IMG/VR virus record: IMGVR_UViG_2663763339_000005
Coordinates: 1-45,686 of that record
Origin: a virus
Taxonomy: Duplodnaviria > Heunggongvirae > Uroviricota > Caudoviricetes
Direction: 5' to 3' (one strand)
Length of the DNA: 45,686 bases
Below, in pieces: positions 1 to 45,686 of this stretch. Positions within the stretch are counted from its first letter, which is position 1; each line of letters begins with the position of its first letter. Both the position numbers and the translations under genes were made by a program. The notes below the pieces were generated by a model that ran no database searches, had not been told where the DNA came from, and saw only the letters and a program-made list of their open reading frames with translations.

Positions 1-1164
1 TTACGCCTTCTTTATATCCTCCATAATTCCAGAGTGGGACATATTTGGGACATTATCACCAAAAATGTCGTCTATTTTCCTCGCATGCTCTGTCAAATGA
101 TTAGGCGCAAGGTGAGCATACCTACGAACCATTTCTATGGACTCCCATCCGCCCATTTCCTGAAGCACTGATAATGGGACGCCTGACTGAATCAGCCAGC
201 TTGCCCAGGTGTGTCTGAGGTCATGGAAACGGAAATCTTCAATTCCTGCACGACGACAAGCTGATAGCCATGATGTCTTGCTGTCGATGCGCATCTTCCT
301 GACCGCAGGCGTTGATGTTCCATCTGCTCGCTTAGCCGCCTTGGTATGTACAAACACCCATTTGTGATGCTTGCCTATTTGATCACGCAACACTTTACAG
401 GCGGTATCGTTCAGCGCCACACCAATGGCGCGGTTTGATTTGCTCTCTTCTGGATTCACCCAGGCAACTCGTCGCTGCATGTCGATTTGTTGCCATTCCA
501 GATTTATGATGTTCGACTTTCTCAGACCAGTTGCCAGCGCAAACTTGACGACAGATTTCAGTGGTTCGGGGCACTCATCAATAAGGCGTTTTGCTTCCTC
601 CTTTTCCAGCCATCTGACTCGCTTGTTTCTGACCGCTGGTATCTTGATGACAGGCGCTTTTTCCAGCCACTTCCAGTCGCGTTCTGCAGCACGGAGAATG
701 GCCTTTATCATGGCAAGATGCTTTGCCTTTGTCTGAGTTGATACTGGCTTTGGTTCATAAACAGGCGGTTCTTTACCTTTCCTGATGGCGGCCTGAACTT
801 TCTGTTTCCATATTTCTTTCGTCTTTCTGTTATGCATTCTGCTTACAGCAGAGTAAATCTTTGCCTCCGAGATATCTTTAAGCCTTATACCCTCAAAATG
901 TTCAAGCCAGAACTCAATCCGGCTTTTATCTGAATCGAGAGATTTTTTATCAGCTTTTTCCTCAAGCCATCTTAGGCAGGCCTCTTCAAAAGTGACATCA
1001 GGTAAATCCCCTAGCTTTTCTACTCGCCAGAGTTCTGCTTTTCGCTTGTCGTGCAACTCCTGAGCTTGCCGCTTGTCCTTTGTGCCAAGAGATTCCTTAA
1101 TTCGTTTCCCGCCCGGGAGCGAATACGAGGCATACCATATTTCATTTCTGCGGAAGAGTGACAT
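1..1164 (-). CDS. intD: Tyrosine integrase (DLP12 IntD-type), complete; stop codon at window position 1-3
   Basis: 387-aa ORF with the C-terminal catalytic region typical of tyrosine recombinases (HDLRHT...W...G, RYAH); sequence recalled as matching E. coli IntD; followed upstream by an excisionase-like gene. Confidence 0.93.
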
Positions 1165-1391
1165 TTTCTTTCCTCTGTTATGCCATCACCCGCGCTCACC
1201 TGGACAGTATGCAGCGGAGACTGAAGCGCCGCAATGCAGGCTTGCCGTGTTGTGAGGTAAGGAGATTTTGGCTTGGTTGGATCTTTACGTGTTGCCTGTA
1301 GGCGGCCTGTTCGTATCCAGTTGGTGGCGGTTGGTCTGGATATCTTAAGAAACTGACAGGCCTCATCGAGTGTGAGGCTGTATGATTCCAT
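1020..1391 (-). CDS. Excisionase-like protein (AlpA/Xis MerR-type HTH at N-terminus); overlaps int start
   Basis: ORF 1020..1421 with internal Met ([31 protein letters not shown]) giving an HTH of Xis/AlpA type; position immediately upstream of int. 3' extent uncertain (possibly a degraded or longer-than-usual xis). Confidence 0.55.
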
Positions 1392-1641
1392 GGTTACCTC
1401 TGCTTTTTGAACGCATGTCACGTAACTTCTTAATGTGTTCTGCCGTTTCGATCTCTTCTGCTATCCGATCTGCATCAGCTTTATTCACAGGTTCAAAGTC
1501 ATGATTAAAGCGGAACATGCTGGCGATACATGTTCTGCCTTTTCGGATGTAGTGAACTTTGTTGTGGGTAGAACGCAGGATTTTGCAGGGAGTGCCGTGG
1601 TGGTCGACGTACCAGGTGTTAGGAAAAATGATTCTGAACAT
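1363..1641 (-). CDS. Hypothetical protein (early-left region)
   Basis: 92-aa ORF between xis and the zinc-finger gene, same strand as the pL operon; no family recognised. Confidence 0.35.
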   Translation of the reverse strand: MFRIIFPNTWYVDHHGTPCKILRSTHNKVHYIRKGRTCIASMFRFNHDFEPVNKADADRIAEEIETAEHIKKLRDMRSKSRGNHGIIQPHTR

Positions 1642-1688
1642 TTTTACACCTCAGTTGGACGATGTTGAAATTTGCTGCTTTGAGGCCA

Positions 1689-1907
1689 TCACAGTCCCCA
1701 TTGTTTGTTCTTAAGTTCGATCTCCTCCTGGCAACTCGCACAAGTTCGACAACCCTGAACAGCCAGGCGTCTTCGCTCATCTATCGGATCGCCACACTCA
1801 CAACAATGAGTTGCGGATACAGTCTGGTAGTTCAGACGACGCATTTTTATTGCTGTATTGCGCTGTAATTCTTCGATTTCTGATGCTGAATCAATGATGT
1901 CTGCCAT
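1689..1907 (-). CDS. TraR/DksA-family C4 zinc-finger protein (lambda orf-like)
   Basis: 72 aa with CCECGDPIDERRR...CRTCASC four-cysteine motif typical of the TraR/DksA phage zinc-finger family. Confidence 0.75.
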   Translation of the reverse strand: MADIIDSASEIEELQRNTAIKMRRLNYQTVSATHCCECGDPIDERRRLAVQGCRTCASCQEEIELKNKQWGL

Positions 1908-2005
1908 CTTTCATTAATCCCTGAATTGTTGGTTAATACGCTTGAGGGTAAATGCGAATAATAAAAAAGGAGCCTGTAGCTCCCTGATGATTTTGCTTTT
2001 CATGT

Positions 2006-2221
2006 TCACCGTTCCTTAAAGACGCCGTTCAACATGCCGATCGCCAGGCTTAAATGAGTCGGTGTGAATCCCATCAGCGTTACCGTTTCGCGGTGCTTCT
2101 TTAGTACGCTACGGCAAATGTCATCGACGTTTTTATCCGGAAAATGCTGTCTGGCTTTTTTGATTTCAGAATTAGCCTGACGGGCAATGCTGCGAAGGGC
2201 GTTTTCTTGCTGAGGTGTCAT
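2006..2221 (-). CDS. Hypothetical lambda-like small early protein
   Basis: ORF 2006..2287; likely start at internal Met (MTPQQENAL...) at 2221; resembles small ORFs of the lambda xis-exo interval. Confidence 0.45.
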   Translation of the reverse strand: MTPQQENALRSIARQANSEIKKARQHFPDKNVDDICRSVLKKHRETVTLMGFTPTHLSLAIGMLNGVFKER

Positions 2222-2297
2222 TGAACAAGCCCCATGTCGGCAAGCATAAGCACACAGAATATGAAGCCCGCTGCCAGAAAAATGCATTCAGTGGTTG

Positions 2298-2489
2298 TCA
2301 TACCTGGTCTCTCTCATCTGCTTCTGCTTTCGCCACCATCATTTCCAGCTTTTGTGAAAGGGATGTGGCTAACGTATGAAATTCTTCGTCTGTTTCTACT
2401 GGTATTGGCACAAACCTGACTCCAATTTGAGCAAGGCTATGTGCCATCTCAATACTCGTTCTTAACTCAACAGGAGATGCTTTGTGCAT
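2298..2489 (-). CDS. Hypothetical lambda-like small early protein (orf63-like)
   Basis: 63-aa ORF directly upstream of exo on the same strand; sequence recalled as lambda orf63-like. Confidence 0.5.
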   Translation of the reverse strand: MHKASPVELRTSIEMAHSLAQIGVRFVPIPVETDEEFHTLATSLSQKLEMMVAKAEADERDQV

Positions 2490-2640
2490 ACCGCCTCCCG
2501 TTTATTATTTATCTTCTCAGCCAGCCGCTGTGCTTTCAGGGGATTTCTGATAACAGAAAGGCCGGGAAATACCCAGCCTCGCTTTGTAACGGAGTAGACG
2601 AAAGTGATCGCGCCTACCCGGATATTATCGTGAGGATGCG

Positions 2641-3321
2641 TCATCGCCATTGCTCCCCAAATACAAAACCAATTTCAGCCAGTGCCTCGTCCATTTTTTC
2701 GATGAACTCCGGCACCATCTCGTCAAAACTCGCCATGTACTTTTCATTCCGCTCAATCACGACATAATGCAGGCCTTCACGCTTCATGCGCGGGTCATAG
2801 TTGGCAAAGTACCAGGCATCTTTTCGCGTCACCCACATGCTGTACTGCACCTGGGCCATGTAAGCCGATTTTATTGCCTCGAAACCACCGAGCCGGAATT
2901 TCATGAAATCCCGGGAGGTAAACGGGCATTTCAGTTCAAGGCCGTTGCCGTCACTGCATAAACCATCGGGAGAGCAGGCGGTGCGCATACTTTCGTCGCG
3001 ATAGATGATCGGGGATTCAGTAATATTCACGCCGGAAGTGAATTCAAACAGGGTTCTGGCGTCGTTCTCGTACTGTTTTCCCCAGGCCAGCGCCTTAGCA
3101 TTAACTTCCGGAGCCACACCGGTGCAAACCTCAGCCAGCAGGGTGTGGAAGTAGGACATTTTCATGTCAGGCCACTTCTTTCCTGAGCGGGGCTTTGCTA
3201 TCACGTTGTGAACTTCTGAAGCGGTGATGACGCCGAGCCGTAATTTGTGCCATGCATCATCCCCCTGTTCGACAGCTCTCACGTCGATCCCGGTACGCTG
3301 CAGGATAATGTCCGGTATCAT
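2641..3321 (-). CDS. exo: Lambda exonuclease (Red alpha)
   Basis: 226 aa, near-identical to remembered lambda Exo ([43 protein letters not shown]...). Confidence 0.95.
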
Positions 3322-4103
3322 GCTGCCACCTTCTGCTCAGTGGCTTTCTGTTTCAGGAATCCAAGAGCTTTCACTGCTTCGGCCTGTGTCAGTTCTGACG
3401 ATGCGCGAATGTCGCGGCGAAATATCTGGGAACAGAGCGGCAATAAGTCGTCATCCCATGTTTTATCCAGGGCGATCAGCAGAGTGTTAATCTCCTGCAT
3501 GGTTTCATCGTTAACCGGAGTGATGTCGCGTTCTGGCTGACGTTCTGCAGTGTATGCAGTATTTTCGACAATGCGCTCGGCTTCATCCTTGTCATAGATA
3601 CCAGCAAATCCGAAGGCCAGACGGGCACACTGAATCATGGCTTTATGCCGTAACATCCGTTTGGGATGCGACTGCCACGGCCCCGTGATTTCTCTGCCTT
3701 CGCGGGTTTTGAATGGTTCGCGGCGGCATTCATCCATCCATTCGGTAACGCAGATCGGATGATTACGGTCCTTGCGGTAAATCCGGCATGTACAGGATGC
3801 ATTGTCCTGCTCAAAGTCCATGCCATCAAACTGCTGGTTTTCATTGATGATGCGGGACCAGCCATCAACGCCCACCACCGGAACAATGCCGTTCTGCTTA
3901 TCAGGGAAGGCGTAAATTTCTTTCGTCCACGGATTAAGGCCGTACTGGTTGGCGACGATCAGCAATGCGATGAACTGCGCATCGCTGGCATCACCTTTAA
4001 ATGCCGTCTGGCGAAGAGTGGTGATCAGTTCCTGTGGGTCGACAGAATCCATGCCGACACGTTCAGCCAGCTTCCCTGCCAGCGTTGCGAGTGCTGTACT
4101 CAT
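3318..4103 (-). CDS. bet: Recombination protein Bet (Red beta, ssDNA annealing)
   Basis: 261 aa matching lambda Bet ([48 protein letters not shown]...); 4-nt overlap with exo. Confidence 0.95.
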
Positions 4104-4108
4104 CCGTT

Positions 4109-4405
4109 TTATACCTCTGAATCAATATCAACCTGGTGGTGAGCAATGGTTTCAACCATGTACCGGATGTGTTCTGCCATGCGCTCCTGAAACTCAACAT
4201 CGTCATCAAACGCACGGGTAATGGCTTTTTTGCTGGCCCCGTGGCGTTGCAAATGATCGATGCATAGCGATTCAAACAGGTGCTGGGGCAGGCCTTTTTC
4301 AATGTCGTCTGCCAGTTCTGCCTCTTTCTCTTCACGGGCGATCTGCTGGTAGTAACGCGCCCAGCTCTGAGCCTCAAGACGATCCTGAATGTAATAAGCG
4401 TTCAT
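4109..4405 (-). CDS. gam: Gam (RecBCD inhibitor), short form
   Basis: 98 aa matching lambda GamS ([57 protein letters not shown]...). Confidence 0.93.
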
Positions 4406-4480
4406 GGCTGAACTCCTGAAAATGGCTGTGAAAATATCGCCCGCGAAATGCCAGGCTGATTAGGAAAACAGGAAAGGGGA

Positions 4481-4771
4481 TTAGCGATTCAGGCCGTTAC
4501 CGCGTCCGTCGAGAAAAACTTCCACGAGCAAATCACGGGTATAAGTGCGCTCGATGCCGCGATGCAGATAAAGCCGTCCGCGTAAATTAGCTGATGCAGT
4601 CCAGGTACCATCTTTGTGTTTGACCAGCATTCCTGGCATGACCGCGCCGCGATTAACGGTCTGCGTTCCGTAATGTTGATGAACCATAAAAACTCCTGCC
4701 CGTAAGCTGGGCTGCTGAACATATAGAGACTTCTGCGCGTATTCAGGCGGTGGATGGCCGCCGGTTGTCAT
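4481..4771 (-). CDS. Hypothetical protein in the kil/cIII position of the pL operon
   Basis: 96-aa ORF immediately downstream (in transcription) of the putative pL promoter; no confident family match. Confidence 0.35.
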
Positions 4772-4964
4772 AACTAAGCCGCCTCGTTGAAGCGACTAAG
4801 GTATGAAATGTTGAGTTGATTTCAGCTGGTCACACCGACGTTCACGCGTCCGTTTCACCCCTCGCACTCCCCGAAGCCTGCTGAAATTCAAACTGCGGAT
4901 CTAAGCGGTCATCGCAACGGTGAATCAGGTGGTTGCCGTATCGTTGTGTTGTTGCGATGAACTT

Positions 4965-4993
4965 ATTTAAAACTATAGTTGTTTTACCGTCAA
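4965..4993 (-). promoter_or_regulatory. Putative early-left promoter pL with overlapping operators
   Basis: On minus strand TTGACG-17 nt-TTAAAT; palindromes AACTATAGTT (4971-4980) and AACAACAAAAGTTGTT (4991-5007) overlap the -35 region and spacer; mirrors pR architecture. Confidence 0.5.
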
Positions 4994-5134
4994 CAACAAA
5001 AGTTGTTTTATTGGTTGTTTTAGATATAACTGGTTGTATTTAGGATGGATTTATTTTGTGACTTGAATCGCATAGCGATAACTGAAGCGAGGTTATGGTG
5101 GTTTTTTTAACGGTGTGTGTGATGAGGGGAGGGC

Positions 5135-5165
5135 AAAAGAAAACCCGGCACGGTGACCGGGATTC
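5135..5165 (-). terminator. Rho-independent terminator downstream of repressor gene
   Basis: Minus-strand hairpin CCCGGTCACCGTGCCGGG followed by TTTTCTTTT. Confidence 0.6.
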
Positions 5166-5282
5166 TTACGCCGTTAGGTAAAGATATTATTGCGGTGGCT
5201 TAATATTACTACCTAGAGCAAAGATAGGAATTAGTTCTTTACTGAATGAGCACAATGCCCAGTTGATAATTTTTAATTGGTA

Positions 5283-5972
5283 CTACCCATGCTTCCTATA
5301 TGTCTGCGGCATGCTCCCAATAACCTTACCGAAGATGAACACCCGGTTCATCTCGTCTTTCTCGATCGGGTCCCACGGTGAGTAGCTTTTGTTATCAGAG
5401 ATGACCAGCAGCTTATCCTTCATCATTTGCAGGCGCTTTACATGGGCTGTGTCGTCGTACAGAAACGCATAGATACCATCACCGTCGAAAGATTTAACTG
5501 TGATATCAACGAACAGCAGATCACCTGGTTCGATCGTTCCTGACATGCTGTCACCACGCACGTTAATGATGCGGATATTTTCCGCCTTCCTACCATCGAA
5601 CATATGACGAGCATCGTCAAACGAGTACTCAACCGAGCGTAGAACTTCTACAAACTCACGGTTGATGACTCCCGGCCCAGCACTGACTTCTATATCAAGA
5701 ACGTCAATCTTGAAGTATTTGGAATGGCTGACAGTTGATTGTATTGGTTGCACTGTACTGTCTGACATATTTCCAACGCCAGAAGATAACCATTCTGCGC
5801 GCACACCCAAAGCGTTCGCGATCTCCACGATTTTAGTTGTTTGATTAGCTTTCCCTGTTTCGATTTTCTGAATAGCAGCTTGGCTAACCCCGACCAAATC
5901 CCCAAGCGCCTTTTGTGTAAGGCCTCGCGCTAATCTGGCTTCTTTAAGTCTTTCTGAGAGTGTTGTTTTCAT
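5283..5972 (-). CDS. cI-like prophage repressor (HTH_XRE + LexA-like S24 peptidase domain)
   Basis: ORF 5283..6038; start at internal Met MKTTLSERLKEARLARGLTQKALGDLVGVSQAAIQKIE (HTH); C-terminal domain with GDSM (Ser) and VKRL (Lys) autocleavage motifs; divergent from cro-like gene. Confidence 0.85.
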   Translation of the reverse strand: MKTTLSERLKEARLARGLTQKALGDLVGVSQAAIQKIETGKANQTTKIVEIANALGVRAEWLSSGVGNMSDSTVQPIQSTVSHSKYFKIDVLDIEVSAGPGVINREFVEVLRSVEYSFDDARHMFDGRKAENIRIINVRGDSMSGTIEPGDLLFVDITVKSFDGDGIYAFLYDDTAHVKRLQMMKDKLLVISDNKSYSPWDPIEKDEMNRVFIFGKVIGSMPQTYRKHG

Positions 5973-6014
5973 AGTCCAAATGTACAACCAAGGTTTTATT
6001 TCATCAAACGAAAA

Positions 6015-6048
6015 TGGTTGTTGACTAAAAACAACCATAGTTTTAATC
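6015..6048 (+). promoter_or_regulatory. Putative early-right promoter pR with operator palindrome
   Basis: TTGACT(6020-6025)-17 nt-TAATCT(6043-6048); palindrome GGTTGTTGACTAAAAACAACC overlaps -35; sits between divergent repressor and cro-like genes. Confidence 0.55.
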
Positions 6049-6076
6049 TTGATTCAAATTAACCACGGAGGTTGTT

Positions 6077-6307
6077 ATGAACCCAGCTATCAAAACAGCG
6101 ATCAATATCGTTGGTTCACAAAAGAAACTGGGCGCTGCTTGCGAAGTTTCACAGCAGGCCGTCTATAAGTGGCTTCACAACAAAGCAAAGGTATCCCCTG
6201 AACATGTCGGCAGCATTGTTACGGCTACTGGTGGAGTAGTGAAGGCATACCAGATTCGCCCGGATCTTCCGAAGTTGTTTCCACACACCGAAAAGAACGC
6301 AGCTTAA
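6077..6307 (+). CDS. Cro/YdaS-like small HTH regulator
   Basis: 76 aa, first gene of rightward operon opposite the repressor; GSQKKLGAACEVSQQAVYKW HTH resembles YdaS/Cro family. Confidence 0.75.
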   Translation: MNPAIKTAINIVGSQKKLGAACEVSQQAVYKWLHNKAKVSPEHVGSIVTATGGVVKAYQIRPDLPKLFPHTEKNAA

Positions 6308-6376
6308 ATTTCCATTTCACGCTCTTTAACAATAAGCAATCAACTTAACAGTCAATTCAAACTAAAGGAGTCAATT

Positions 6377-6916
6377 ATGCAACCACTTACATACCAACAG
6401 ACTAGCGGATTTAGCCCGACTGCGGTGATAAATCGTTCTCAAACAAAACAGGTGCCAGGCCACGAAAAAATCCGTGATGCCGTCCGCGCCTGGTCGGCTG
6501 AAGATAATCAGGATGTCGTTGCCGCACTCATTGTGAATGAGTATCGAGCACAGGGCGGCGGCACTATCGATTTTTCTGATGATGTCAGTCGTGCACGCCA
6601 GAAGCTGTTCCGCTTTCTCGATAACAAATTCGATTCTGAAAAATACCGAAATAACGTGCGTGAACTGACTCCAGCAATTCTGGCAGTACTACCGCTGAAA
6701 TATCGCGGCCACCTGGTTGAGCAGGATAGCTTCATGGCTCGGCTGGCTGAAATGGAAAAGGAACTCAGTGAGGCAAAACAGGCTGTCATTCTCAACGCAC
6801 CACGCCACCAGAAACTGAAGGAAATTAGTGAAGGTATTGTGTCGATGTTTCGTGTGGACCCAGATCTGGCTGGTCCATTGATGGCGATGGTTACTACCAT
6901 GCTGGGGGCGATATGA
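6377..6916 (+). CDS. YdaT-like regulatory protein in the cII position
   Basis: 179 aa following cro-like gene; resembles Rac-prophage YdaT family by position and composition (recalled, not searched). Confidence 0.4.
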   Translation: MQPLTYQQTSGFSPTAVINRSQTKQVPGHEKIRDAVRAWSAEDNQDVVAALIVNEYRAQGGGTIDFSDDVSRARQKLFRFLDNKFDSEKYRNNVRELTPAILAVLPLKYRGHLVEQDSFMARLAEMEKELSEAKQAVILNAPRHQKLKEISEGIVSMFRVDPDLAGPLMAMVTTMLGAI

Positions 6917-7002
6917 CAGGTTCAGAAATGGCGAAAGCCGGTCTGCTGGAACAGAACCGACTTTCAGGTGCAAATCGTAACACACTCATTGCGGGAGGAA
7001 TT

Positions 7003-7932
7003 ATGGCAAACACTGCTGAGATATTCAATTTTCCAGTGCCGGATGCGGCACAAAAGGAGCCGCGCGTGGCAGATCTCGATGATGGTTATACGCGCATTGC
7101 AAATGAGTTGCTGGAAGCTGTGATGCTGGCCGGATTAACACAGCACCAGCTTCTGGTCTTCCTAGCTGTCATGCGCAAAACATATGGCTTTAATAAAAAA
7201 CTGGATTGGGTGAGCAACGAGCAACTGTCCGAATTGACCGGGATATTGCCGCACAAGTGTTCTGCTGCAAAAAGTGTTCTGGTAAAGCGTGGGATTTTGA
7301 TTCAGAGCGGGCGGAATATCGGTATTAATAATGTGGTCAGTGAATGGTCAACATTACCCGAATCAGGTAAGAAAAATAAAGTTTACCTGAAAGAGGTAAA
7401 TTTACCTGAATCAGGTAAGAAAAGTTTACCCAAATCAGGTAAAGGCGTTTACCCGAATCAGGTAAACACAAAAGACAAACTAACAAAAGACAATATAAAA
7501 CCTTTTTCGTCCGAGAATTCTGGCGAATCCTCTGACCAACCAGAAAACGATCTTCCTGTGGTGAAACCAGATGCTGCAATTCAGAGCGGCAGCAAGTGGG
7601 GGACAGCAGAAGACCTGACCGCCGCAGAGTGGATGTTTGACATGGTGAAGACCATCGCGCCATCAGCCAGAAAACCGAATTTTGCAGGGTGGGCTAACGA
7701 TATCCGCCTGATGCGTGAACGTGACGGACGTAACCACCGCGACATGTGTGTGCTGTTCCGCTGGGCATGCCAGGACAACTTCTGGTCCGGTAACGTGCTA
7801 AGTCCGGCCAAACTCCGCGACAAGTGGACCCAACTCGAAATCAACCGTAACAAGCAACAGGCAGGCGTGACAGCTAGCAAACCAAAACTCGACCTGACAA
7901 ACACAGACTGGATTTACGGGGTGGATCTATGA
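7003..7932 (+). CDS. Replication initiator O-like protein (contains ori iterons)
   Basis: ORF 6913..7932; start at Met 7003 preceded by GGAGG; N-terminal replisome-organiser-like domain; four iterons inside the gene; followed by lambda P. Confidence 0.8.
   Translation: MANTAEIFNFPVPDAAQKEPRVADLDDGYTRIANELLEAVMLAGLTQHQLLVFLAVMRKTYGFNKKLDWVSNEQLSELTGILPHKCSAAKSVLVKRGILIQSGRNIGINNVVSEWSTLPESGKKNKVYLKEVNLPESGKKSLPKSGKGVYPNQVNTKDKLTKDNIKPFSSENSGESSDQPENDLPVVKPDAAIQSGSKWGTAEDLTAAEWMFDMVKTIAPSARKPNFAGWANDIRLMRERDGRNHRDMCVLFRWACQDNFWSGNVLSPAKLRDKWTQLEINRNKQQAGVTASKPKLDLTNTDWIYGVDL
7353..7467 (+). repeat. Replication origin iterons within O gene (4 x ~ACC(C/T)(G/A)AATCAGGTAA) followed by A/T-rich stretch
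   Basis: Direct repeats cccgaatcaggtaa / cctgaatcaggtaa / cccaaatcaggtaa / cccgaatcaggtaa read directly in sequence. Confidence 0.8.
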
Positions 7933-8630
7933 AAAACATCGCCGCACAGATGATTAACTTTGACCGTGAGCAGATGCGTCGGATCGCCAACAACATGCCG
8001 GAACAGTACGACGAAAAGCCTCAGGTACAGCAGGTAGCGCAGATCATCAATGGTGTGTTCAGCCAGTTACTGGCAACTTTCCCGGCGAGCCTGGCTAACC
8101 GTGACCAGAATGAACTGAACGAAATCCGCCGCCAGTGGGTTCTGGCTTTCCGGGAAAACGGGATCACCACAATGGAACAGGTTAACGCTGGAATGCGCGT
8201 AGCCCGTCGGCAGAATCGACCATTTCTGCCATCACCCGGGCAGTTTGTTGCATGGTGCCGGGAAGAAGCATCCGTTATCGCCGGACTGCCAAACGTCAGC
8301 GAGCTGGTTGATATGGTTTACGAGTATTGCCGGAAGCGAGGCCTGTATCCGGATGCGGAGTCTTATCCGTGGAAATCAAACGCGCACTACTGGCTGGTTA
8401 CCAACCTGTATCAGAACATGCGGGCCAATGCGCTTACTGATGCGGAATTACGCCGTAAGGCCGCAGATGAGCTTGTCCATATGACTGCGAGAATTAACCG
8501 TGGTGAGGCGATCCCTGAACCAGTAAAACAACTTCCTGTTATGGGCGGTAGACCTCTAAATCGTGCACAGGCTCTGGCGAAGATCGCAGAAATTAAAGCT
8601 AAGTTCGGACTGAAAGGAGCAAGTGTATGA
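7929..8630 (+). CDS. P: Replication protein P (DnaB helicase loader)
   Basis: 233 aa, near-identical to remembered lambda P (MKNIAAQM.NFDREQMRRIANNMPEQYDEKPQVQQVAQIINGVFSQLL...). Confidence 0.95.
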   Translation: MKNIAAQMINFDREQMRRIANNMPEQYDEKPQVQQVAQIINGVFSQLLATFPASLANRDQNELNEIRRQWVLAFRENGITTMEQVNAGMRVARRQNRPFLPSPGQFVAWCREEASVIAGLPNVSELVDMVYEYCRKRGLYPDAESYPWKSNAHYWLVTNLYQNMRANALTDAELRRKAADELVHMTARINRGEAIPEPVKQLPVMGGRPLNRAQALAKIAEIKAKFGLKGASV

Positions 8631-8947
8631 CGGGCAAAGAGGCAATTATTCATTACCTGGGGACGCATAAGAGCTTCTGTGCACAGGACGTTGCCGCGGT
8701 AACAGGCGCAACCGTAACCAGCATAAATCAGGCTGCGGCTAAAATGGCGCGGGCAGGAATCCTGGTCGTTGATGGTAAGGTCTGGCGAACGGTGTATTAC
8801 CGGTTCGCTACCAGAGAAGAACGGGAAGGAAAGGTGAGCACGAATCTGATTTTTAAGGAGTGTCGCCAGAGTGCCGCGATGAAACGCGTATTGAGGGTAT
8901 ATAAAAGGAACATCAATGGGTACACAATGATGAAACAGGTGAGTTGA
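8627..8947 (+). CDS. ren: Ren-like protein
   Basis: 106 aa matching lambda Ren N-terminal region (MTGKEAIIHYLGTH.SFCA.DVAA.TGATVTSINQAAAKMARAG...). Confidence 0.85.
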   Translation: MTGKEAIIHYLGTHKSFCAQDVAAVTGATVTSINQAAAKMARAGILVVDGKVWRTVYYRFATREEREGKVSTNLIFKECRQSAAMKRVLRVYKRNINGYTMMKQVS

Positions 8948-8997
8948 TTTCAAACTGTAGTACAATTCTCTCCAGTTTGAACAGGAAAGAATATGCT

Positions 8998-9330
8998 ATG
9001 AACCCTTATATTTATCTTGGTGGTGCAATACTTGCAGAGGTCATTGGTACAACCTTAATGAAGTTTTCAGAAGGTTTTACACGGTTATGGCCATCTGTTG
9101 GTACAATTATTTGTTATTGTGCATCATTCTGGTTATTAGCTCAGACGCTGGCTTATATTCCTACAGGGATTGCTTATGCTATCTGGTCAGGAGTCGGTAT
9201 TGTCCTGATTAGCTTACTGTCATGGGGATTTTTCGGCCAACGGCTGGACCTGCCAGCCATTATAGGCATGATGTTGATTTGTGCCGGTGTGTTGGTTATT
9301 AATTTATTGTCACGAAGCACACCACATTAA
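8998..9330 (+). CDS. emrE: Small multidrug resistance efflux protein EmrE
   Basis: 110 aa from internal Met MNPYIYLGGAILAEVIGTTLMKFSEGFTRLWPS...; four TM helices; known moron of DLP12-type prophages. Confidence 0.92.
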   Translation: MNPYIYLGGAILAEVIGTTLMKFSEGFTRLWPSVGTIICYCASFWLLAQTLAYIPTGIAYAIWSGVGIVLISLLSWGFFGQRLDLPAIIGMMLICAGVLVINLLSRSTPH

Positions 9331-9360
9331 AAATAATTTGTTTCTAAACGACTAAAATAT

Positions 9361-9400
9361 GGAGGCTCTTATATTTATATGAGCCTCGTTTTATGCTTTT
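9361..9400 (+). terminator. Rho-independent terminator after emrE
   Basis: Hairpin GAGGCTC...GAGCCTC followed by GTTTTATGCTTTTTG. Confidence 0.65.
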
Positions 9401-9587
9401 TGTTAATGTCTTTATTTTTTTTATGTATTCTTTTGTGCTTTCAAGATTATGGCGTAAGAAAATTGCAATACGATTATTGTTGTATATTCAAGATAATGTG
9501 ACCTTAATTGTCTTTTTAAATAAAAATTAAACAAAAATTATATCTCACCACTAAGGTTTATAAAAGCATACGTTAGCAGGTGTCACC

Positions 9588-11114
9588 ATGAAAAAAGCCA
9601 TAGCATATATGCGATTTTCATCACCAGGTCAGATGTCTGGCGACTCATTAAACCGACAGAGAAGACTTATTGCTGAATGGTTAAAGGTAAATAGTGATTA
9701 TTATCTTGATACCATAACATATGAAGATTTAGGATTAAGTGCATTCAAAGGAAAGCATGCACAATCAGGAGCTTTTTCGGAATTTTTAGATGCTATAGAG
9801 CATGGTTATATATTGCCAGGAACTACATTGTTAGTTGAAAGTCTGGACAGACTTTCAAGAGAAAAAGTCGGTGAAGCGATTGAGCGTCTGAAATTGATTT
9901 TGAATCACGGTATTGATGTTATAACTCTTTGCGATAATACAGTCTATAATATTGACTCTTTGAATGATCCATATTCATTAATAAAAGCCATACTTATAGC
10001 ACAAAGGGCAAATGAAGAAAGCGAGATAAAGTCAAGTCGGGTTAAATTATCATGGAAGAAAAAACGGCAGGATGCACTGGAGTCAGGCACGATTATGACG
10101 GCGTCTTGTCCGAGATGGCTCTCCTTAGATGACAAAAGAACGGCTTTTGTTCCAGACCCCGACAGGGTGAAAACTATTGAGCTAATTTTTAAACTCAGGA
10201 TGGAAAGGCGCTCATTGAATGCAATAGCCAAGTATTTAAATGATCATGCTGTAAAGAATTTCTCAGGAAAAGAAAGTGCATGGGGACCTTCTGTAATTGA
10301 AAAATTATTAGCGAATAAAGCTCTGATAGGTATATGCGTACCTTCATATCGTGCAAGAGGTAAAGGAATAAGTGAAATCGCTGGCTATTATCCCAGAGTC
10401 ATATCAGATGATTTGTTTTACGCTGTGCAGGAAATTCGGTTGGCACCTTTTGGTATTAGCAATAGTAGCAAAAACCCTATGTTGATAAATCTACTTCGAA
10501 CAGTTATGAAGTGCGAGGCTTGTGGTAATACCATGATTGTTCATGCGGTATCTGGAAGTTTGCATGGCTATTATGTTTGTCCGATGAGAAGACTGCATCG
10601 ATGTGACAGGCCATCAATAAAGAGAGATTTGGTTGATTATAATATCATTAATGAGTTGCTTTTTAATTGTAGTAAAATCCAACCAGTTGAAAACAAGAAA
10701 GATGCTAATGAAACTTTAGAGTTGAAAATTATTGAGCTCCAGATGAAAATTAATAATTTAATTGCTGCATTATCTGTTGCGCCTGAAGTTACCGCTATAG
10801 CAGAAAAAATCAGAGTATTAGATAAGGAATTACGAAGGGCTTCTGTATCATTAAAAACTTTGAAGAGTAAAGCGGTGAGCTCACTTGGTGATTTTCATGC
10901 TATTGACTTAACCAGTAAAAATGGGCGAGAGCTATGTCGTACACTTGCCTATAAAACATTCGAAAAAATCATAATCAATACAGATAATAAAACCTGTGAT
11001 ATCTATTTTATGAATGGCATTGTTTTTAAACACTATCCTTTAATGAAAACAATATCCGCCCAGCAGGCGATAAGTACTCTCAAATATATGGTTGATGGTG
11101 AGGTTTATTTTTGA
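9588..11114 (+). CDS. ybcK: Large serine recombinase (resolvase-domain N-terminus, zinc ribbon, coiled coil), YbcK-like
   Basis: 508 aa; N-terminal resolvase fold with catalytic Ser in AIAYMRFSSPGQ; cysteine cluster CEACGN...CPMRRLHRC; AT-rich codon usage indicating foreign origin. Confidence 0.85.
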   Translation: MKKAIAYMRFSSPGQMSGDSLNRQRRLIAEWLKVNSDYYLDTITYEDLGLSAFKGKHAQSGAFSEFLDAIEHGYILPGTTLLVESLDRLSREKVGEAIERLKLILNHGIDVITLCDNTVYNIDSLNDPYSLIKAILIAQRANEESEIKSSRVKLSWKKKRQDALESGTIMTASCPRWLSLDDKRTAFVPDPDRVKTIELIFKLRMERRSLNAIAKYLNDHAVKNFSGKESAWGPSVIEKLLANKALIGICVPSYRARGKGISEIAGYYPRVISDDLFYAVQEIRLAPFGISNSSKNPMLINLLRTVMKCEACGNTMIVHAVSGSLHGYYVCPMRRLHRCDRPSIKRDLVDYNIINELLFNCSKIQPVENKKDANETLELKIIELQMKINNLIAALSVAPEVTAIAEKIRVLDKELRRASVSLKTLKSKAVSSLGDFHAIDLTSKNGRELCRTLAYKTFEKIIINTDNKTCDIYFMNGIVFKHYPLMKTISAQQAISTLKYMVDGEVYF

Positions 11115-11225
11115 GTAATAATCACTTTTTCAACCGTGCTATAGTAAGAAAGTTAGGTAAGTACAATAAAATTATCTATCCTGAACGAAGCGTCCTGAGC
11201 TATGGTTTTACTATAGGGACTGCCA

Positions 11226-11543
11226 ATGGATGCTGGCGTTCTCGTTCTAGCAGTTCAACAATCCCCAATCACAAAACAATTCACTGATAACGAACTTTGC
11301 ACACTCGCCTGGTTATGGCGAGCAGGGAATGTGATGTTAATTGCCTACCAGAACGTTACTCATCTTCTTCAGGATGCGGAGCATGGTGAAGCTGGTCACT
11401 TCACTTCCATCGAGCAAGAATATCCCCAGATACTCAACAGAGCGCGAGCAATCCTCGTCCGAGAAACGGCACATGTAAAACTTCAGCCGTGGCAGGATGA
11501 TAAGTGGAGTCGAGTATTGCCGTATTTGCGTCAAATCTGTTAG
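11226..11543 (+). CDS. Hypothetical protein
   Basis: 105-aa ORF in AT-rich island between ybcK and the next ORF; no family recognised. Confidence 0.3.
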   Translation: MDAGVLVLAVQQSPITKQFTDNELCTLAWLWRAGNVMLIAYQNVTHLLQDAEHGEAGHFTSIEQEYPQILNRARAILVRETAHVKLQPWQDDKWSRVLPYLRQIC

Positions 11544-11747
11544 GAGTATAGCCGCCAGCCATGAGTGTTGTATTAAAACAAGGATGTCTATATATGGGAT
11601 AGCGAGAGTATGAATATCAGTTATTTTGAGAGTTAACTGATTGTGAAATTAGTTTTTTTCACAAACGAGTGGGGTTACTATGATGAGTGTTCTAATGCAT
11701 AGGGAACACCTAATTTTTTCAATGAATTCAAATTGATAGGATCAAAA

Positions 11748-12677
11748 ATGGCACAACAGAGAACTACCTCCCTCAGATCCATACCTTTAGACTTAGATGT
11801 TAAGCAAGAGGCTGTCATTAACGGTATAGAAATGGGGGTACTCGATAACGGAATTCCGTACCTTACTCAGAATGGGTTGGCAAATGTTTGTGGTGTTCAG
11901 CGTTTGCGAATCAAGGAAATTACCGATGAGTGGGCTCAATCCGTTGAGAACGGTATTTTCAAAAAAGGAAGAATGACTTTTATTGGTACATATCTTCTTA
12001 ATGAAGGTTTTACAGATGAAAAACTTTATATACCAATAATTCGAAATGGTGTTGAGTACCATGCTTATCCAGATGTTGTATGCATGGCTATACTTGAATA
12101 CTATGCCTTTGAAGCAAAACAAGCAGAAAGTGAGACTGCAATTAGATCTTACAGAGAGCTTGCTAAAAAAGGCCTCAAGACATTTATATACGAGGCGCTA
12201 AAATATCAACCGGAGGACCCGTGGAGGCATTACCATGACAGAGTATCTTTATTAAAAGATAAGGGAACCATACCTGATGGGTATTTCATTATATTTAATG
12301 AAATTGCAGGTATGATGGTAGATCTCATCAATGCTGGATTAGCGATTAATCAGCATACCGTACCTGATGGCAGTGTTGGTTCTTGCTGGGCGCGTCACTG
12401 GAAAGCAAAGGGGTTAGCAACAGAATTTGGAGAAAGAGTAGACTGTGAGCATTATTACCCTGAAGATTTTCTTCAGGCAAGTTCCAATCCTCAGATCATT
12501 AATGCCTATCCTGATTCTGCATTGTCAGAGTTTCGTAGATGGTTTAAGCATGAATATTTAACCACAAAGTTCCCACCGTATATTCTTAAAAAATCAAACG
12601 TGCTTCCTGGTGGTACAGAAGATGCTAATCGTCTGATAGAAGCTTTCAAAAAATCAGAGCTAGAAAATAAACCATAA
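11748..12677 (+). CDS. Hypothetical phage moron protein (possible antirepressor-like N-terminal domain)
   Basis: ORF 11733..12677; start at Met 11748 preceded by AGGA; ~309 aa; AT-rich; occupies the slot where K-12 DLP12 has ybcL/ybcM; function unassigned. Confidence 0.45.
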   Translation: MAQQRTTSLRSIPLDLDVKQEAVINGIEMGVLDNGIPYLTQNGLANVCGVQRLRIKEITDEWAQSVENGIFKKGRMTFIGTYLLNEGFTDEKLYIPIIRNGVEYHAYPDVVCMAILEYYAFEAKQAESETAIRSYRELAKKGLKTFIYEALKYQPEDPWRHYHDRVSLLKDKGTIPDGYFIIFNEIAGMMVDLINAGLAINQHTVPDGSVGSCWARHWKAKGLATEFGERVDCEHYYPEDFLQASSNPQIINAYPDSALSEFRRWFKHEYLTTKFPPYILKKSNVLPGGTEDANRLIEAFKKSELENKP

Positions 12678-12873
12678 TTGTTTTTTGGCTTTTGATTTTA
12701 CATAATCATTTTGCCATAATCATGTCATCGGAGCCTGAACAACTCCGGTGACTTCTGCGCTAAACGGGGACGTTTATGCGCACATACAATCCAAACTCTC
12801 TTCTCCCTTCACAGATGCAGAGATGCACCTGCGATTTTTTGCATCCAGCGTTTGACCTCTGCGGAGGTGAAGC

Positions 12874-13329
12874 GTGAATCTCCCACAAGATGGCATCAAA
12901 TTACATCGCGGTAACTTCACCGCTATCGGTCGGCAGATCCAGCCTTATCTGGAGGAGGGCAAATGCTTTCGCATGGTGCTTAAACCGTGGCGTGAGAAAC
13001 GCAGTCTTTCCCAGAATGCACTCAGCCACATGTGGTACAGCGAAATCAGTGAATACCTCATCAACAGGGGTAAAACGTTCGCCACTCCAGCTTGGGTAAA
13101 AGATGCTCTCAAACACACATATCTCGGTTATGAAACCAAAGACCTGGTTGATGTCGTAACCGGTGATATCACCACTATCCAGTCGTTACGCCATACCTCC
13201 GATCTTGATACCGGAGAGATGTATGTCTTCCTGTGTAAGGTTGAAGCCTGGGCGGTGAATATTGGCTGCCACCTGACTATTCCGCAGAGCTGCGAGTTCC
13301 AGCTGCTCCGTGACAAGCAGGAGGCGTAA
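12874..13329 (+). CDS. ybcN: NinB/YbcN-family protein
   Basis: 151 aa recalled as matching E. coli YbcN; begins the nin-like gene string with translationally coupled downstream genes. Confidence 0.8.
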
Positions 13330-13499
13330 TGGCTACACCGCTTATTCGTGTCATGAACGGACACATCTACAGAGTATCAAATCGTCGTAAGCGTAAGCCT
13401 GAGCCGAAGCCATCCGAAATACCAACACTGCTCGGATATACCGCTAGCCTGGTTGATAAAAAATGGTTGCGACTGGCAGCAAGGAGGAATCATGGCTGA
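13329..13499 (+). CDS. ninE: NinE-like small protein
   Basis: 56-aa ORF ([56 protein letters not shown]) read from sequence; TAATG overlap with ybcN stop; below six-frame track cutoff. Confidence 0.75.
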   Translation: MATPLIRVMNGHIYRVSNRRKRKPEPKPSEIPTLLGYTASLVDKKWLRLAARRNHG

Positions 13500-13782
13500 T
13501 TTGAGAAAAGCAGCGCGTGGTCGGGAATGCCAGGTAAGAATCCCTGGCGTATGTAATGGCAATTCTGAAACGTCTGTACTGGCACATATCCGGCTGGCTG
13601 GATTGTGCGGTACCGGTATCAAACCGCCAGACCTGATTGCCACCATTGCATGTTCTGCCTGCCACGACGAAATCGACCGCCGCACACATTTTGTCGATGC
13701 TGCATATGCAAAAGAATGCGCGCTGGAAGGTATGGCGAGAACACAGGTTATCTGGCTGAAAGAGGGGGTTATTAAGGCGTGA
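13492..13782 (+). CDS. ybcO: YbcO-like nuclease (DUF1364 family)
   Basis: ORF 13453..13782 with start at [34 protein letters not shown]...; cysteine/histidine-rich; overlaps ninE stop. Confidence 0.8.
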
Positions 13783-14141
13783 ATACCTACAGCATCACAT
13801 TACCCTGGCCTCCGAGCAATAATCGCTATTACCGCCATAATCGCGGGCGCACGCACATCAGCGCAGAAGGGCAGGCATACCGCGATAACGTCACCCGAAT
13901 CATTAAAAACGCAATGCTGGATATCGGCCTGGCTATGCCAGTGAAAATCCGTATTGAGTGCCACATGCCGGATCGCCGTCGCCGTGACCTGGATAATCTG
14001 CAAAAAGCCGCTTTTGACGCACTCACCAAAGCAGGTTTCTGGCTGGATGATGCTCAGGTCGTTGATTACCGCGTTGTGAAGATGCCTGTTACCAAAGGTG
14101 GGAGGCTGGAACTGACCATCACCGAAATGGGGAATGAATGA
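13779..14141 (+). CDS. rusA: Holliday junction resolvase RusA
   Basis: 120 aa matching RusA ([36 protein letters not shown]...DLDNL). Confidence 0.93.
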
Positions 14142-14278
14142 TGTTTGAGTTTTATATGGCAGAACTTCTTCGCCACCGCTGGGGGCATCTGCGCTTATAT
14201 CGTTTCCCCGGTTCTGTTTTGACCGATTACCGAATACTGAAGAATTACGCCAAAACCCTGACAGGAGCAGGAGTATGA
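14138..14278 (+). CDS. ylcG: YlcG-like small protein
   Basis: 46-aa [49 protein letters not shown] read from sequence, overlapping rusA stop. Confidence 0.7.
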
Positions 14279-14363
14279 AGTCAGAGATAACAATCAACTA
14301 ATACTGTTTTGTTGATTTTTGCTTGTAATTGGCGTTCTGGTCTGATTTTTGTGGAGTAAGTTG

Positions 14364-14747
14364 ATGCGTGATATTCAGATGGTTCTTGAGCGTTGGGGAG
14401 CGTGGGCGGCTAATAATCATGAAGATGTGACCTGGTCGTCCATTGCCGCCGGTTTTAAGGGATTAATTACTTCAAAAGTAAAATCTCGCCCGCAATGTTG
14501 TGACGATGACGCGATGATTATTTGCGGGTGCATGGCCCGTCTGAAAAAGAACAACAGCGATTTGCACGATTTATTAGTAGATTATTATGTAGTCGGTATG
14601 ACATTCATGTCACTGGCAGGTAAGCATTGCTGCTCTGATGGTTATATCGGGAAAAGGTTACAGAAGGCTGAGGGCATAATTGAAGGGATGTTAATGGCAT
14701 TAGATATCCGGTTAGAGATGGATATCGTTGTTAATAACTCTAATTAA
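14364..14747 (+). CDS. quuD: Late-gene antiterminator Q (QuuD type)
   Basis: ORF 14349..14747; start at [22 protein letters not shown]...; cysteine cluster [12 protein letters not shown]; position upstream of lysis cassette. Confidence 0.9.
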
Positions 14748-14885
14748 TATGCCAATTGTTTACTAAAAATTATTAAAAATGGGGCGTTGAGACGCCCCCA
14801 AAAATAAAGGGTAATATATAACAGAAGGTTTATATAGTTAGAAGCAAGGTTGTGCTTCTAAAGGAAGTGGCTTGAGGGAGCCACT

Positions 14886-14925
14886 TATATGTTGGGGAGG
14901 CAACGCCTCCCGCAACATATCTTTT
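14886..14925. terminator. Bidirectional rho-independent terminator between Q and convergent nmpC
   Basis: Long palindrome ATATGTTGGGGAGGCAACGCCTCCCGCAACATAT followed by CTTTTTCG; a second hairpin GGGGCGTTGAGACGCCCC lies at about 14780-14797. Confidence 0.7.
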
Positions 14926-14936
14926 TCGTAATCAGA

Positions 14937-16034
14937 TTAGAACTGGTAAACCAGACCTACAGCAACGATGTCATCAGTGCTTACACCGAGTGCTTTAGTG
15001 AAGTCATTTTTGTCAAGCAGGTTGATTTTGTAATCAACGAAAGTAGACATATTTTTGTTGAAGTAATAGGTTGCACCTACATCAACATATTTGACTAAGT
15101 CCTGATCGCCCCATACTCCAAGATCTTTACCTTTAGATTGCAGGTAAGCAACGGACGGACGCAGACCGAAATCGAACTGATATTGTGCAACAGCTTCGAA
15201 GTTTTGGGCTTTATTAGCAACGAAGTGATCAGCAAATACAGTCATATTCTGGGTTTCAGAATAGGTAGTGGCCAGGTAAATGTTGTTAGCGTCATATTTC
15301 AGACCTGCGGCCCAAACTTCTGCATTTTTACCGGAAGCAAATACTTCAGGAAGAACTTTCCCTGCATTAACTTGAGTGTCGGTACGATCAGATTTCGCAT
15401 AAGTTGCACCGATACCGAATCCTTCGTATTCATAGGTAGCAGAGAAACCGAAGCCATCACCGTTACCTTCAGTGTAGTTATCGAAATCGCTACGATCGTT
15501 TTTGCCTTGGTACTGAGCAGCAAAGTTCAGACCATCAACCAGACCAAAGAAGTCGTTGTTACGATAGGTTGCAACACCAGTGGTGCGACCAGTCATGAAC
15601 ACATCTGTTTGGGTCCAGGTATCGCCACCGAATTCTGGCAGAACGTCAGTCCACGCACCGATGTCGTATGCTACACCGTAGTTACGGCCGTAATCGATTG
15701 AGCCGTAGTCACCGAATTTCAGGCCTGCAAATGCAAGACGGGTTTTGTCTTTGGAGGAACCTTGAGATTCAGCGCGGTTGCCTTTGAATTCATATTCCCA
15801 CTGACCGAAACCAGTCAGTTGATCGTTGATTTGGGTTTCACCTTTGAAGCCAAGACGGGCATAAGTAGTATCACCATCATCTGCATCATTAGAGGAGAAG
15901 TAGTGCTTGGCATTAACTTTCCCGTACAGATCCAGCTTGTTACTGTCTTTATTATAAATTTCAGCTGCCTGAGCAGACATCGCCATCAGTACTGATGCAG
16001 CTACAGCAGAAATTGCCACTGTTAATTTTTTCAT
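14937..16034 (-). CDS. nmpC: Outer membrane porin NmpC (OmpC/OmpF family), intact
   Basis: 365 aa with signal peptide [23 protein letters not shown] and C-terminal ...VGLVYQF beta-barrel terminus; no IS interruption. Confidence 0.93.
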
Positions 16035-16622
16035 CGTGAGCCCTTTTTTTTGAACTATTATTAAAAAATGATGTCACTGCGCGATAAATATTCATCTAAT
16101 CAATGTGATTATTTCAAGATGTAAGTTTTAGTTTCTCATTTAATTTGTGAAGTAGATCTCTATTTTTATCTGAACTTTTTCTATCGAAACCTATTTATGG
16201 CTCTTATTTGAACAAAAATAAACCTATTAGCTAATTTATATTAATGGTTGTTATTTATGGAGGTTCTATAATTCGGCAGTTTAATTTAAATCAACTAAAA
16301 ATAACGTCTGAAATTATTTATTGGTTATTTGTTGAGGTTTTCTTATGTATTTGTGGTGGTGTTTTGAACACTCGGTAGCATTCTCATAAATATCATTCAG
16401 TGGTTTACGTACGTAAAAAATTGGTTATGCTGTTAAGAGTGGTTACTTCGTCACACAGCTTAAACCCGCCGTCGAGCTGGTTTTTCCATTTTTTGAGTCT
16501 CGATATTAGCTGATAACTCAATACCTGAGTTATTCACTGACTCCGAGTCTGTTACGTTTCTGCTTTTTTGCGATACGTTGTATTCCCTCAATTTACACCC
16601 GCTTTGTCTGCGAGGTGGGGTT

Positions 16623-16838
16623 ATGAAATCCATGGATAAGTTAACAACGGGTGTCGCCTATGGCACCTCAGCAGGTAGTGCCGGTTACTGGTTTTTACAG
16701 CTGCTCGATAAAGTCACGCCCTCACAGTGGGCAGCAATAGGTGTGCTGGGTAGCCTGGTATTTGGCCTGCTGACGTACCTGACAAACCTTTATTTCAAGA
16801 TTAAAGAAGATAAGCGCAAGGCTGCGAGAGGTGAATAA
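16623..16838 (+). CDS. essD: Holin, phage-21 S-type (pinholin), EssD
   Basis: ORF 16578..16838; start at [28 protein letters not shown]...; two TM segments; immediately upstream of endolysin. Confidence 0.88.
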
Positions 16839-17335
16839 TGCCTCCATCATTACGAAAAGCCGTTGCTGCTGCTATTGGTGGCGGAGCAATTGCTATAGCA
16901 TCAGTGTTAATTACTGGCCCAAGTGGTAACGATGGTCTGGAAGGTGTCAGCTACATACCATACAAAGATATTGTTGGTGTATGGACTGTATGTCACGGGC
17001 ATACAGGAAAAGACATCATGCTCGGTAAAACGTATACCAAAGCAGAATGCAAAGCCCTCCTGAATAAAGACCTTGCCACGGTCGCCAGACAAATTAACCC
17101 GTACATCAAAGTCGATATACCGGAAACAATGCGCGGCGCTCTTTACTCATTCGTTTACAACGTGGGTGCTGGCAATTTCAGAACATCGACGCTTCTTCGC
17201 AAAATAAACCAGGGCGATATCAAAGGCGCATGTGATCAGCTACGTCGCTGGACATATGCTGGCGGTAAGCAATGGAAAGGCCTGATGACTCGTCGTGAGA
17301 TTGAGCGTGAAGTCTGTTTGTGGGGGCAACAGTGA
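16838..17335 (+). CDS. rrrD: SAR endolysin (lysozyme), RrrD
   Basis: 165 aa; N-terminal signal-anchor-release segment ([20 protein letters not shown]) plus lysozyme fold; recalled as matching RrrD/phage 21 R. Confidence 0.92.
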
Positions 17336-17793
17336 GCAGAGTAACCGCGATTATATCCGCTCTGATTATCTGCATCATCGTCAGCCTGTCATGGGCGGTC
17401 AATCATTACCGTGATAACGCAATCGCCTACAAAGCCCAGCGCGACAAAAATGCCAGAGAACTGAAGCTAGCGAACGCGGCAATTACTGACATGCAGATGC
17501 GTCAGCGTGATGTTGCTGCGCTCGATGCAAAATACACGAAGGAGTTAGCTGATGCGAAAGCTGAAAATGATGCTCTGCGTGATGATGTTGCCGCTGGTCG
17601 TCGTCGGTTGCACATCAAAGCAGTCTGTCAGTCAGTGCGTGAAGCCACCACGGCCTCCGGCGTGGATAATGCAGCCTCCCCCCGACTGGCAGACACCGCT
17701 GAACGGGATTATTTCACCCTCAGAGAGAGGCTGATCACTATGCAAAAACAACTGGAAGGAACCCAGAAGTATATTAATGAGCAGTGCAGATAG
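17320..17793 (+). CDS. rzpD: i-spanin Rz (RzpD)
   Basis: N-terminal TM helix and coiled-coil periplasmic domain; GTG-initiated (17320 or 17332), overlapping endolysin stop. Confidence 0.88.
17552..17734 (+). CDS. rzoD: o-spanin Rz1 (RzoD), lipoprotein embedded in Rz in +1 frame
   Basis: 60 aa with lipobox LVVVGC and proline-rich mature region, fully nested in rz. Confidence 0.88.
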
Positions 17794-17824
17794 AGCTGAC
17801 CATATCGATGGGCAACTCATGCAA

Positions 17825-18118
17825 TTATTTTGAGCAATACACACGCGCTTCCAGCGGAGTATAAATGCCTAAAGTAATAAAACCGAGCAATCCATTTACG
17901 AATGTTTGCTGGGTTTCTGTTTTAACAACATTTTCTGCGCCGCCACAAATTTTGGCTGCATCGACAGTTTTCTTCTGCCCAATTCCCGAAACGAAGAAAT
18001 GATGGGTGATGGTTTCCTTTGGTGTTACTGCTGTCGGTTTGTTTCCAACAGTAAACGTCTGTTGAGCACATCCTGTAATAAGCATTGCCAGAGCGGCAGA
18101 AAACAACATTTTTTTCAT
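17825..18118 (-). CDS. borD: Bor lipoprotein (serum resistance-associated)
   Basis: ORF 17825..18166; start at MKKMLFSAALAMLITGCAQQ (lipobox); recalled as matching lambda Bor. Confidence 0.9.
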   Translation of the reverse strand: MKKMLFSAALAMLITGCAQQTFTVGNKPTAVTPKETITHHFFVSGIGQKKTVDAAKICGGAENVVKTETQQTFVNGLLGFITLGIYTPLEARVYCSK

Positions 18119-18477
18119 CTTATTATCCTGCATTGTTAAAAACGGCAGAATCCTATGTGACAACAATTAAACGATAGTTAAATGGATTGATGAAAATTAA
18201 AACTATATAGGTGGATGCTCAGCCTATTGGAGGAGGGGGGCACTCAGAATCCTGTGGAATGAAATAAACCGCTCTATCTGTCCATTACCCTTTTAGCTGC
18301 GCTGTATCGTCGCCGTATTCCCGCATTAACCATGACCGTAGCCCGACGGGGAATTCCTTCTGCGTGAGTGTGCGGGAATAATCAAAAACGATGCACACCG
18401 GGTTTTACTGTGCTGACAGACGCAGGGTTACCCTCATAGTCGCTTTTCCGGTGCGATGGTGGAAGAAACCGGGATGT

Positions 18478-18672
18478 TCATCCATCATCACTTTGGATTG
18501 ATGTATATGCTCTCTTTTCTGACGTTAGTCTCCGACGGCAGGCTTCAATGACCCAGGCTGAGAAATTCCCAGACCCTTTTTGCTCAAGAGCGATGTTAAT
18601 TTGTTCAATCATTTGGTTAGGAAAGCGGATGTTGCGGGTTGTTGTTCTGCGGGTTCTGTTCTTCGTTGACAT
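18478..18672 (-). CDS. YlcI-like small protein (DUF3950-like)
   Basis: 64 aa MSTKNRTRRTTTRNIRFPNQMIEQINIALEQKGSGNFSAWVIEACRRRL...; recalled as DLP12 ylcI-like. Confidence 0.6.
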   Translation of the reverse strand: MSTKNRTRRTTTRNIRFPNQMIEQINIALEQKGSGNFSAWVIEACRRRLTSEKRAYTSIQSDDG

Positions 18673-18834
18673 GAGGTTGCCCCGTATTCAGTGTCGCTGA
18701 TTTGTATTGTCTGAAGTTGTTTTTACGTTAAGTTGATGCAGATCAATTAATACGATACCTGCGTCATAATTGATTATTTGACGTGGTTTGATGGCGTAGA
18801 TGCACGTTGTGACATGTAGATGATAATTATTATC

Positions 18835-19050
18835 ATTTTTGCGGGTCCTTTCCGGCGATCCGACAGGTTACGGGGCGGCGACCTCGCGGGTTTTCGCTAT
18901 TTATGAAAATTTTCCGGTTTAAGGCGTTTCCGTTCTTCTTCGTCATAACTTAATGTTTTTATTTAAAATACCCTCTGAAAAGAAAGGAAACGACAGGTGC
19001 TGAAAGCGAGCTTTTTGGCCTCTGTCGTTTCCTTTCTCTGTTTTTGTCCG
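18835..19050 (+). other. Helper prophage cos site (cosQ-cosN-cosB); cosN 12-nt cohesive end GGGCGGCGACCT at 18863-18874
   Basis: Sequence gcgggtcctttccggcgatccgacaggttacgGGGCGGCGACCTcgcgggttttcgctatttatgaaaattttccggtttaagg... matches the remembered lambda genome ends; immediately upstream of Nu1. Confidence 0.93.
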
Positions 19051-19061
19051 TGGAATGAACA

Positions 19062-19581
19062 ATGGAAGTCAACAAAAAGCAGCTGGCTGACATTTTCGGT
19101 GCGAGTATCCGTACCATTCAGAACTGGCAGGAACAGGGAATGCCCGTTCTGCGAGGCGGTGGCAAGGGTAATGAGGTGCTTTATGACTCTGCCGCCGTCA
19201 TAAAATGGTATGCCGAAAGGGATGCTGAAATTGAGAACGAAAAGCTGCGCCGGGAAGTTGAAGAACTGCGGCAGGCCAGCGAGACAGATCTCCAGCCAGG
19301 GACTATTGAGTACGAACGCCATCGACTTACGCGTGCGCAGGCCGACGCACAGGAGCTGAAAAATGCCAGAGACTCCGCTGAAGTGGTGGAAACCGCATTC
19401 TGTACTTTCGTGCTGTCGCGGATCGCAGGTGAAATTGCCAGTATTCTCGACGGGATCCCCCTGTCGGTGCAGCGGCGTTTTCCGGAACTGGAAAACCGAC
19501 ATGTTGATTTCCTGAAACGGGATATCATCAAAGCCATGAACAAAGCAGCCGCGCTGGATGAACTGATACCGGGGTTGCTGA

Positions 19582-19607
<26 letters not shown>
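19062..19607 (+). CDS. nu1: Terminase small subunit Nu1
   Basis: 181 aa matching lambda Nu1 (MEVNKKQLADIFGASIRTIQNWQEQGMPV...). Confidence 0.96.
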
Positions 19608-23288
<3,681 letters not shown>

Positions 23289-23308
<20 letters not shown>

Positions 23309-24608
23309 TCTCCCGCATATTGCCAGCATGGCCTTTAATGAGCCGCTGATGCTTGAACCCGCCTATGCGCGGGTTTTCTTTTGTGCGCTTGCAGGCCAGC
23401 TTGGGATCAGCCGCCTGACGGATGCGGTGTCCGGCGACAGCCTGACTGCCCAGGAGGCACTCGCGACGCTGGCATTATCCGGTGATGATGACGGACCACG
23501 ACAGGCCCGCAGTTATCAGGTCATGAACGGCATCGCCGTGCTGCCGGTGTCCGGCACGCTGGTCAGCCGGACGCGGGCGCTGCAGCCGTACTCGGGGATG
23601 ACCGGTTACAACGGCATTATCGCCCGTCTGCAACAGGCTGCCAGCGATCCGATGGTGGACGGCATTCTGCTCGATATGGACACGCCCGGCGGGATGGTGG
23701 CGGGAGCATTTGACTGTGCTGACATCATCGCCCGTGTGCGTGACATAAAGCCGGTATGGGCGCTGGCCAACGACATGAACTGCAGTGCAGGTCAGCTGCT
23801 TGCCAGCGCCGCCTCCCGGCGTCTGGTCACGCAGACCGCCCGGACAGGCTCCATCGGCGTCATGATGGCTCACAGTAATTACGGTGCTGCGCTGGAGAAA
23901 CAGGGTGTGGAAATCACGCTGATTTACAGCGGCAGCCATAAGGTGGATGGCAACCCCTACAGCCATCTTCCGGATGACGTCCGGGAGACACTGCAGTCCC
24001 GGATGGACGCAACCCGCCAGATGTTTGCGCAGAAGGTGTCGGCATATACCGGCCTGTCCGTGCAGGCTGTGCTGGATACCGAGGCTGCAGTGTACAGCGG
24101 TCAGGAGGCCATTGATGCCGGACTGGCTGATGAACTTGTTAACAGCACCGATGCGATCACCGTCATGCGTGATGCACTGGATGCACGTAAATCCCGTCTC
24201 TCAGGAGGGCGAATGACCAAAGAGACTCAATCAACAACTGTTTCAGCCACTGCTTCGCAGGCTGACGTTACTGACGTGGTGCCAGCGACGGAGGGCGAAA
24301 ACGCCAGCGCGGCGCAGCCGGACGTGAACGCGCAGATCACCGCAGCGGTTGCGGCAGAAAACAGCCGCATTATGGGGATCCTCAACTGTGAGGAGGCTCA
24401 CGGACGCGAAGAACAGGCACGCGTGCTGGCAGAAACCCCCGGTATGACCGTGGAAACGGCCCGCCGCATTCTGGCCGCAGCACCACAGAGTGCACAGGCG
24501 CGCAGTGACACTGCGCTGGATCGTCTGATGCAGGGGGCACCGGCACCGCTGGCTGCAGGTAACCCGGCATCTGATGCCGTTAACGATTTGCTGAACACAC
24601 CAGTGTAA
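23289..24608 (+). CDS. C: Head protease / scaffold C (GTG start)
   Basis: GTG at 23289 preceded by GGAGG; VTAELRNLPHIASMAFNEPLMLEPAYARVFF matches lambda gpC; S49-type protease domain. Confidence 0.9.
24213..24608 (+). CDS. nu3: Scaffolding protein Nu3 (in-frame internal start within C)
   Basis: ATG at 24213 (MTKETQSTTVSATASQADV...) in the C frame, as in lambda. Confidence 0.85.
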   Translation: MTKETQSTTVSATASQADVTDVVPATEGENASAAQPDVNAQITAAVAAENSRIMGILNCEEAHGREEQARVLAETPGMTVETARRILAAAPQSAQARSDTALDRLMQGAPAPLAAGNPASDAVNDLLNTPV

Positions 24609-24617
24609 GGGATGTTT

Positions 24618-24950
24618 ATGACGAGCAAAGAAACCTTTACCCATTACCAGCCGCTGGGCAACAGTGACCCGGCTCATACCGCAACCGCGCCCGGCGGATT
24701 GAGTGCGAAAGCGCCTGCAATGACCCCGCTGATGCTGGACACCTCCACCCGTAAGCTGGTTGCGTGGGATGGCACCACCGACGGTGCTGCCGTTGGCATT
24801 CTTGCGGTTGCTGCTGACCAGACCAGCACCACGCTGACGTTCTACAAGTCCGGCACGTTCCGTTATGAGGATGTGCTCTGGCCGGAGGCTGCCAGCGATG
24901 AGACGAAAAAACGGACCGCGTTTGCCGGAACGGCAATCAGCATCGTTTAA
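24618..24950 (+). CDS. D: Head decoration protein D
   Basis: 110 aa from [27 protein letters not shown]...; matches lambda gpD. Confidence 0.95.
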
Positions 24951-24967
24951 CCTTACCCTTCATCACT

Positions 24968-24995
24968 AAAGGCCGCCTGTGCGGCTTTTTTTACG
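24968..24995 (+). terminator. Hairpin plus T-run between D and E (terminator-like attenuator)
   Basis: GGCCGCCTGTGCGGC followed by TTTTTTT. Confidence 0.5.
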
Positions 24996-25005
24996 GGATT
25001 TTTTT

Positions 25006-25281
25006 ATGTCGATTTACACAACCGCCCAGCTGCTGGCGGCAAATGAGCAGAAATTTAAGTTTGATCCGCTGTTTCTGCGTCTCTTTTTCCGTGAGAGCTA
25101 TCCCTTCACCACGGAGAAAGTCTATCTCTCACAAATTCCGGGACTGGTAAACATGGCGCTGTACGTTTCGCCGATTGTTTCCGGTGAGGTTATCCGTTCC
25201 CGTGGCGGATCCACCTCTGAATTTACACCGGGATATGTCAAGCCCAAGCACTTAGCATGGCTTTCTGAGGCTTTCGTGTAG
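25006..25281 (+). pseudogene. E: Major capsid protein E, 5' fragment (codons 1-81 intact, then 9 element-derived codons and stop), disrupted by insertion
   Basis: MSIYTTAQLLAANEQKFKFDPLFLRLFFRESYPFTTEKVYLSQIPGLVNMALYVSPIVSGEVIRSRGGSTSEFTPGYVKPKH matches lambda gpE N-terminus; divergence begins exactly after 25250. Confidence 0.92.
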
Positions 25282-25413
25282 TTGCTGGTTTTTACACTTA
25301 ATCTTTTGATAATAAAGAATAAGTTTATCTGGCGCTTTCACTGGATTTTCCTCGTTATCTGTGTGTTGCAATCATCTCTGTATTGCAGCTTGTATTGCTT
25401 TTTGGGGCTAAAA

Positions 25414-26649
25414 ATGGCTGGCGAGAACAAACTGAGCGACAAAGCACTTAAAGGATATCTGGGGAAACCCAGAGAAAAGCAGATCACCATTGCTGATGGA
25501 AAGGGGCTTTCTATTCGTGTGAGTACCAAGGGGGCTGTGAGCTTTGTTTTCTTCTACAGGTTAGCAGGTGGCCGGGCTGCTCCGGTCTGGCTAACGTTGG
25601 GTAAATATCCTGATATGTCACTCAAACAGGCAAGGGAAAAGCGCGACGAGTGCCGTGGTTGGTTGGCTGACAAACGTGATCCGCGTATCCAGATTAAGAT
25701 TCAGGCTGAAGAACGCTTAAAGCCGGTCACAGTGGAGGATGCACTAAATTACTGGTATGAAAATTACTGTAAGGTGCGTCGTAAAACTCATGCTGTAACG
25801 CTTGGCAGATTTCGAAAGCATATCTTTCCCTATATCGGTCATTTGCCCGTAAATGACACTCACCTATATGAATGGCTGGACTGTTTTGACCGAATTAAAC
25901 GTAATGCACCAGTTATGGCGGCGTATGTTTTTTCTGACACTAAATTAGCTCTTCGTTTTTGTCGGGTACGCCAGTACGCGACGTGTGATGCTTTAAAGGA
26001 TTTGCGCATGAGTGATGTGGGGCAGATTGCAGGTAAGCGGGATCGGGTTCTGGATGAAGCCGAACTGGGCCAGCTCTGGAAGGCAATTTTTGTCGAGCCT
26101 GATTTAAAACTAATGTCTGAATACACGCGAAAAATGTTTGTGCTTTGTACAGTATTTGGATGTCGAATGAGTGAAGCCCGATTATCTGAATGGAGCGAAT
26201 GGGATCTCGAAAGTTGGGTTTGGACTGTACCAAAAGATCACTCAAAAACTGGTGTTGAAATCGTCAGACCAGTACCTGAAATTCTACGACAGTGGGTAAC
26301 GGATGTTCACGAAGAGACAAAACATACTGGTTATGTGCTGGGAAGTCTGCGAATTAGAGAAAGCGTAAGCAAGATTGGGGGGAAAATCGGTAAACGTTTG
26401 GGCCATGAAAAACAATGGTCACTACACGACCTTAGAAGAACGCTATCTACTCATCTAAGTGATCTCGGTGTTGAATTTTATGTAGTAGAACAACTGTTAG
26501 GCCATGCGCTACCTGGCGTGGCAGGTGTTTACAACCGGAGTAAGTTTATGGCTAAAAAACTGGATGCTCTGGAACTCTGGACTACATATCTCAATAGCAT
26601 CGCAGGTGCTGATTCAAAAGTGACAATCCTCAAACAAAAGGCTGGTTAA
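25414..26649 (+). CDS. Tyrosine integrase, P4-like family (element integrase)
   Basis: ORF 25282..26649; start at Met 25414 (MAGENKLSDKALKGY...); C-terminal HDLRRT...GH...Y catalytic motifs; adjacent to left attachment junction. Confidence 0.88.
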   Translation: MAGENKLSDKALKGYLGKPREKQITIADGKGLSIRVSTKGAVSFVFFYRLAGGRAAPVWLTLGKYPDMSLKQAREKRDECRGWLADKRDPRIQIKIQAEERLKPVTVEDALNYWYENYCKVRRKTHAVTLGRFRKHIFPYIGHLPVNDTHLYEWLDCFDRIKRNAPVMAAYVFSDTKLALRFCRVRQYATCDALKDLRMSDVGQIAGKRDRVLDEAELGQLWKAIFVEPDLKLMSEYTRKMFVLCTVFGCRMSEARLSEWSEWDLESWVWTVPKDHSKTGVEIVRPVPEILRQWVTDVHEETKHTGYVLGSLRIRESVSKIGGKIGKRLGHEKQWSLHDLRRTLSTHLSDLGVEFYVVEQLLGHALPGVAGVYNRSKFMAKKLDALELWTTYLNSIAGADSKVTILKQKAG

Positions 26650-26650
26650 C

Positions 26651-26878
26651 ATGAAAAAAATGGCAATTGTTGATAAAAAGGGTCTGGAGTACATTCCTAA
26701 CATCGATCGTATGATCCGTGAGAAAGAATGTCGGGAGCTAACCACTCTTGCAAACAGCACACGCTGGAAGCTGGAGAAGGAAGGAAAATTTCCTAAGCGG
26801 ATCAAGATTGGTTCCACTGCTGTTGCATATCGTCTTTCAGAAGTGCAGGCATGGATTCGAGGTGAGTGGGTAGTTTAA
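26651..26878 (+). CDS. AlpA-like transcriptional regulator/excisionase
   Basis: 75 aa; ...RELTTLANSTRWKLEKEGKFPKRIKIGSTAVAYRLSEVQAWI is a typical AlpA HTH; directly downstream of integrase. Confidence 0.8.
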   Translation: MKKMAIVDKKGLEYIPNIDRMIREKECRELTTLANSTRWKLEKEGKFPKRIKIGSTAVAYRLSEVQAWIRGEWVV

Positions 26879-26904
26879 ATTATCTCAGAATAAAATATTA
26901 TGAA

Positions 26905-26938
26905 TTACTGATTTGAGAATTTGTACTCAAATCAGTAA
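26905..26938. terminator. Bidirectional hairpin between alpA and convergent membrane-protein gene
   Basis: TTACTGATTTGAG...CTCAAATCAGTAA 13-bp inverted repeat in AT-rich context. Confidence 0.5.
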
Positions 26939-26947
26939 TAACATTCT

Positions 26948-27484
26948 TTATAAGAGATTAAATCCAAATAAAGAGTAATCATATACCGGGGTGCATTGCA
27001 TCCCACTGAATATGCTGATGTTTTTTTCTGTTTCTATCCTTTTTTCAATAAGTTGTTGTATATTTTTACAGTACAATTTGTGTGTGATGTTATTATCGTA
27101 AGCCTGATATAGCAACGTCAATGTTGACGCTAGGAAACATACAGATAAAATTAAAATAATATATGCAGTTTTTTTATTTTTTGTCCATGATCTATTTGTT
27201 TGTGAAATATAAAGAATTCTGAGGTGGATAATGGTGAGAGACAATAGCAGGCCACTCAATAAAATAAGTATTGGGTTTGCGTATTTTATTAATGGTTGAG
27301 AGCAAAAAACTATTATAGCTCCTGTGACTGCGTATGAGAAAAAGGAGTGATTAAACTTCTTACTCCTTCTCTCAAGTATTTTAATTTCATCTTGTGTGGG
27401 GGTTTTAGATGCCTCTAATATAAGTTTATTGAATGTTTCTGTTATCTTGTTTTTTGTGTTTGTGGCTATTTTTTTTAGATTCAT
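26948..27484 (-). CDS. Hypothetical membrane protein (element cargo)
   Basis: 178 aa, very AT-rich, hydrophobic segments (AVTGAIIVFCSQPLI..., ILILLSGLLLSLTIIHL..., AYIILILSVCFLASTLTLL); opposite strand to core element genes. Confidence 0.5.
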   Translation of the reverse strand: MNLKKIATNTKNKITETFNKLILEASKTPTQDEIKILERRSKKFNHSFFSYAVTGAIIVFCSQPLIKYANPILILLSGLLLSLTIIHLRILYISQTNRSWTKNKKTAYIILILSVCFLASTLTLLYQAYDNNITHKLYCKNIQQLIEKRIETEKNISIFSGMQCTPVYDYSLFGFNLL

Positions 27485-27834
27485 AGCATTCTAACTCCCT
27501 TAACTTATTTATTACTTTCTCTTTATGATAAGAGAGGGGAATGACTTGGTAAAGTGATTTGTCATTAATAATGATAATCCTTGCGATAAATATTTCTGCA
27601 AGTTATTTATCTGTTTGTTGCTATCTTGTTAAGCGTTGGGTGTGGTTTATGTTTGGAGCGACTTTATTTAATCGTGATTTTATGGATTTATATTTATATC
27701 CTGTAAGATAAGCGCATGTTAGTTCAGGAGTAGTGTCAGATAAAATTATTCGGAGTAGAACTACCTTTTCTGTTTATTGCCAGTATTTACATAGCAATGC
27801 GCCGTAGTTACTCACATCACGGCGCTGATACTAA

Positions 27835-28137
27835 TTATTCAGATTCTTTGGCTTTACGCCGCTGGAGTTCTTCACGAGCGACGGCTACGAGTTGCCCGAT
27901 TTCCTCCGCTGCCTTGATGCCGATTTGTTCGACCTTAGCTAAGGCATCCAGTGAAGACACGAGGGGATTTTCTCCGCTTCCTTCTGCCTGGCGGCGGGCG
28001 ATCTCACCGCGCATGGCGGTTACTATGAATCCGGCGTTGCTTTCGCCGTCCAGTTTTACGGATTCCATGCCCTCCATAACATCGTGGGGAACCCTGATCG
28101 TTGTCATTTGCGATTTTGCATTTTTGTATACAGACAT
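27835..28137 (-). CDS. Putative ribbon-helix-helix transcriptional repressor of the element
   Basis: 100 aa; N-terminal TTIRVPHDVMEGMESVKL...GFIVTAMRGEIARRQ fits beta-strand/helix/helix RHH pattern; divergent from operon containing primase across an operator-rich region. Confidence 0.5.
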   Translation of the reverse strand: MSVYKNAKSQMTTIRVPHDVMEGMESVKLDGESNAGFIVTAMRGEIARRQAEGSGENPLVSSLDALAKVEQIGIKAAEEIGQLVAVAREELQRRKAKESE

Positions 28138-28139
28138 AG

Positions 28140-28345
28140 TTAATCACCAATTTGTTATGTGTATATCACTATACACAAAAGTGAGATATAAAAACACTTG
28201 CAATGTATATCACCACAATATAATGTATATCTCACATTATGGTAGCTATGTATCTCACAATGATCGATTCATAAAAACGACGAAACCCGGCAGTGCGCGA
28301 ACACTAACCGGGCTTCTAACCAAACCGTTAAACGAGGTAACGACT
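28140..28345. promoter_or_regulatory. Operator-rich divergent promoter region of the element
   Basis: Repeated TGTATATC(A/T)CAC-like motifs in both orientations (tgtgtatatcactatacaca, gtgagatata, tgtatatcacc, tgtatatctcac, tgtatctcac). Confidence 0.55.
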
Positions 28346-28711
28346 ATGGCTGGAACACAGCATACCCAAACTCACCCTAAATTTATATACATCTTTCTGG
28401 CGCTACATCGCGATCGCATAGCAGATGGAGCAACTACGGTACATGTAGCCGCTGACACGCTGGTTGATGCCCGCAAGATGGTTAAGGAGATGGGCTATAC
28501 TGCGGCTTTCTGGAAAGGGCGGGAAGAAAACACGCTGTTTATTCAGAAATGTGAAAACAATTTCATCTGGCGTTTTATCGCCCTGAGTACGGCACAACCG
28601 CGCGTGATTACCATCGAGGCCACCAGCGAACAGGAAGCCCGCCAGCAATCCCCAACTGGCTGCGTGATGATATTCGCCGCCCGTATTCGTCAGGAGGTGT
28701 GCCATGAATGA
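28346..28711 (+). CDS. Hypothetical protein, first gene of element rightward operon
   Basis: ORF 27797..28711 trimmed to Met 28346 preceded by GAGG; 121 aa; internally repeated small domain; function unknown. Confidence 0.45.
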   Translation: MAGTQHTQTHPKFIYIFLALHRDRIADGATTVHVAADTLVDARKMVKEMGYTAAFWKGREENTLFIQKCENNFIWRFIALSTAQPRVITIEATSEQEARQQSPTGCVMIFAARIRQEVCHE

Positions 28712-28928
28712 TCTTTATTTTAAAGTGCTGACACATGCTGAAAACGCGCTCGTTTGTGGCAAAAATATGCGAGAAATCTTATCAACTTGGCTTGATGGGA
28801 CAACAAATGCGGAACACGATGAACGGGATGCTAATTTAGCTGGAGCGTTAATTACGTTACTTGATCCTGTCATCAAAGAGCTGGATGAAGCTATAAAAAT
28901 ACACGACCAGAGCTATACCGGAGAATAA
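28704..28928 (+). CDS. Hypothetical protein
   Basis: 74-aa ORF translationally coupled to upstream gene. Confidence 0.4.
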   Translation: MNDLYFKVLTHAENALVCGKNMREILSTWLDGTTNAEHDERDANLAGALITLLDPVIKELDEAIKIHDQSYTGE

Positions 28929-28930
28929 AA

Positions 28931-29218
28931 ATGAAAAATAAATTTTCTGGCTTTATTGCCAGCGGTCAAACTCATTCAAAAATCAGCCTTGGGGATATTT
29001 TCAAAGATAGCTATGGCTATCGAGTAAAGATTATTTCGGTTGATGATCGCCGTGTCTCTTATTTGCGTGATGGTTATGATTTTGAATGTGTTATGCCGCG
29101 TCAGCAGTTCGAAAGAGATTTCATTCTGGTAAAAAATTGCAAGACAGATAATCAGAGGCGTGCCGCAGGCTATATCCGCAAAATTCGGGCAATGTTAGTT
29201 GCCGGAGGTAACAAATGA
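28931..29218 (+). CDS. Hypothetical protein
   Basis: 95-aa ORF immediately upstream of and overlapping primase start. Confidence 0.4.
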   Translation: MKNKFSGFIASGQTHSKISLGDIFKDSYGYRVKIISVDDRRVSYLRDGYDFECVMPRQQFERDFILVKNCKTDNQRRAAGYIRKIRAMLVAGGNK

Positions 29219-31035
29219 AACGTGCTCCGAACTTAAAATACCAACCGCGCGACAAAATGACAGAAGTCATCATTTTTGCTGGCAGTGATGCCTGGAGCCA
29301 TGCAAAAGAATGGAATGAATGGGCGGGTAAGCATATTGCAGCAGATGATACACCACCAGTAATTCTGGGTACGGAACAACTGGAAAACCTGGATGATATG
29401 CAAATTATCGATGAAGGCCGTCATTATGTGCGTGTTTATCGTGCCGGAAAGATCGCAGAGAAAAATCTGACGAAGGTTGCGACATTACTTGCTATTGCAG
29501 GCGTAAAGGAAGCACGTTGTTACCGTAGCTTTGTTGATCGAGAGCCTGAAGACTGGACTCCGCGCCTTGTCGGCCTAAAAGCTGAAGCGGAGCATGGGGA
29601 AAGTCTGGTGATTGAACTGCCAGTGAAGAAGGCAGAGCGCAAAAATGACGAGCGTGCTTCATCTTTGGCGTTGAATCAGATGGGGGCCAGCCAGCGCGGT
29701 GAAGTTCTCCTGGCACATTACGGCGGCGAACTGGCAATCAATGCCGACTCTGACACCGTTCATCATTACAACGGCGTTGTATGGGAGCCGGTTCAGGATA
29801 AAGAGTTACAGCGTGCTATGGCGCAGATTTTCATTGATGCGGAGATCAGCTATTCGCAGAACGCCATTAAATCGGCGGTAGATACCATGAAGTTAAGTTT
29901 GCCTGTAATGGGGAATACAGCCCGTAACCTGATTGGATTCAGTAACGGGGTATTTGATACCAGAACAGGTAATTTTCGGGATCATAACAAAAACGACTGG
30001 TTGTTAATTGCCAGTGAATTACCTTTCAGCCCACCAGCAGAGGGGGAAACGCTGGCAACACATGCGCCGAATTTCTGGAAGTGGTTGCGCCGTTCGGTGG
30101 CTGAGAATGACCGCAAGGCAGATCGCGTACTGGCGGCATTATTCATGGTGCTGGCGAACCGGTACGACTGGCAGTTATTCATTGAGGTAACAGGGCCGGG
30201 GGGAAGTGGTAAAAGCGTGATGGCGGAGATTTGCACCATGCTGGCGGGTAAGGCTAATACAGTATCAGCAAGCATGAAGGCGCTGGAAGATGCAAGGGAA
30301 CGTGCGTTAGTGGTTGGCTTTTCGCTGATTATCATGCCGGATATGACCCGCTACGCTGGTGATGGGGCAGGGATTAAGGCCATTACAGGCGGTGACAAGG
30401 TGGCAATTGACCCGAAACACAAAGCCCCCTATTCAACGCGTATTCCGGCAGTAGTGCTGGCGGTTAACAATAACGCCATGTCATTCAGTGACCGCAGCGG
30501 GGGGATCTCACGTCGTCGGGTGATATTCAATTTTTCGGAAGTTGTACCGGAGAACGAACGCGATTCGATGCTGGCGGAAAAAATAGAAGGTGAGCTGGCG
30601 GTAGTGATTCGTCATCTGCTTACACGGTTTGCTGATCAGGACGAAGCCAGACGCCTGTTATATGAGCAGCAGAAATCTGAAGAAGCACTGGCGATAAAGC
30701 GAGAGGGGGATTCGCTGGTGGACTTCTGCGGCTATCTCATGGCATCGGTAATGTGTGATGGCCTGTTAGTGGGTAATGCTGAAATTGTGCCATTCAGCCC
30801 ACGCAGGTATCTCTATCATGCCTATCTGGCTTATATGAGGGCACATGGGTTTGGTAAACCTGTAACACTGACGCGCTTCGGTAAAGATATGCCGGGGGCA
30901 ATGGCGGAATATGGCAGGGAGTATATGAAACGGAAAACGAAGCACGGTTTGCGTTCAAACGTGACACTGACGGAGGAATCAGAAGACTGGATGCCATCAT
31001 GTGTATCGGTCACTAATGACGATAGCAAAAATTAA
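29215..31035 (+). CDS. Primase/helicase, phage-plasmid P4-family (D5_N + SF3 helicase-like C-terminal domain)
   Basis: 606 aa; Walker A GPGGSGKS; region NGVFDTRTGNFRDHNKNDW...; followed by iteron array. Confidence 0.85.
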   Translation: MKRAPNLKYQPRDKMTEVIIFAGSDAWSHAKEWNEWAGKHIAADDTPPVILGTEQLENLDDMQIIDEGRHYVRVYRAGKIAEKNLTKVATLLAIAGVKEARCYRSFVDREPEDWTPRLVGLKAEAEHGESLVIELPVKKAERKNDERASSLALNQMGASQRGEVLLAHYGGELAINADSDTVHHYNGVVWEPVQDKELQRAMAQIFIDAEISYSQNAIKSAVDTMKLSLPVMGNTARNLIGFSNGVFDTRTGNFRDHNKNDWLLIASELPFSPPAEGETLATHAPNFWKWLRRSVAENDRKADRVLAALFMVLANRYDWQLFIEVTGPGGSGKSVMAEICTMLAGKANTVSASMKALEDARERALVVGFSLIIMPDMTRYAGDGAGIKAITGGDKVAIDPKHKAPYSTRIPAVVLAVNNNAMSFSDRSGGISRRRVIFNFSEVVPENERDSMLAEKIEGELAVVIRHLLTRFADQDEARRLLYEQQKSEEALAIKREGDSLVDFCGYLMASVMCDGLLVGNAEIVPFSPRRYLYHAYLAYMRAHGFGKPVTLTRFGKDMPGAMAEYGREYMKRKTKHGLRSNVTLTEESEDWMPSCVSVTNDDSKN

Positions 31036-31048
31036 ACTTATGGAATAA

Positions 31049-31280
31049 CTGTTCACCACTGTTCACCCTGTCATAAATATCTTTTATATCAGTATATTAT
31101 AGGGTGAACAGTTATTTATGAACTGTTCACCAAACTATTCACTGTTCACCTTTTTGATTGTTTATTGAGCTTCAAGGGTGAACAGTGGTGAACAGTTGGT
31201 GAATAGTTTTTGTGAAACTGTTCACCCATTAACATTATGAATTAAAAGAGAAAATATCAAAAGGTGAACAGGTGAAGGGT
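31049..31280. repeat. Element replication origin: ~10 copies of TGTTCACC/GGTGAACA iterons in both orientations
   Basis: ctgttcaccactgttcaccc, gggtgaacagtt, gaactgttcacc, cactgttcacc, gggtgaacagtggtgaacagttggtgaatag, actgttcaccc, aggtgaacaggtgaaggg read directly. Confidence 0.8.
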
Positions 31281-31322
31281 TAAAACGCAAAAATTTTAAT
31301 TTACTGCTGTGAGATAAAGCCT

Positions 31323-31568
31323 ATGACAGCGAAGCACACAAAAAAATCACAATCGCACGCCCTTGATTTGACGGAACACTGGTTAAGGGTGTCGATAAAA
31401 ATCATCGACCGCAACGCCGGGGAAGGATACGCGAAAGCACATCCCGAACTGATTAGCGCATTCATGACAACGGCGGCTGCAAACTTTGCCACTCTGACCG
31501 AACGGGAGATTGCTGAAGCGGAGGAAGTGACAACAATCAATATTAAGTCCGGAGAGCAGGCAGCATGA
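31323..31568 (+). CDS. Hypothetical protein
   Basis: 81-aa ORF downstream of ori, coupled to SSB gene. Confidence 0.4.
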   Translation: MTAKHTKKSQSHALDLTEHWLRVSIKIIDRNAGEGYAKAHPELISAFMTTAAANFATLTEREIAEAEEVTTINIKSGEQAA

Positions 31569-32014
31569 CGGCGCAAATATCAGTTTACGGGCGGTTGGTG
31601 GACGACCCGCAGACAAAACAGACCAGCAAGGGCACCCCCATGACGCTGGCGCGTATGGCGGTATCACTGCCCTGCAGTCAGTCGGATGACGGTCAGGCGA
31701 CGATGTGGTTATCTGTCCTGGCGTTTGGCAGACAAGCCGACGCGCTGGCAAAGCATCACAAAGGCGAACTCCTGAGCGTGGCGGGTAACATGCAGATGAG
31801 CCAGTGGACTGGACAGAACGGCGAAACGCGGCAGGGCTGGCAGGTTATCGCAGACAGCGTAATCAGTGCGCGATCGGTGCGACCGGGCGGCAATAAAGGC
31901 CAACAGGGGCAGGCTACTGACGCACTGAACAGAGCAAAACAACAGGCAGATCAGCAAGGAAGCCAGCCACCAGTGGGAGATAATGAGCAATGGGGAGATG
32001 ATATCCCGTTTTAA
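31565..32014 (+). CDS. Single-stranded DNA-binding protein (SSB)
   Basis: 149 aa; OB-fold N-terminus, Gly/Gln-rich linker and acidic C-terminal tail ...GDDIPF characteristic of SSB. Confidence 0.85.
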   Translation: MTAQISVYGRLVDDPQTKQTSKGTPMTLARMAVSLPCSQSDDGQATMWLSVLAFGRQADALAKHHKGELLSVAGNMQMSQWTGQNGETRQGWQVIADSVISARSVRPGGNKGQQGQATDALNRAKQQADQQGSQPPVGDNEQWGDDIPF

Positions 32015-32231
32015 ATATTGCCAATAAAAAAAGGCCGGAAAAAATAAATTTTCCGGCATGCTACATAAATCCCGACCAAAGGGAGTGAAGATATTAACAC
32101 TAATTTTCCGCACTGAAGTTGTCACCCCAAAACTTTATACAACATTGCACTCGGTTGCATGTATTCGCATGACAAATATCGGTGATAGCATATATCCACA
32201 ATTATTTTTAATGAATGCAAAGAGGATGCGT

Positions 32232-33272
32232 ATGGTTGATTTATATTCGCCTACTCAGCTTGTACAGGTGGTTAATGCTGTAGATGTACAAAAACAACTA
32301 AATGCGTTGTTTACCAGTTTGTTTTTTACTCGCTCGGTAATGTTTGAATCGCGCGATATTATTCTTGATACAATCGACGATCCAAATATCCCAATTGCAG
32401 CGTTTTGTTCTCCTATGGTGGGTAGTAAAGTTTCACGTGACGAAGGGTACGAATCAAAAACAATTCGTCCAGGCTATATGAAGCCGAAAAGCAGCATTGA
32501 TCCAAATAAGTTAGCTGTGCGCCCTGCTGGTGTATCACCTGAGCAATACAATGCTTTTGGGGCGCGTAATATTAAAGTTAAACAGGCGATTGTAAATCAA
32601 GCTAAAGCTATTCGTGCACGTATTGAATGGCTTGCTGTTCAGGCAATCACAACGGGGAAAAATATCATTGAGGGCGATGGTATTGAACGTTATGAGCTGG
32701 ACTGGAATATTAAACCACAAAATATCATCACTCAGTCTGGCGGTGCTGAGTGGTCAGGTAAGGATAAAGAAACTTTTGATCCAAATGATGATATTGAGAG
32801 CTACGCAGAATTTAGTGAGGGCGTCACTAATATTATCATTATGGGCGGTAATGTATGGAAGAAATACCGTTCATTCAGAGCGATAAAAGAGGCTCTGGAT
32901 ACCCGTCGTGGTTCTAATTCCGAACTGGAAACGGCCCTTAAAGACCTTGGTGATTCGGTGAGTTTTAAAGGGTATATGGGCGATGTTGCGATTGTTGTTT
33001 ACAGCGGGCGTTATACCGACGAGGACGGAACAGAAAAACATTTCCTTGATCCTGATTTGATGGTGCTTGGCAATACGGCTCTTCAGGGGATTGTCGCCTA
33101 TGGCGGTATTCAGGATCCGGAGCTAATCCGAATGGGGCTGACTAAAGCCGAACTTGCACCGAAAAACTATATTGTGCCTGGTGATCCGGCTATTGAATAT
33201 GTGCAGACACATTCAGCACCACAGCCAATACCGGCCCGCATCAATCGTTTTGTTACCGTTCGCATTGGCTAA
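32232..33272 (+). CDS. Major capsid protein, lambda gpE family (element-encoded divergent paralogue)
   Basis: ORF 32058..33272; start Met 32232 preceded by AGAGGA; clear alignment to lambda E (ITQSGGAEWSGKDKETFDPNDDIESYAEF...NIIIMGGNVWKKYRSFRAIKEALDTRRGSNSELETALKDLG..YKG..GDVAIVVYSG); ~346 aa versus 341 for lambda E. Confidence 0.88.
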   Translation: MVDLYSPTQLVQVVNAVDVQKQLNALFTSLFFTRSVMFESRDIILDTIDDPNIPIAAFCSPMVGSKVSRDEGYESKTIRPGYMKPKSSIDPNKLAVRPAGVSPEQYNAFGARNIKVKQAIVNQAKAIRARIEWLAVQAITTGKNIIEGDGIERYELDWNIKPQNIITQSGGAEWSGKDKETFDPNDDIESYAEFSEGVTNIIIMGGNVWKKYRSFRAIKEALDTRRGSNSELETALKDLGDSVSFKGYMGDVAIVVYSGRYTDEDGTEKHFLDPDLMVLGNTALQGIVAYGGIQDPELIRMGLTKAELAPKNYIVPGDPAIEYVQTHSAPQPIPARINRFVTVRIG

Positions 33273-33281
33273 GGGGGAGCA

Positions 33282-33623
33282 ATGGCTACTCATTACACTG
33301 AACTCATGGCTGGCACTGAAGCACTGGTGACTACGCTGGGGATATTTTCAGCTAATAAAGGGGTAATTCCTGCATTTACGCCACTGATGCAGGAAGATGC
33401 AACAGGTGCACTGGTAGTATGGGATGGTTCGAGCGTAGGTAAAGCGGTTTATGTTTCCGCTGTACAAATCGACACCGCGAAAAAAACACAGGCTCAGGTC
33501 TATAAGACAGGTGTCTTAAATGTTGATGCTCTGAACTGGCCTGAGTCTGTTAAAGAACTGTCAGTAAAGGTTGCAGCGTTTGTTGGCTCAGGTATTTCTG
33601 TTCAGCCGCTGGCTCGTGTGTAA
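33282..33623 (+). CDS. Head decoration protein, lambda gpD family (element-encoded divergent paralogue)
   Basis: 113 aa; PLMQEDATGALVVWDGSSVGKAVYVSAV...YKTGVLNVDALNWPE...FVGSGISV aligns with gp[28 protein letters not shown]...[15 protein letters not shown]...FAGTAISI. Confidence 0.8.
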   Translation: MATHYTELMAGTEALVTTLGIFSANKGVIPAFTPLMQEDATGALVVWDGSSVGKAVYVSAVQIDTAKKTQAQVYKTGVLNVDALNWPESVKELSVKVAAFVGSGISVQPLARV

Positions 33624-33634
33624 AGGGGGATACA

Positions 33635-34018
33635 ATGCAGAATGATTACAATGACCTTAAGCCAATTGCCGAAATGATGTACCCGAATCAAGCTGTAGAG
33701 GAATTAAAAGCTATCGCTGACAAAATGTGTTTAAGCGAGCGCCTTGTTGATATGAATCAGGTGATGGAAATTACAACCCTGAGTCGTCGTACACTGCTAA
33801 ACCTTGAGGCTAGTGGAGAGTTCCCGGAGCGTGTGCAGGTTACGGAAGGGCGTAAGGCCTGGTATTTAAGTGAAGTGATCGACTGGATAAATAATATTCC
33901 TCGCGCTTCTGAATATTGCCGCGTACCTGTCCCAAAAAAGCCAGATGCGGCGCTATGCCTCAAGATTGAGCGTGTACGCCGCAATGCACGGGATGGTCGC
34001 TATAAGCTGATTGGTTGA
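33635..34018 (+). CDS. Small HTH protein adjacent to element cos (candidate packaging-redirection / Nu1-like DNA-binding factor)
   Basis: 127 aa; MNQVMEITTLSRRTLLNLEASGEFPERVQVTEGRKAWYLSEVIDWI is a MerR/AlpA-like winged HTH; ends just upstream of cos-like site. Confidence 0.45.
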   Translation: MQNDYNDLKPIAEMMYPNQAVEELKAIADKMCLSERLVDMNQVMEITTLSRRTLLNLEASGEFPERVQVTEGRKAWYLSEVIDWINNIPRASEYCRVPVPKKPDAALCLKIERVRRNARDGRYKLIG

Positions 34019-34029
34019 TGAAATTAGGG

Positions 34030-34250
34030 CCCGCTCTGGCTGGCGGGTCCTTTCCGGCGATCCAGGACGTTACGGGGCGTCAGGCGCGCAGATTCTTGCT
34101 ATTTATGACAATTTTCTGCGATTTGCCGTTTCTGTTCTTCTTCGTTGTAACTATATGTTATTAATGGAAATGCCACCTAAAAAGAAAGGAAATGGTAAGC
34201 GCTATTTTGAGCTAAAAACAGCTTAACCGTTTCCTTTCTCCAAAATTTAC
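34030..34250 (+). other. Element cos-like site (lambda-like cosQ, variant cosN GGGCGTCAGGCG at 34075-34086, cosB-like R/IHF elements)
   Basis: ggcgggtcctttccggcgatccaggacgttacgGGGCGTCAGGCGcgcagattcttgctatttatgacaattttctgcgatttgccgtttctgttcttcttcg...aaaaagaaaggaaatgg aligns block-by-block with the helper cos at 18840-19040. Confidence 0.8.
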
Positions 34251-34260
34251 TGAGGCGGCT

Positions 34261-34686
34261 ATGAATCCATGCGCAGAAGTCATGACAACTATCAAACTAA
34301 GCGGATCTTTAGCTTCTTTGTTCGCCAGAGAACATCAGCGCCTTATCGGTCCGACGCGTGAGGCATTAAGGGTATTATCAGCCACTATTCCGGGATTTGA
34401 GAAATTCATGAACACTAGCAAGGCTTGAGGACTCACTTTCGCCGTGTTTGTGGATAAAAATAATGTCGCGCAGGATGATCTCGATTTTCCAAATGGTGGT
34501 CGTACGATTCGAATTGTTCCGATCATTATGGGGAGTAAGCGTGCTGGTGTTCTGCAAACCATTCTTGGCGCTTTCTTGGTGGTTGGTGGTGTTCTGGGGG
34601 CAACGATAGGGCAAGCATGGAACGGTGGTGTGTGGAGCGGCAAGTATTTTCTATTGGCAGAAGCCCATTCCGCCAAGATAGGCTAG
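34261..34686 (+). pseudogene. Tail assembly protein I-like ORF interrupted by a single in-frame TGA (34426-34428)
   Basis: N-part MNPCAEVMTTIKLSGSLASLFAREHQRLIGPTREALRVLSATIPGFEKF and C-part ...RTIRIVPIIMGSKRAGVLQTILGAFLVVGG resemble helper gpI (LYGDLQRFGRRIDLRVKTGAEAIRALATQLPAFRQKL / AVIHIVPRVAGAKSGGVFQIVLGAAAIAG); same frame across the stop. Confidence 0.45.
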
Positions 34687-34781
34687 ACGTATAAGATCGG
34701 TTACAATCTATAAATCAGCTGTTGAATTATTGAATTTTAACCATATTTATCAGATGGACTTCATTCAAAAAGGTAACTTTG

Positions 34782-35468
34782 ATGGCCGGACAATTAGACG
34801 AAGCAGCAAAACAGATTTTGGGTACCTTACTGGCAGATTTTACAGATCGAGGGTTAACTGCACAGGATTTAAAAAATGGTTATGAAGGCCCGAACATCAA
34901 TGCGCTAGCTACTGCAGTATGCAACGTCGCTGATTTTACATCTGTAGATTTTGAAGTTGCCTTTGGCGATCTCGAAAAAAGCAAACTAATCAAAACTGGC
35001 CCCATGAAAATGTTCGATAATGATCACAATAGCTCTGTGATCATTATTGCTTCTTATAGCCTACGTGAATATGTTTATTTGACGGAGGCTGGATACAAGG
35101 AGTCCAGGAAAGTACCAAATCGCCCACAACGTGTTCAGCGTATAGTCAATAATCTAACGATCACCGGCGGACATTTCAGCAATACGCAATTAGGGCAGGG
35201 AGAGGTCGTTTCCCAAACCCAAAACATCACAAGCAGTTCCGATTCTGAAATAGTTGCTAAGCTGATTTCTATCATTGAAGAACAGGGGCAAGTAGTTAAC
35301 AGCGATCAACGTTCTGATATTGAAGCAGCTGTGGCAGCCGCTAATGAAGGTGATGGTAAAGAAGCGAAATCATTGCTGTCTAAAGTATGCGGTCCTGTTT
35401 GGGAGTCTGTGCAACCAGTAATATGGCCGATCATTGGTGAGTTGGTTAAGAAAGGGCTCGGGATTTAA
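34782..35468 (+). CDS. Hypothetical protein (element cargo, unknown function)
   Basis: ORF 34779..35468; ATG 34782 preceded by AGGT; 228 aa, acidic, no recognised family. Confidence 0.45.
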   Translation: MAGQLDEAAKQILGTLLADFTDRGLTAQDLKNGYEGPNINALATAVCNVADFTSVDFEVAFGDLEKSKLIKTGPMKMFDNDHNSSVIIIASYSLREYVYLTEAGYKESRKVPNRPQRVQRIVNNLTITGGHFSNTQLGQGEVVSQTQNITSSSDSEIVAKLISIIEEQGQVVNSDQRSDIEAAVAAANEGDGKEAKSLLSKVCGPVWESVQPVIWPIIGELVKKGLGI

Positions 35469-35660
35469 TTTAATAAATTCTAAAAGGGCTGTTTGGGTAG
35501 TATTTTTATGGGGCTCTTCAATTAAAAGGAGTCATAGGGTCAAACGATGTGCCTATGACTCCTGGATAAAGCCATCAGAGAATATTAGTGTTAACAATTT
35601 CTCTTCAGCCCTTGTTTATACGATGCCAGCTTCAGAACCGAATCAACGCTCATGCGATCT

Positions 35661-35954
35661 TTAGCATCTCGGTAATGACAGTAAGTTATTATTCCATCGA
35701 CCATCAGCATAAGTACGTATAAATTTCCGCCCTCCCCCTCCTGGATCAACGACACCTACATCAGCACGTTTGCCATAACTATCAGTGACATAGAAAGTAT
35801 GTAACTTGTTCTCAATTGAATTAACTACATCTGCCACAGTCCACTTACTTCCAGGGGGATTAAATTGAGGGCTTCCCACATGAGTAATGTGTTCATGAAG
35901 GGCGTTCGAACTGGAGAGAGTAATACAAGTTAATCGTACATCAACCATCTTCAA
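35661..35954 (-). CDS. Hypothetical small protein, possibly DUF3892-like (element cargo near right junction)
   Basis: 97 aa with ITHVG and NNLLSLPRC motifs recalled as DUF3892-like; opposite strand, AT-rich. Confidence 0.4.
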   Translation of the reverse strand: MKMVDVRLTCITLSSSNALHEHITHVGSPQFNPPGSKWTVADVVNSIENKLHTFYVTDSYGKRADVGVVDPGGGGRKFIRTYADGRWNNNLLSLPRC

Positions 35955-36174
35955 CTCCTTATTTACTGTGAAAAATCATAAGATACAGCATGTATCGAAA
36001 TACAGCAGGGTGAACAATTTCGATTTACGAGGACTTAGCAAAGTCTCTTTCTCTTAAACTGTGGGCTTGTATTGCAGGTTGTATTGCAACTGTAGCTAAG
36101 CAATATCAGTTGTAAGCTTTATTTCTTTTACAGTCAATCGTATAGCATCGTATTTGACTCATGTAGCCCAAGCA

Positions 36175-36955
36175 TGAGGTGAATCCGCAGATGACCCTGC
36201 GTCGCCTGCCGGATGAAGATCCACAGAATCTGGCGGACCCGGCTTACCGCCGCCGTCGCATCATCCTGCAGAACATGCGAGACGAAGAGCTGGCCATTGC
36301 TCAGGTCGAAGAGATGCAGGCAGTTTCTGCCGTGCTTAAGGGCAAATACACCATGACCGGTGAAGCCTTCGATCCGGTTGAAGTGGATATGGGCCGCAGT
36401 GTGGCGAACAACATCACGCAGTCCGGCGGTACGGAGTGGAGCAAGCGTGACAAGTCCACGTATGACCCGACCGACGATATCGAAGCCTACGCGCTGAACG
36501 CCAGCGGTGTGGTGAATATCATCGTGTTTGATCCGAAAGGCTGGGCGCTGTTCCGTTCCTTCAAAGCCGTCAGGGAGAAGCTGGATACCCGTCGCGGCTC
36601 TAATTCCGAGCTGGAGACAGCGGTAAAAGACCTGGGCGAAGCGGTGTCCTATAAGGGGATGTATGGCGATACGGCGATCGTCGTGTATTCCGGACAGTAC
36701 GTGGAAAACGACGTCAAAAAGAACTTCCTTCCGGACAACACGATGGTGCTGGGGAACACTCAGGCACGCGGTCTGCGCACCTATGGCTGCATTCAGGATG
36801 CGGACGCACAGCGCGAAGGTATTAACGCCTCTGCCCGCTACCCGAAAAACTGGGTGACCACCGGCGATCCGGCGCGTGAGTTCACCATGATTCAGTCAGC
36901 ACCGCTGATGCTGCTGGCTGACCCTGATGCGTTCGTGTCCGTACAACTGGCGTAA
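36175..36955 (+). pseudogene. E: Major capsid protein E, 3' fragment (codon 82 to stop), separated from 5' fragment by the inserted element
   Basis: ...HEVNPQMTLRRLPDEDPQNLADPAYRRRRIILQNMRDEELAIAQVEEMQ... matches lambda gpE; in-frame TAG immediately upstream of the junction; 245 nt (5' part) + 781 nt = 1026 nt, the exact length of lambda E. Confidence 0.92.
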
Positions 36956-36996
36956 TCATGGCCCTTCGGGGCCATTTTCTCTCTGTGGAGGAGTCC

Positions 36997-37392
36997 ATGA
37001 CGAAAGATGAACTGATTGCCCGTCTTCAGGTGCTGGGTGAGCAACTGAACCGTGATGTCAGCCTGACGGGGACGAAAGAAGAACTGGCACTCCGTGTGGC
37101 AGAGCTGGAAGAGGAGCTTGATGACACGGATGACGCTGCCGGTCAGGACACATCTGTCAGCCCGGAAAATGCGCTGACCGGACATGAAAATGAGGTTGTA
37201 TCAGCGCAGCCGGATACCGTGATTGATACGGCTGATCTGGTCACGGTTGTGGCACTGGTGACGCTGCATACTGATGCACTTCACGCCACGCGGGATGAGG
37301 CTGTGGCATTTGTGCTGCCGGGAACGGCGTTCCGTGTCTCTGCCGGTGTGGCAGCTGAAATGACAGAGCGCGGCCTGGCCAGAATGCAATAA
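36997..37392 (+). CDS. FI: DNA packaging protein FI
   Basis: ORF 36958..37392 with start at MTKDELIARL...; matches lambda gpFI. Confidence 0.92.
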   Translation: MTKDELIARLQVLGEQLNRDVSLTGTKEELALRVAELEEELDDTDDAAGQDTSVSPENALTGHENEVVSAQPDTVIDTADLVTVVALVTLHTDALHATRDEAVAFVLPGTAFRVSAGVAAEMTERGLARMQ

Positions 37393-37403
37393 CGGGAGGC
37401 GCT

Positions 37404-37757
37404 GTGGCTGATTTCGATAACCTGTTCGATGCTGCCATTGCCTGCGCCGATGAAACGATACGCGGGTACATGGGAACGTCAGCCACCATGACATCCGGTG
37501 AGCAGTCCGGTGCTGTGATACGTGGTGTTTTTGATGACCCTGAAAATATCAGCTATGCCGGACAGGGCGTGCGCGTTGAAGGCTCCAGCCCGTCCCTGTT
37601 TGTCCGGACTGATGATGTGCGGCAGCTGCGGCGCGGCGACACGCTGACCATCGGTGAGGAAAACTTCTGGATAGACCGGATTTCGCCGGATGATGGCGGA
37701 AGCTGTCATCTCTGGCTTGGGCGGGGCGTACCGCCTGCCGTTAACCGTCGCCGCTGA
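37404..37757 (+). CDS. FII: Head-tail connector FII
   Basis: 117 aa matching lambda gpFII (MADFDNLFDAAIA.ADETIRGYMGTSATMTSGEQSGAVIRGVFDDPENISYAGQG...). Confidence 0.94.
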   Translation: MADFDNLFDAAIACADETIRGYMGTSATMTSGEQSGAVIRGVFDDPENISYAGQGVRVEGSSPSLFVRTDDVRQLRRGDTLTIGEENFWIDRISPDDGGSCHLWLGRGVPPAVNRRR

Positions 37758-37768
37758 AAGGGGGATGT

Positions 37769-38347
37769 ATGGCCATAAAAGGTCTTGAGCAGGCCGTTGA
37801 AAACCTCAGCCGTATCAGCAGAACGGCGGTGCCCGGTGCCGCCGCAATGGCCATTAACCGCGTTGCTTCATCCGCGATATCGCAGTCGGTGTCACAGGTT
37901 GCCCGTGAGACAAAGGTACGCCGGAAACTGGTAAAGGAAAGGGCCAGGCTGAAAAGGGCCACGGTCAAAAATCCGCAGGCCAGAATCAAGGTTAACCGGG
38001 GGGATTTGCCCGTAATCAAGCTGGGTAATGCGCGGGTTGTCCTTTCGCGCCGCAGGCGTCGTAAAAAGGGGCAGCGTTCATCCCTGAAAGGTGGCGGCAG
38101 CGTGCTTGTGGTGGGTAACCGTCGTATTCCCGGCGCGTTTATTCAGCAACTGAAAAATGGCCGGTGGCATGTCATGCAGCGTGTGGCCGGGAAAAACCGT
38201 TACCCCATTGATGTGGTGAAAATCCCGATGGCGGTGCCGCTGACCACGGCGTTTAAACAAAATATTGAGCGGATACGGCGTGAACGTCTTCCGAAAGAGC
38301 TGGGCTATGCGCTGCAGCATCAACTGAGGATGGTAATAAAGCGATGA
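37769..38347 (+). CDS. Z: Tail completion protein Z
   Basis: 192 aa matching lambda gpZ. Confidence 0.93.
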   Translation: MAIKGLEQAVENLSRISRTAVPGAAAMAINRVASSAISQSVSQVARETKVRRKLVKERARLKRATVKNPQARIKVNRGDLPVIKLGNARVVLSRRRRRKKGQRSSLKGGGSVLVVGNRRIPGAFIQQLKNGRWHVMQRVAGKNRYPIDVVKIPMAVPLTTAFKQNIERIRRERLPKELGYALQHQLRMVIKR

Positions 38348-38739
38348 AACATACTGAACTCCGTGCAGCCGTACTGGATGCACTGGAGAAGCATGACACC
38401 GGGGCGACGTTTTTTGATGGTCGCCCCGCTGTTTTTGATGAGGCGGATTTTCCGGCAGTTGCCGTTTATCTCACCGGCGCTGAATACACGGGCGAAGAGC
38501 TGGACAGCGATACCTGGCAGGCGGAGCTGCATATCGAAGTTTTCCTGCCTGCTCAGGTGCCGGATTCAGAGCTGGATGCGTGGATGGAGTCCCGGATTTA
38601 TCCGGTGATGAGCGATATCCCGGCACTGTCAGATTTGATCACCAGTATGGTGGCCAGCGGCTATGACTACCGGCGCGACGATGATGCGGGCCTGTGGAGT
38701 TCAGCCGATCTGACTTATGTCATTACCTATGAAATGTGA
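38344..38739 (+). CDS. U: Tail terminator protein U
   Basis: 131 aa matching lambda gpU ([54 protein letters not shown]...). Confidence 0.94.
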
Positions 38740-38746
38740 GGACGCT

Positions 38747-39487
38747 ATGCCTGTACCAAATCCTACAATGTCGGTGAAAGGTGCCGGGACCACCCTGTGG
38801 GTTTATAAGGGGAGCGGTGACCCTTATGCGAATCCGCTTTCAGACGTTGACTGGTCGCGTCTGGCAAAAGTTAAAGACCTGACGCCCGGCGAACTGACCG
38901 CTGAGTCCTATGACGACAGCTATCTCGATGATGAAGATGCAGACTGGACTGCGACCGGGCAGGGGCAGAAATCTGCCGGAGATACCAGCTTCACGCTGGC
39001 GTGGATGCCCGGAGAGCAGGGGCAGCAGGCGCTGCTGGCGTGGTTTAATGAAGGCGATACCCGTGCCTATAAAATCCGCTTCCCGAACGGCACTGTCGAT
39101 GTGTTCCGTGGCTGGATCAGCAGTATCGGTAAGGCGGTGACGGCGAAGGAAGTGATCACCCGCACGGTGAAAGTCACCAATGTGGGACGTCCGTCGATGG
39201 CAGAAGATCGCAGCACGGTAACAGCGGCAACCGGTATGACCGTGACGCCAGCCAGCGCTTCCGTAGTGAAAGGGAAGAGCACCACGCTGACCGTGGCATT
39301 CCAGCCGGAAGGCGCAACCGACAAGAGCTTCCGTGCGGTGTCAGCGGATAAAACAAAAGCCACCGTGTCGGTCAGTGGTATGACCATCACCGTGAATGGC
39401 GTTGCTGCAGGTAAGGTCAACATTCCGGTCGTATCCGGTAATGGTGAGTTTGCTGCGGTTGCAGAAATCACCGTCACCGCCAGTTAA
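38747..39487 (+). CDS. V: Major tail protein V (with C-terminal Ig-like domain)
   Basis: ORF 38717..39487 with start at [36 protein letters not shown]...; matches lambda gpV. Confidence 0.94.
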
Positions 39488-39502
39488 TCCGGAGAGTCAG
39501 AG

Positions 39503-39925
39503 ATGTTCCTGAAAACCGAATCATTTGAACATAACGGTGTGACCGTCACGCTTTCTGAACTGTCAGCCCTGCAGCGTATTGAGCATCTCGCCCTGATGAA
39601 ACGGCAGGCAGAACAGGCGGAGTCAGACAGCAATCGGAAGTTTACTGTGGAAGACGCCATCAGAACCGGCGCGTTTCTGGTGGCGATGTCCCTGTGGCAT
39701 AACCATCCGCAGAAGACGCAGATGCCGTCCATGAATGAAGCCGTTAAACAGATTGAGCAGGAAGTGCTTACCACCTGGCCCACGGAGGCAATTTCTCATG
39801 CTGAAAACGTGGTGTACCGGCTGTCCGGTATGTATGAGTTTGTTGTGAATAATACCCCTGAACAGACAGAGGACGCCGGGCCTGCAGAGCCTGTTTCTGC
39901 GGGAAAGTGTTCGACGGTGAGCTGA
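39503..39925 (+). CDS. G: Tail assembly chaperone G
   Basis: 140 aa matching lambda gpG; slippery heptamer GGGAAAG at 39901-39907 near the 3' end. Confidence 0.93.
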   Translation: MFLKTESFEHNGVTVTLSELSALQRIEHLALMKRQAEQAESDSNRKFTVEDAIRTGAFLVAMSLWHNHPQKTQMPSMNEAVKQIEQEVLTTWPTEAISHAENVVYRLSGMYEFVVNNTPEQTEDAGPAEPVSAGKCSTVS

Positions 39926-40341
39926 GTTTTGCCCTGAAACTGGCGCGTGAGATGGGGCGACCCGACTGGCGTGCCATGCTTGCCGGGATGTCATCCACGG
40001 AGTATGCCGACTGGCACCGCTTTTACAGTACCCATTATTTTCATGATGTTCTGCTGGATATGCACTTTTCCGGGCTGACGTACACCGTGCTCAGCCTGTT
40101 TTTCAGCGATCCGGATATGCATCCGCTGGATTTCAGTCTGCTGAACCGGCGCGAGGCTGACGAAGAGCCTGAAGATGATGTGCTGATGCAGAAAGCGGCA
40201 GGGCTTGCCGGAGGTGTCCGCTTTGGCCCGGACGGGAATGAAGTTATCCCCGCTTCCCCGGATGTGGCGGACATGACGGAGGATGACGTAATGCTGATGA
40301 CAGTATCAGAAGGGATCGCAGGAGGAGTCCGGTATGGCTGA
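39907..40341 (+). CDS. T: Tail assembly protein T (expressed as G-T by -1 programmed frameshift)
   Basis: 144-aa ORF in -1 frame relative to G, beginning at the slippery site; matches lambda gpT. Confidence 0.9.
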   Translation: MFDGELSFALKLAREMGRPDWRAMLAGMSSTEYADWHRFYSTHYFHDVLLDMHFSGLTYTVLSLFFSDPDMHPLDFSLLNRREADEEPEDDVLMQKAAGLAGGVRFGPDGNEVIPASPDVADMTEDDVMLMTVSEGIAGGVRYG

Positions 40342-42895
40342 ACCGGTAGGCGATCTGGTCGTTGATTTGAGTCTGGATGCGGCCAGATTTGACGAGCAGA
40401 TGGCCAGAGTCAGGCGTCATTTTTCCGGTACGGAAAGTGATGCGAAAAAAACAGCGGCAGTCGTTGAACAGTCGCTGAGCCGACAGGCGCTGGCTGCACA
40501 GAAAGCGGGGATTTCCGTCGGGCAGTATAAAGCCGCCATGCGTATGCTGCCTGCACAGTTCACCGACGTGGCCACGCAGCTTGCAGGCGGGCAAAGTCCG
40601 TGGCTGATCCTGCTGCAACAGGGGGGGCAGGTGAAGGACTCCTTCGGCGGGATGATCCCCATGTTCAGGGGGCTTGCCGGTGCGATCACCCTGCCGATGG
40701 TGGGGGCCACCTCGCTGGCGGTGGCGACCGGTGCGCTGGCGTATGCCTGGTATCAGGGCAACTCAACCCTGTCCGATTTCAACAAAACGCTGGTCCTTTC
40801 CGGCAATCAGGCGGGACTGACGGCAGATCGTATGCTGGTCCTGTCCAGAGCCGGGCAGGCGGCAGGGCTGACGTTTAACCAGACCAGCGAGTCACTCAGC
40901 GCACTGGTTAAGGCGGGGGTAAGCGGTGAGGCTCAGATTGCGTCCATCAGCCAGAGTGTGGCGCGTTTCTCCTCTGCATCCGGCGTGGAGGTGGACAAGG
41001 TCGCTGAAGCCTTCGGGAAGCTGACCACAGACCCGACGTCGGGGCTGACGGCGATGGCACGCCAGTTCCATAACGTGACGGCGGAGCAGATTGCGTATGT
41101 TGCTCAGTTGCAGCGTTCCGGCGATGAAGCCGGGGCATTGCAGGCGGCGAACGAGGCCGCAACGAAAGGGTTTGATGACCAGACCCGCCGCCTGAAAGAG
41201 AACATGGGCACGCTGGAGACCTGGGCAGACAGGACTGCGCGGGCATTCAAATCCATGTGGGATGCGGTGCTGGATATTGGTCGTCCTGATACCGCGCAGG
41301 AGATGCTGATTAAGGCAGAGGCTGCGTTTAAGAAAGCAGACGACATCTGGAATCTGCGCAAGGATGATTATTTTGTTAACGATGAAGCGCGGGCGCGTTA
41401 CTGGGATGATCGTGAAAAGGCCCGTCTTGCGCTTGAAGCCGCCCGAAAGAAGGCTGAGCAGCAGACTCAACAGGACAAAAATGCGCAGCAGCAGAGCGAT
41501 ACCGAAGCGTCACGGCTGAAATATACCGAAGAGGCGCAGAAGGCTTACGAACGGCTGCAGACGCCGCTGGAGAAATATACCGCCCGTCAGGAAGAACTGA
41601 ACAAGGCACTGAAAGACGGGAAAATCCTGCAGGCGGATTACAACACGCTGATGGCGGCGGCGAAAAAGGATTATGAAGCGACGCTGAAAAAGCCGAAACA
41701 GTCCGGCGTGAAGGTGTCTGCGGGCGATCGTCAGGAAGACAGTGCTCATGCTGCCCTGCTGACGCTTCAGGCAGAACTCCGGACGCTGGAGAAGCATGCC
41801 GGAGCGAATGAGAAAATCAGCCAGCAGCGCCGGGATTTGTGGAAGGCGGAGAGTCAGTTCGCGGTACTGGAGGAGGCGGCGCAACGTCGCCAGCTGTCTG
41901 CACAGGAGAAATCCCTGCTGGCGCATAAAGATGAGACGCTGGAGTACAAACGCCAGCTGGCTGCACTTGGCGACAAGGTTACGTATCAGGAGCGCCTGAA
42001 CGCGCTGGCGCAGCAGGCGGATAAATTCGCACAGCAGCAACGGGCAAAACGGGCCGCCATTGATGCGAAAAGCCGGGGGCTGACTGACCGGCAGGCAGAA
42101 CGGGAAGCCACGGAACAGCGCCTGAAGGAACAGTATGGCGATAATCCGCTGGCGCTGAATAACGTCATGTCAGAGCAGAAAAAGACCTGGGCGGCTGAAG
42201 ACCAGCTTCGCGGGAGCTGGATGGCAGGCCTGAAGTCCGGCTGGAGTGAGTGGGAAGAGAGCGCCACGGACAGTATGTCGCAGGTTAAAAGTGCAGCCAC
42301 GCAGACCTTTGATGGTATTGCACAGAATATGGCGGCGATGCTGACCGGCAGTGAGCAGAACTGGCGCAGCTTCACCCGTTCCGTGCTGTCCATGATGACA
42401 GAAATTCTGCTTAAGCAGGCAATGGTGGGGATTGTCGGGAGTATCGGCAGCGCCATTGGCGGTGCTGCCAGTGGTGGAGCATCCGCGTCAGGCGGTACAG
42501 CCATTCAGGCCGCTGCGGCGAAATTCCGTTTTGCGACCGGGGGATTTACGGGAACCGGCGGCAAATATGAGCCAGCGGGGATTGTTCACCGTGGCGAATT
42601 TGTCTTCACGAAGGAGGCAACCAGCCGGATTGGTGTCGGCAACCTGTACCGCCTGATGCGGGGCTATGCGGAAGGTGGTTATGTGGGCGGTGCCGGAAGT
42701 CCGGCGCAGATGCGGCGGGCTGAAGGCATTAATTTTAATCAGAACAATCACGTGGTGATTCAGAACGACGGTACGAATGGTCTGCCAGGTCCACAGATGA
42801 TGAAGGCAGTGTATGACATGGCCCGCAAGGGTGCCCGTGATGAAATTCAGACACAGATGCGTGATGGTGGCCTGTTCTCCGGAGGTGGACGATGA
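40334..42895 (+). CDS. H: Tail tape measure protein H
   Basis: 853 aa, same length as and matching lambda gpH. Confidence 0.95.
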   Translation: MAEPVGDLVVDLSLDAARFDEQMARVRRHFSGTESDAKKTAAVVEQSLSRQALAAQKAGISVGQYKAAMRMLPAQFTDVATQLAGGQSPWLILLQQGGQVKDSFGGMIPMFRGLAGAITLPMVGATSLAVATGALAYAWYQGNSTLSDFNKTLVLSGNQAGLTADRMLVLSRAGQAAGLTFNQTSESLSALVKAGVSGEAQIASISQSVARFSSASGVEVDKVAEAFGKLTTDPTSGLTAMARQFHNVTAEQIAYVAQLQRSGDEAGALQAANEAATKGFDDQTRRLKENMGTLETWADRTARAFKSMWDAVLDIGRPDTAQEMLIKAEAAFKKADDIWNLRKDDYFVNDEARARYWDDREKARLALEAARKKAEQQTQQDKNAQQQSDTEASRLKYTEEAQKAYERLQTPLEKYTARQEELNKALKDGKILQADYNTLMAAAKKDYEATLKKPKQSGVKVSAGDRQEDSAHAALLTLQAELRTLEKHAGANEKISQQRRDLWKAESQFAVLEEAAQRRQLSAQEKSLLAHKDETLEYKRQLAALGDKVTYQERLNALAQQADKFAQQQRAKRAAIDAKSRGLTDRQAEREATEQRLKEQYGDNPLALNNVMSEQKKTWAAEDQLRGSWMAGLKSGWSEWEESATDSMSQVKSAATQTFDGIAQNMAAMLTGSEQNWRSFTRSVLSMMTEILLKQAMVGIVGSIGSAIGGAASGGASASGGTAIQAAAAKFRFATGGFTGTGGKYEPAGIVHRGEFVFTKEATSRIGVGNLYRLMRGYAEGGYVGGAGSPAQMRRAEGINFNQNNHVVIQNDGTNGLPGPQMMKAVYDMARKGARDEIQTQMRDGGLFSGGGR

Positions 42896-43221
42896 AAACC
42901 TTCCGCTGGAAAGTGAAACCCGGTATGGATGTGGCTTCGGCCCCTTCTGTAAGAAAGGTGCGCTTTGGTGATGGCTATTCCCAGCGAGCGCCTGCCGGGC
43001 TGAATGCCAACCTGAAAACGTACAGCGTGACGCTTTCTGTCCCCCGTGAGGAGGCCACGGTACTGGAGTCGTTTCTGGAAGAGCACGGGGGCTGGAAAGC
43101 CTTTCTGTGGACGCCGCCTTATGAGTGGCGGCAGATAAAGGTGACCTGCGCAAAATGGTCGTCGCGGGTCAGTATGCTGCGTGTTGAGTTCAGCGCAGAG
43201 TTTGAACAGGTGGTGAACTGA
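42892..43221 (+). CDS. M: Tail tip protein M
   Basis: 109 aa matching lambda gpM (MKTFRWKVKPGMDVASAPSVRKVRFGDGYSQRAPAGLNANLKTY...). Confidence 0.94.
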   Translation: MKTFRWKVKPGMDVASAPSVRKVRFGDGYSQRAPAGLNANLKTYSVTLSVPREEATVLESFLEEHGGWKAFLWTPPYEWRQIKVTCAKWSSRVSMLRVEFSAEFEQVVN

Positions 43222-43919
43222 TGCAGGATATCCGGCAGGAAACACTGAATGAATGCACCCGTGCGGAGCAGTCGGCCAGCGTGGTGCTCTGGGAAATCGA
43301 CCTGACAGAGGTCGGTGGAGAACGTTATTTTTTCTGTAATGAGCTGAACGAAAAAGGTGAGCCGGTCACCTGGCAGGGGCGACAGTATCAGCCGTATCCC
43401 ATTCAGGGGAGTGGTTTTGAACTGAATGGCAAAGGCACCAGTACGCGCCCCACACTGACGGTTTCTAACCTGTACGGTATGGTCACCGGGATGGCGGAAG
43501 ATCTGCAGAGTCTGGTCGGTGGAACGGTGGTCCGGCGTAAGGTTTACGCCCGTTTTCTGGATGCGGTGAACTTCGTCAACGGAAACAGTGGCGCCGATCC
43601 GGAGCAGGAGGTGATCAGCCGCTGGCGCATTGAGCAGTGCAGCGAACTGAGCGCGGTGAGTGCCTCTTTTGTACTGTCCACGCCGACGGAAACGGACGGT
43701 GCTGTTTTTCCGGGACGTATCATGCTGGCCAACACCTGCACCTGGACCTATCGCGGTGATGAGTGCGGTTATCACGGTCCGGCAGTCGCGGATGAATATG
43801 ACCAGCCAACGTCCGATATCACGAAGGATAAATGCAGCAAATGCCTGAGTGGCTGTAAGTTTCGCAATAACGTCGGCAACTTTGGCGGCTTCCTTTCCAT
43901 TAACAAACTTTCGCAGTAA
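43221..43919 (+). CDS. L: Tail tip protein L
   Basis: 232 aa matching lambda gpL, including C-terminal Cys cluster CSKCLSGCKF. Confidence 0.94.
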   Translation: MQDIRQETLNECTRAEQSASVVLWEIDLTEVGGERYFFCNELNEKGEPVTWQGRQYQPYPIQGSGFELNGKGTSTRPTLTVSNLYGMVTGMAEDLQSLVGGTVVRRKVYARFLDAVNFVNGNSGADPEQEVISRWRIEQCSELSAVSASFVLSTPTETDGAVFPGRIMLANTCTWTYRGDECGYHGPAVADEYDQPTSDITKDKCSKCLSGCKFRNNVGNFGGFLSINKLSQ

Positions 43920-43923
43920 TCCC

Positions 43924-44667
43924 ATGACACAGACAGAATCAGCGATTCTGGCGCACGCCCGGCGATGTGCGCCAGCGGAGTCGTGCGGCTTCGTGGTAAG
44001 CACGCCGGAGGGGGAAAGATATTTCCCCTGCGTGAATATCTCCGGTGAGCCGGAGGATTATTTCCGGATGGCTCCGGAGGACTGGCTGCAGGCAGAAATG
44101 CAGGGTGAGATTGTGGCGCTGGTCCACAGCCACCCCGGTGGTCTGCCCTGGCTGAGTGAGGCTGACCGGCGGCTGCAGGTGCAGAGTGATTTGCCGTGGT
44201 GGCTGGTCTGCCGGGGAGTGATTCATAAGTTCCGCTGTGTGCCGCATCTCACCGGGCGGCGCTTTGAGCACGGGGCGACGGACTGTTACACGCTGTTCCG
44301 GGATGCTTATCATCTGGCTGGGATTGAGATGCCGGATTTTCATCGCGGGGATGACTGGTGGCGTAACGGTCAGAATCTCTATCTTGACAATATGGAGGCG
44401 ACTGGTTTTTACCGTGTCGCACTGACAGAGGCGCAGCCGGGCGATGTGCTGCTGTGCTGCTTTGGTTCATCGGTGCCGAATCATGCCGCTATTTACTGCG
44501 GTGACGGCGAGCTGCTGCACCATATTCCTGAACAACTGAGCAAACGAGAGAGGTATACCGACAAATGGCAGCGACGCACACACTCCCTCTGGCGTCACCG
44601 GGCATGGCGCGCATCTGCCTTTACGGGGATTTACAACGATTTGGCCGCCGCATCGACCTTCGTGTGA
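43924..44667 (+). CDS. K: Tail assembly protein K (MPN/JAMM + NlpC/P60 domains)
   Basis: ORF 43849..44667; start at MTQTESAILAHARRCAPAESCGFVV...; HSHPGG JAMM motif; start codon choice uncertain (lambda annotation may use a later Met). Confidence 0.85.
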   Translation: MTQTESAILAHARRCAPAESCGFVVSTPEGERYFPCVNISGEPEDYFRMAPEDWLQAEMQGEIVALVHSHPGGLPWLSEADRRLQVQSDLPWWLVCRGVIHKFRCVPHLTGRRFEHGATDCYTLFRDAYHLAGIEMPDFHRGDDWWRNGQNLYLDNMEATGFYRVALTEAQPGDVLLCCFGSSVPNHAAIYCGDGELLHHIPEQLSKRERYTDKWQRRTHSLWRHRAWRASAFTGIYNDLAAASTFV

Positions 44668-45236
44668 AAACGGGGGCTGAAGCCATCCGGGCACTGGCCA
44701 CACAGCTCCCGGCGTTTCGTCAGAAACTGTGCGACGGCTGGTATCAGGTACGGATTGCCGGGCGGGACGTCAGCACGTCCGGGTTAACGGCGCAGTTACA
44801 TGAGACTCTGCCTGATGGCGCTGTGATTCATATTGTTCCCAGAGTCGCCGGGGCCAAGTCAGGTGGCGTATTCCAGATTGTCCTGGGAGCTGCCGCCATT
44901 GCCGGATCATTCTTTACTGCCGGAGCCACCCTTGCAGCATGGGGGGCAGCCATTGGGGCCGGTGGTATGACCGGCATCCTGTTTTCTCTCGGTGCCAGTA
45001 TGGTGCTCGGTGGTGTGGCGCAGATGCTGGCACCGAAAGCCAGAACTCCCCGTACACAGACAACGGATAACGGCAAACAGAACACCTATTTCTCCTCACT
45101 GGATAACATGGTTGCTCAGGGCAATGTTTTGCCTGTTCTGTACGGTGAAATGCGTGTGGGGTCGAGGGTGGTTTCTCAGGAGATCAGCACGGCAGACGAA
45201 GGGGACGGTGGTCAGGTTGTGGCGATTGGTCGCTGA
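44565..45236 (+). CDS. I: Tail assembly protein I
   Basis: 223 aa matching lambda gpI; overlaps 3' end of K in another frame. Confidence 0.93.
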   Translation: MAATHTLPLASPGMARICLYGDLQRFGRRIDLRVKTGAEAIRALATQLPAFRQKLCDGWYQVRIAGRDVSTSGLTAQLHETLPDGAVIHIVPRVAGAKSGGVFQIVLGAAAIAGSFFTAGATLAAWGAAIGAGGMTGILFSLGASMVLGGVAQMLAPKARTPRTQTTDNGKQNTYFSSLDNMVAQGNVLPVLYGEMRVGSRVVSQEISTADEGDGGQVVAIGR

Positions 45237-45296
45237 TGCAAAATGTTTTATGTGAAACCGCCTGCGGGCGGTTTTGTCGTTTATGGAGCGTGAGGA

Positions 45297-45686
45297 ATGG
45301 GTAAAGGCAGCAGTAAGGGGCATACCCCGCGCGAAGCGAAAGATAACCTGAAATCCACGCAGCTGCTGAGTGTGATTGATGCCATCAGCGAAGGGCCGGT
45401 TGAAGGTCCGGTGGATGGATTAAAAAGCGTGCTGCTGAACAGTACGCCGGTGCTGGACAGTGAGGGGAATACCAACATCTCCGGCGTCACGGTGGTGTTC
45501 CGGGCAGGTGAGCAGGAGCAGACACCGCCGGAAGGTTTTGAATCCTCCGGCTCCGAGACTGTGCTGGGTACGGAAGTGAAATATGACACGCCGATCACCC
45601 GCACCATTACGTCTGCAAACATCGACCGTCTGCGCTTTACCTTCGGCGTGCAGGCACTGGTGGAAACCACCTCAAAGGGGGACCGG
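45297..45686 (+). CDS. J: Tail tip attachment protein J, N-terminal part (runs off window end)
   Basis: ATG 45297 preceded by GAGGA; MGKGSSKGHTPREAKDNLKSTQLLSVIDAISEGPVEGPVDGLKS... matches lambda gpJ start; no stop before window end. Confidence 0.9.
   Translation, partial: MGKGSSKGHTPREAKDNLKSTQLLSVIDAISEGPVEGPVDGLKSVLLNSTPVLDSEGNTNISGVTVVFRAGEQEQTPPEGFESSGSETVLGTEVKYDTPITRTITSANIDRLRFTFGVQALVETTSKGDR

Follow-up and report, generated by a model that had tools for sequence, protein, structure and literature searches.

The locus analysed here raises the question of how a phage satellite embedded in another phage is replicated, and whether the large protein encoded beside its cluster of short repeats is a primase. 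The window, that is, the whole stretch of DNA analysed, comprises 45,686 nucleotides. For the region in question, the original prediction proposed a P4-family primase/helicase followed by an iteron origin and an SSB gene, together forming a PICI-type satellite module that supports autonomous replication of the excised element. In our view, a helper-embedded PICI of the 11capE type likely has its replication module here, made up of one initiator-helicase and a cognate putative origin. The word primase and the claim of autonomous replication were not supported by the analysis, as discussed below.

The element belongs to a helper-embedded PICI type already published as "11capE" and interrupts a lambdoid prophage in its capsid gene. 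The left end of the element is marked by an attL core, AGCCCAAGCA, at 25241-25250 inside the major capsid gene of the helper prophage, and its right end by an identical attR core at 36165-36174, which leaves ca 10.9 kb between the cores. The two halves of the capsid gene flank the element (ca 25006-25251 and 36179-36955); they were located using the uninterrupted but divergent (72-79% at the nucleotide level) capsid gene of the CFT073 icd prophage, and capsid pseudogene halves are present in annotated near-identical loci as well. Terminase, portal and tail genes are found on both sides, so that the split capsid gene, the cores and the flanking helper genes together give the arrangement by which helper-embedded PICIs are recognised. 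The context also agrees with that of Gram-negative PICIs in general (ca 10-20 kb): the element carries int (25414-26649) and alpA (26651-26878), its genes are unidirectional, and lysis and tail genes are absent from it, also according to the annotation of identical loci.

Eco567.11capE is the founding helper-embedded PICI (Tommasini, Mageeney & Williams 2023, PMC10111431). The replication region of the window is 99.7% identical to it, the gene order is the same, and the insertion likewise splits the capsid gene of a lambdoid prophage. The 10-bp att core has the length of the published 11capE identity block (PMC10111431). The two elements differ in the strain, in a 75-bp indel upstream, and in the cargo, which consists of DUF3892 and a 229-aa ORF here and of HEPN and DUF262 in 11capE.

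We now consider the replication protein. The gene, of the Pri-Rep type, occupies 29215-31035 on the plus strand, and its 606-aa product is identical to WP_000817023.1. Both the D5_N domain and the SF3 helicase core of the P4 alpha family were found in it, which bears out the predicted architecture. D5_N (PF08706, E=1.3e-13) covers aa 163-292 (29701-30090), and the SF3 ATPase core covers aa 326-449 (30190-30561), with matches to PF19263 and PF00519 and with the DUF5906 P-loop domain of Pfam at aa 326-434. The expected Walker A motif, GPGGSGKS, is at aa 327-334 (30193-30216); it is followed by a Walker B ending in IIMPD376, by motif C, LAVNNN, at 415-420 and by SRRRV at 432-436, and these SF3 motifs are invariant with respect to both P4 alpha and the Pri-Rep of EcCICFT073. 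A PDB entry whose chain is named "DNA primase", 7OLA, matches aa 238-441 with E=3e-10. At the C-terminus, aa 497-596 (30703-31002) form a winged-helix domain, with Pox_D5 (PF03288, E=2.9e-12) at 497-592, and its putative function is origin binding. The C-terminus also matches the C-terminal fragment of P4 alpha in PDB 1KA8 (E=1.9e-24), which we take to be the origin-binding domain (OBD) of that protein. The OBD is 47.5% identical to that of P4 and 33% to that of EcCICFT073, and aa 149-596, that is, helicase and OBD, are 51% identical to residues 323-771 of P4 alpha.

A different picture emerges for the N-terminal part, on which the designation as a primase depends. In P4 alpha, Pfam places Zn_Ribbon_Prim at aa 30-66 and Toprim_3 at 210-299, whereas neither of these was detected in the 606-aa protein at E<=10, and aa 1-155 gave no Pfam match at all at this threshold. 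Neither BLAST nor hhalign showed any similarity to residues 1-322 of P4 alpha, the match starting only at residue 323. The place of the zinc ribbon and the Toprim primase is instead taken by an alpha/beta domain (aa 1-130, 29215-29604, plus strand), the fold of which is only weakly Toprim-like and lacks the catalytic acids. When the family of this domain was compared with P4 alpha 1-330 by hhalign, the probability was 0.4%, which gives no support for a relationship. The EGYATA motif and the DxD of P4-type Toprim primases are missing from the 606-aa protein, and across 18 distant family members the positions of the Toprim glutamate and DxD, as assigned by secondary-structure position and not by superposition, are non-acidic (Ala, Val or Ile; R-x-Y or other). 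A MAFFT alignment placed the P4 Toprim out of register and was therefore left out of these residue equivalences. Two acidic residues of the domain, E17 and D25, are conserved among the E. coli members, D25 being Gly in the Ant homologue.

Since the zinc ribbon and the catalytic Toprim are absent, the 606-aa protein most likely acts as an initiator-helicase and depends on a separate primase. The case against a primase is built on the absence of detectable motifs, and given the conserved E17 and D25 the N-terminal domain may hold a novel catalytic site. The domain has a narrow distribution, with 132 representatives among 1.84 billion proteins, and it appears to reassort independently of the helicase/OBD/ori cassette, preceding at least two unrelated helicase types. 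The annotation "DNA primase" is carried in hundreds of E. coli genomes by a protein with no detectable primase domain, and it should be used with caution.

The repeats lie where they were expected, directly downstream of the gene, in mixed orientation and in roughly the expected number and span (about ten in 230 bp). There are 12 CTGTTCACC repeats, nine exact and three degenerate, at 31049-31280 (ca 232 bp), and the array starts 13 bases past the stop of the ORF. For the core octamer TGTTCACC, 12 copies were counted across the 45.7-kb window, where 1.49 would be expected; none of 100 shuffles reached 12, and 9 of the 12 copies fall within 31050-31270 (221 bp), five on the plus and four on the minus strand. 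Allowing one mismatch adds the three degenerate copies at ca 31133-31141, 31198-31206 and 31272-31280. An exact-octamer scan of the window gave no other iteron cluster in the element. The iterons of the left half-origin (31049-31150) start at 31049(+), 31059(+), 31103(-), 31123(+), ca 31133(+, degenerate) and 31142(+), with a 35-bp spacer of 80% AT at 31068-31102. Those of the right half-origin (31177-31280) start at 31177(-), 31187(-), 31198(-, degenerate), 31218(+), 31263(-) and 31272(-, degenerate), with a 36-bp spacer of 83% AT at 31227-31262. Between the halves is a 26-bp central spacer (31151-31176, 73% AT), with the centre of the dyad near 31163. The layout is thus a 2-1-3|3-1-2 dyad of two inverted units with six iterons each, resembling the P4 ori. 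Comparison of the left unit with the reverse-complemented right one gave 69% identity, and inverted repeats of 54 nt (I1, 74% complementary) and 36 nt (I2, 83%) were found in the array. In a five-way alignment, 76% of the iteron columns are invariant compared to 43% of the spacer columns (Fisher p=1e-7). Of 5426 complete E. coli genomes, 688 carry the array.

The putative origin contains neither DnaA boxes nor GATC sites. Three IHF-like matches, each with one mismatch, are located in it. A promoter and terminator scan of 30800-31700 returned nothing, and no Rfam family reached its gathering threshold anywhere in the window. We also considered whether the repeats might serve as a cos or pac site but rejected this, as they correspond to the iteron of P4 ori and are arranged like those of validated origins.

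An SSB gene follows the array, as predicted, although not immediately. The 149-aa SSB is encoded at 31565-32014 on the plus strand (PF00436, E=1.7e-16; TIGR00621 above its cut-off), and its translation ends in WGDDIPF, the host-type acidic C-terminal tip. In between, at 31323-31568 on the same strand, there is a conserved ORF of 81 aa, whose stop overlaps the SSB start and which belongs to PHROG 1231, a family with no assigned function (E=2.2e-48), with annotated equivalents in NRG857c and EcCICFT073. On the other side, a DUF4222 gene (28931-29218, plus strand; PF13973, E=3.4e-22) has a stop that overlaps the replication gene start (ATGA). Its position is kept in EcCICFT073 and in a DUF927-type allele, and this conserved linkage suggests that it belongs to the replication module.

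The closest validated replicon, and the only one of this kind shown to drive a heterologous plasmid, is that of EcCICFT073, in which pri-rep and ori maintained a temperature-sensitive plasmid, loss of either part abolishing or reducing maintenance (Fillol-Salom et al. 2018, PMC6092414). The 606-aa protein is 44% identical to the Pri-Rep of this element over 598 aligned positions (E=1e-171), the match being full length and including the N-terminal domain. The order DUF4222, pri-rep, ori, small ORF and SSB is shared, as is the 2-1-3|3-1-2 dyad with AT-rich spacers, whereas the iteron of EcCICFT073 is another 9-mer, CTGTCTACC, in place of CTGTTCACC, and the element is integrated in the chromosome and not in a prophage. 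By the description of Gram-negative PICI replication modules (Fillol-Salom 2018), one would look for a Pri-Rep homologue and for iteron sets that flank AT-rich DNA immediately 3' of the replication gene, and both are found here. The predicted assignment as a PICI-type module, with a P4 alpha-related SF3 initiator-helicase followed by an iteron origin, is thus upheld.

The likeness to P4 extends to the repeat itself, as TGTTCACC is annotated in the P4 record as "ori type 1 repeat". The right half-origin aligns collinearly with P4 ori 9300-9420, both having three iterons, an opposed one, an AT spacer and two further iterons. In P4-type origins, ori and crr are separate and both are required in cis. 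The array here is placed directly 3' of the helicase gene like crr in P4, where ori and crr are 4.7 kb apart, while the present origin is a single compound dyad of two inverted ori-like units. The t-alpha terminator of P4 is absent, and outside the replication module the element does not resemble P4, the sid, psu, delta and cnr genes not being seen. More distant in sequence are SaPI Rep and PriRep5 of the Gram-positive lineage, the group to which the matching PDB entry 7OLA belongs, which have shorter iterons and which share the SF3-type ATPase, the C-terminal winged helix and the iterons immediately 3' of the gene. The SaPI Rep proteins are hexameric SF3/MCM-like initiator-helicases that have been proposed to self-load and that bind iterons through the C-terminal winged helix (Qiao et al. 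2022, PMC9371898).

These comparisons suggest the following mechanism. Upon expression of the satellite operon, the 606-aa protein would bind the CTGTTCACC iterons through its C-terminal winged-helix domain; as neighbouring iterons are 9-11 bp apart, they would lie on one face of the helix. Bound protein would accumulate at both flanks of the 80-83% AT spacers, which the SF3 ATPase rings could then melt, loading themselves and unwinding bidirectionally, and the element-encoded SSB would coat the single strands. With the zinc ribbon and the catalytic Toprim missing, the primers would most likely come from elsewhere. One source would be the host DnaG, which the DDIPF tail of the SSB or the non-catalytic N-terminal domain might recruit; read-through transcription into the origin is another candidate, because there is no terminator between the gene and the origin. 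Synthesis would be carried out by the host Pol III.

A number of other explanations have to be weighed against this one. If the 606-aa protein were a true bifunctional primase-helicase like P4 alpha, the module would be independent of host and helper primases. This is unlikely considering that the family matches are limited to the helicase and the C-terminal part, the TIGR01613 score of 94.2 being below the curated cut-off of 108.7, and that the primase modules and their catalytic acids are missing. Another option is that the satellite is copied mainly passively by the lambda O/P replication of its helper, the iterons and the helicase being relics or serving rare plasmid-like states. The helper indeed has O and P genes (6913-8630), and for 11capE passive replication inside the helper is evident; by qPCR, replication of the composite precedes excision of the satellite (PMC10111431). 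After excision, replication of 11capE was absent in two of three experiments (attP:attB ca 1) and modest in the third (1.6-1.9x) (PMC10111431). Given this near-identical element, the prediction that the module supports autonomous replication of the excised satellite is not sustained, and such replication may be weak or conditional. That the module contributes little nevertheless appears quite improbable. The ORF is intact, helicase and OBD are under purifying selection (dN/dS 0.03-0.13), and the iterons are conserved above the spacers. The module is moreover widespread (688-764 genomes) and occurs also in PICIs that are not helper-embedded, where deletion of pri-rep lowers transfer by ca 100-fold (PMC6092414).

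It could also be envisaged that the array is mainly regulatory or cis-acting, either like the P4 crr, with which it shares its position, or as a roadblock or operator on read-through into the 81-aa ORF, the SSB gene and the capsid genes. As promoter and terminator consensus sequences are lacking between the replication gene and the downstream ORFs, transcription would run into any bound initiator. On the other hand, the array is the sole iteron cluster of the element, which leaves no other ori candidate, its right half matches the P4 ori and not only crr, and deletion of the equivalent region of EcCICFT073 impaired plasmid maintenance (PMC6092414). A mainly regulatory array is thus very improbable, while a regulatory side-role would be compatible with origin function.

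Returning to the reading as an initiator-helicase with a cognate origin, the element is a published E. coli phage satellite and its replicon is of a textbook style, and the finding therefore adds little. It is already known, and the module is ordinary except for a so-called primase that has no recognisable primase domain. It does provide a precise map of the origin as two inverted units, each like the six-iteron P4 ori. The word "iteron" does not occur in the text of PMC10111431, so the iterons were left undissected there, and a full-text literature search with the bare octamer returned primer lists only.

Two linked readings can be put forward together, and only tentatively. What is called a "primase" in Gram-negative PICIs may in fact be a pseudo-primase whose N-terminal domain could act as an adaptor, bringing in a primase of the host or helper or some other partner, and P4 alpha and the 606-aa protein may fire or block each other's origins. 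The latter is conceivable because the iteron is identical and the OBDs are so similar. A pseudo-primase would mean that PICI replication depends on an outside primase while that of P4 does not, and origin cross-talk would mean cross-activation or incompatibility between two satellite families with different helpers. If either the dependence on outside priming or the cross-talk with P4 were confirmed, this would matter for our picture of how replication resources are shared, or competed for, among satellites. An analogy for the former is offered by metazoan Twinkle, a helicase resembling T7 gp4 in which the primase-like domain is regarded as catalytically inactive; it is an analogy only, as Twinkle belongs to SF4 and the 606-aa protein to SF3.

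Finally, a third PICI allele has a DUF927 helicase together with the iteron TGTTGTCCC. Since CTGTTCACC, CTGTCTACC and TGTTGTCCC go with different initiators, each initiator type appears to have its own iteron, which lends indirect support to specific iteron binding by the initiator. Judged from their sequences, iteron and OBD covary across the three alleles, which makes them a clear example of co-variation between an iteron and its putative binding domain.

The replication region of the element was found to be real, and the original prediction, which had read it as a PICI-type module of a P4-family primase/helicase, an iteron origin and an SSB gene, is largely right. The 2.1-kb region is present at 100% identity in two E. 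coli chromosomes and at 99.7% in strain NRG857c, and 764 of 5426 complete E. coli genomes contain it. The NRG857c annotation lists, one after another, integrase, AlpA, YlcI/YnfO, Icd-like, DUF4222, 'DNA primase family protein', small ORF, SSB, major capsid, head decoration and another HTH gene. Together they split a lambdoid prophage's major capsid gene in two, with terminase, portal and protease upstream and the tail genes downstream. In the window, the 10-bp att core AGCCCAAGCA at 25241–25250 and 36165–36174 bounds a 10.9-kb element, flanked by the helper capsid gene halves (about 25006–25251 and 36179–36955). The satellite (25241–36174) sits within the capsid gene and has the same orientation, so that the helper capsid protein cannot be made before it excises. 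The helper's own lambda O/P genes are at 6913–8630. The insertion is the published helper-embedded PICI configuration, and the element is 'Eco567.11capE' (11capE) of Tommasini, Mageeney and Williams (PMC10111431), in the text of which the word 'iteron' is absent.

The ORF at 29215–31035 (+) encodes 606 residues, with the predicted Walker A motif GPGGSGKS at 327–334. Walker A, Walker B (IIMPD376), motif C (LAVNNN) and an arginine cluster, SRRRV, do not vary when the protein is aligned with P4 alpha and with the Pri-Rep protein of EcCICFT073, the Gram-negative PICI that serves as experimental model. Pfam places D5_N at residues 163–292, DUF5906 (the SF3 P-loop) at 326–434 and Pox_D5 at 497–592, and gives no match to residues 1–160. 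Residues 149–596 are 51% identical to P4 alpha 323–771, and PDB chain 1KA8, which comprises 100 residues from the C-terminus of P4 alpha and is its origin-binding domain (OBD), matches the C-terminal 100 residues with E=1.9e-24.

The sequence supports the helicase assignment but not the primase part of it. Zn_Ribbon_Prim and Toprim_3, located at residues 30–66 and 210–299 of P4 alpha, are absent from the window protein even at E≤10, and P4 alpha 1–322 has no similarity to it by BLAST or profile comparison. What we add here is that this 'primase' is without any recognisable primase domain; the name derives from models spanning the helicase and the C-terminal part, and the score for TIGR01613 'primase_Cterm' is below the model's own cut-off. 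In Toprim domains, a catalytic Glu follows strand 1 and a DxD motif follows strand 3. In the N-domain (residues 1–130), with these positions assigned by secondary-structure position and not by superposition, strand 1 (18–22) terminates in the invariant Ala22-Gly23 and strand 3 (71–76) runs R73-V-Y75-R-A77-G78. An exhaustive profile search for this domain across 1.84 billion proteins gave only 132 representatives. None of 17 distant full-length members (20–47% identity) has a DxD, and at position 22 they carry Ala, Val or Ile. Judged from these sequences, the N-domain is most likely non-catalytic, in which case the protein would most likely be an initiator-helicase that needs another primase. 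An analogy is metazoan Twinkle, whose retained primase-like domain is regarded as inactive.

We now turn to the origin, for which an exact map is added here. As predicted, the array lies directly downstream of the gene, the repeats starting 13 bases past its stop codon. Across the window there are 12 copies of the octamer TGTTCACC where 1.49 would be expected (0 of 100 shuffles reach 12), and nine of them, on both strands as predicted, fall in 31050–31270. The actual repeat unit is the 9-mer CTGTTCACC, and twelve iterons are obtained once three degenerate copies are counted. They form a 2-1-3|3-1-2 dyad, the left unit being 69% identical to the reverse complement of the right one, with iterons phased at 9–11 bp and spacers of 80–83% AT. 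It is the single iteron cluster of the whole element. In a five-way origin alignment, invariant columns amount to 76% in the iterons versus 43% in the spacers (p=1e-7). There is no terminator between the replication gene and the origin, and no terminator-like hairpin in 31036–31048, so transcription of the gene should traverse the origin into the conserved 81-aa ORF (ORF81) and the SSB gene. The latter was also correctly predicted; it is located at 31565–32014, with ORF81 between it and the repeats, and the SSB tip WGDDIPF matches the host SSB tail.

The iteron and the half-origin layout are identical to those of the P4 ori, another addition made here. In the GenBank record of P4, 8-bp 'ori type 1 repeats' of sequence TGTTCACC are marked in ori and crr, and those in ori make up GGTGAACAG 9-mers. 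P4 ori 9300–9420 aligns column for column with window 31171–31280, both having three iterons, one opposed, an AT-rich spacer of about 36 bp and two iterons. The distal end of the same segment is also similar to the crr repeat unit, and the array occupies the position of crr, directly 3' of the helicase gene. However, the element has one cluster only, and it is without the rho-independent terminator that is annotated in P4 between alpha and crr (4604–4628).

EcCICFT073 (L008 27931–38655) shares the order DUF4222, primase, intergenic region, small ORF, SSB and, further on, capsid and decoration, and its Pri-Rep and the window protein share 44% identity from first to last residue. The iteron in its intergenic region is CTGTCTACC, arranged as ++ / AT-rich spacer / - / +++ / centre / --- / + / spacer / --, that is, in the same 2-1-3|3-1-2 dyad, and the PICI-type reading agrees with this likeness in gene order and origin. 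With EcCICFT073 pri-rep and ori, a temperature-sensitive plasmid is maintained when shifted to restrictive temperature, removal of either abolishes or reduces maintenance, and deletion of pri-rep lowers transfer about 100-fold (Fillol-Salom et al., PMC6092414). Both the element and the pri-rep–ori arrangement have thus been published and are already known. In a third allele, a DUF927 helicase is joined to the same N-domain, and a TGTTGTCCC array follows. Comparison of the three arrays adds a covariation of iteron and OBD: at the one position, each initiator type is paired with an iteron of its own, as would be expected if recognition is specific. OBD identity to the window protein is 47.5% for P4 (same iteron) and 33% for EcCICFT073 (different iteron).

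The gene is also a two-module mosaic, a further addition. Compared with three other E. coli loci (L004–L006), the helicase and OBD have 88–98% protein identity (dN/dS 0.03–0.13), whereas the N-domain (window 29215–29694 compared) has only 40–45%, which argues for a recombination joint in the linker, around residues 130–160. A conserved LVIELPVKK stretch lies near the joint. The helicase/OBD cassette moves together with the origin, which shows 75–90% identity in these loci. As the N-domain also precedes the DUF927 helicase, it is not what sets origin specificity. In rare E. coli proteins (P0011, P0017, P0018, P0019, P0041, P0054, P0058) it is fused directly to SSB, capsid protein or PerC; these look like in-frame fusions left behind when the helicase, origin and intervening genes were deleted.

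In P4 alpha, one protein provides origin recognition, helicase and primase. Based on the origin and protein anatomy, and on the precedents of P4 alpha and of the SaPI Rep initiator-helicases, which have been proposed to self-load (PMC9371898), the OBD would bind the twelve phased iterons and the DNA would melt within the AT-rich spacers. SF3 rings would then load themselves and unwind bidirectionally, the element's SSB would cover the single strands, primers could come from host DnaG or read-through transcripts, and Pol III would carry out elongation. The 11capE data, the only experiments on this element type, call for caution: attP:attB after excision was close to 1 in two of the repeats and 1.6–1.9 in one, and the helper-satellite composite replicated ahead of satellite excision (PMC10111431).

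The satellite itself encodes a lambda E-like major capsid protein (32232–33272; PF03864, E=2.4e-41) and a gpD-like decoration protein (33282–33623; PF02924), duplicating two helper functions that adjoin the insertion site; EcCICFT073 transfer does not need the PICI capsid genes, according to the literature. At the end of this block is a second AlpA-family HTH gene (33635–34018; PF05930, E=7.5e-9), additional to alpA beside the integrase. The right-end cargo varies by strain, the window having a 229-aa ORF without Pfam match and a DUF3892 gene (34779–35468 (+) and 35661–35954 (-)) and NRG857c, at the corresponding position, a HEPN + DUF262 pair (L001 17308–19024) that looks like a defence system. 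A 75-bp length difference to NRG857c lies between the YlcI/YnfO-like and the Icd-like gene (window about 28137–28421), and the Icd-like ORF is annotated with 366 nt in a 100%-identical locus versus 291 nt in NRG857c. The helper has a large serine recombinase gene downstream of O/P (9588–11114 (+); Resolvase, Recombinase and Zn_ribbon_recom domains) and, on the opposite strand, a full-length OmpC-type porin gene (14937–16034 (-)); an ompC gene is also found in the uninterrupted CFT073 icd prophage. Finally, an induced element of 16.5 kb has been deposited as a phage (LR881103, 'Escherichia phage vB_KppS-Ant'). At 9938–11950 it has a replication protein of 74% identity followed by 8 exact TGTTCACC copies. 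It also encodes a terminase, portal and capsid of its own and so has the appearance of a capsid-forming satellite of the same initiator and iteron type.

Follow-up and report, generated by a model that had tools for sequence, protein, structure and literature searches.

A lambda-type cos site with a variant cohesive end in a capsid-gene-embedded satellite, probably served by the helper terminase without an adaptor

How does a satellite reach the capsids of its helper when its cos site differs from the helper's in the cohesive end itself? The locus that raises this question lies in a 45,686-nt stretch of viral DNA (IMGVR_UViG_2663763339_000005), here called the window, and carries a lambda-like cos site with a divergent cosN beside a gene for a 127-aa winged-HTH protein (HTH127). 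A sequence-only reading had proposed that the divergent cosN needs a redirecting factor and that HTH127, as an analogue of the Rpp proteins of PICIs, supplies it. The evidence assembled below favors a simpler answer, to which we assign a probability of about 0.7: window positions 34045–34241 serve a 10.9-kb helper-embedded PICI (HE-PICI) of the 11capE type as its packaging site, and the helper terminase would cleave this site without an adaptor.

The window is filled by a lambda-like prophage, the helper, with the order cos (~18843–19039), Nu1, A, W, B, C, D, and then the tail genes, starting with FI; the helper Nu1 has a Pfam Phage_Nu1 match at 3.9e-101. A break at codon ~82 divides the helper's major capsid gene E into an N-terminal part (25006–25250) and a C-terminal part of 258 codons (36179–36955). 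The satellite lies between them, co-oriented with E, and the 10-bp att identity block AGCCCAAGCA occurs at both junctions (25241–25250 and again 36165–36174). The same configuration is present in RefSeq genomes, and a split major capsid gene is likewise annotated in RefSeq E. coli relatives.

Based on Pfam and PHROG matches, the satellite encodes, in order, a P4-type integrase, AlpA, an Icd-like remnant, DUF4222, a D5-type primase-helicase, an SSB, E-like and D-like proteins, and the 127-aa AlpA-family protein HTH127, followed by cos, a broken gpI-like ORF, and two cargo genes (coordinates in Table 1). The Pfam assignments thus give the HE-PICI order of int, alpA, ..., pri, and a late zone, and by this order and its insertion in E the satellite is a helper-embedded PICI of the published "11capE" type. 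The gpI-like ORF, related to the lambda tail-assembly protein gpI, is interrupted by a single in-frame TGA (34426–34428); several IMG/VR relatives carry the identical broken form, while the ORF is intact (191–198 aa) in Salmonella and Pluralibacter PICIs. Neither a terS nor an rpp gene was found after the satellite cos by blastx of the downstream region or by PHROG assignment.

Other features of the element lie outside the packaging region. An iteron-like repeat cluster at 31038–31271, just 3' of the primase-helicase gene, contains AGGGTGAACAGT as well as GGTGAACAG...CTGTTCACC palindromes and is probably the satellite replication origin. A doubled 20-nt motif, TGTATTGCAG[C/G]TTGTATTGC, occurs in near-identical copies near both element ends (25379–25398 and 36068–36087); it is reminiscent of the "doubled motif" described for the attP regions of HE-PICIs and may serve as an arm-type site for Int or as an RDF site. 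The interval from cos to attR forms a variable cargo slot (window 34779–35954; 18983–20125, 19288–20046, and 12903–14219 in the relatives L208, L209, and L002, respectively). In the window it holds genes for a 229-aa unknown protein and a DUF3892 protein, and in close relatives for a TIR-domain protein, a DUF2971 protein, or a 438-aa hypothetical protein. PADLOC returned nothing for the window's cargo genes, and PADLOC and NCBIfam together gave nothing useful for these genes or for HTH127.

Table 1. Window coordinates of the helper and satellite features considered in the text
Feature	Position	Strand	Remarks
Helper cos	18843–19039	+	cosQ GGGTCCT 18843–18849; cosN core 18873–18884, GGGCGGCGACCT; R3 18925(+), R2 18979(-), R1 19026(+)
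Helper terminase genes	Nu1 19062–19607; A 19582–21507	+	ORFs of 181 aa and 641 aa, both intact
Satellite (helper-embedded PICI)	25241–36174	+	10,924 bp (~10.92 kb) between 10-bp att identity blocks
Satellite lambda-E-like capsid gene	32232–33272		
Satellite lambda-D-like decoration gene	33282–33623		
HTH127 gene (127-aa AlpA-family winged-HTH protein)	33635–34018	+	Last gene before cos; stop codon 26 bp 5' of cosQ
Satellite cosQ	34045–34051	+	Heptamer GGGTCCT; same distance from cosN as in helper
Satellite cosN	34073–34088	+	CG-GGGCGTCAGGCG-CG; predicted 12-nt cohesive end 34075–34086
Satellite R3-like site (predicted TerS (Nu1) binding)	34124–34140 (consensus match 34127)	+	CGTTTCTGTTCTTC; 1 mismatch to R consensus; offset 52 from cosN
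Weak IHF-consensus match, I1 position	34148–34160	.	Between R3 and R2; 2 mismatches to WATCAANNNNTTR; offset 73
Satellite R2-like site	34178–34194 (consensus match 34181–34194)	-	Inverted
Satellite R1-like site	34225–34241 (consensus match 34228)	+	CGTTTCCTTTCTCC; 0 mismatches to consensus
gpI-like tail-assembly ORF (lambda gpI)	34261–34686	+	Directly after cos; PHROG 32/4946 matches on both halves

The block-by-block alignment with the helper cos described in the sequence-only reading was reproduced: window positions 34020–34270 align with 18820–19070 at ~80% mean column identity over ~250 bp, with no meaningful gaps and with identical subsite offsets. Within this alignment, 34045–34241 comprises a full lambda-type cos of cosQ, cosN, and R3/R2/R1, again ~80% identical to the helper site, so that the element is, as proposed, a satellite with a lambda-like cos of its own. 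In both sites cosQ starts 30 bp before core bp 1, and R3, R2, and R1 lie at offsets of 52, 106, and 153 from cosN. The R-site consensus, allowing up to two mismatches, has 7 matches in the 45.7-kb window, 6 of which are the two cos triplets; shuffled versions of the window averaged 1.22 matches and never had more than 4, so that none of 100 shuffles reached 7.

Conservation between the two sites is subsite specific. Identity to the helper is complete in cosQ (7/7) and in the CG dinucleotides flanking the two predicted nick sites (2/2 and 2/2, hence 4/4), is high in cosN bp 1–6 (5/6), R3 (13/16), R2 (14/16), and R1 (13/17 over the helper R1 segment), and drops to 2/6 in cosN bp 7–12 and to just 8/31 in the spacer between R2 and R1. 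Such retention of subsites amid near-random spacers fits selection for terminase recognition rather than a decaying relic, and the satellite cos is real and almost certainly functional. The divergence of the 12-nt core was also borne out: satellite GGGCGTCAGGCG departs from helper GGGCGGCGACCT at five positions (bp 6, 8, 9, 10, and 12) and agrees at bp 1–5, 7, and 11. The IHF-like site that had been proposed fared less well. A consensus match with 2 mismatches is there, at the same offset as one 2-mismatch helper match (73), but the best helper match has 1 mismatch and lies at offset 78, so the site is at most weakly indicated.

Two further features overlap the site. A 10-bp GC-rich hairpin at 34026–34051, between the HTH127 stop codon and cosN and with cosQ as its 3' arm, is kept in E. 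coli relatives; it was considered as a terminator or protein site and dropped, being no more stable than shuffled sequences (z = -1.2). A 71-aa "hypothetical protein" ORF annotated in RefSeq relatives (window 34011–34226) runs exactly across cosQ, cosN, and cosB and is almost certainly spurious.

We propose that the helper terminase itself acts on the satellite cos, with no adaptor protein. Helper gpNu1 would bind the satellite R3, R2, and R1 sites, which are set at the exact lambda distance from cosN, and this would position gpA for nicks 12 bp apart between the conserved CG flanks, freeing satellite DNA with 5'-GGGCGTCAGGCG cohesive ends. The conserved cosQ would permit termination, and a head of lambda size would be full with about four 10.9-kb units in tandem (43.7 kb).

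What is known of lambda-type terminases bears on whether the variant core would be cut in this way. TerL has low intrinsic sequence specificity, and its nicking between bp 12 and 13 is anchored by TerS bound at R3 (PMC9026076). Mutating cosN bp 7–12 has very little effect: C11G is without phenotype, in contrast to a 10-fold cost for G2C (PMC4669245). The natural sites of N15 and phiD326 differ from lambda in the right half at bp 9 and 12, and that of Gifsy-1 at bp 8, 9, and 11, while the CG flanks and cosQ are conserved among lambda-like phages (PMC4669245). The satellite site resembles those of these three phages (Feiss et al. 2015, PMC4669245), which have the same terminase type, in that its differences are concentrated at bp 7–12 and the CG flanks, cosQ, and bp 1–5 are kept; it goes further than they do, with 5/12 positions changed, including bp 6, compared with 2–3/12. 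Because the five differences fall mostly in the right half, where cosB-anchored TerL is tolerant of sequence, we regard the satellite core as a natural cohesive-end allele and not as a new specificity requiring a factor.

Variation of this kind proved widespread. A scan of IMG/VR for lambda-type cos sites in which bp 12 is not T, with allele counts that are lower bounds, found at least 9 non-canonical cores. GAAGGCG occurs at 34 or more loci, mostly in ordinary phage contexts; GCGTCCG at 27 or more, in phage-type contexts; ACGTCCG at 6 or more; and TCAGGCG, the variant seen in the window, at 36 or more. A or T at bp 6 is also found naturally, and the right half of cosN varies in the form of discrete alleles that each carry several substitutions. 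Among the IMG/VR matches listed, TCAGGCG stands beside an AlpA-like gene in 35/36 cases and is thus nearly restricted to satellites. We considered whether this allele is exclusive to them and rejected the idea, as it is also carried by L112, a related prophage in IMG/VR whose E gene is intact. The best INPHARED matches include no deposited phage with TCAGGCG; the two closest are 96.9% identical over 96 nt, and one of these, PhiR46_1, has GAAGGCG.

Several variant cores stand beside terminases very close to the helper's. PhiR46_1 encodes a Nu1 93% identical to that of the helper and a gpA 98.6% identical over its first 286 aa, and a complete E. coli prophage (L212), also with GAAGGCG, encodes a Nu1 and a gpA that are 99.4% and 98.8% identical. 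Closely related lambda-type terminases therefore coexist with at least three right-half alleles. Together with the retained cosB R sites and the tolerance of TerL at bp 7–12 (PMC4669245), these terminases speak against the earlier proposal that the variant cosN calls for a redirecting factor. The sites of L112 (1263–1274), L212 (~14365), and L217 (~1528) accompany near-identical terminases and have differing cores, with TCAGGCG in L112 and GAAGGCG in L212, which share one unusual left flank. Should the satellite's private cohesive end be no more than tolerated variation, it would be ordinary, a natural confirmation of the Feiss-lab view that cosN bp 7–12 are free.

The distribution of the allele follows a pattern without precedent in the literature that could be searched: satellites with a lambda-type cosB invariably have the non-helper cosN, and this allele is nearly restricted to elements embedded in a capsid gene. 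We compiled 51 unique haplotypes of the HTH127-cos module. Those with a lambda-type cosB (R3) include 0 canonical and 22 variant (TCAGGCG) cosN, compared with 16 canonical and 10 non-canonical among those with a GGTGG cosB and their own terS (Fisher 4e-6). Where status is known, 34/36 TCAGGCG loci are embedded in an E-type capsid gene; for canonical loci the count is 2/14. In all five helper/satellite composites examined in full, the satellite cos is unlike the helper's, either in cosN (the window, L208, and L209) or in cosB (L210 and L211). TCAGGCG stays fixed on at least 4 haplotypes of the left flank and at least 5 of the right and shows no drift, which pure neutrality would not predict.

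These associations are the basis of an alternative in which cleavage proceeds as proposed above but the allele is maintained by selection in a satellite that lies in cis with the helper cos and shares its type of cosB, because helper-satellite chimeras or end-joined products cannot circularize. The satellite and helper overhangs match at 7/12 bases, with a longest run of 5, and a mismatch at only 2 of 12 cohesive-end bases already lowers viable yield 4-fold (PMC4669245). With overhangs unable to pair, molecules cut at one satellite and one helper cos could not circularize, and co-injected DNAs could not join. Such molecules may be of packageable length: the satellite cos lies 15.2 kb 3' of the helper cos, so in an unexcised composite of ~57–61 kb, packaging begun at the satellite cos would arrive at the next helper cos after ~41–46 kb, a figure we derive from the 61-kb composite in PMC10111431, as the window holds part of the prophage. 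The fixation of TCAGGCG across several flank haplotypes also speaks against pure lineage history.

Set against this, the loci are phylogenetically non-independent, so the association of cosN with cosB may mark just the capE(-integrase) lineage; L210 and L211 are embedded satellites with a canonical cosN; the 41–46 kb length depends on a published composite; and there is no clear fitness argument for who benefits. We therefore consider selection for incompatible ends an unlikely explanation, and would say only that the pairing of a lambda-type cosB with a non-helper cosN may reflect either lineage history or cohesive-end incompatibility. If the latter is true, GCGACCT, GAAGGCG, TCAGGCG, GCGTCCG, ACGTCCG, and other cosN alleles would constitute "sticky-end compatibility groups" of lambda-like phages and satellites, and if selected they would provide a simple DNA-level isolation between the parasite and the host genome around it.

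We return to cleavage by the helper terminase alone and to the protein that had been proposed to make it possible. HTH127 is a real and conserved ORF. It lies just 5' of cos, as the sequence-only reading had it, and matches Pfam Phage_AlpA (PF05930) over residues 36–85 at 7.5e-9 (35.8 bits; gathering cut-off 21), PHROG 2790 at 3e-49, and the AlpA structure PDB 8c3t at ~2e-9 (2.2e-9). It is also 36% identical to the element's own 75-aa AlpA (4e-11). An AlphaFold2 (AF2) model built with 28 close homologs was poor, with a pLDDT of 57.6; a homolog search restricted to the HTH core yielded nothing but fragments and an alignment no deeper. Compared with the AlpA/Vis regulators and excisionases (PF05930, 8c3t), HTH127 is alike in its central wHTH domain (residues 36–95) but has ~35 extra residues at each of its N and C termini and is encoded in the late module beside cos, not beside int.

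Members of the HTH127 family are ~127 aa throughout, with an almost invariant HTH core, and homologs 50–98% identical are found across the Enterobacteriaceae in Escherichia, Salmonella, Enterobacter, Citrobacter, Klebsiella, Pluralibacter, Trabulsiella, Buttiauxella, and Scandinavium. The synteny E-like, D-like, HTH, cos, (terS), (gpI-like) is kept in helper-embedded elements as well as in chromosomal PICIs. In every IMG/VR locus with enough downstream sequence (79/80), and in Salmonella and Buttiauxella, the HTH gene lies directly 5' of cos, and the HTH-cos module occurs in 407/5426 (~7.5%) complete genomes of E. coli as well as in other genera. Based on these matches, HTH127 is a DNA-binding member of the AlpA family and a paralog of the element's AlpA, and its most likely role is that of a transcription or excision regulator expressed with the satellite late module. 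Since its adjacency to cos is so conserved, it may also bind DNA close to cos. In either case it represents a conserved but uncharacterized AlpA-like gene of the late/packaging module.

On the earlier proposal, helper terminase alone would not suffice for the variant cosN, and HTH127, by binding Nu1/A or the cos DNA, would turn cleavage and packaging toward the satellite in the manner of Rpp. In favor of this proposal are the position of the gene, whose end and conserved placement are given above, and its domain class, as HTH127 is a winged HTH of the HTH_17/MerR-like class to which the Nu1 DNA-binding domain also belongs; hhalign sets residues 36–85 in register with Nu1 residues 3–50, albeit at 0.4% probability against a Nu1/Rpp alignment. 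Rpp proteins, however, resemble the Nu1 DNA-binding domain, are encoded 3' of cos in the position of terS, and act on a replaced cosB while cosN is kept (PMC6739421). HTH127 departs from this pattern in each respect. It has no TerS-like N-terminal domain by BLASTP (no alignment with RppA), by hhalign, or by PDB sequence search, which found AlpA 8c3t and neither RppC nor TerS entries. Its gene is 5' of cos, while that of RppA is directly 3' of cos1. And the satellite cosB, far from lacking the helper R sites, retains R3/R2/R1, with the change in cosN. Accession numbers of HTH127 are absent from the supplementary files of the Rpp paper (PMC6739421).

The family as a whole also argues against a redirecting role. 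One HTH127 sequence ("allele 0") is found beside TCAGGCG, the canonical GCGACCT, and GAAGGCG cores and with both cosB types, and the protein shows no covariation with cosN or cosB type. HTH127 is found together with terS genes of satellites and, in Pluralibacter, alongside an Rpp-like ORF; since these packaging-specificity determinants vary while HTH127 is constant, it is no substitute for them. Conversely, L112 carries TCAGGCG without an HTH127 gene at the position directly 5' of its cos (84.7-kb contig), and TerL tolerates right-half changes in any case (PMC4669245). We conclude that HTH127 is very unlikely to act as an Rpp-like redirector, and the proposed analogy is not sustained. The idea that the cos-like sequence is a remnant without function of helper DNA once captured, suggested by the habit of HE-PICIs of capturing helper late genes and by the adjoining gpI-like pseudogene, is harder still to credit and was rejected on the subsite-specific conservation, the conserved spacing amid near-random spacers, the abundance of the module in complete E. 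coli genomes and other genera, and the experimentally functional cos sites of PICIs at the equivalent position.

The preferred reading, use of the satellite cos by the helper terminase without an adaptor, can be set beside the characterized PICI EcCICFT073 (Fillol-Salom et al. 2018/2019, PMC6092414, PMC6739421). Like the window's element, EcCICFT073 has, at cos1, a cosQ and a cosN of lambda type that follow E-like and D-like genes, and depends on the TerS and TerL of its helper, as the window's element presumably does. The two differ in which part of cos has changed: cos1 combines the canonical GGGCGGCGACCT with a replaced cosB (the CACCACCACCAC region), whereas the window's element combines a variant cosN with a helper-type cosB. 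EcCICFT073 encodes RppA (c1503, 144 aa, with a Nu1-like N-terminus) directly 3' of cos (L025:2660–3094), while the window's element has no rpp or terS there; 5' of cos it encodes c1501, which is no HTH protein, where the window's element has HTH127. As cosB is kept and cosN changed, the opposite of the Rpp systems, helper Nu1 should bind the satellite cos directly.

Sister elements of the satellite fall on the other side of this comparison. In L210, L211, and L213–L216 (~18411–19130) and in L204 (8384–9106), the cosB is rich in GGTGGTGG, the reverse complement of the EcCICFT073 cos1 motif CACCACCACCAC, and is followed by a Nu1-like TerS of the satellite's own, which is full-length and 36–38% identical to helper Nu1 with a conserved C-terminus. 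In a Pluralibacter PICI (L206, 8389–8830), cos, with the core GGGCGACGACCT, is separated from the HTH gene by an ORF that shares 35% identity with part of RppA.

The closest published element is the HE-PICI "11capE" with its helper prophage 50icd (Tommasini, Mageeney & Williams, NAR Genom Bioinform 2023; bioRxiv 2022; PMC10111431). It shares with the window's element the co-oriented insertion in an E-type capsid gene, the 10-bp att block, a length of ~11 kb, and the order int, alpA, Icd-like, DUF4222, pri, SSB, E-like, D-like, cos, with no terS (PMC10111431). Helper-dependent excision and replication, and these two only, were shown for 11capE, and a 258-bp cos-like stretch common to satellite and helper was already noted at the cos position (PMC10111431). 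That stretch was reported as 90% identical between the two, compared with ~80% in the window, where the cosB spacer has diverged; the paper mentions neither cosN (0 occurrences) nor a second AlpA-like gene beside cos (PMC10111431). The satellite class and the position of its cos are therefore already published, and what is added here is modest: a satellite-associated cohesive-end allele, its strict pairing with a helper-type cosB, and the AlpA-like gene. Taken with EcCICFT073 and the sister elements, these suggest two routes by which satellites come to a packaging site differing from that of the helper, one, well studied, through a cosB swap combined with Rpp or a satellite TerS, and one, undescribed, through a helper-type cosB combined with a private cohesive end.

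Follow-up and report, generated by a model that had tools for sequence, protein, structure and literature searches.

The DNA between the cos region and the right junction of a satellite element, in a window of 45,686 nt (the whole stretch analysed, IMG/VR record IMGVR_UViG_2663763339_000005), is best read, with a probability of roughly 0.6, as the swappable cargo region at the 3′ end of an 11capE-type PICI, holding a dead gpI remnant, a candidate defence gene (ORF2) and a DUF3892 gene (Table 1). Overall, the segment is mostly ordinary and offers one testable lead, ORF2.

Table 1. Features of the cargo slot and its borders (positions in the window)
Feature	Position	Strand	Description
Element cos region	34019..34241	+	Left border of the variable slot; full-length alignment to the helper cos
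Variable accessory slot	34242..36147		Between cosB and the attR arm; cargo differs among sister elements
Probable gpI-like pseudogene	34261..34689	+	First 125 codons of a tail tip assembly gene I as carried by satellites, then 16 unrelated codons
ORF2, 228 aa	34782..35468	+	N-terminal winged-helix domain, conserved linker, C-terminal helical domain
Probable terminator of the DUF3892 gene	35528..35562	-	11-bp stem, 13-nt loop, then TTTTAATT on the minus strand; read from sequence
DUF3892 gene, 95 aa	35661..35948	-	Pfam match; AAGGAG ribosome-binding site upstream of ATG 35948
attR identity block AGCCCAAGCA	36165..36174		attL copy at 25241-25250

A helper-embedded satellite and its borders

The whole element (~10.9 kb) interrupts the lambda-like capsid gene E and belongs to the 11capE type of helper-embedded PICIs, which has already been described (PMC10111431), a point absent from the original prediction. 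Its genes, which include int, a primase, SSB, AlpA and its own E-like and D-like genes, lie on the same strand as the interrupted helper gene E. Based on the PGAP annotation of locus L001 (99.8% identical) and the Pfam matches in the window, they follow the zone order of the 11capE type, from integration (int, AlpA/HTH) through a dynamic zone and replication (primase, SSB) to the late genes. The 5′ part of helper E stops at ...GYVKPKH (core at 25241-25250) and the 3′ part restarts with ...PKHEVNPQMTLRR from 36165; the 10-bp block AGCCCAAGCA occurs at both attL and attR, which marks the right junction, at 36165-36174. The cos proposed just upstream of the cargo was likewise recovered: end to end, this region matches the cos that the helper prophage itself carries upstream of Nu1 (window 18860-19075), and it also aligns with the AlpA-Nu1 spacers of Citrobacter and Klebsiella relatives. 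Within this region, a cosN equivalent (~34075-34086) is followed by cosB-like repeats.

Cargo differs between near-identical elements

Sister elements from E. coli are 98% identical to the window up to 34194/34241 and 93–97% identical again from ~36148/36154, with nothing aligned between the two flanks for two of them (L002 and L003, blastn). Four different cargo sets were found among the near-identical E. coli backbones, and one sister cargo gene is of the AbiJ/Abi_C abortive infection type (PADLOC, 2.4e-22; Pfam Abi_C, 1.7e-23). A 5.8-kb megablast search for slot contents returned mostly helper-prophage matches and gained one further sister element; some 400 E. coli genomes share the AlpA/cos backbone. 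Flanks this similar around unrelated genes, an AbiJ-like gene included, are what the original prediction of satellite-end cargo implied, and both the 5′ and 3′ ends of PICIs are reported immune hotspots (He et al. 2024, PMC11364771). Exchange of the cargo seems to proceed by recombination with other satellites.

The three ORFs and the in-frame TGA were located at their predicted positions, and the slot ORFs are real and conserved as opposed to chance reading frames (176 full-length homologues of ORF2 and 96 homologues of the DUF3892 protein). Searches against PADLOC-DB 2.0.0 gave no family at E ≤ 0.1 for the gpI-like ORF, ORF2, the DUF3892 protein or a 71-aa ORF, and a literature search by the RefSeq accessions and PHROG identifiers of the three slot products found no paper. 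A sigma-70 scan found no promoter-like sites on the plus strand of the slot, and the combined sigma-70 and terminator scan gave fewer sites than shuffled controls.

ORF2 is a mobile gene and a credible defence candidate

ORF2 was initially listed from a TTG (34779-35468, 229 aa); both its homologues and PGAP support ATG 34782 as the start, in agreement with the 228 aa originally predicted, and a pI of 4.87 makes the protein, as predicted, acidic, if only mildly so. Those of its 176 full-length homologues that are listed are nearly all ~228 aa, and an alignment of 36 homologues, down to 56% identity, has 46 invariant columns. Invariant residues lie in the wing of the N-terminal domain and in the linker, around I128, G130/G131, F133 and Q137/L138. 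ORF2 is the last gene before attR in Klebsiella E/D-type, Yersinia capsid-forming-type and Pectobacterium satellites and also occurs between gpD and ogr in P2-like prophages. Its range spans Enterobacterales and Pseudomonas, where it moves between the ends of satellites and accessory positions in prophages. The possibility that it is a gene of sequenced phages was rejected, as tblastn against 50,697 deposited phage genomes returned no match.

The HMM, PADLOC and structure searches suggested for ORF2 yielded a winged-helix fold for the N-terminal domain and no significant match to a Pfam, NCBIfam or PADLOC family, and membership in such a family was rejected. AbiTii was rejected with them: UniRef names one homologue (P0199) an AbiTii-domain protein, and an AbiTii model is absent from the top 25 families listed at E ≤ 1 for the 36 family members, that homologue among them. 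Distant relatives have the N-terminal domain joined to a TIR, a cytidine deaminase or a GGDEF/Cas10-palm domain, and the TIR fusion relative also matches PADLOC PDC-S66 (5e-50) and ThsB. For the C-terminal domain, no structural or sequence analogue pointing to effector activity was found.

Because it is a lone end-of-element gene whose N-terminal domain is fused to TIR, deaminase and GGDEF domains in relatives, ORF2 is a credible candidate for a single-gene anti-phage defence, and the original suggestion of defence cargo is reasonable for this gene on the strength of genomic context and domain fusions. As such, ORF2 would be a self-contained mobile gene encoding a single-protein, abortive-infection-type system, in which a cue from the phage may be sensed through the N-terminal winged-helix domain, with the C-terminal helical domain as the possible effector. 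A more specific reading is put forward tentatively, at somewhat less than even odds: ORF2 would represent a new, widespread single-gene anti-phage system with a previously unnamed winged-helix module for sensing phages, shared with TIR, deaminase and cyclase proteins, and several kinds of satellites and P2-like prophages would carry it as protection for their host or helper against rival phages; the small DUF3892 gene could have a second, separate role in defence or regulation.

A transcription regulator could just as well have a winged-helix domain, and ORF2 could instead be a DNA-binding repressor or activator of satellite, helper or host genes. This is considered unlikely, in that ORF2 moves as a single cassette among unrelated elements (E/D-type PICI, capsid-forming-type PICI and P2-like prophage), always occupies accessory positions with no conserved neighbouring target, and has relatives in which the N-terminal domain is joined to effectors in a defence-type, not a regulator-type, architecture. 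As a defence candidate, ORF2 is the useful outcome of the analysis, being compact, highly conserved and concrete. If it does confer phage protection, the catalogue of defences would gain a new sensor module, and helper-embedded satellites would supply immunity in the manner of P4 and other PICIs.

The DUF3892 gene

The third ORF, listed as 35661-35954 on the minus strand (97 aa from a TTG), most probably starts at ATG 35948, downstream of an AAGGAG motif, such that the predicted strand and frame stand and the predicted length of 97 aa falls to 95 aa. The original prediction of a DUF3892-like protein was correct: the protein matches Pfam PF13031 (DUF3892) with 52.3 bits against a cut-off of 22.3, over profile positions 3-71 of 71. 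The gene also appears in the PGAP annotation of L001, and the exact protein has the same context in all eight of the places shown, among 2990 blocks indexed. Its AlphaFold2 model has a pLDDT of 86.2, and no close solved structure was found for the protein. The homologues (n = 96) share 12 invariant and 20 nearly invariant columns down to 47% identity and include genes of a P1-like phage-plasmid, a lambdoid prophage early region and a Salmonella satellite slot. It is a mobile-element gene and probably stems from the same pool of conflict-related genes; the DUF3892 family is predicted to be linked to defence (Burroughs & Aravind 2020, as cited in bioRxiv 10.1101/2022.04.27.489752).

Elsewhere, DUF3892 genes head small operons with variable partners; here the gene is alone. 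It would be transcribed separately on the minus strand, having a ribosome-binding site of its own and, probably, a terminator hairpin. This hairpin does not appear in the terminator scan because the scan allows loops of 3–8 nt only, and the sole Rfam match at 35528-35562 was at chance level. ORF2 and the DUF3892 gene might together form one two-gene system, as they are adjacent and convergent here and adjacent again, in divergent orientation, in a Raoultella element at the UDG/rpoD site (69% and 90% identity). Such a pairing is nonetheless quite improbable: the Klebsiella, Yersinia, Pectobacterium and P2-like contexts have ORF2 but no DUF3892, the Salmonella, phage-plasmid and Enterobacter contexts have DUF3892 but no ORF2, there accompanied by FRG or NA37, and the two genes lie in different orientations and are not co-transcribed.

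All E. coli copies of the slot are at least 99.7% identical and therefore uninformative on selection. Neutral hitch-hiking DNA, with no selected function anywhere in the slot, would be in keeping with these copies, with the lack of matches to known systems and with one of the three ORFs being demonstrably dead, but it is very improbable given that ORF2 is kept at full length and that both ORF2 and DUF3892 retain their invariant columns down to 56% and 47% identity, respectively.

The gpI-like ORF is most likely a decayed remnant

The gpI-like ORF runs in frame 1 from ATG 34261 to TAG 34687-34689, with one in-frame TGA at 34426-34428 (codon 56). Read through this stop, it scores 21.3 bits for Pfam PF06805 (Lambda_tail_I), under the gathering score of 23.8; the homology is clear despite this score because the ORF matches PHROG 32 ‘tail assembly protein’ (2e-32) and shares 60% identity with HK97 gp21 (I) across residues 6-101, spanning the stop. 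The nearest full-length homologues (203 aa, 91–94% identity) follow Nu1 in Citrobacter satellites, and gene I is intact in chromosomal PICIs of both Citrobacter and Pectobacterium. That the nearest intact relatives sit in related satellites and not in phage tail modules had escaped the original prediction. Capture of the fragment from the resident helper was rejected, with only 33% identity to the helper's own gpI compared to 94% to the Citrobacter satellite gene I over the first ~125 residues, where homology to gene I stops. At the nucleotide level, the window matches the Citrobacter gene I only over 34259-34635, at 91% identity compared to 75% for the core (91.2% to the 5′ end of the full-length gene in one Citrobacter satellite, L005). 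A gene I would be an uninterrupted ORF of ~200–223 aa with the C-terminal domain modelled in PDB 9e7m (lambda gpI residues 133-222), and the fragment is interrupted and lacks that part.

The TGA stands opposite a CGA (Arg) codon of HK97 I, with Arg in all seven aligned homologues, and arises from it by a single C-to-T change. It is present in 9/9 other assemblies checked, and its carriers are only the near-identical E. coli copies; the stop is not conserved among homologues. Recoding, including selenocysteine insertion, was rejected based on the CGA/Arg in homologues and a downstream region (34420-34500) with no SECIS-like fold and no Rfam match, where the predicted RNA is less structured than shuffled sequence (−14.2 kcal/mol compared to a shuffle mean of −17.9, z = +1.33). 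Among the options originally offered for this ORF, the pseudogene thus held, and recoding or readthrough did not, the absence of the C-terminal half also counting against it. The in-frame stop of this tail gene, the most eye-catching feature here, is ordinary decay, so there is no recoding story worth pursuing.

The ORF is most likely a non-functional remnant, as judged from these comparisons. Related satellites have the order cos, Nu1 and full-length gene I; in the present element, Nu1 is missing, gene I breaks off after codon 125 and the CGA at codon 56 has become TGA. A dN/dS of 0.11 relative to the Citrobacter gene suggests that the inactivation was recent. A metagenomic contig (L047) is identical to the window over the last ~190 nt, apart from an A/G site at 34622; upstream of these ~190 nt it is ~88% identical, and different sequence comes before that, which points to a crossover inside the gene. 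Another backbone carries a different truncation of gpI. The short form with the same 16-codon tail is intact in this one contig (P0001/L047), and thus the truncated gpI may have worked before the nonsense mutation. The remnant may now serve as a homology patch for crossovers between satellites, and it illustrates how cargo could be swapped through crossovers in leftover conserved late-gene sequence.

Continued function, by TGA readthrough or by re-initiation at GTG 34444 to give a truncated dominant-negative gpI that hits the helper tail tip, is highly improbable even though the ribosome-binding site (GAGG) and ATG 34261 are intact, the short form survives in another lineage, satellites and prophages are known to interfere with tail assembly (PMC11364771) and the 3′ part keeps a hydrophobic segment (maximum 19-residue Kyte-Doolittle score of 1.93), for beyond the lost Arg codon, the weakly structured RNA and the missing C-terminal region, the ORF is wholly missing from sister elements and the GAGGA overlapping the TGA ends 12 nt before GTG 34444, long for a ribosome-binding site.

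Comparison with known systems

In the consulted passages of PMC10111431 (Tommasini, Mageeney & Williams 2023), Eco567.11capE is reported with a 10-bp identity block and the integration site E:Phage_cap_E:80. Like it and other PICIs at that site, the present element is ~11 kb, sits inside gene E in the same orientation, has 10 bp of identity between its att sites and contains an integrase, AlpA, a primase and its own E-like capsid gene. Published helper-embedded PICIs number 491. The same passages describe a dynamic ‘Late zone’ holding captured phage late genes, and a term search in them found no discussion of the cos-to-attR cargo, gene I, ORF2 or DUF3892. Unlike the type as presented there, the present allele has lost Nu1, and its gene I is decayed. 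The gpI-like ORF resembles the lambda/HK97 tail tip assembly protein I (Lambda_tail_I; PDB 8iyk, 9e7m) in its N-terminal ~100 residues, but it ends after residue ~125 with an internal stop and adjoins cos in a satellite instead of lying in a tail module.

The slot resembles the immune hotspots of PICI ends and P4/P2 elements (PMC11364771; Rousset et al. 2022, PMC9122126; NAR 2026, PMC13586616) in its fixed position by cos and att, in content that is swapped fast in otherwise near-identical elements, and in a mixture of Abi-type genes and many unknowns; unlike in those hotspots, nothing in the present allele corresponds to a described system. P2 and P4 elements are reported to carry few defence pseudogenes (PMC13586616), and the probable pseudogene here is, by contrast, a structural-gene remnant. 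As a clear Pfam member on a mobile element, the DUF3892 gene is similar to the DUF3892 proteins predicted in conflict systems (Burroughs & Aravind 2020, as cited in bioRxiv 10.1101/2022.04.27.489752; Lipocone preprint, 10.1101/2025.01.14.632903). As a candidate, ORF2 differs from single-protein sensor-effector defence genes with swappable effectors (for example, TIR-domain ThsB-like, PDC-S66 candidates and deaminase-based) in that its C-terminal domain is a small helical module without a recognised enzymatic fold; like them, it occupies mobile-element hotspots, and its N-terminal domain is joined to such effectors in distant relatives.

A variable cargo slot between cos and attR

The lambda-like prophage of the window has its major capsid gene E interrupted by an element of ~10.9 kb, which encodes an integrase, a primase, an SSB, its own E-like capsid and D-like decoration proteins and AlpA, followed by a cos that aligns end to end with the helper cos (see table). 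The 12-nt cosN equivalents of element and helper differ at 5 of 12 positions. A 71-aa ORF called by PGAP crosses both the stop codon of AlpA and the cos region, overlapping cosN and cosB, and its match to PHROG 11159 is confined to the first 37 residues; this ORF is unlikely to be a gene.

Across the slot, the window was compared with three E. coli sister elements; two of them (EC4 and VCSW7) were also aligned by blastn, with 98% identity up to 34194/34241 and 93-97% identity again from ~36148/36154. The original prediction, of three ORFs as cargo at a satellite hotspot, the first with an in-frame TGA, the second a 228-aa acidic protein and the third a reverse-strand DUF3892-like protein, was borne out in that all are present as described (ORF2 has a pI of 4.87) and near-identical sister elements hold other cargo there; within the overall interpretation, only the recoding option for the first ORF did not stand. 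The Pfam and PADLOC searches and structure prediction that it had called for were run, assigning ORF3 to DUF3892 and leaving ORF2 with no significant model match. Both PICI ends (PMC11364771) and P4 and P2 slots (PMC13586616) are reported immune hotspots. The window cargo occurs at an identity of at least 99.7% in 16 of 5426 complete E. coli genomes, while ~400 E. coli genomes match the query, mostly at its AlpA/cos end alone. In strain 1218KP (near-identical locus L001), IS3 disrupts the helper head region upstream of D and IS5 lies inside the satellite (L001 288-1450 and 4004-4984), so that the helper-satellite composite is probably immobile; the cargo is nonetheless identical.

A second variable slot lies near the integrase. 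Its 178-aa and 304-aa ORFs had no significant Pfam match and no PADLOC match, and in the sister elements DUF2971 and SWIM genes take their place.

Features of the element, its cargo slots and related loci (window positions unless a locus is named)
Feature	Coordinates	Strand or frame	Detail
10-bp repeat bounding element	25241-25250 and 36165-36174		AGCCCAAGCA
Integrase-side slot	26871-28555		identity to sister elements ends at 26870, resumes at 28556
178-aa ORF, integrase-side slot	26948-27484	minus	weak, sub-threshold membrane-protein family matches
304-aa ORF, integrase-side slot	27797-28711		
Element capsid gene	32058-33272		mechanical ORF, 404 aa; relatives and PGAP 346 aa, start ~32232
71-aa ORF	34011-34226		
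cosN equivalent, element	34075-34086 (approximate)		GGGCGTCAGGCG
cosN equivalent, helper	18880-18891 (approximate)		GGGCGGCGACCT
gpI-like ORF	ATG 34261 to TAG 34687-34689	frame 1	single in-frame TGA, 34426-34428
ORF2	34779-35468		228 aa from ATG 34782 (homologues and PGAP)
Conserved ORF2 unit	34739-35475		ORF2 and ~40 bp upstream
ORF3 (DUF3892)	35661-35948/35954	minus	Pfam DUF3892, 52.3 bits (cut-off 22.3)
Window-type cargo, cos to attR			gpI remnant, ORF2, DUF3892 (minus strand)
EC4 cargo, cos to attR	L002 11503-12819		438-aa protein, no family match
VCSW7 cargo, cos to attR	L003 11950-12941		AbiJ/Abi_C-type abortive-infection gene, 61-aa ORF
A37 cargo, cos to attR	L048 2163-3579		Nu1 small terminase, DUF2971 gene
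Citrobacter satellite, UDG/rpoD site	L005 5486-7610		intact gene I
Pectobacterium satellite, UDG/rpoD site	L030 6055-7693		intact gene I
Klebsiella genome	L011 6165-7514		ORF2-bearing satellite, then PD-T7-3-like gene (PADLOC 6.7e-15), then P2/186-like prophage

The gpI-like ORF

With the stop read through, the gpI-like product (141 aa) matched PHROG 32 'tail assembly protein' (2e-32), scored 21.3 bits against Pfam Lambda_tail_I, slightly below the gathering score of 23.8 bits, and shared 60% identity with HK97 gp21 (gene I) over residues 6-101, an alignment that contains the stop. The nearest full-length relatives (203 aa, 91-94% identity across the first ~125 residues) sit in related Citrobacter satellites, not in phage tail modules, in the order primase, E-like capsid, D-like, AlpA, cos, Nu1, gene I, two small genes and attR by UDG/rpoD; a Pectobacterium satellite with another capsid module has gene I at full length (205 aa), with ORF2 immediately after. 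Gene I in these chromosomal satellites, which have no tail genes, adjoins a small terminase or HTH gene, and a 116-aa protein after the Citrobacter gene has weak tail-assembly-chaperone similarity (Phage_TAC_4, E 0.0011). Nu1 is absent from the window, where the gpI start codon occupies the position of the Nu1 start in the helper; sister element A37 possesses Nu1. Similarity to the Citrobacter gene I is limited to 34259-34635, at 91% nucleotide identity compared to 75% for core genes, and the piece was therefore probably acquired by recombination rather than vertical descent.

Recoding or readthrough had been proposed for this ORF alongside a pseudogene. At the position of the TGA, HK97 has CGA and each of the seven aligned homologues encodes Arg, implying a single C-to-T change; the downstream RNA was less structured than shuffled controls and matched no Rfam family, all of which argues against recoding. 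The TGA was found in nine of nine other assemblies checked. Beyond codon 125 the ORF continues with sixteen unrelated codons, and the fragment is without the part corresponding to lambda gpI residues 133-222, modelled in PDB 9e7m. With this truncation, the lost C-terminal part and the C-to-T stop, the ORF is, judged by its sequence, a pseudogene, the decaying remnant of a satellite-borne gene I. A dN/dS of 0.11 against the Citrobacter gene implies that most divergence arose under constraint and that inactivation was probably recent. An intact short gpI form is present on metagenomic contig L047. Its last ~190 nt equal the window except for an A/G site at 34622, with a 5' part of ~88% identity and different sequence upstream; this mosaic pattern indicates a crossover inside gene I. 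On another backbone (L049), gene I is cut at a different point. Cargo exchange may still make use of the remnant as a patch of homology.

ORF2

The 176 homologues of ORF2 come from Enterobacterales, Oxalobacter and Pseudomonas, and almost every one among the matches listed has ~228 aa; an alignment of 36 members held 46 invariant columns. Three satellite types have ORF2 as their final gene ahead of attR: those from Klebsiella (the same E/D type as the window element), Yersinia (with portal, protease and terminase genes of HK97 type) and Pectobacterium. In P2-like E. coli prophages ORF2 lies between gpD and ogr. The Klebsiella locus L011 looks like a tandem arrangement of satellite and prophage at one site. 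ORF2 had no significant match among Pfam, NCBIfam and PADLOC models, and was not found by tblastn in 50,697 deposited phage records.

An AlphaFold2 model (pLDDT 76.9) has three parts: a winged-helix N-domain (residues 8-109), a low-confidence yet sequence-conserved linker and a helical C-terminal domain. Searching 1.84 billion representative proteins with a profile recovered 174 relatives, in several of which the N-domain (E ~1e-23 to 1e-25) is joined to other domains, including TIR (also matching PADLOC PDC-S66, 5e-50, and ThsB), cytidine deaminase and GGDEF/Cas10-palm domains. A common N-terminal module, interchangeable immune-type effectors and mobile-element hotspots are the usual signature of defence proteins. 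A purely regulatory role is possible, but given the effector fusions and hotspot residence a defence protein is rated most likely, namely a candidate single-gene anti-phage system with a predicted winged-helix sensor and helical effector. ORF2 is a well-conserved, modular, uncharacterised candidate defence gene that is directly testable.

The DUF3892 gene

The exact 95-aa DUF3892 protein occurred in 2990 index blocks, with window-type context in eight of eight places shown. Three further backgrounds hold homologues with 73-83% identity. One is a P1-like phage-plasmid; a second is an Enterobacter lambdoid prophage, where the homologue lies in the early region and an NA37-family gene comes next. 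The third is a Salmonella element in which DUF3892 is the first gene of a DUF3892-FRG pair, with an att-like sequence and a Nu1 pseudogene alongside, read as an equivalent cargo slot. In a Raoultella element DUF3892 adjoins ORF2 in divergent orientation, but the two are mostly found apart and so are not regarded as an obligate pair. Across 32 homologues, down to 47% identity, C8, H18, H23 and C95 are fully or almost fully conserved, which suggests a putative metal site. A conflict-system role has been predicted for the family (Burroughs & Aravind 2020, as cited in bioRxiv 10.1101/2022.04.27.489752), and no experimental work on it was found in the literature.

Relation to known satellites

The new content is modest, namely a satellite-borne gene I that survives as a dead remnant, together with the candidate defence gene ORF2; the end-hotspot concept is previously known, as is the element type, since the window element matches the published Eco567.11capE. 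Features shared with that helper-embedded PICI (site E:Phage_cap_E:80; PMC10111431) include an identity block of 10 bp and a 'Late zone', dynamic in content, of captured phage late genes.
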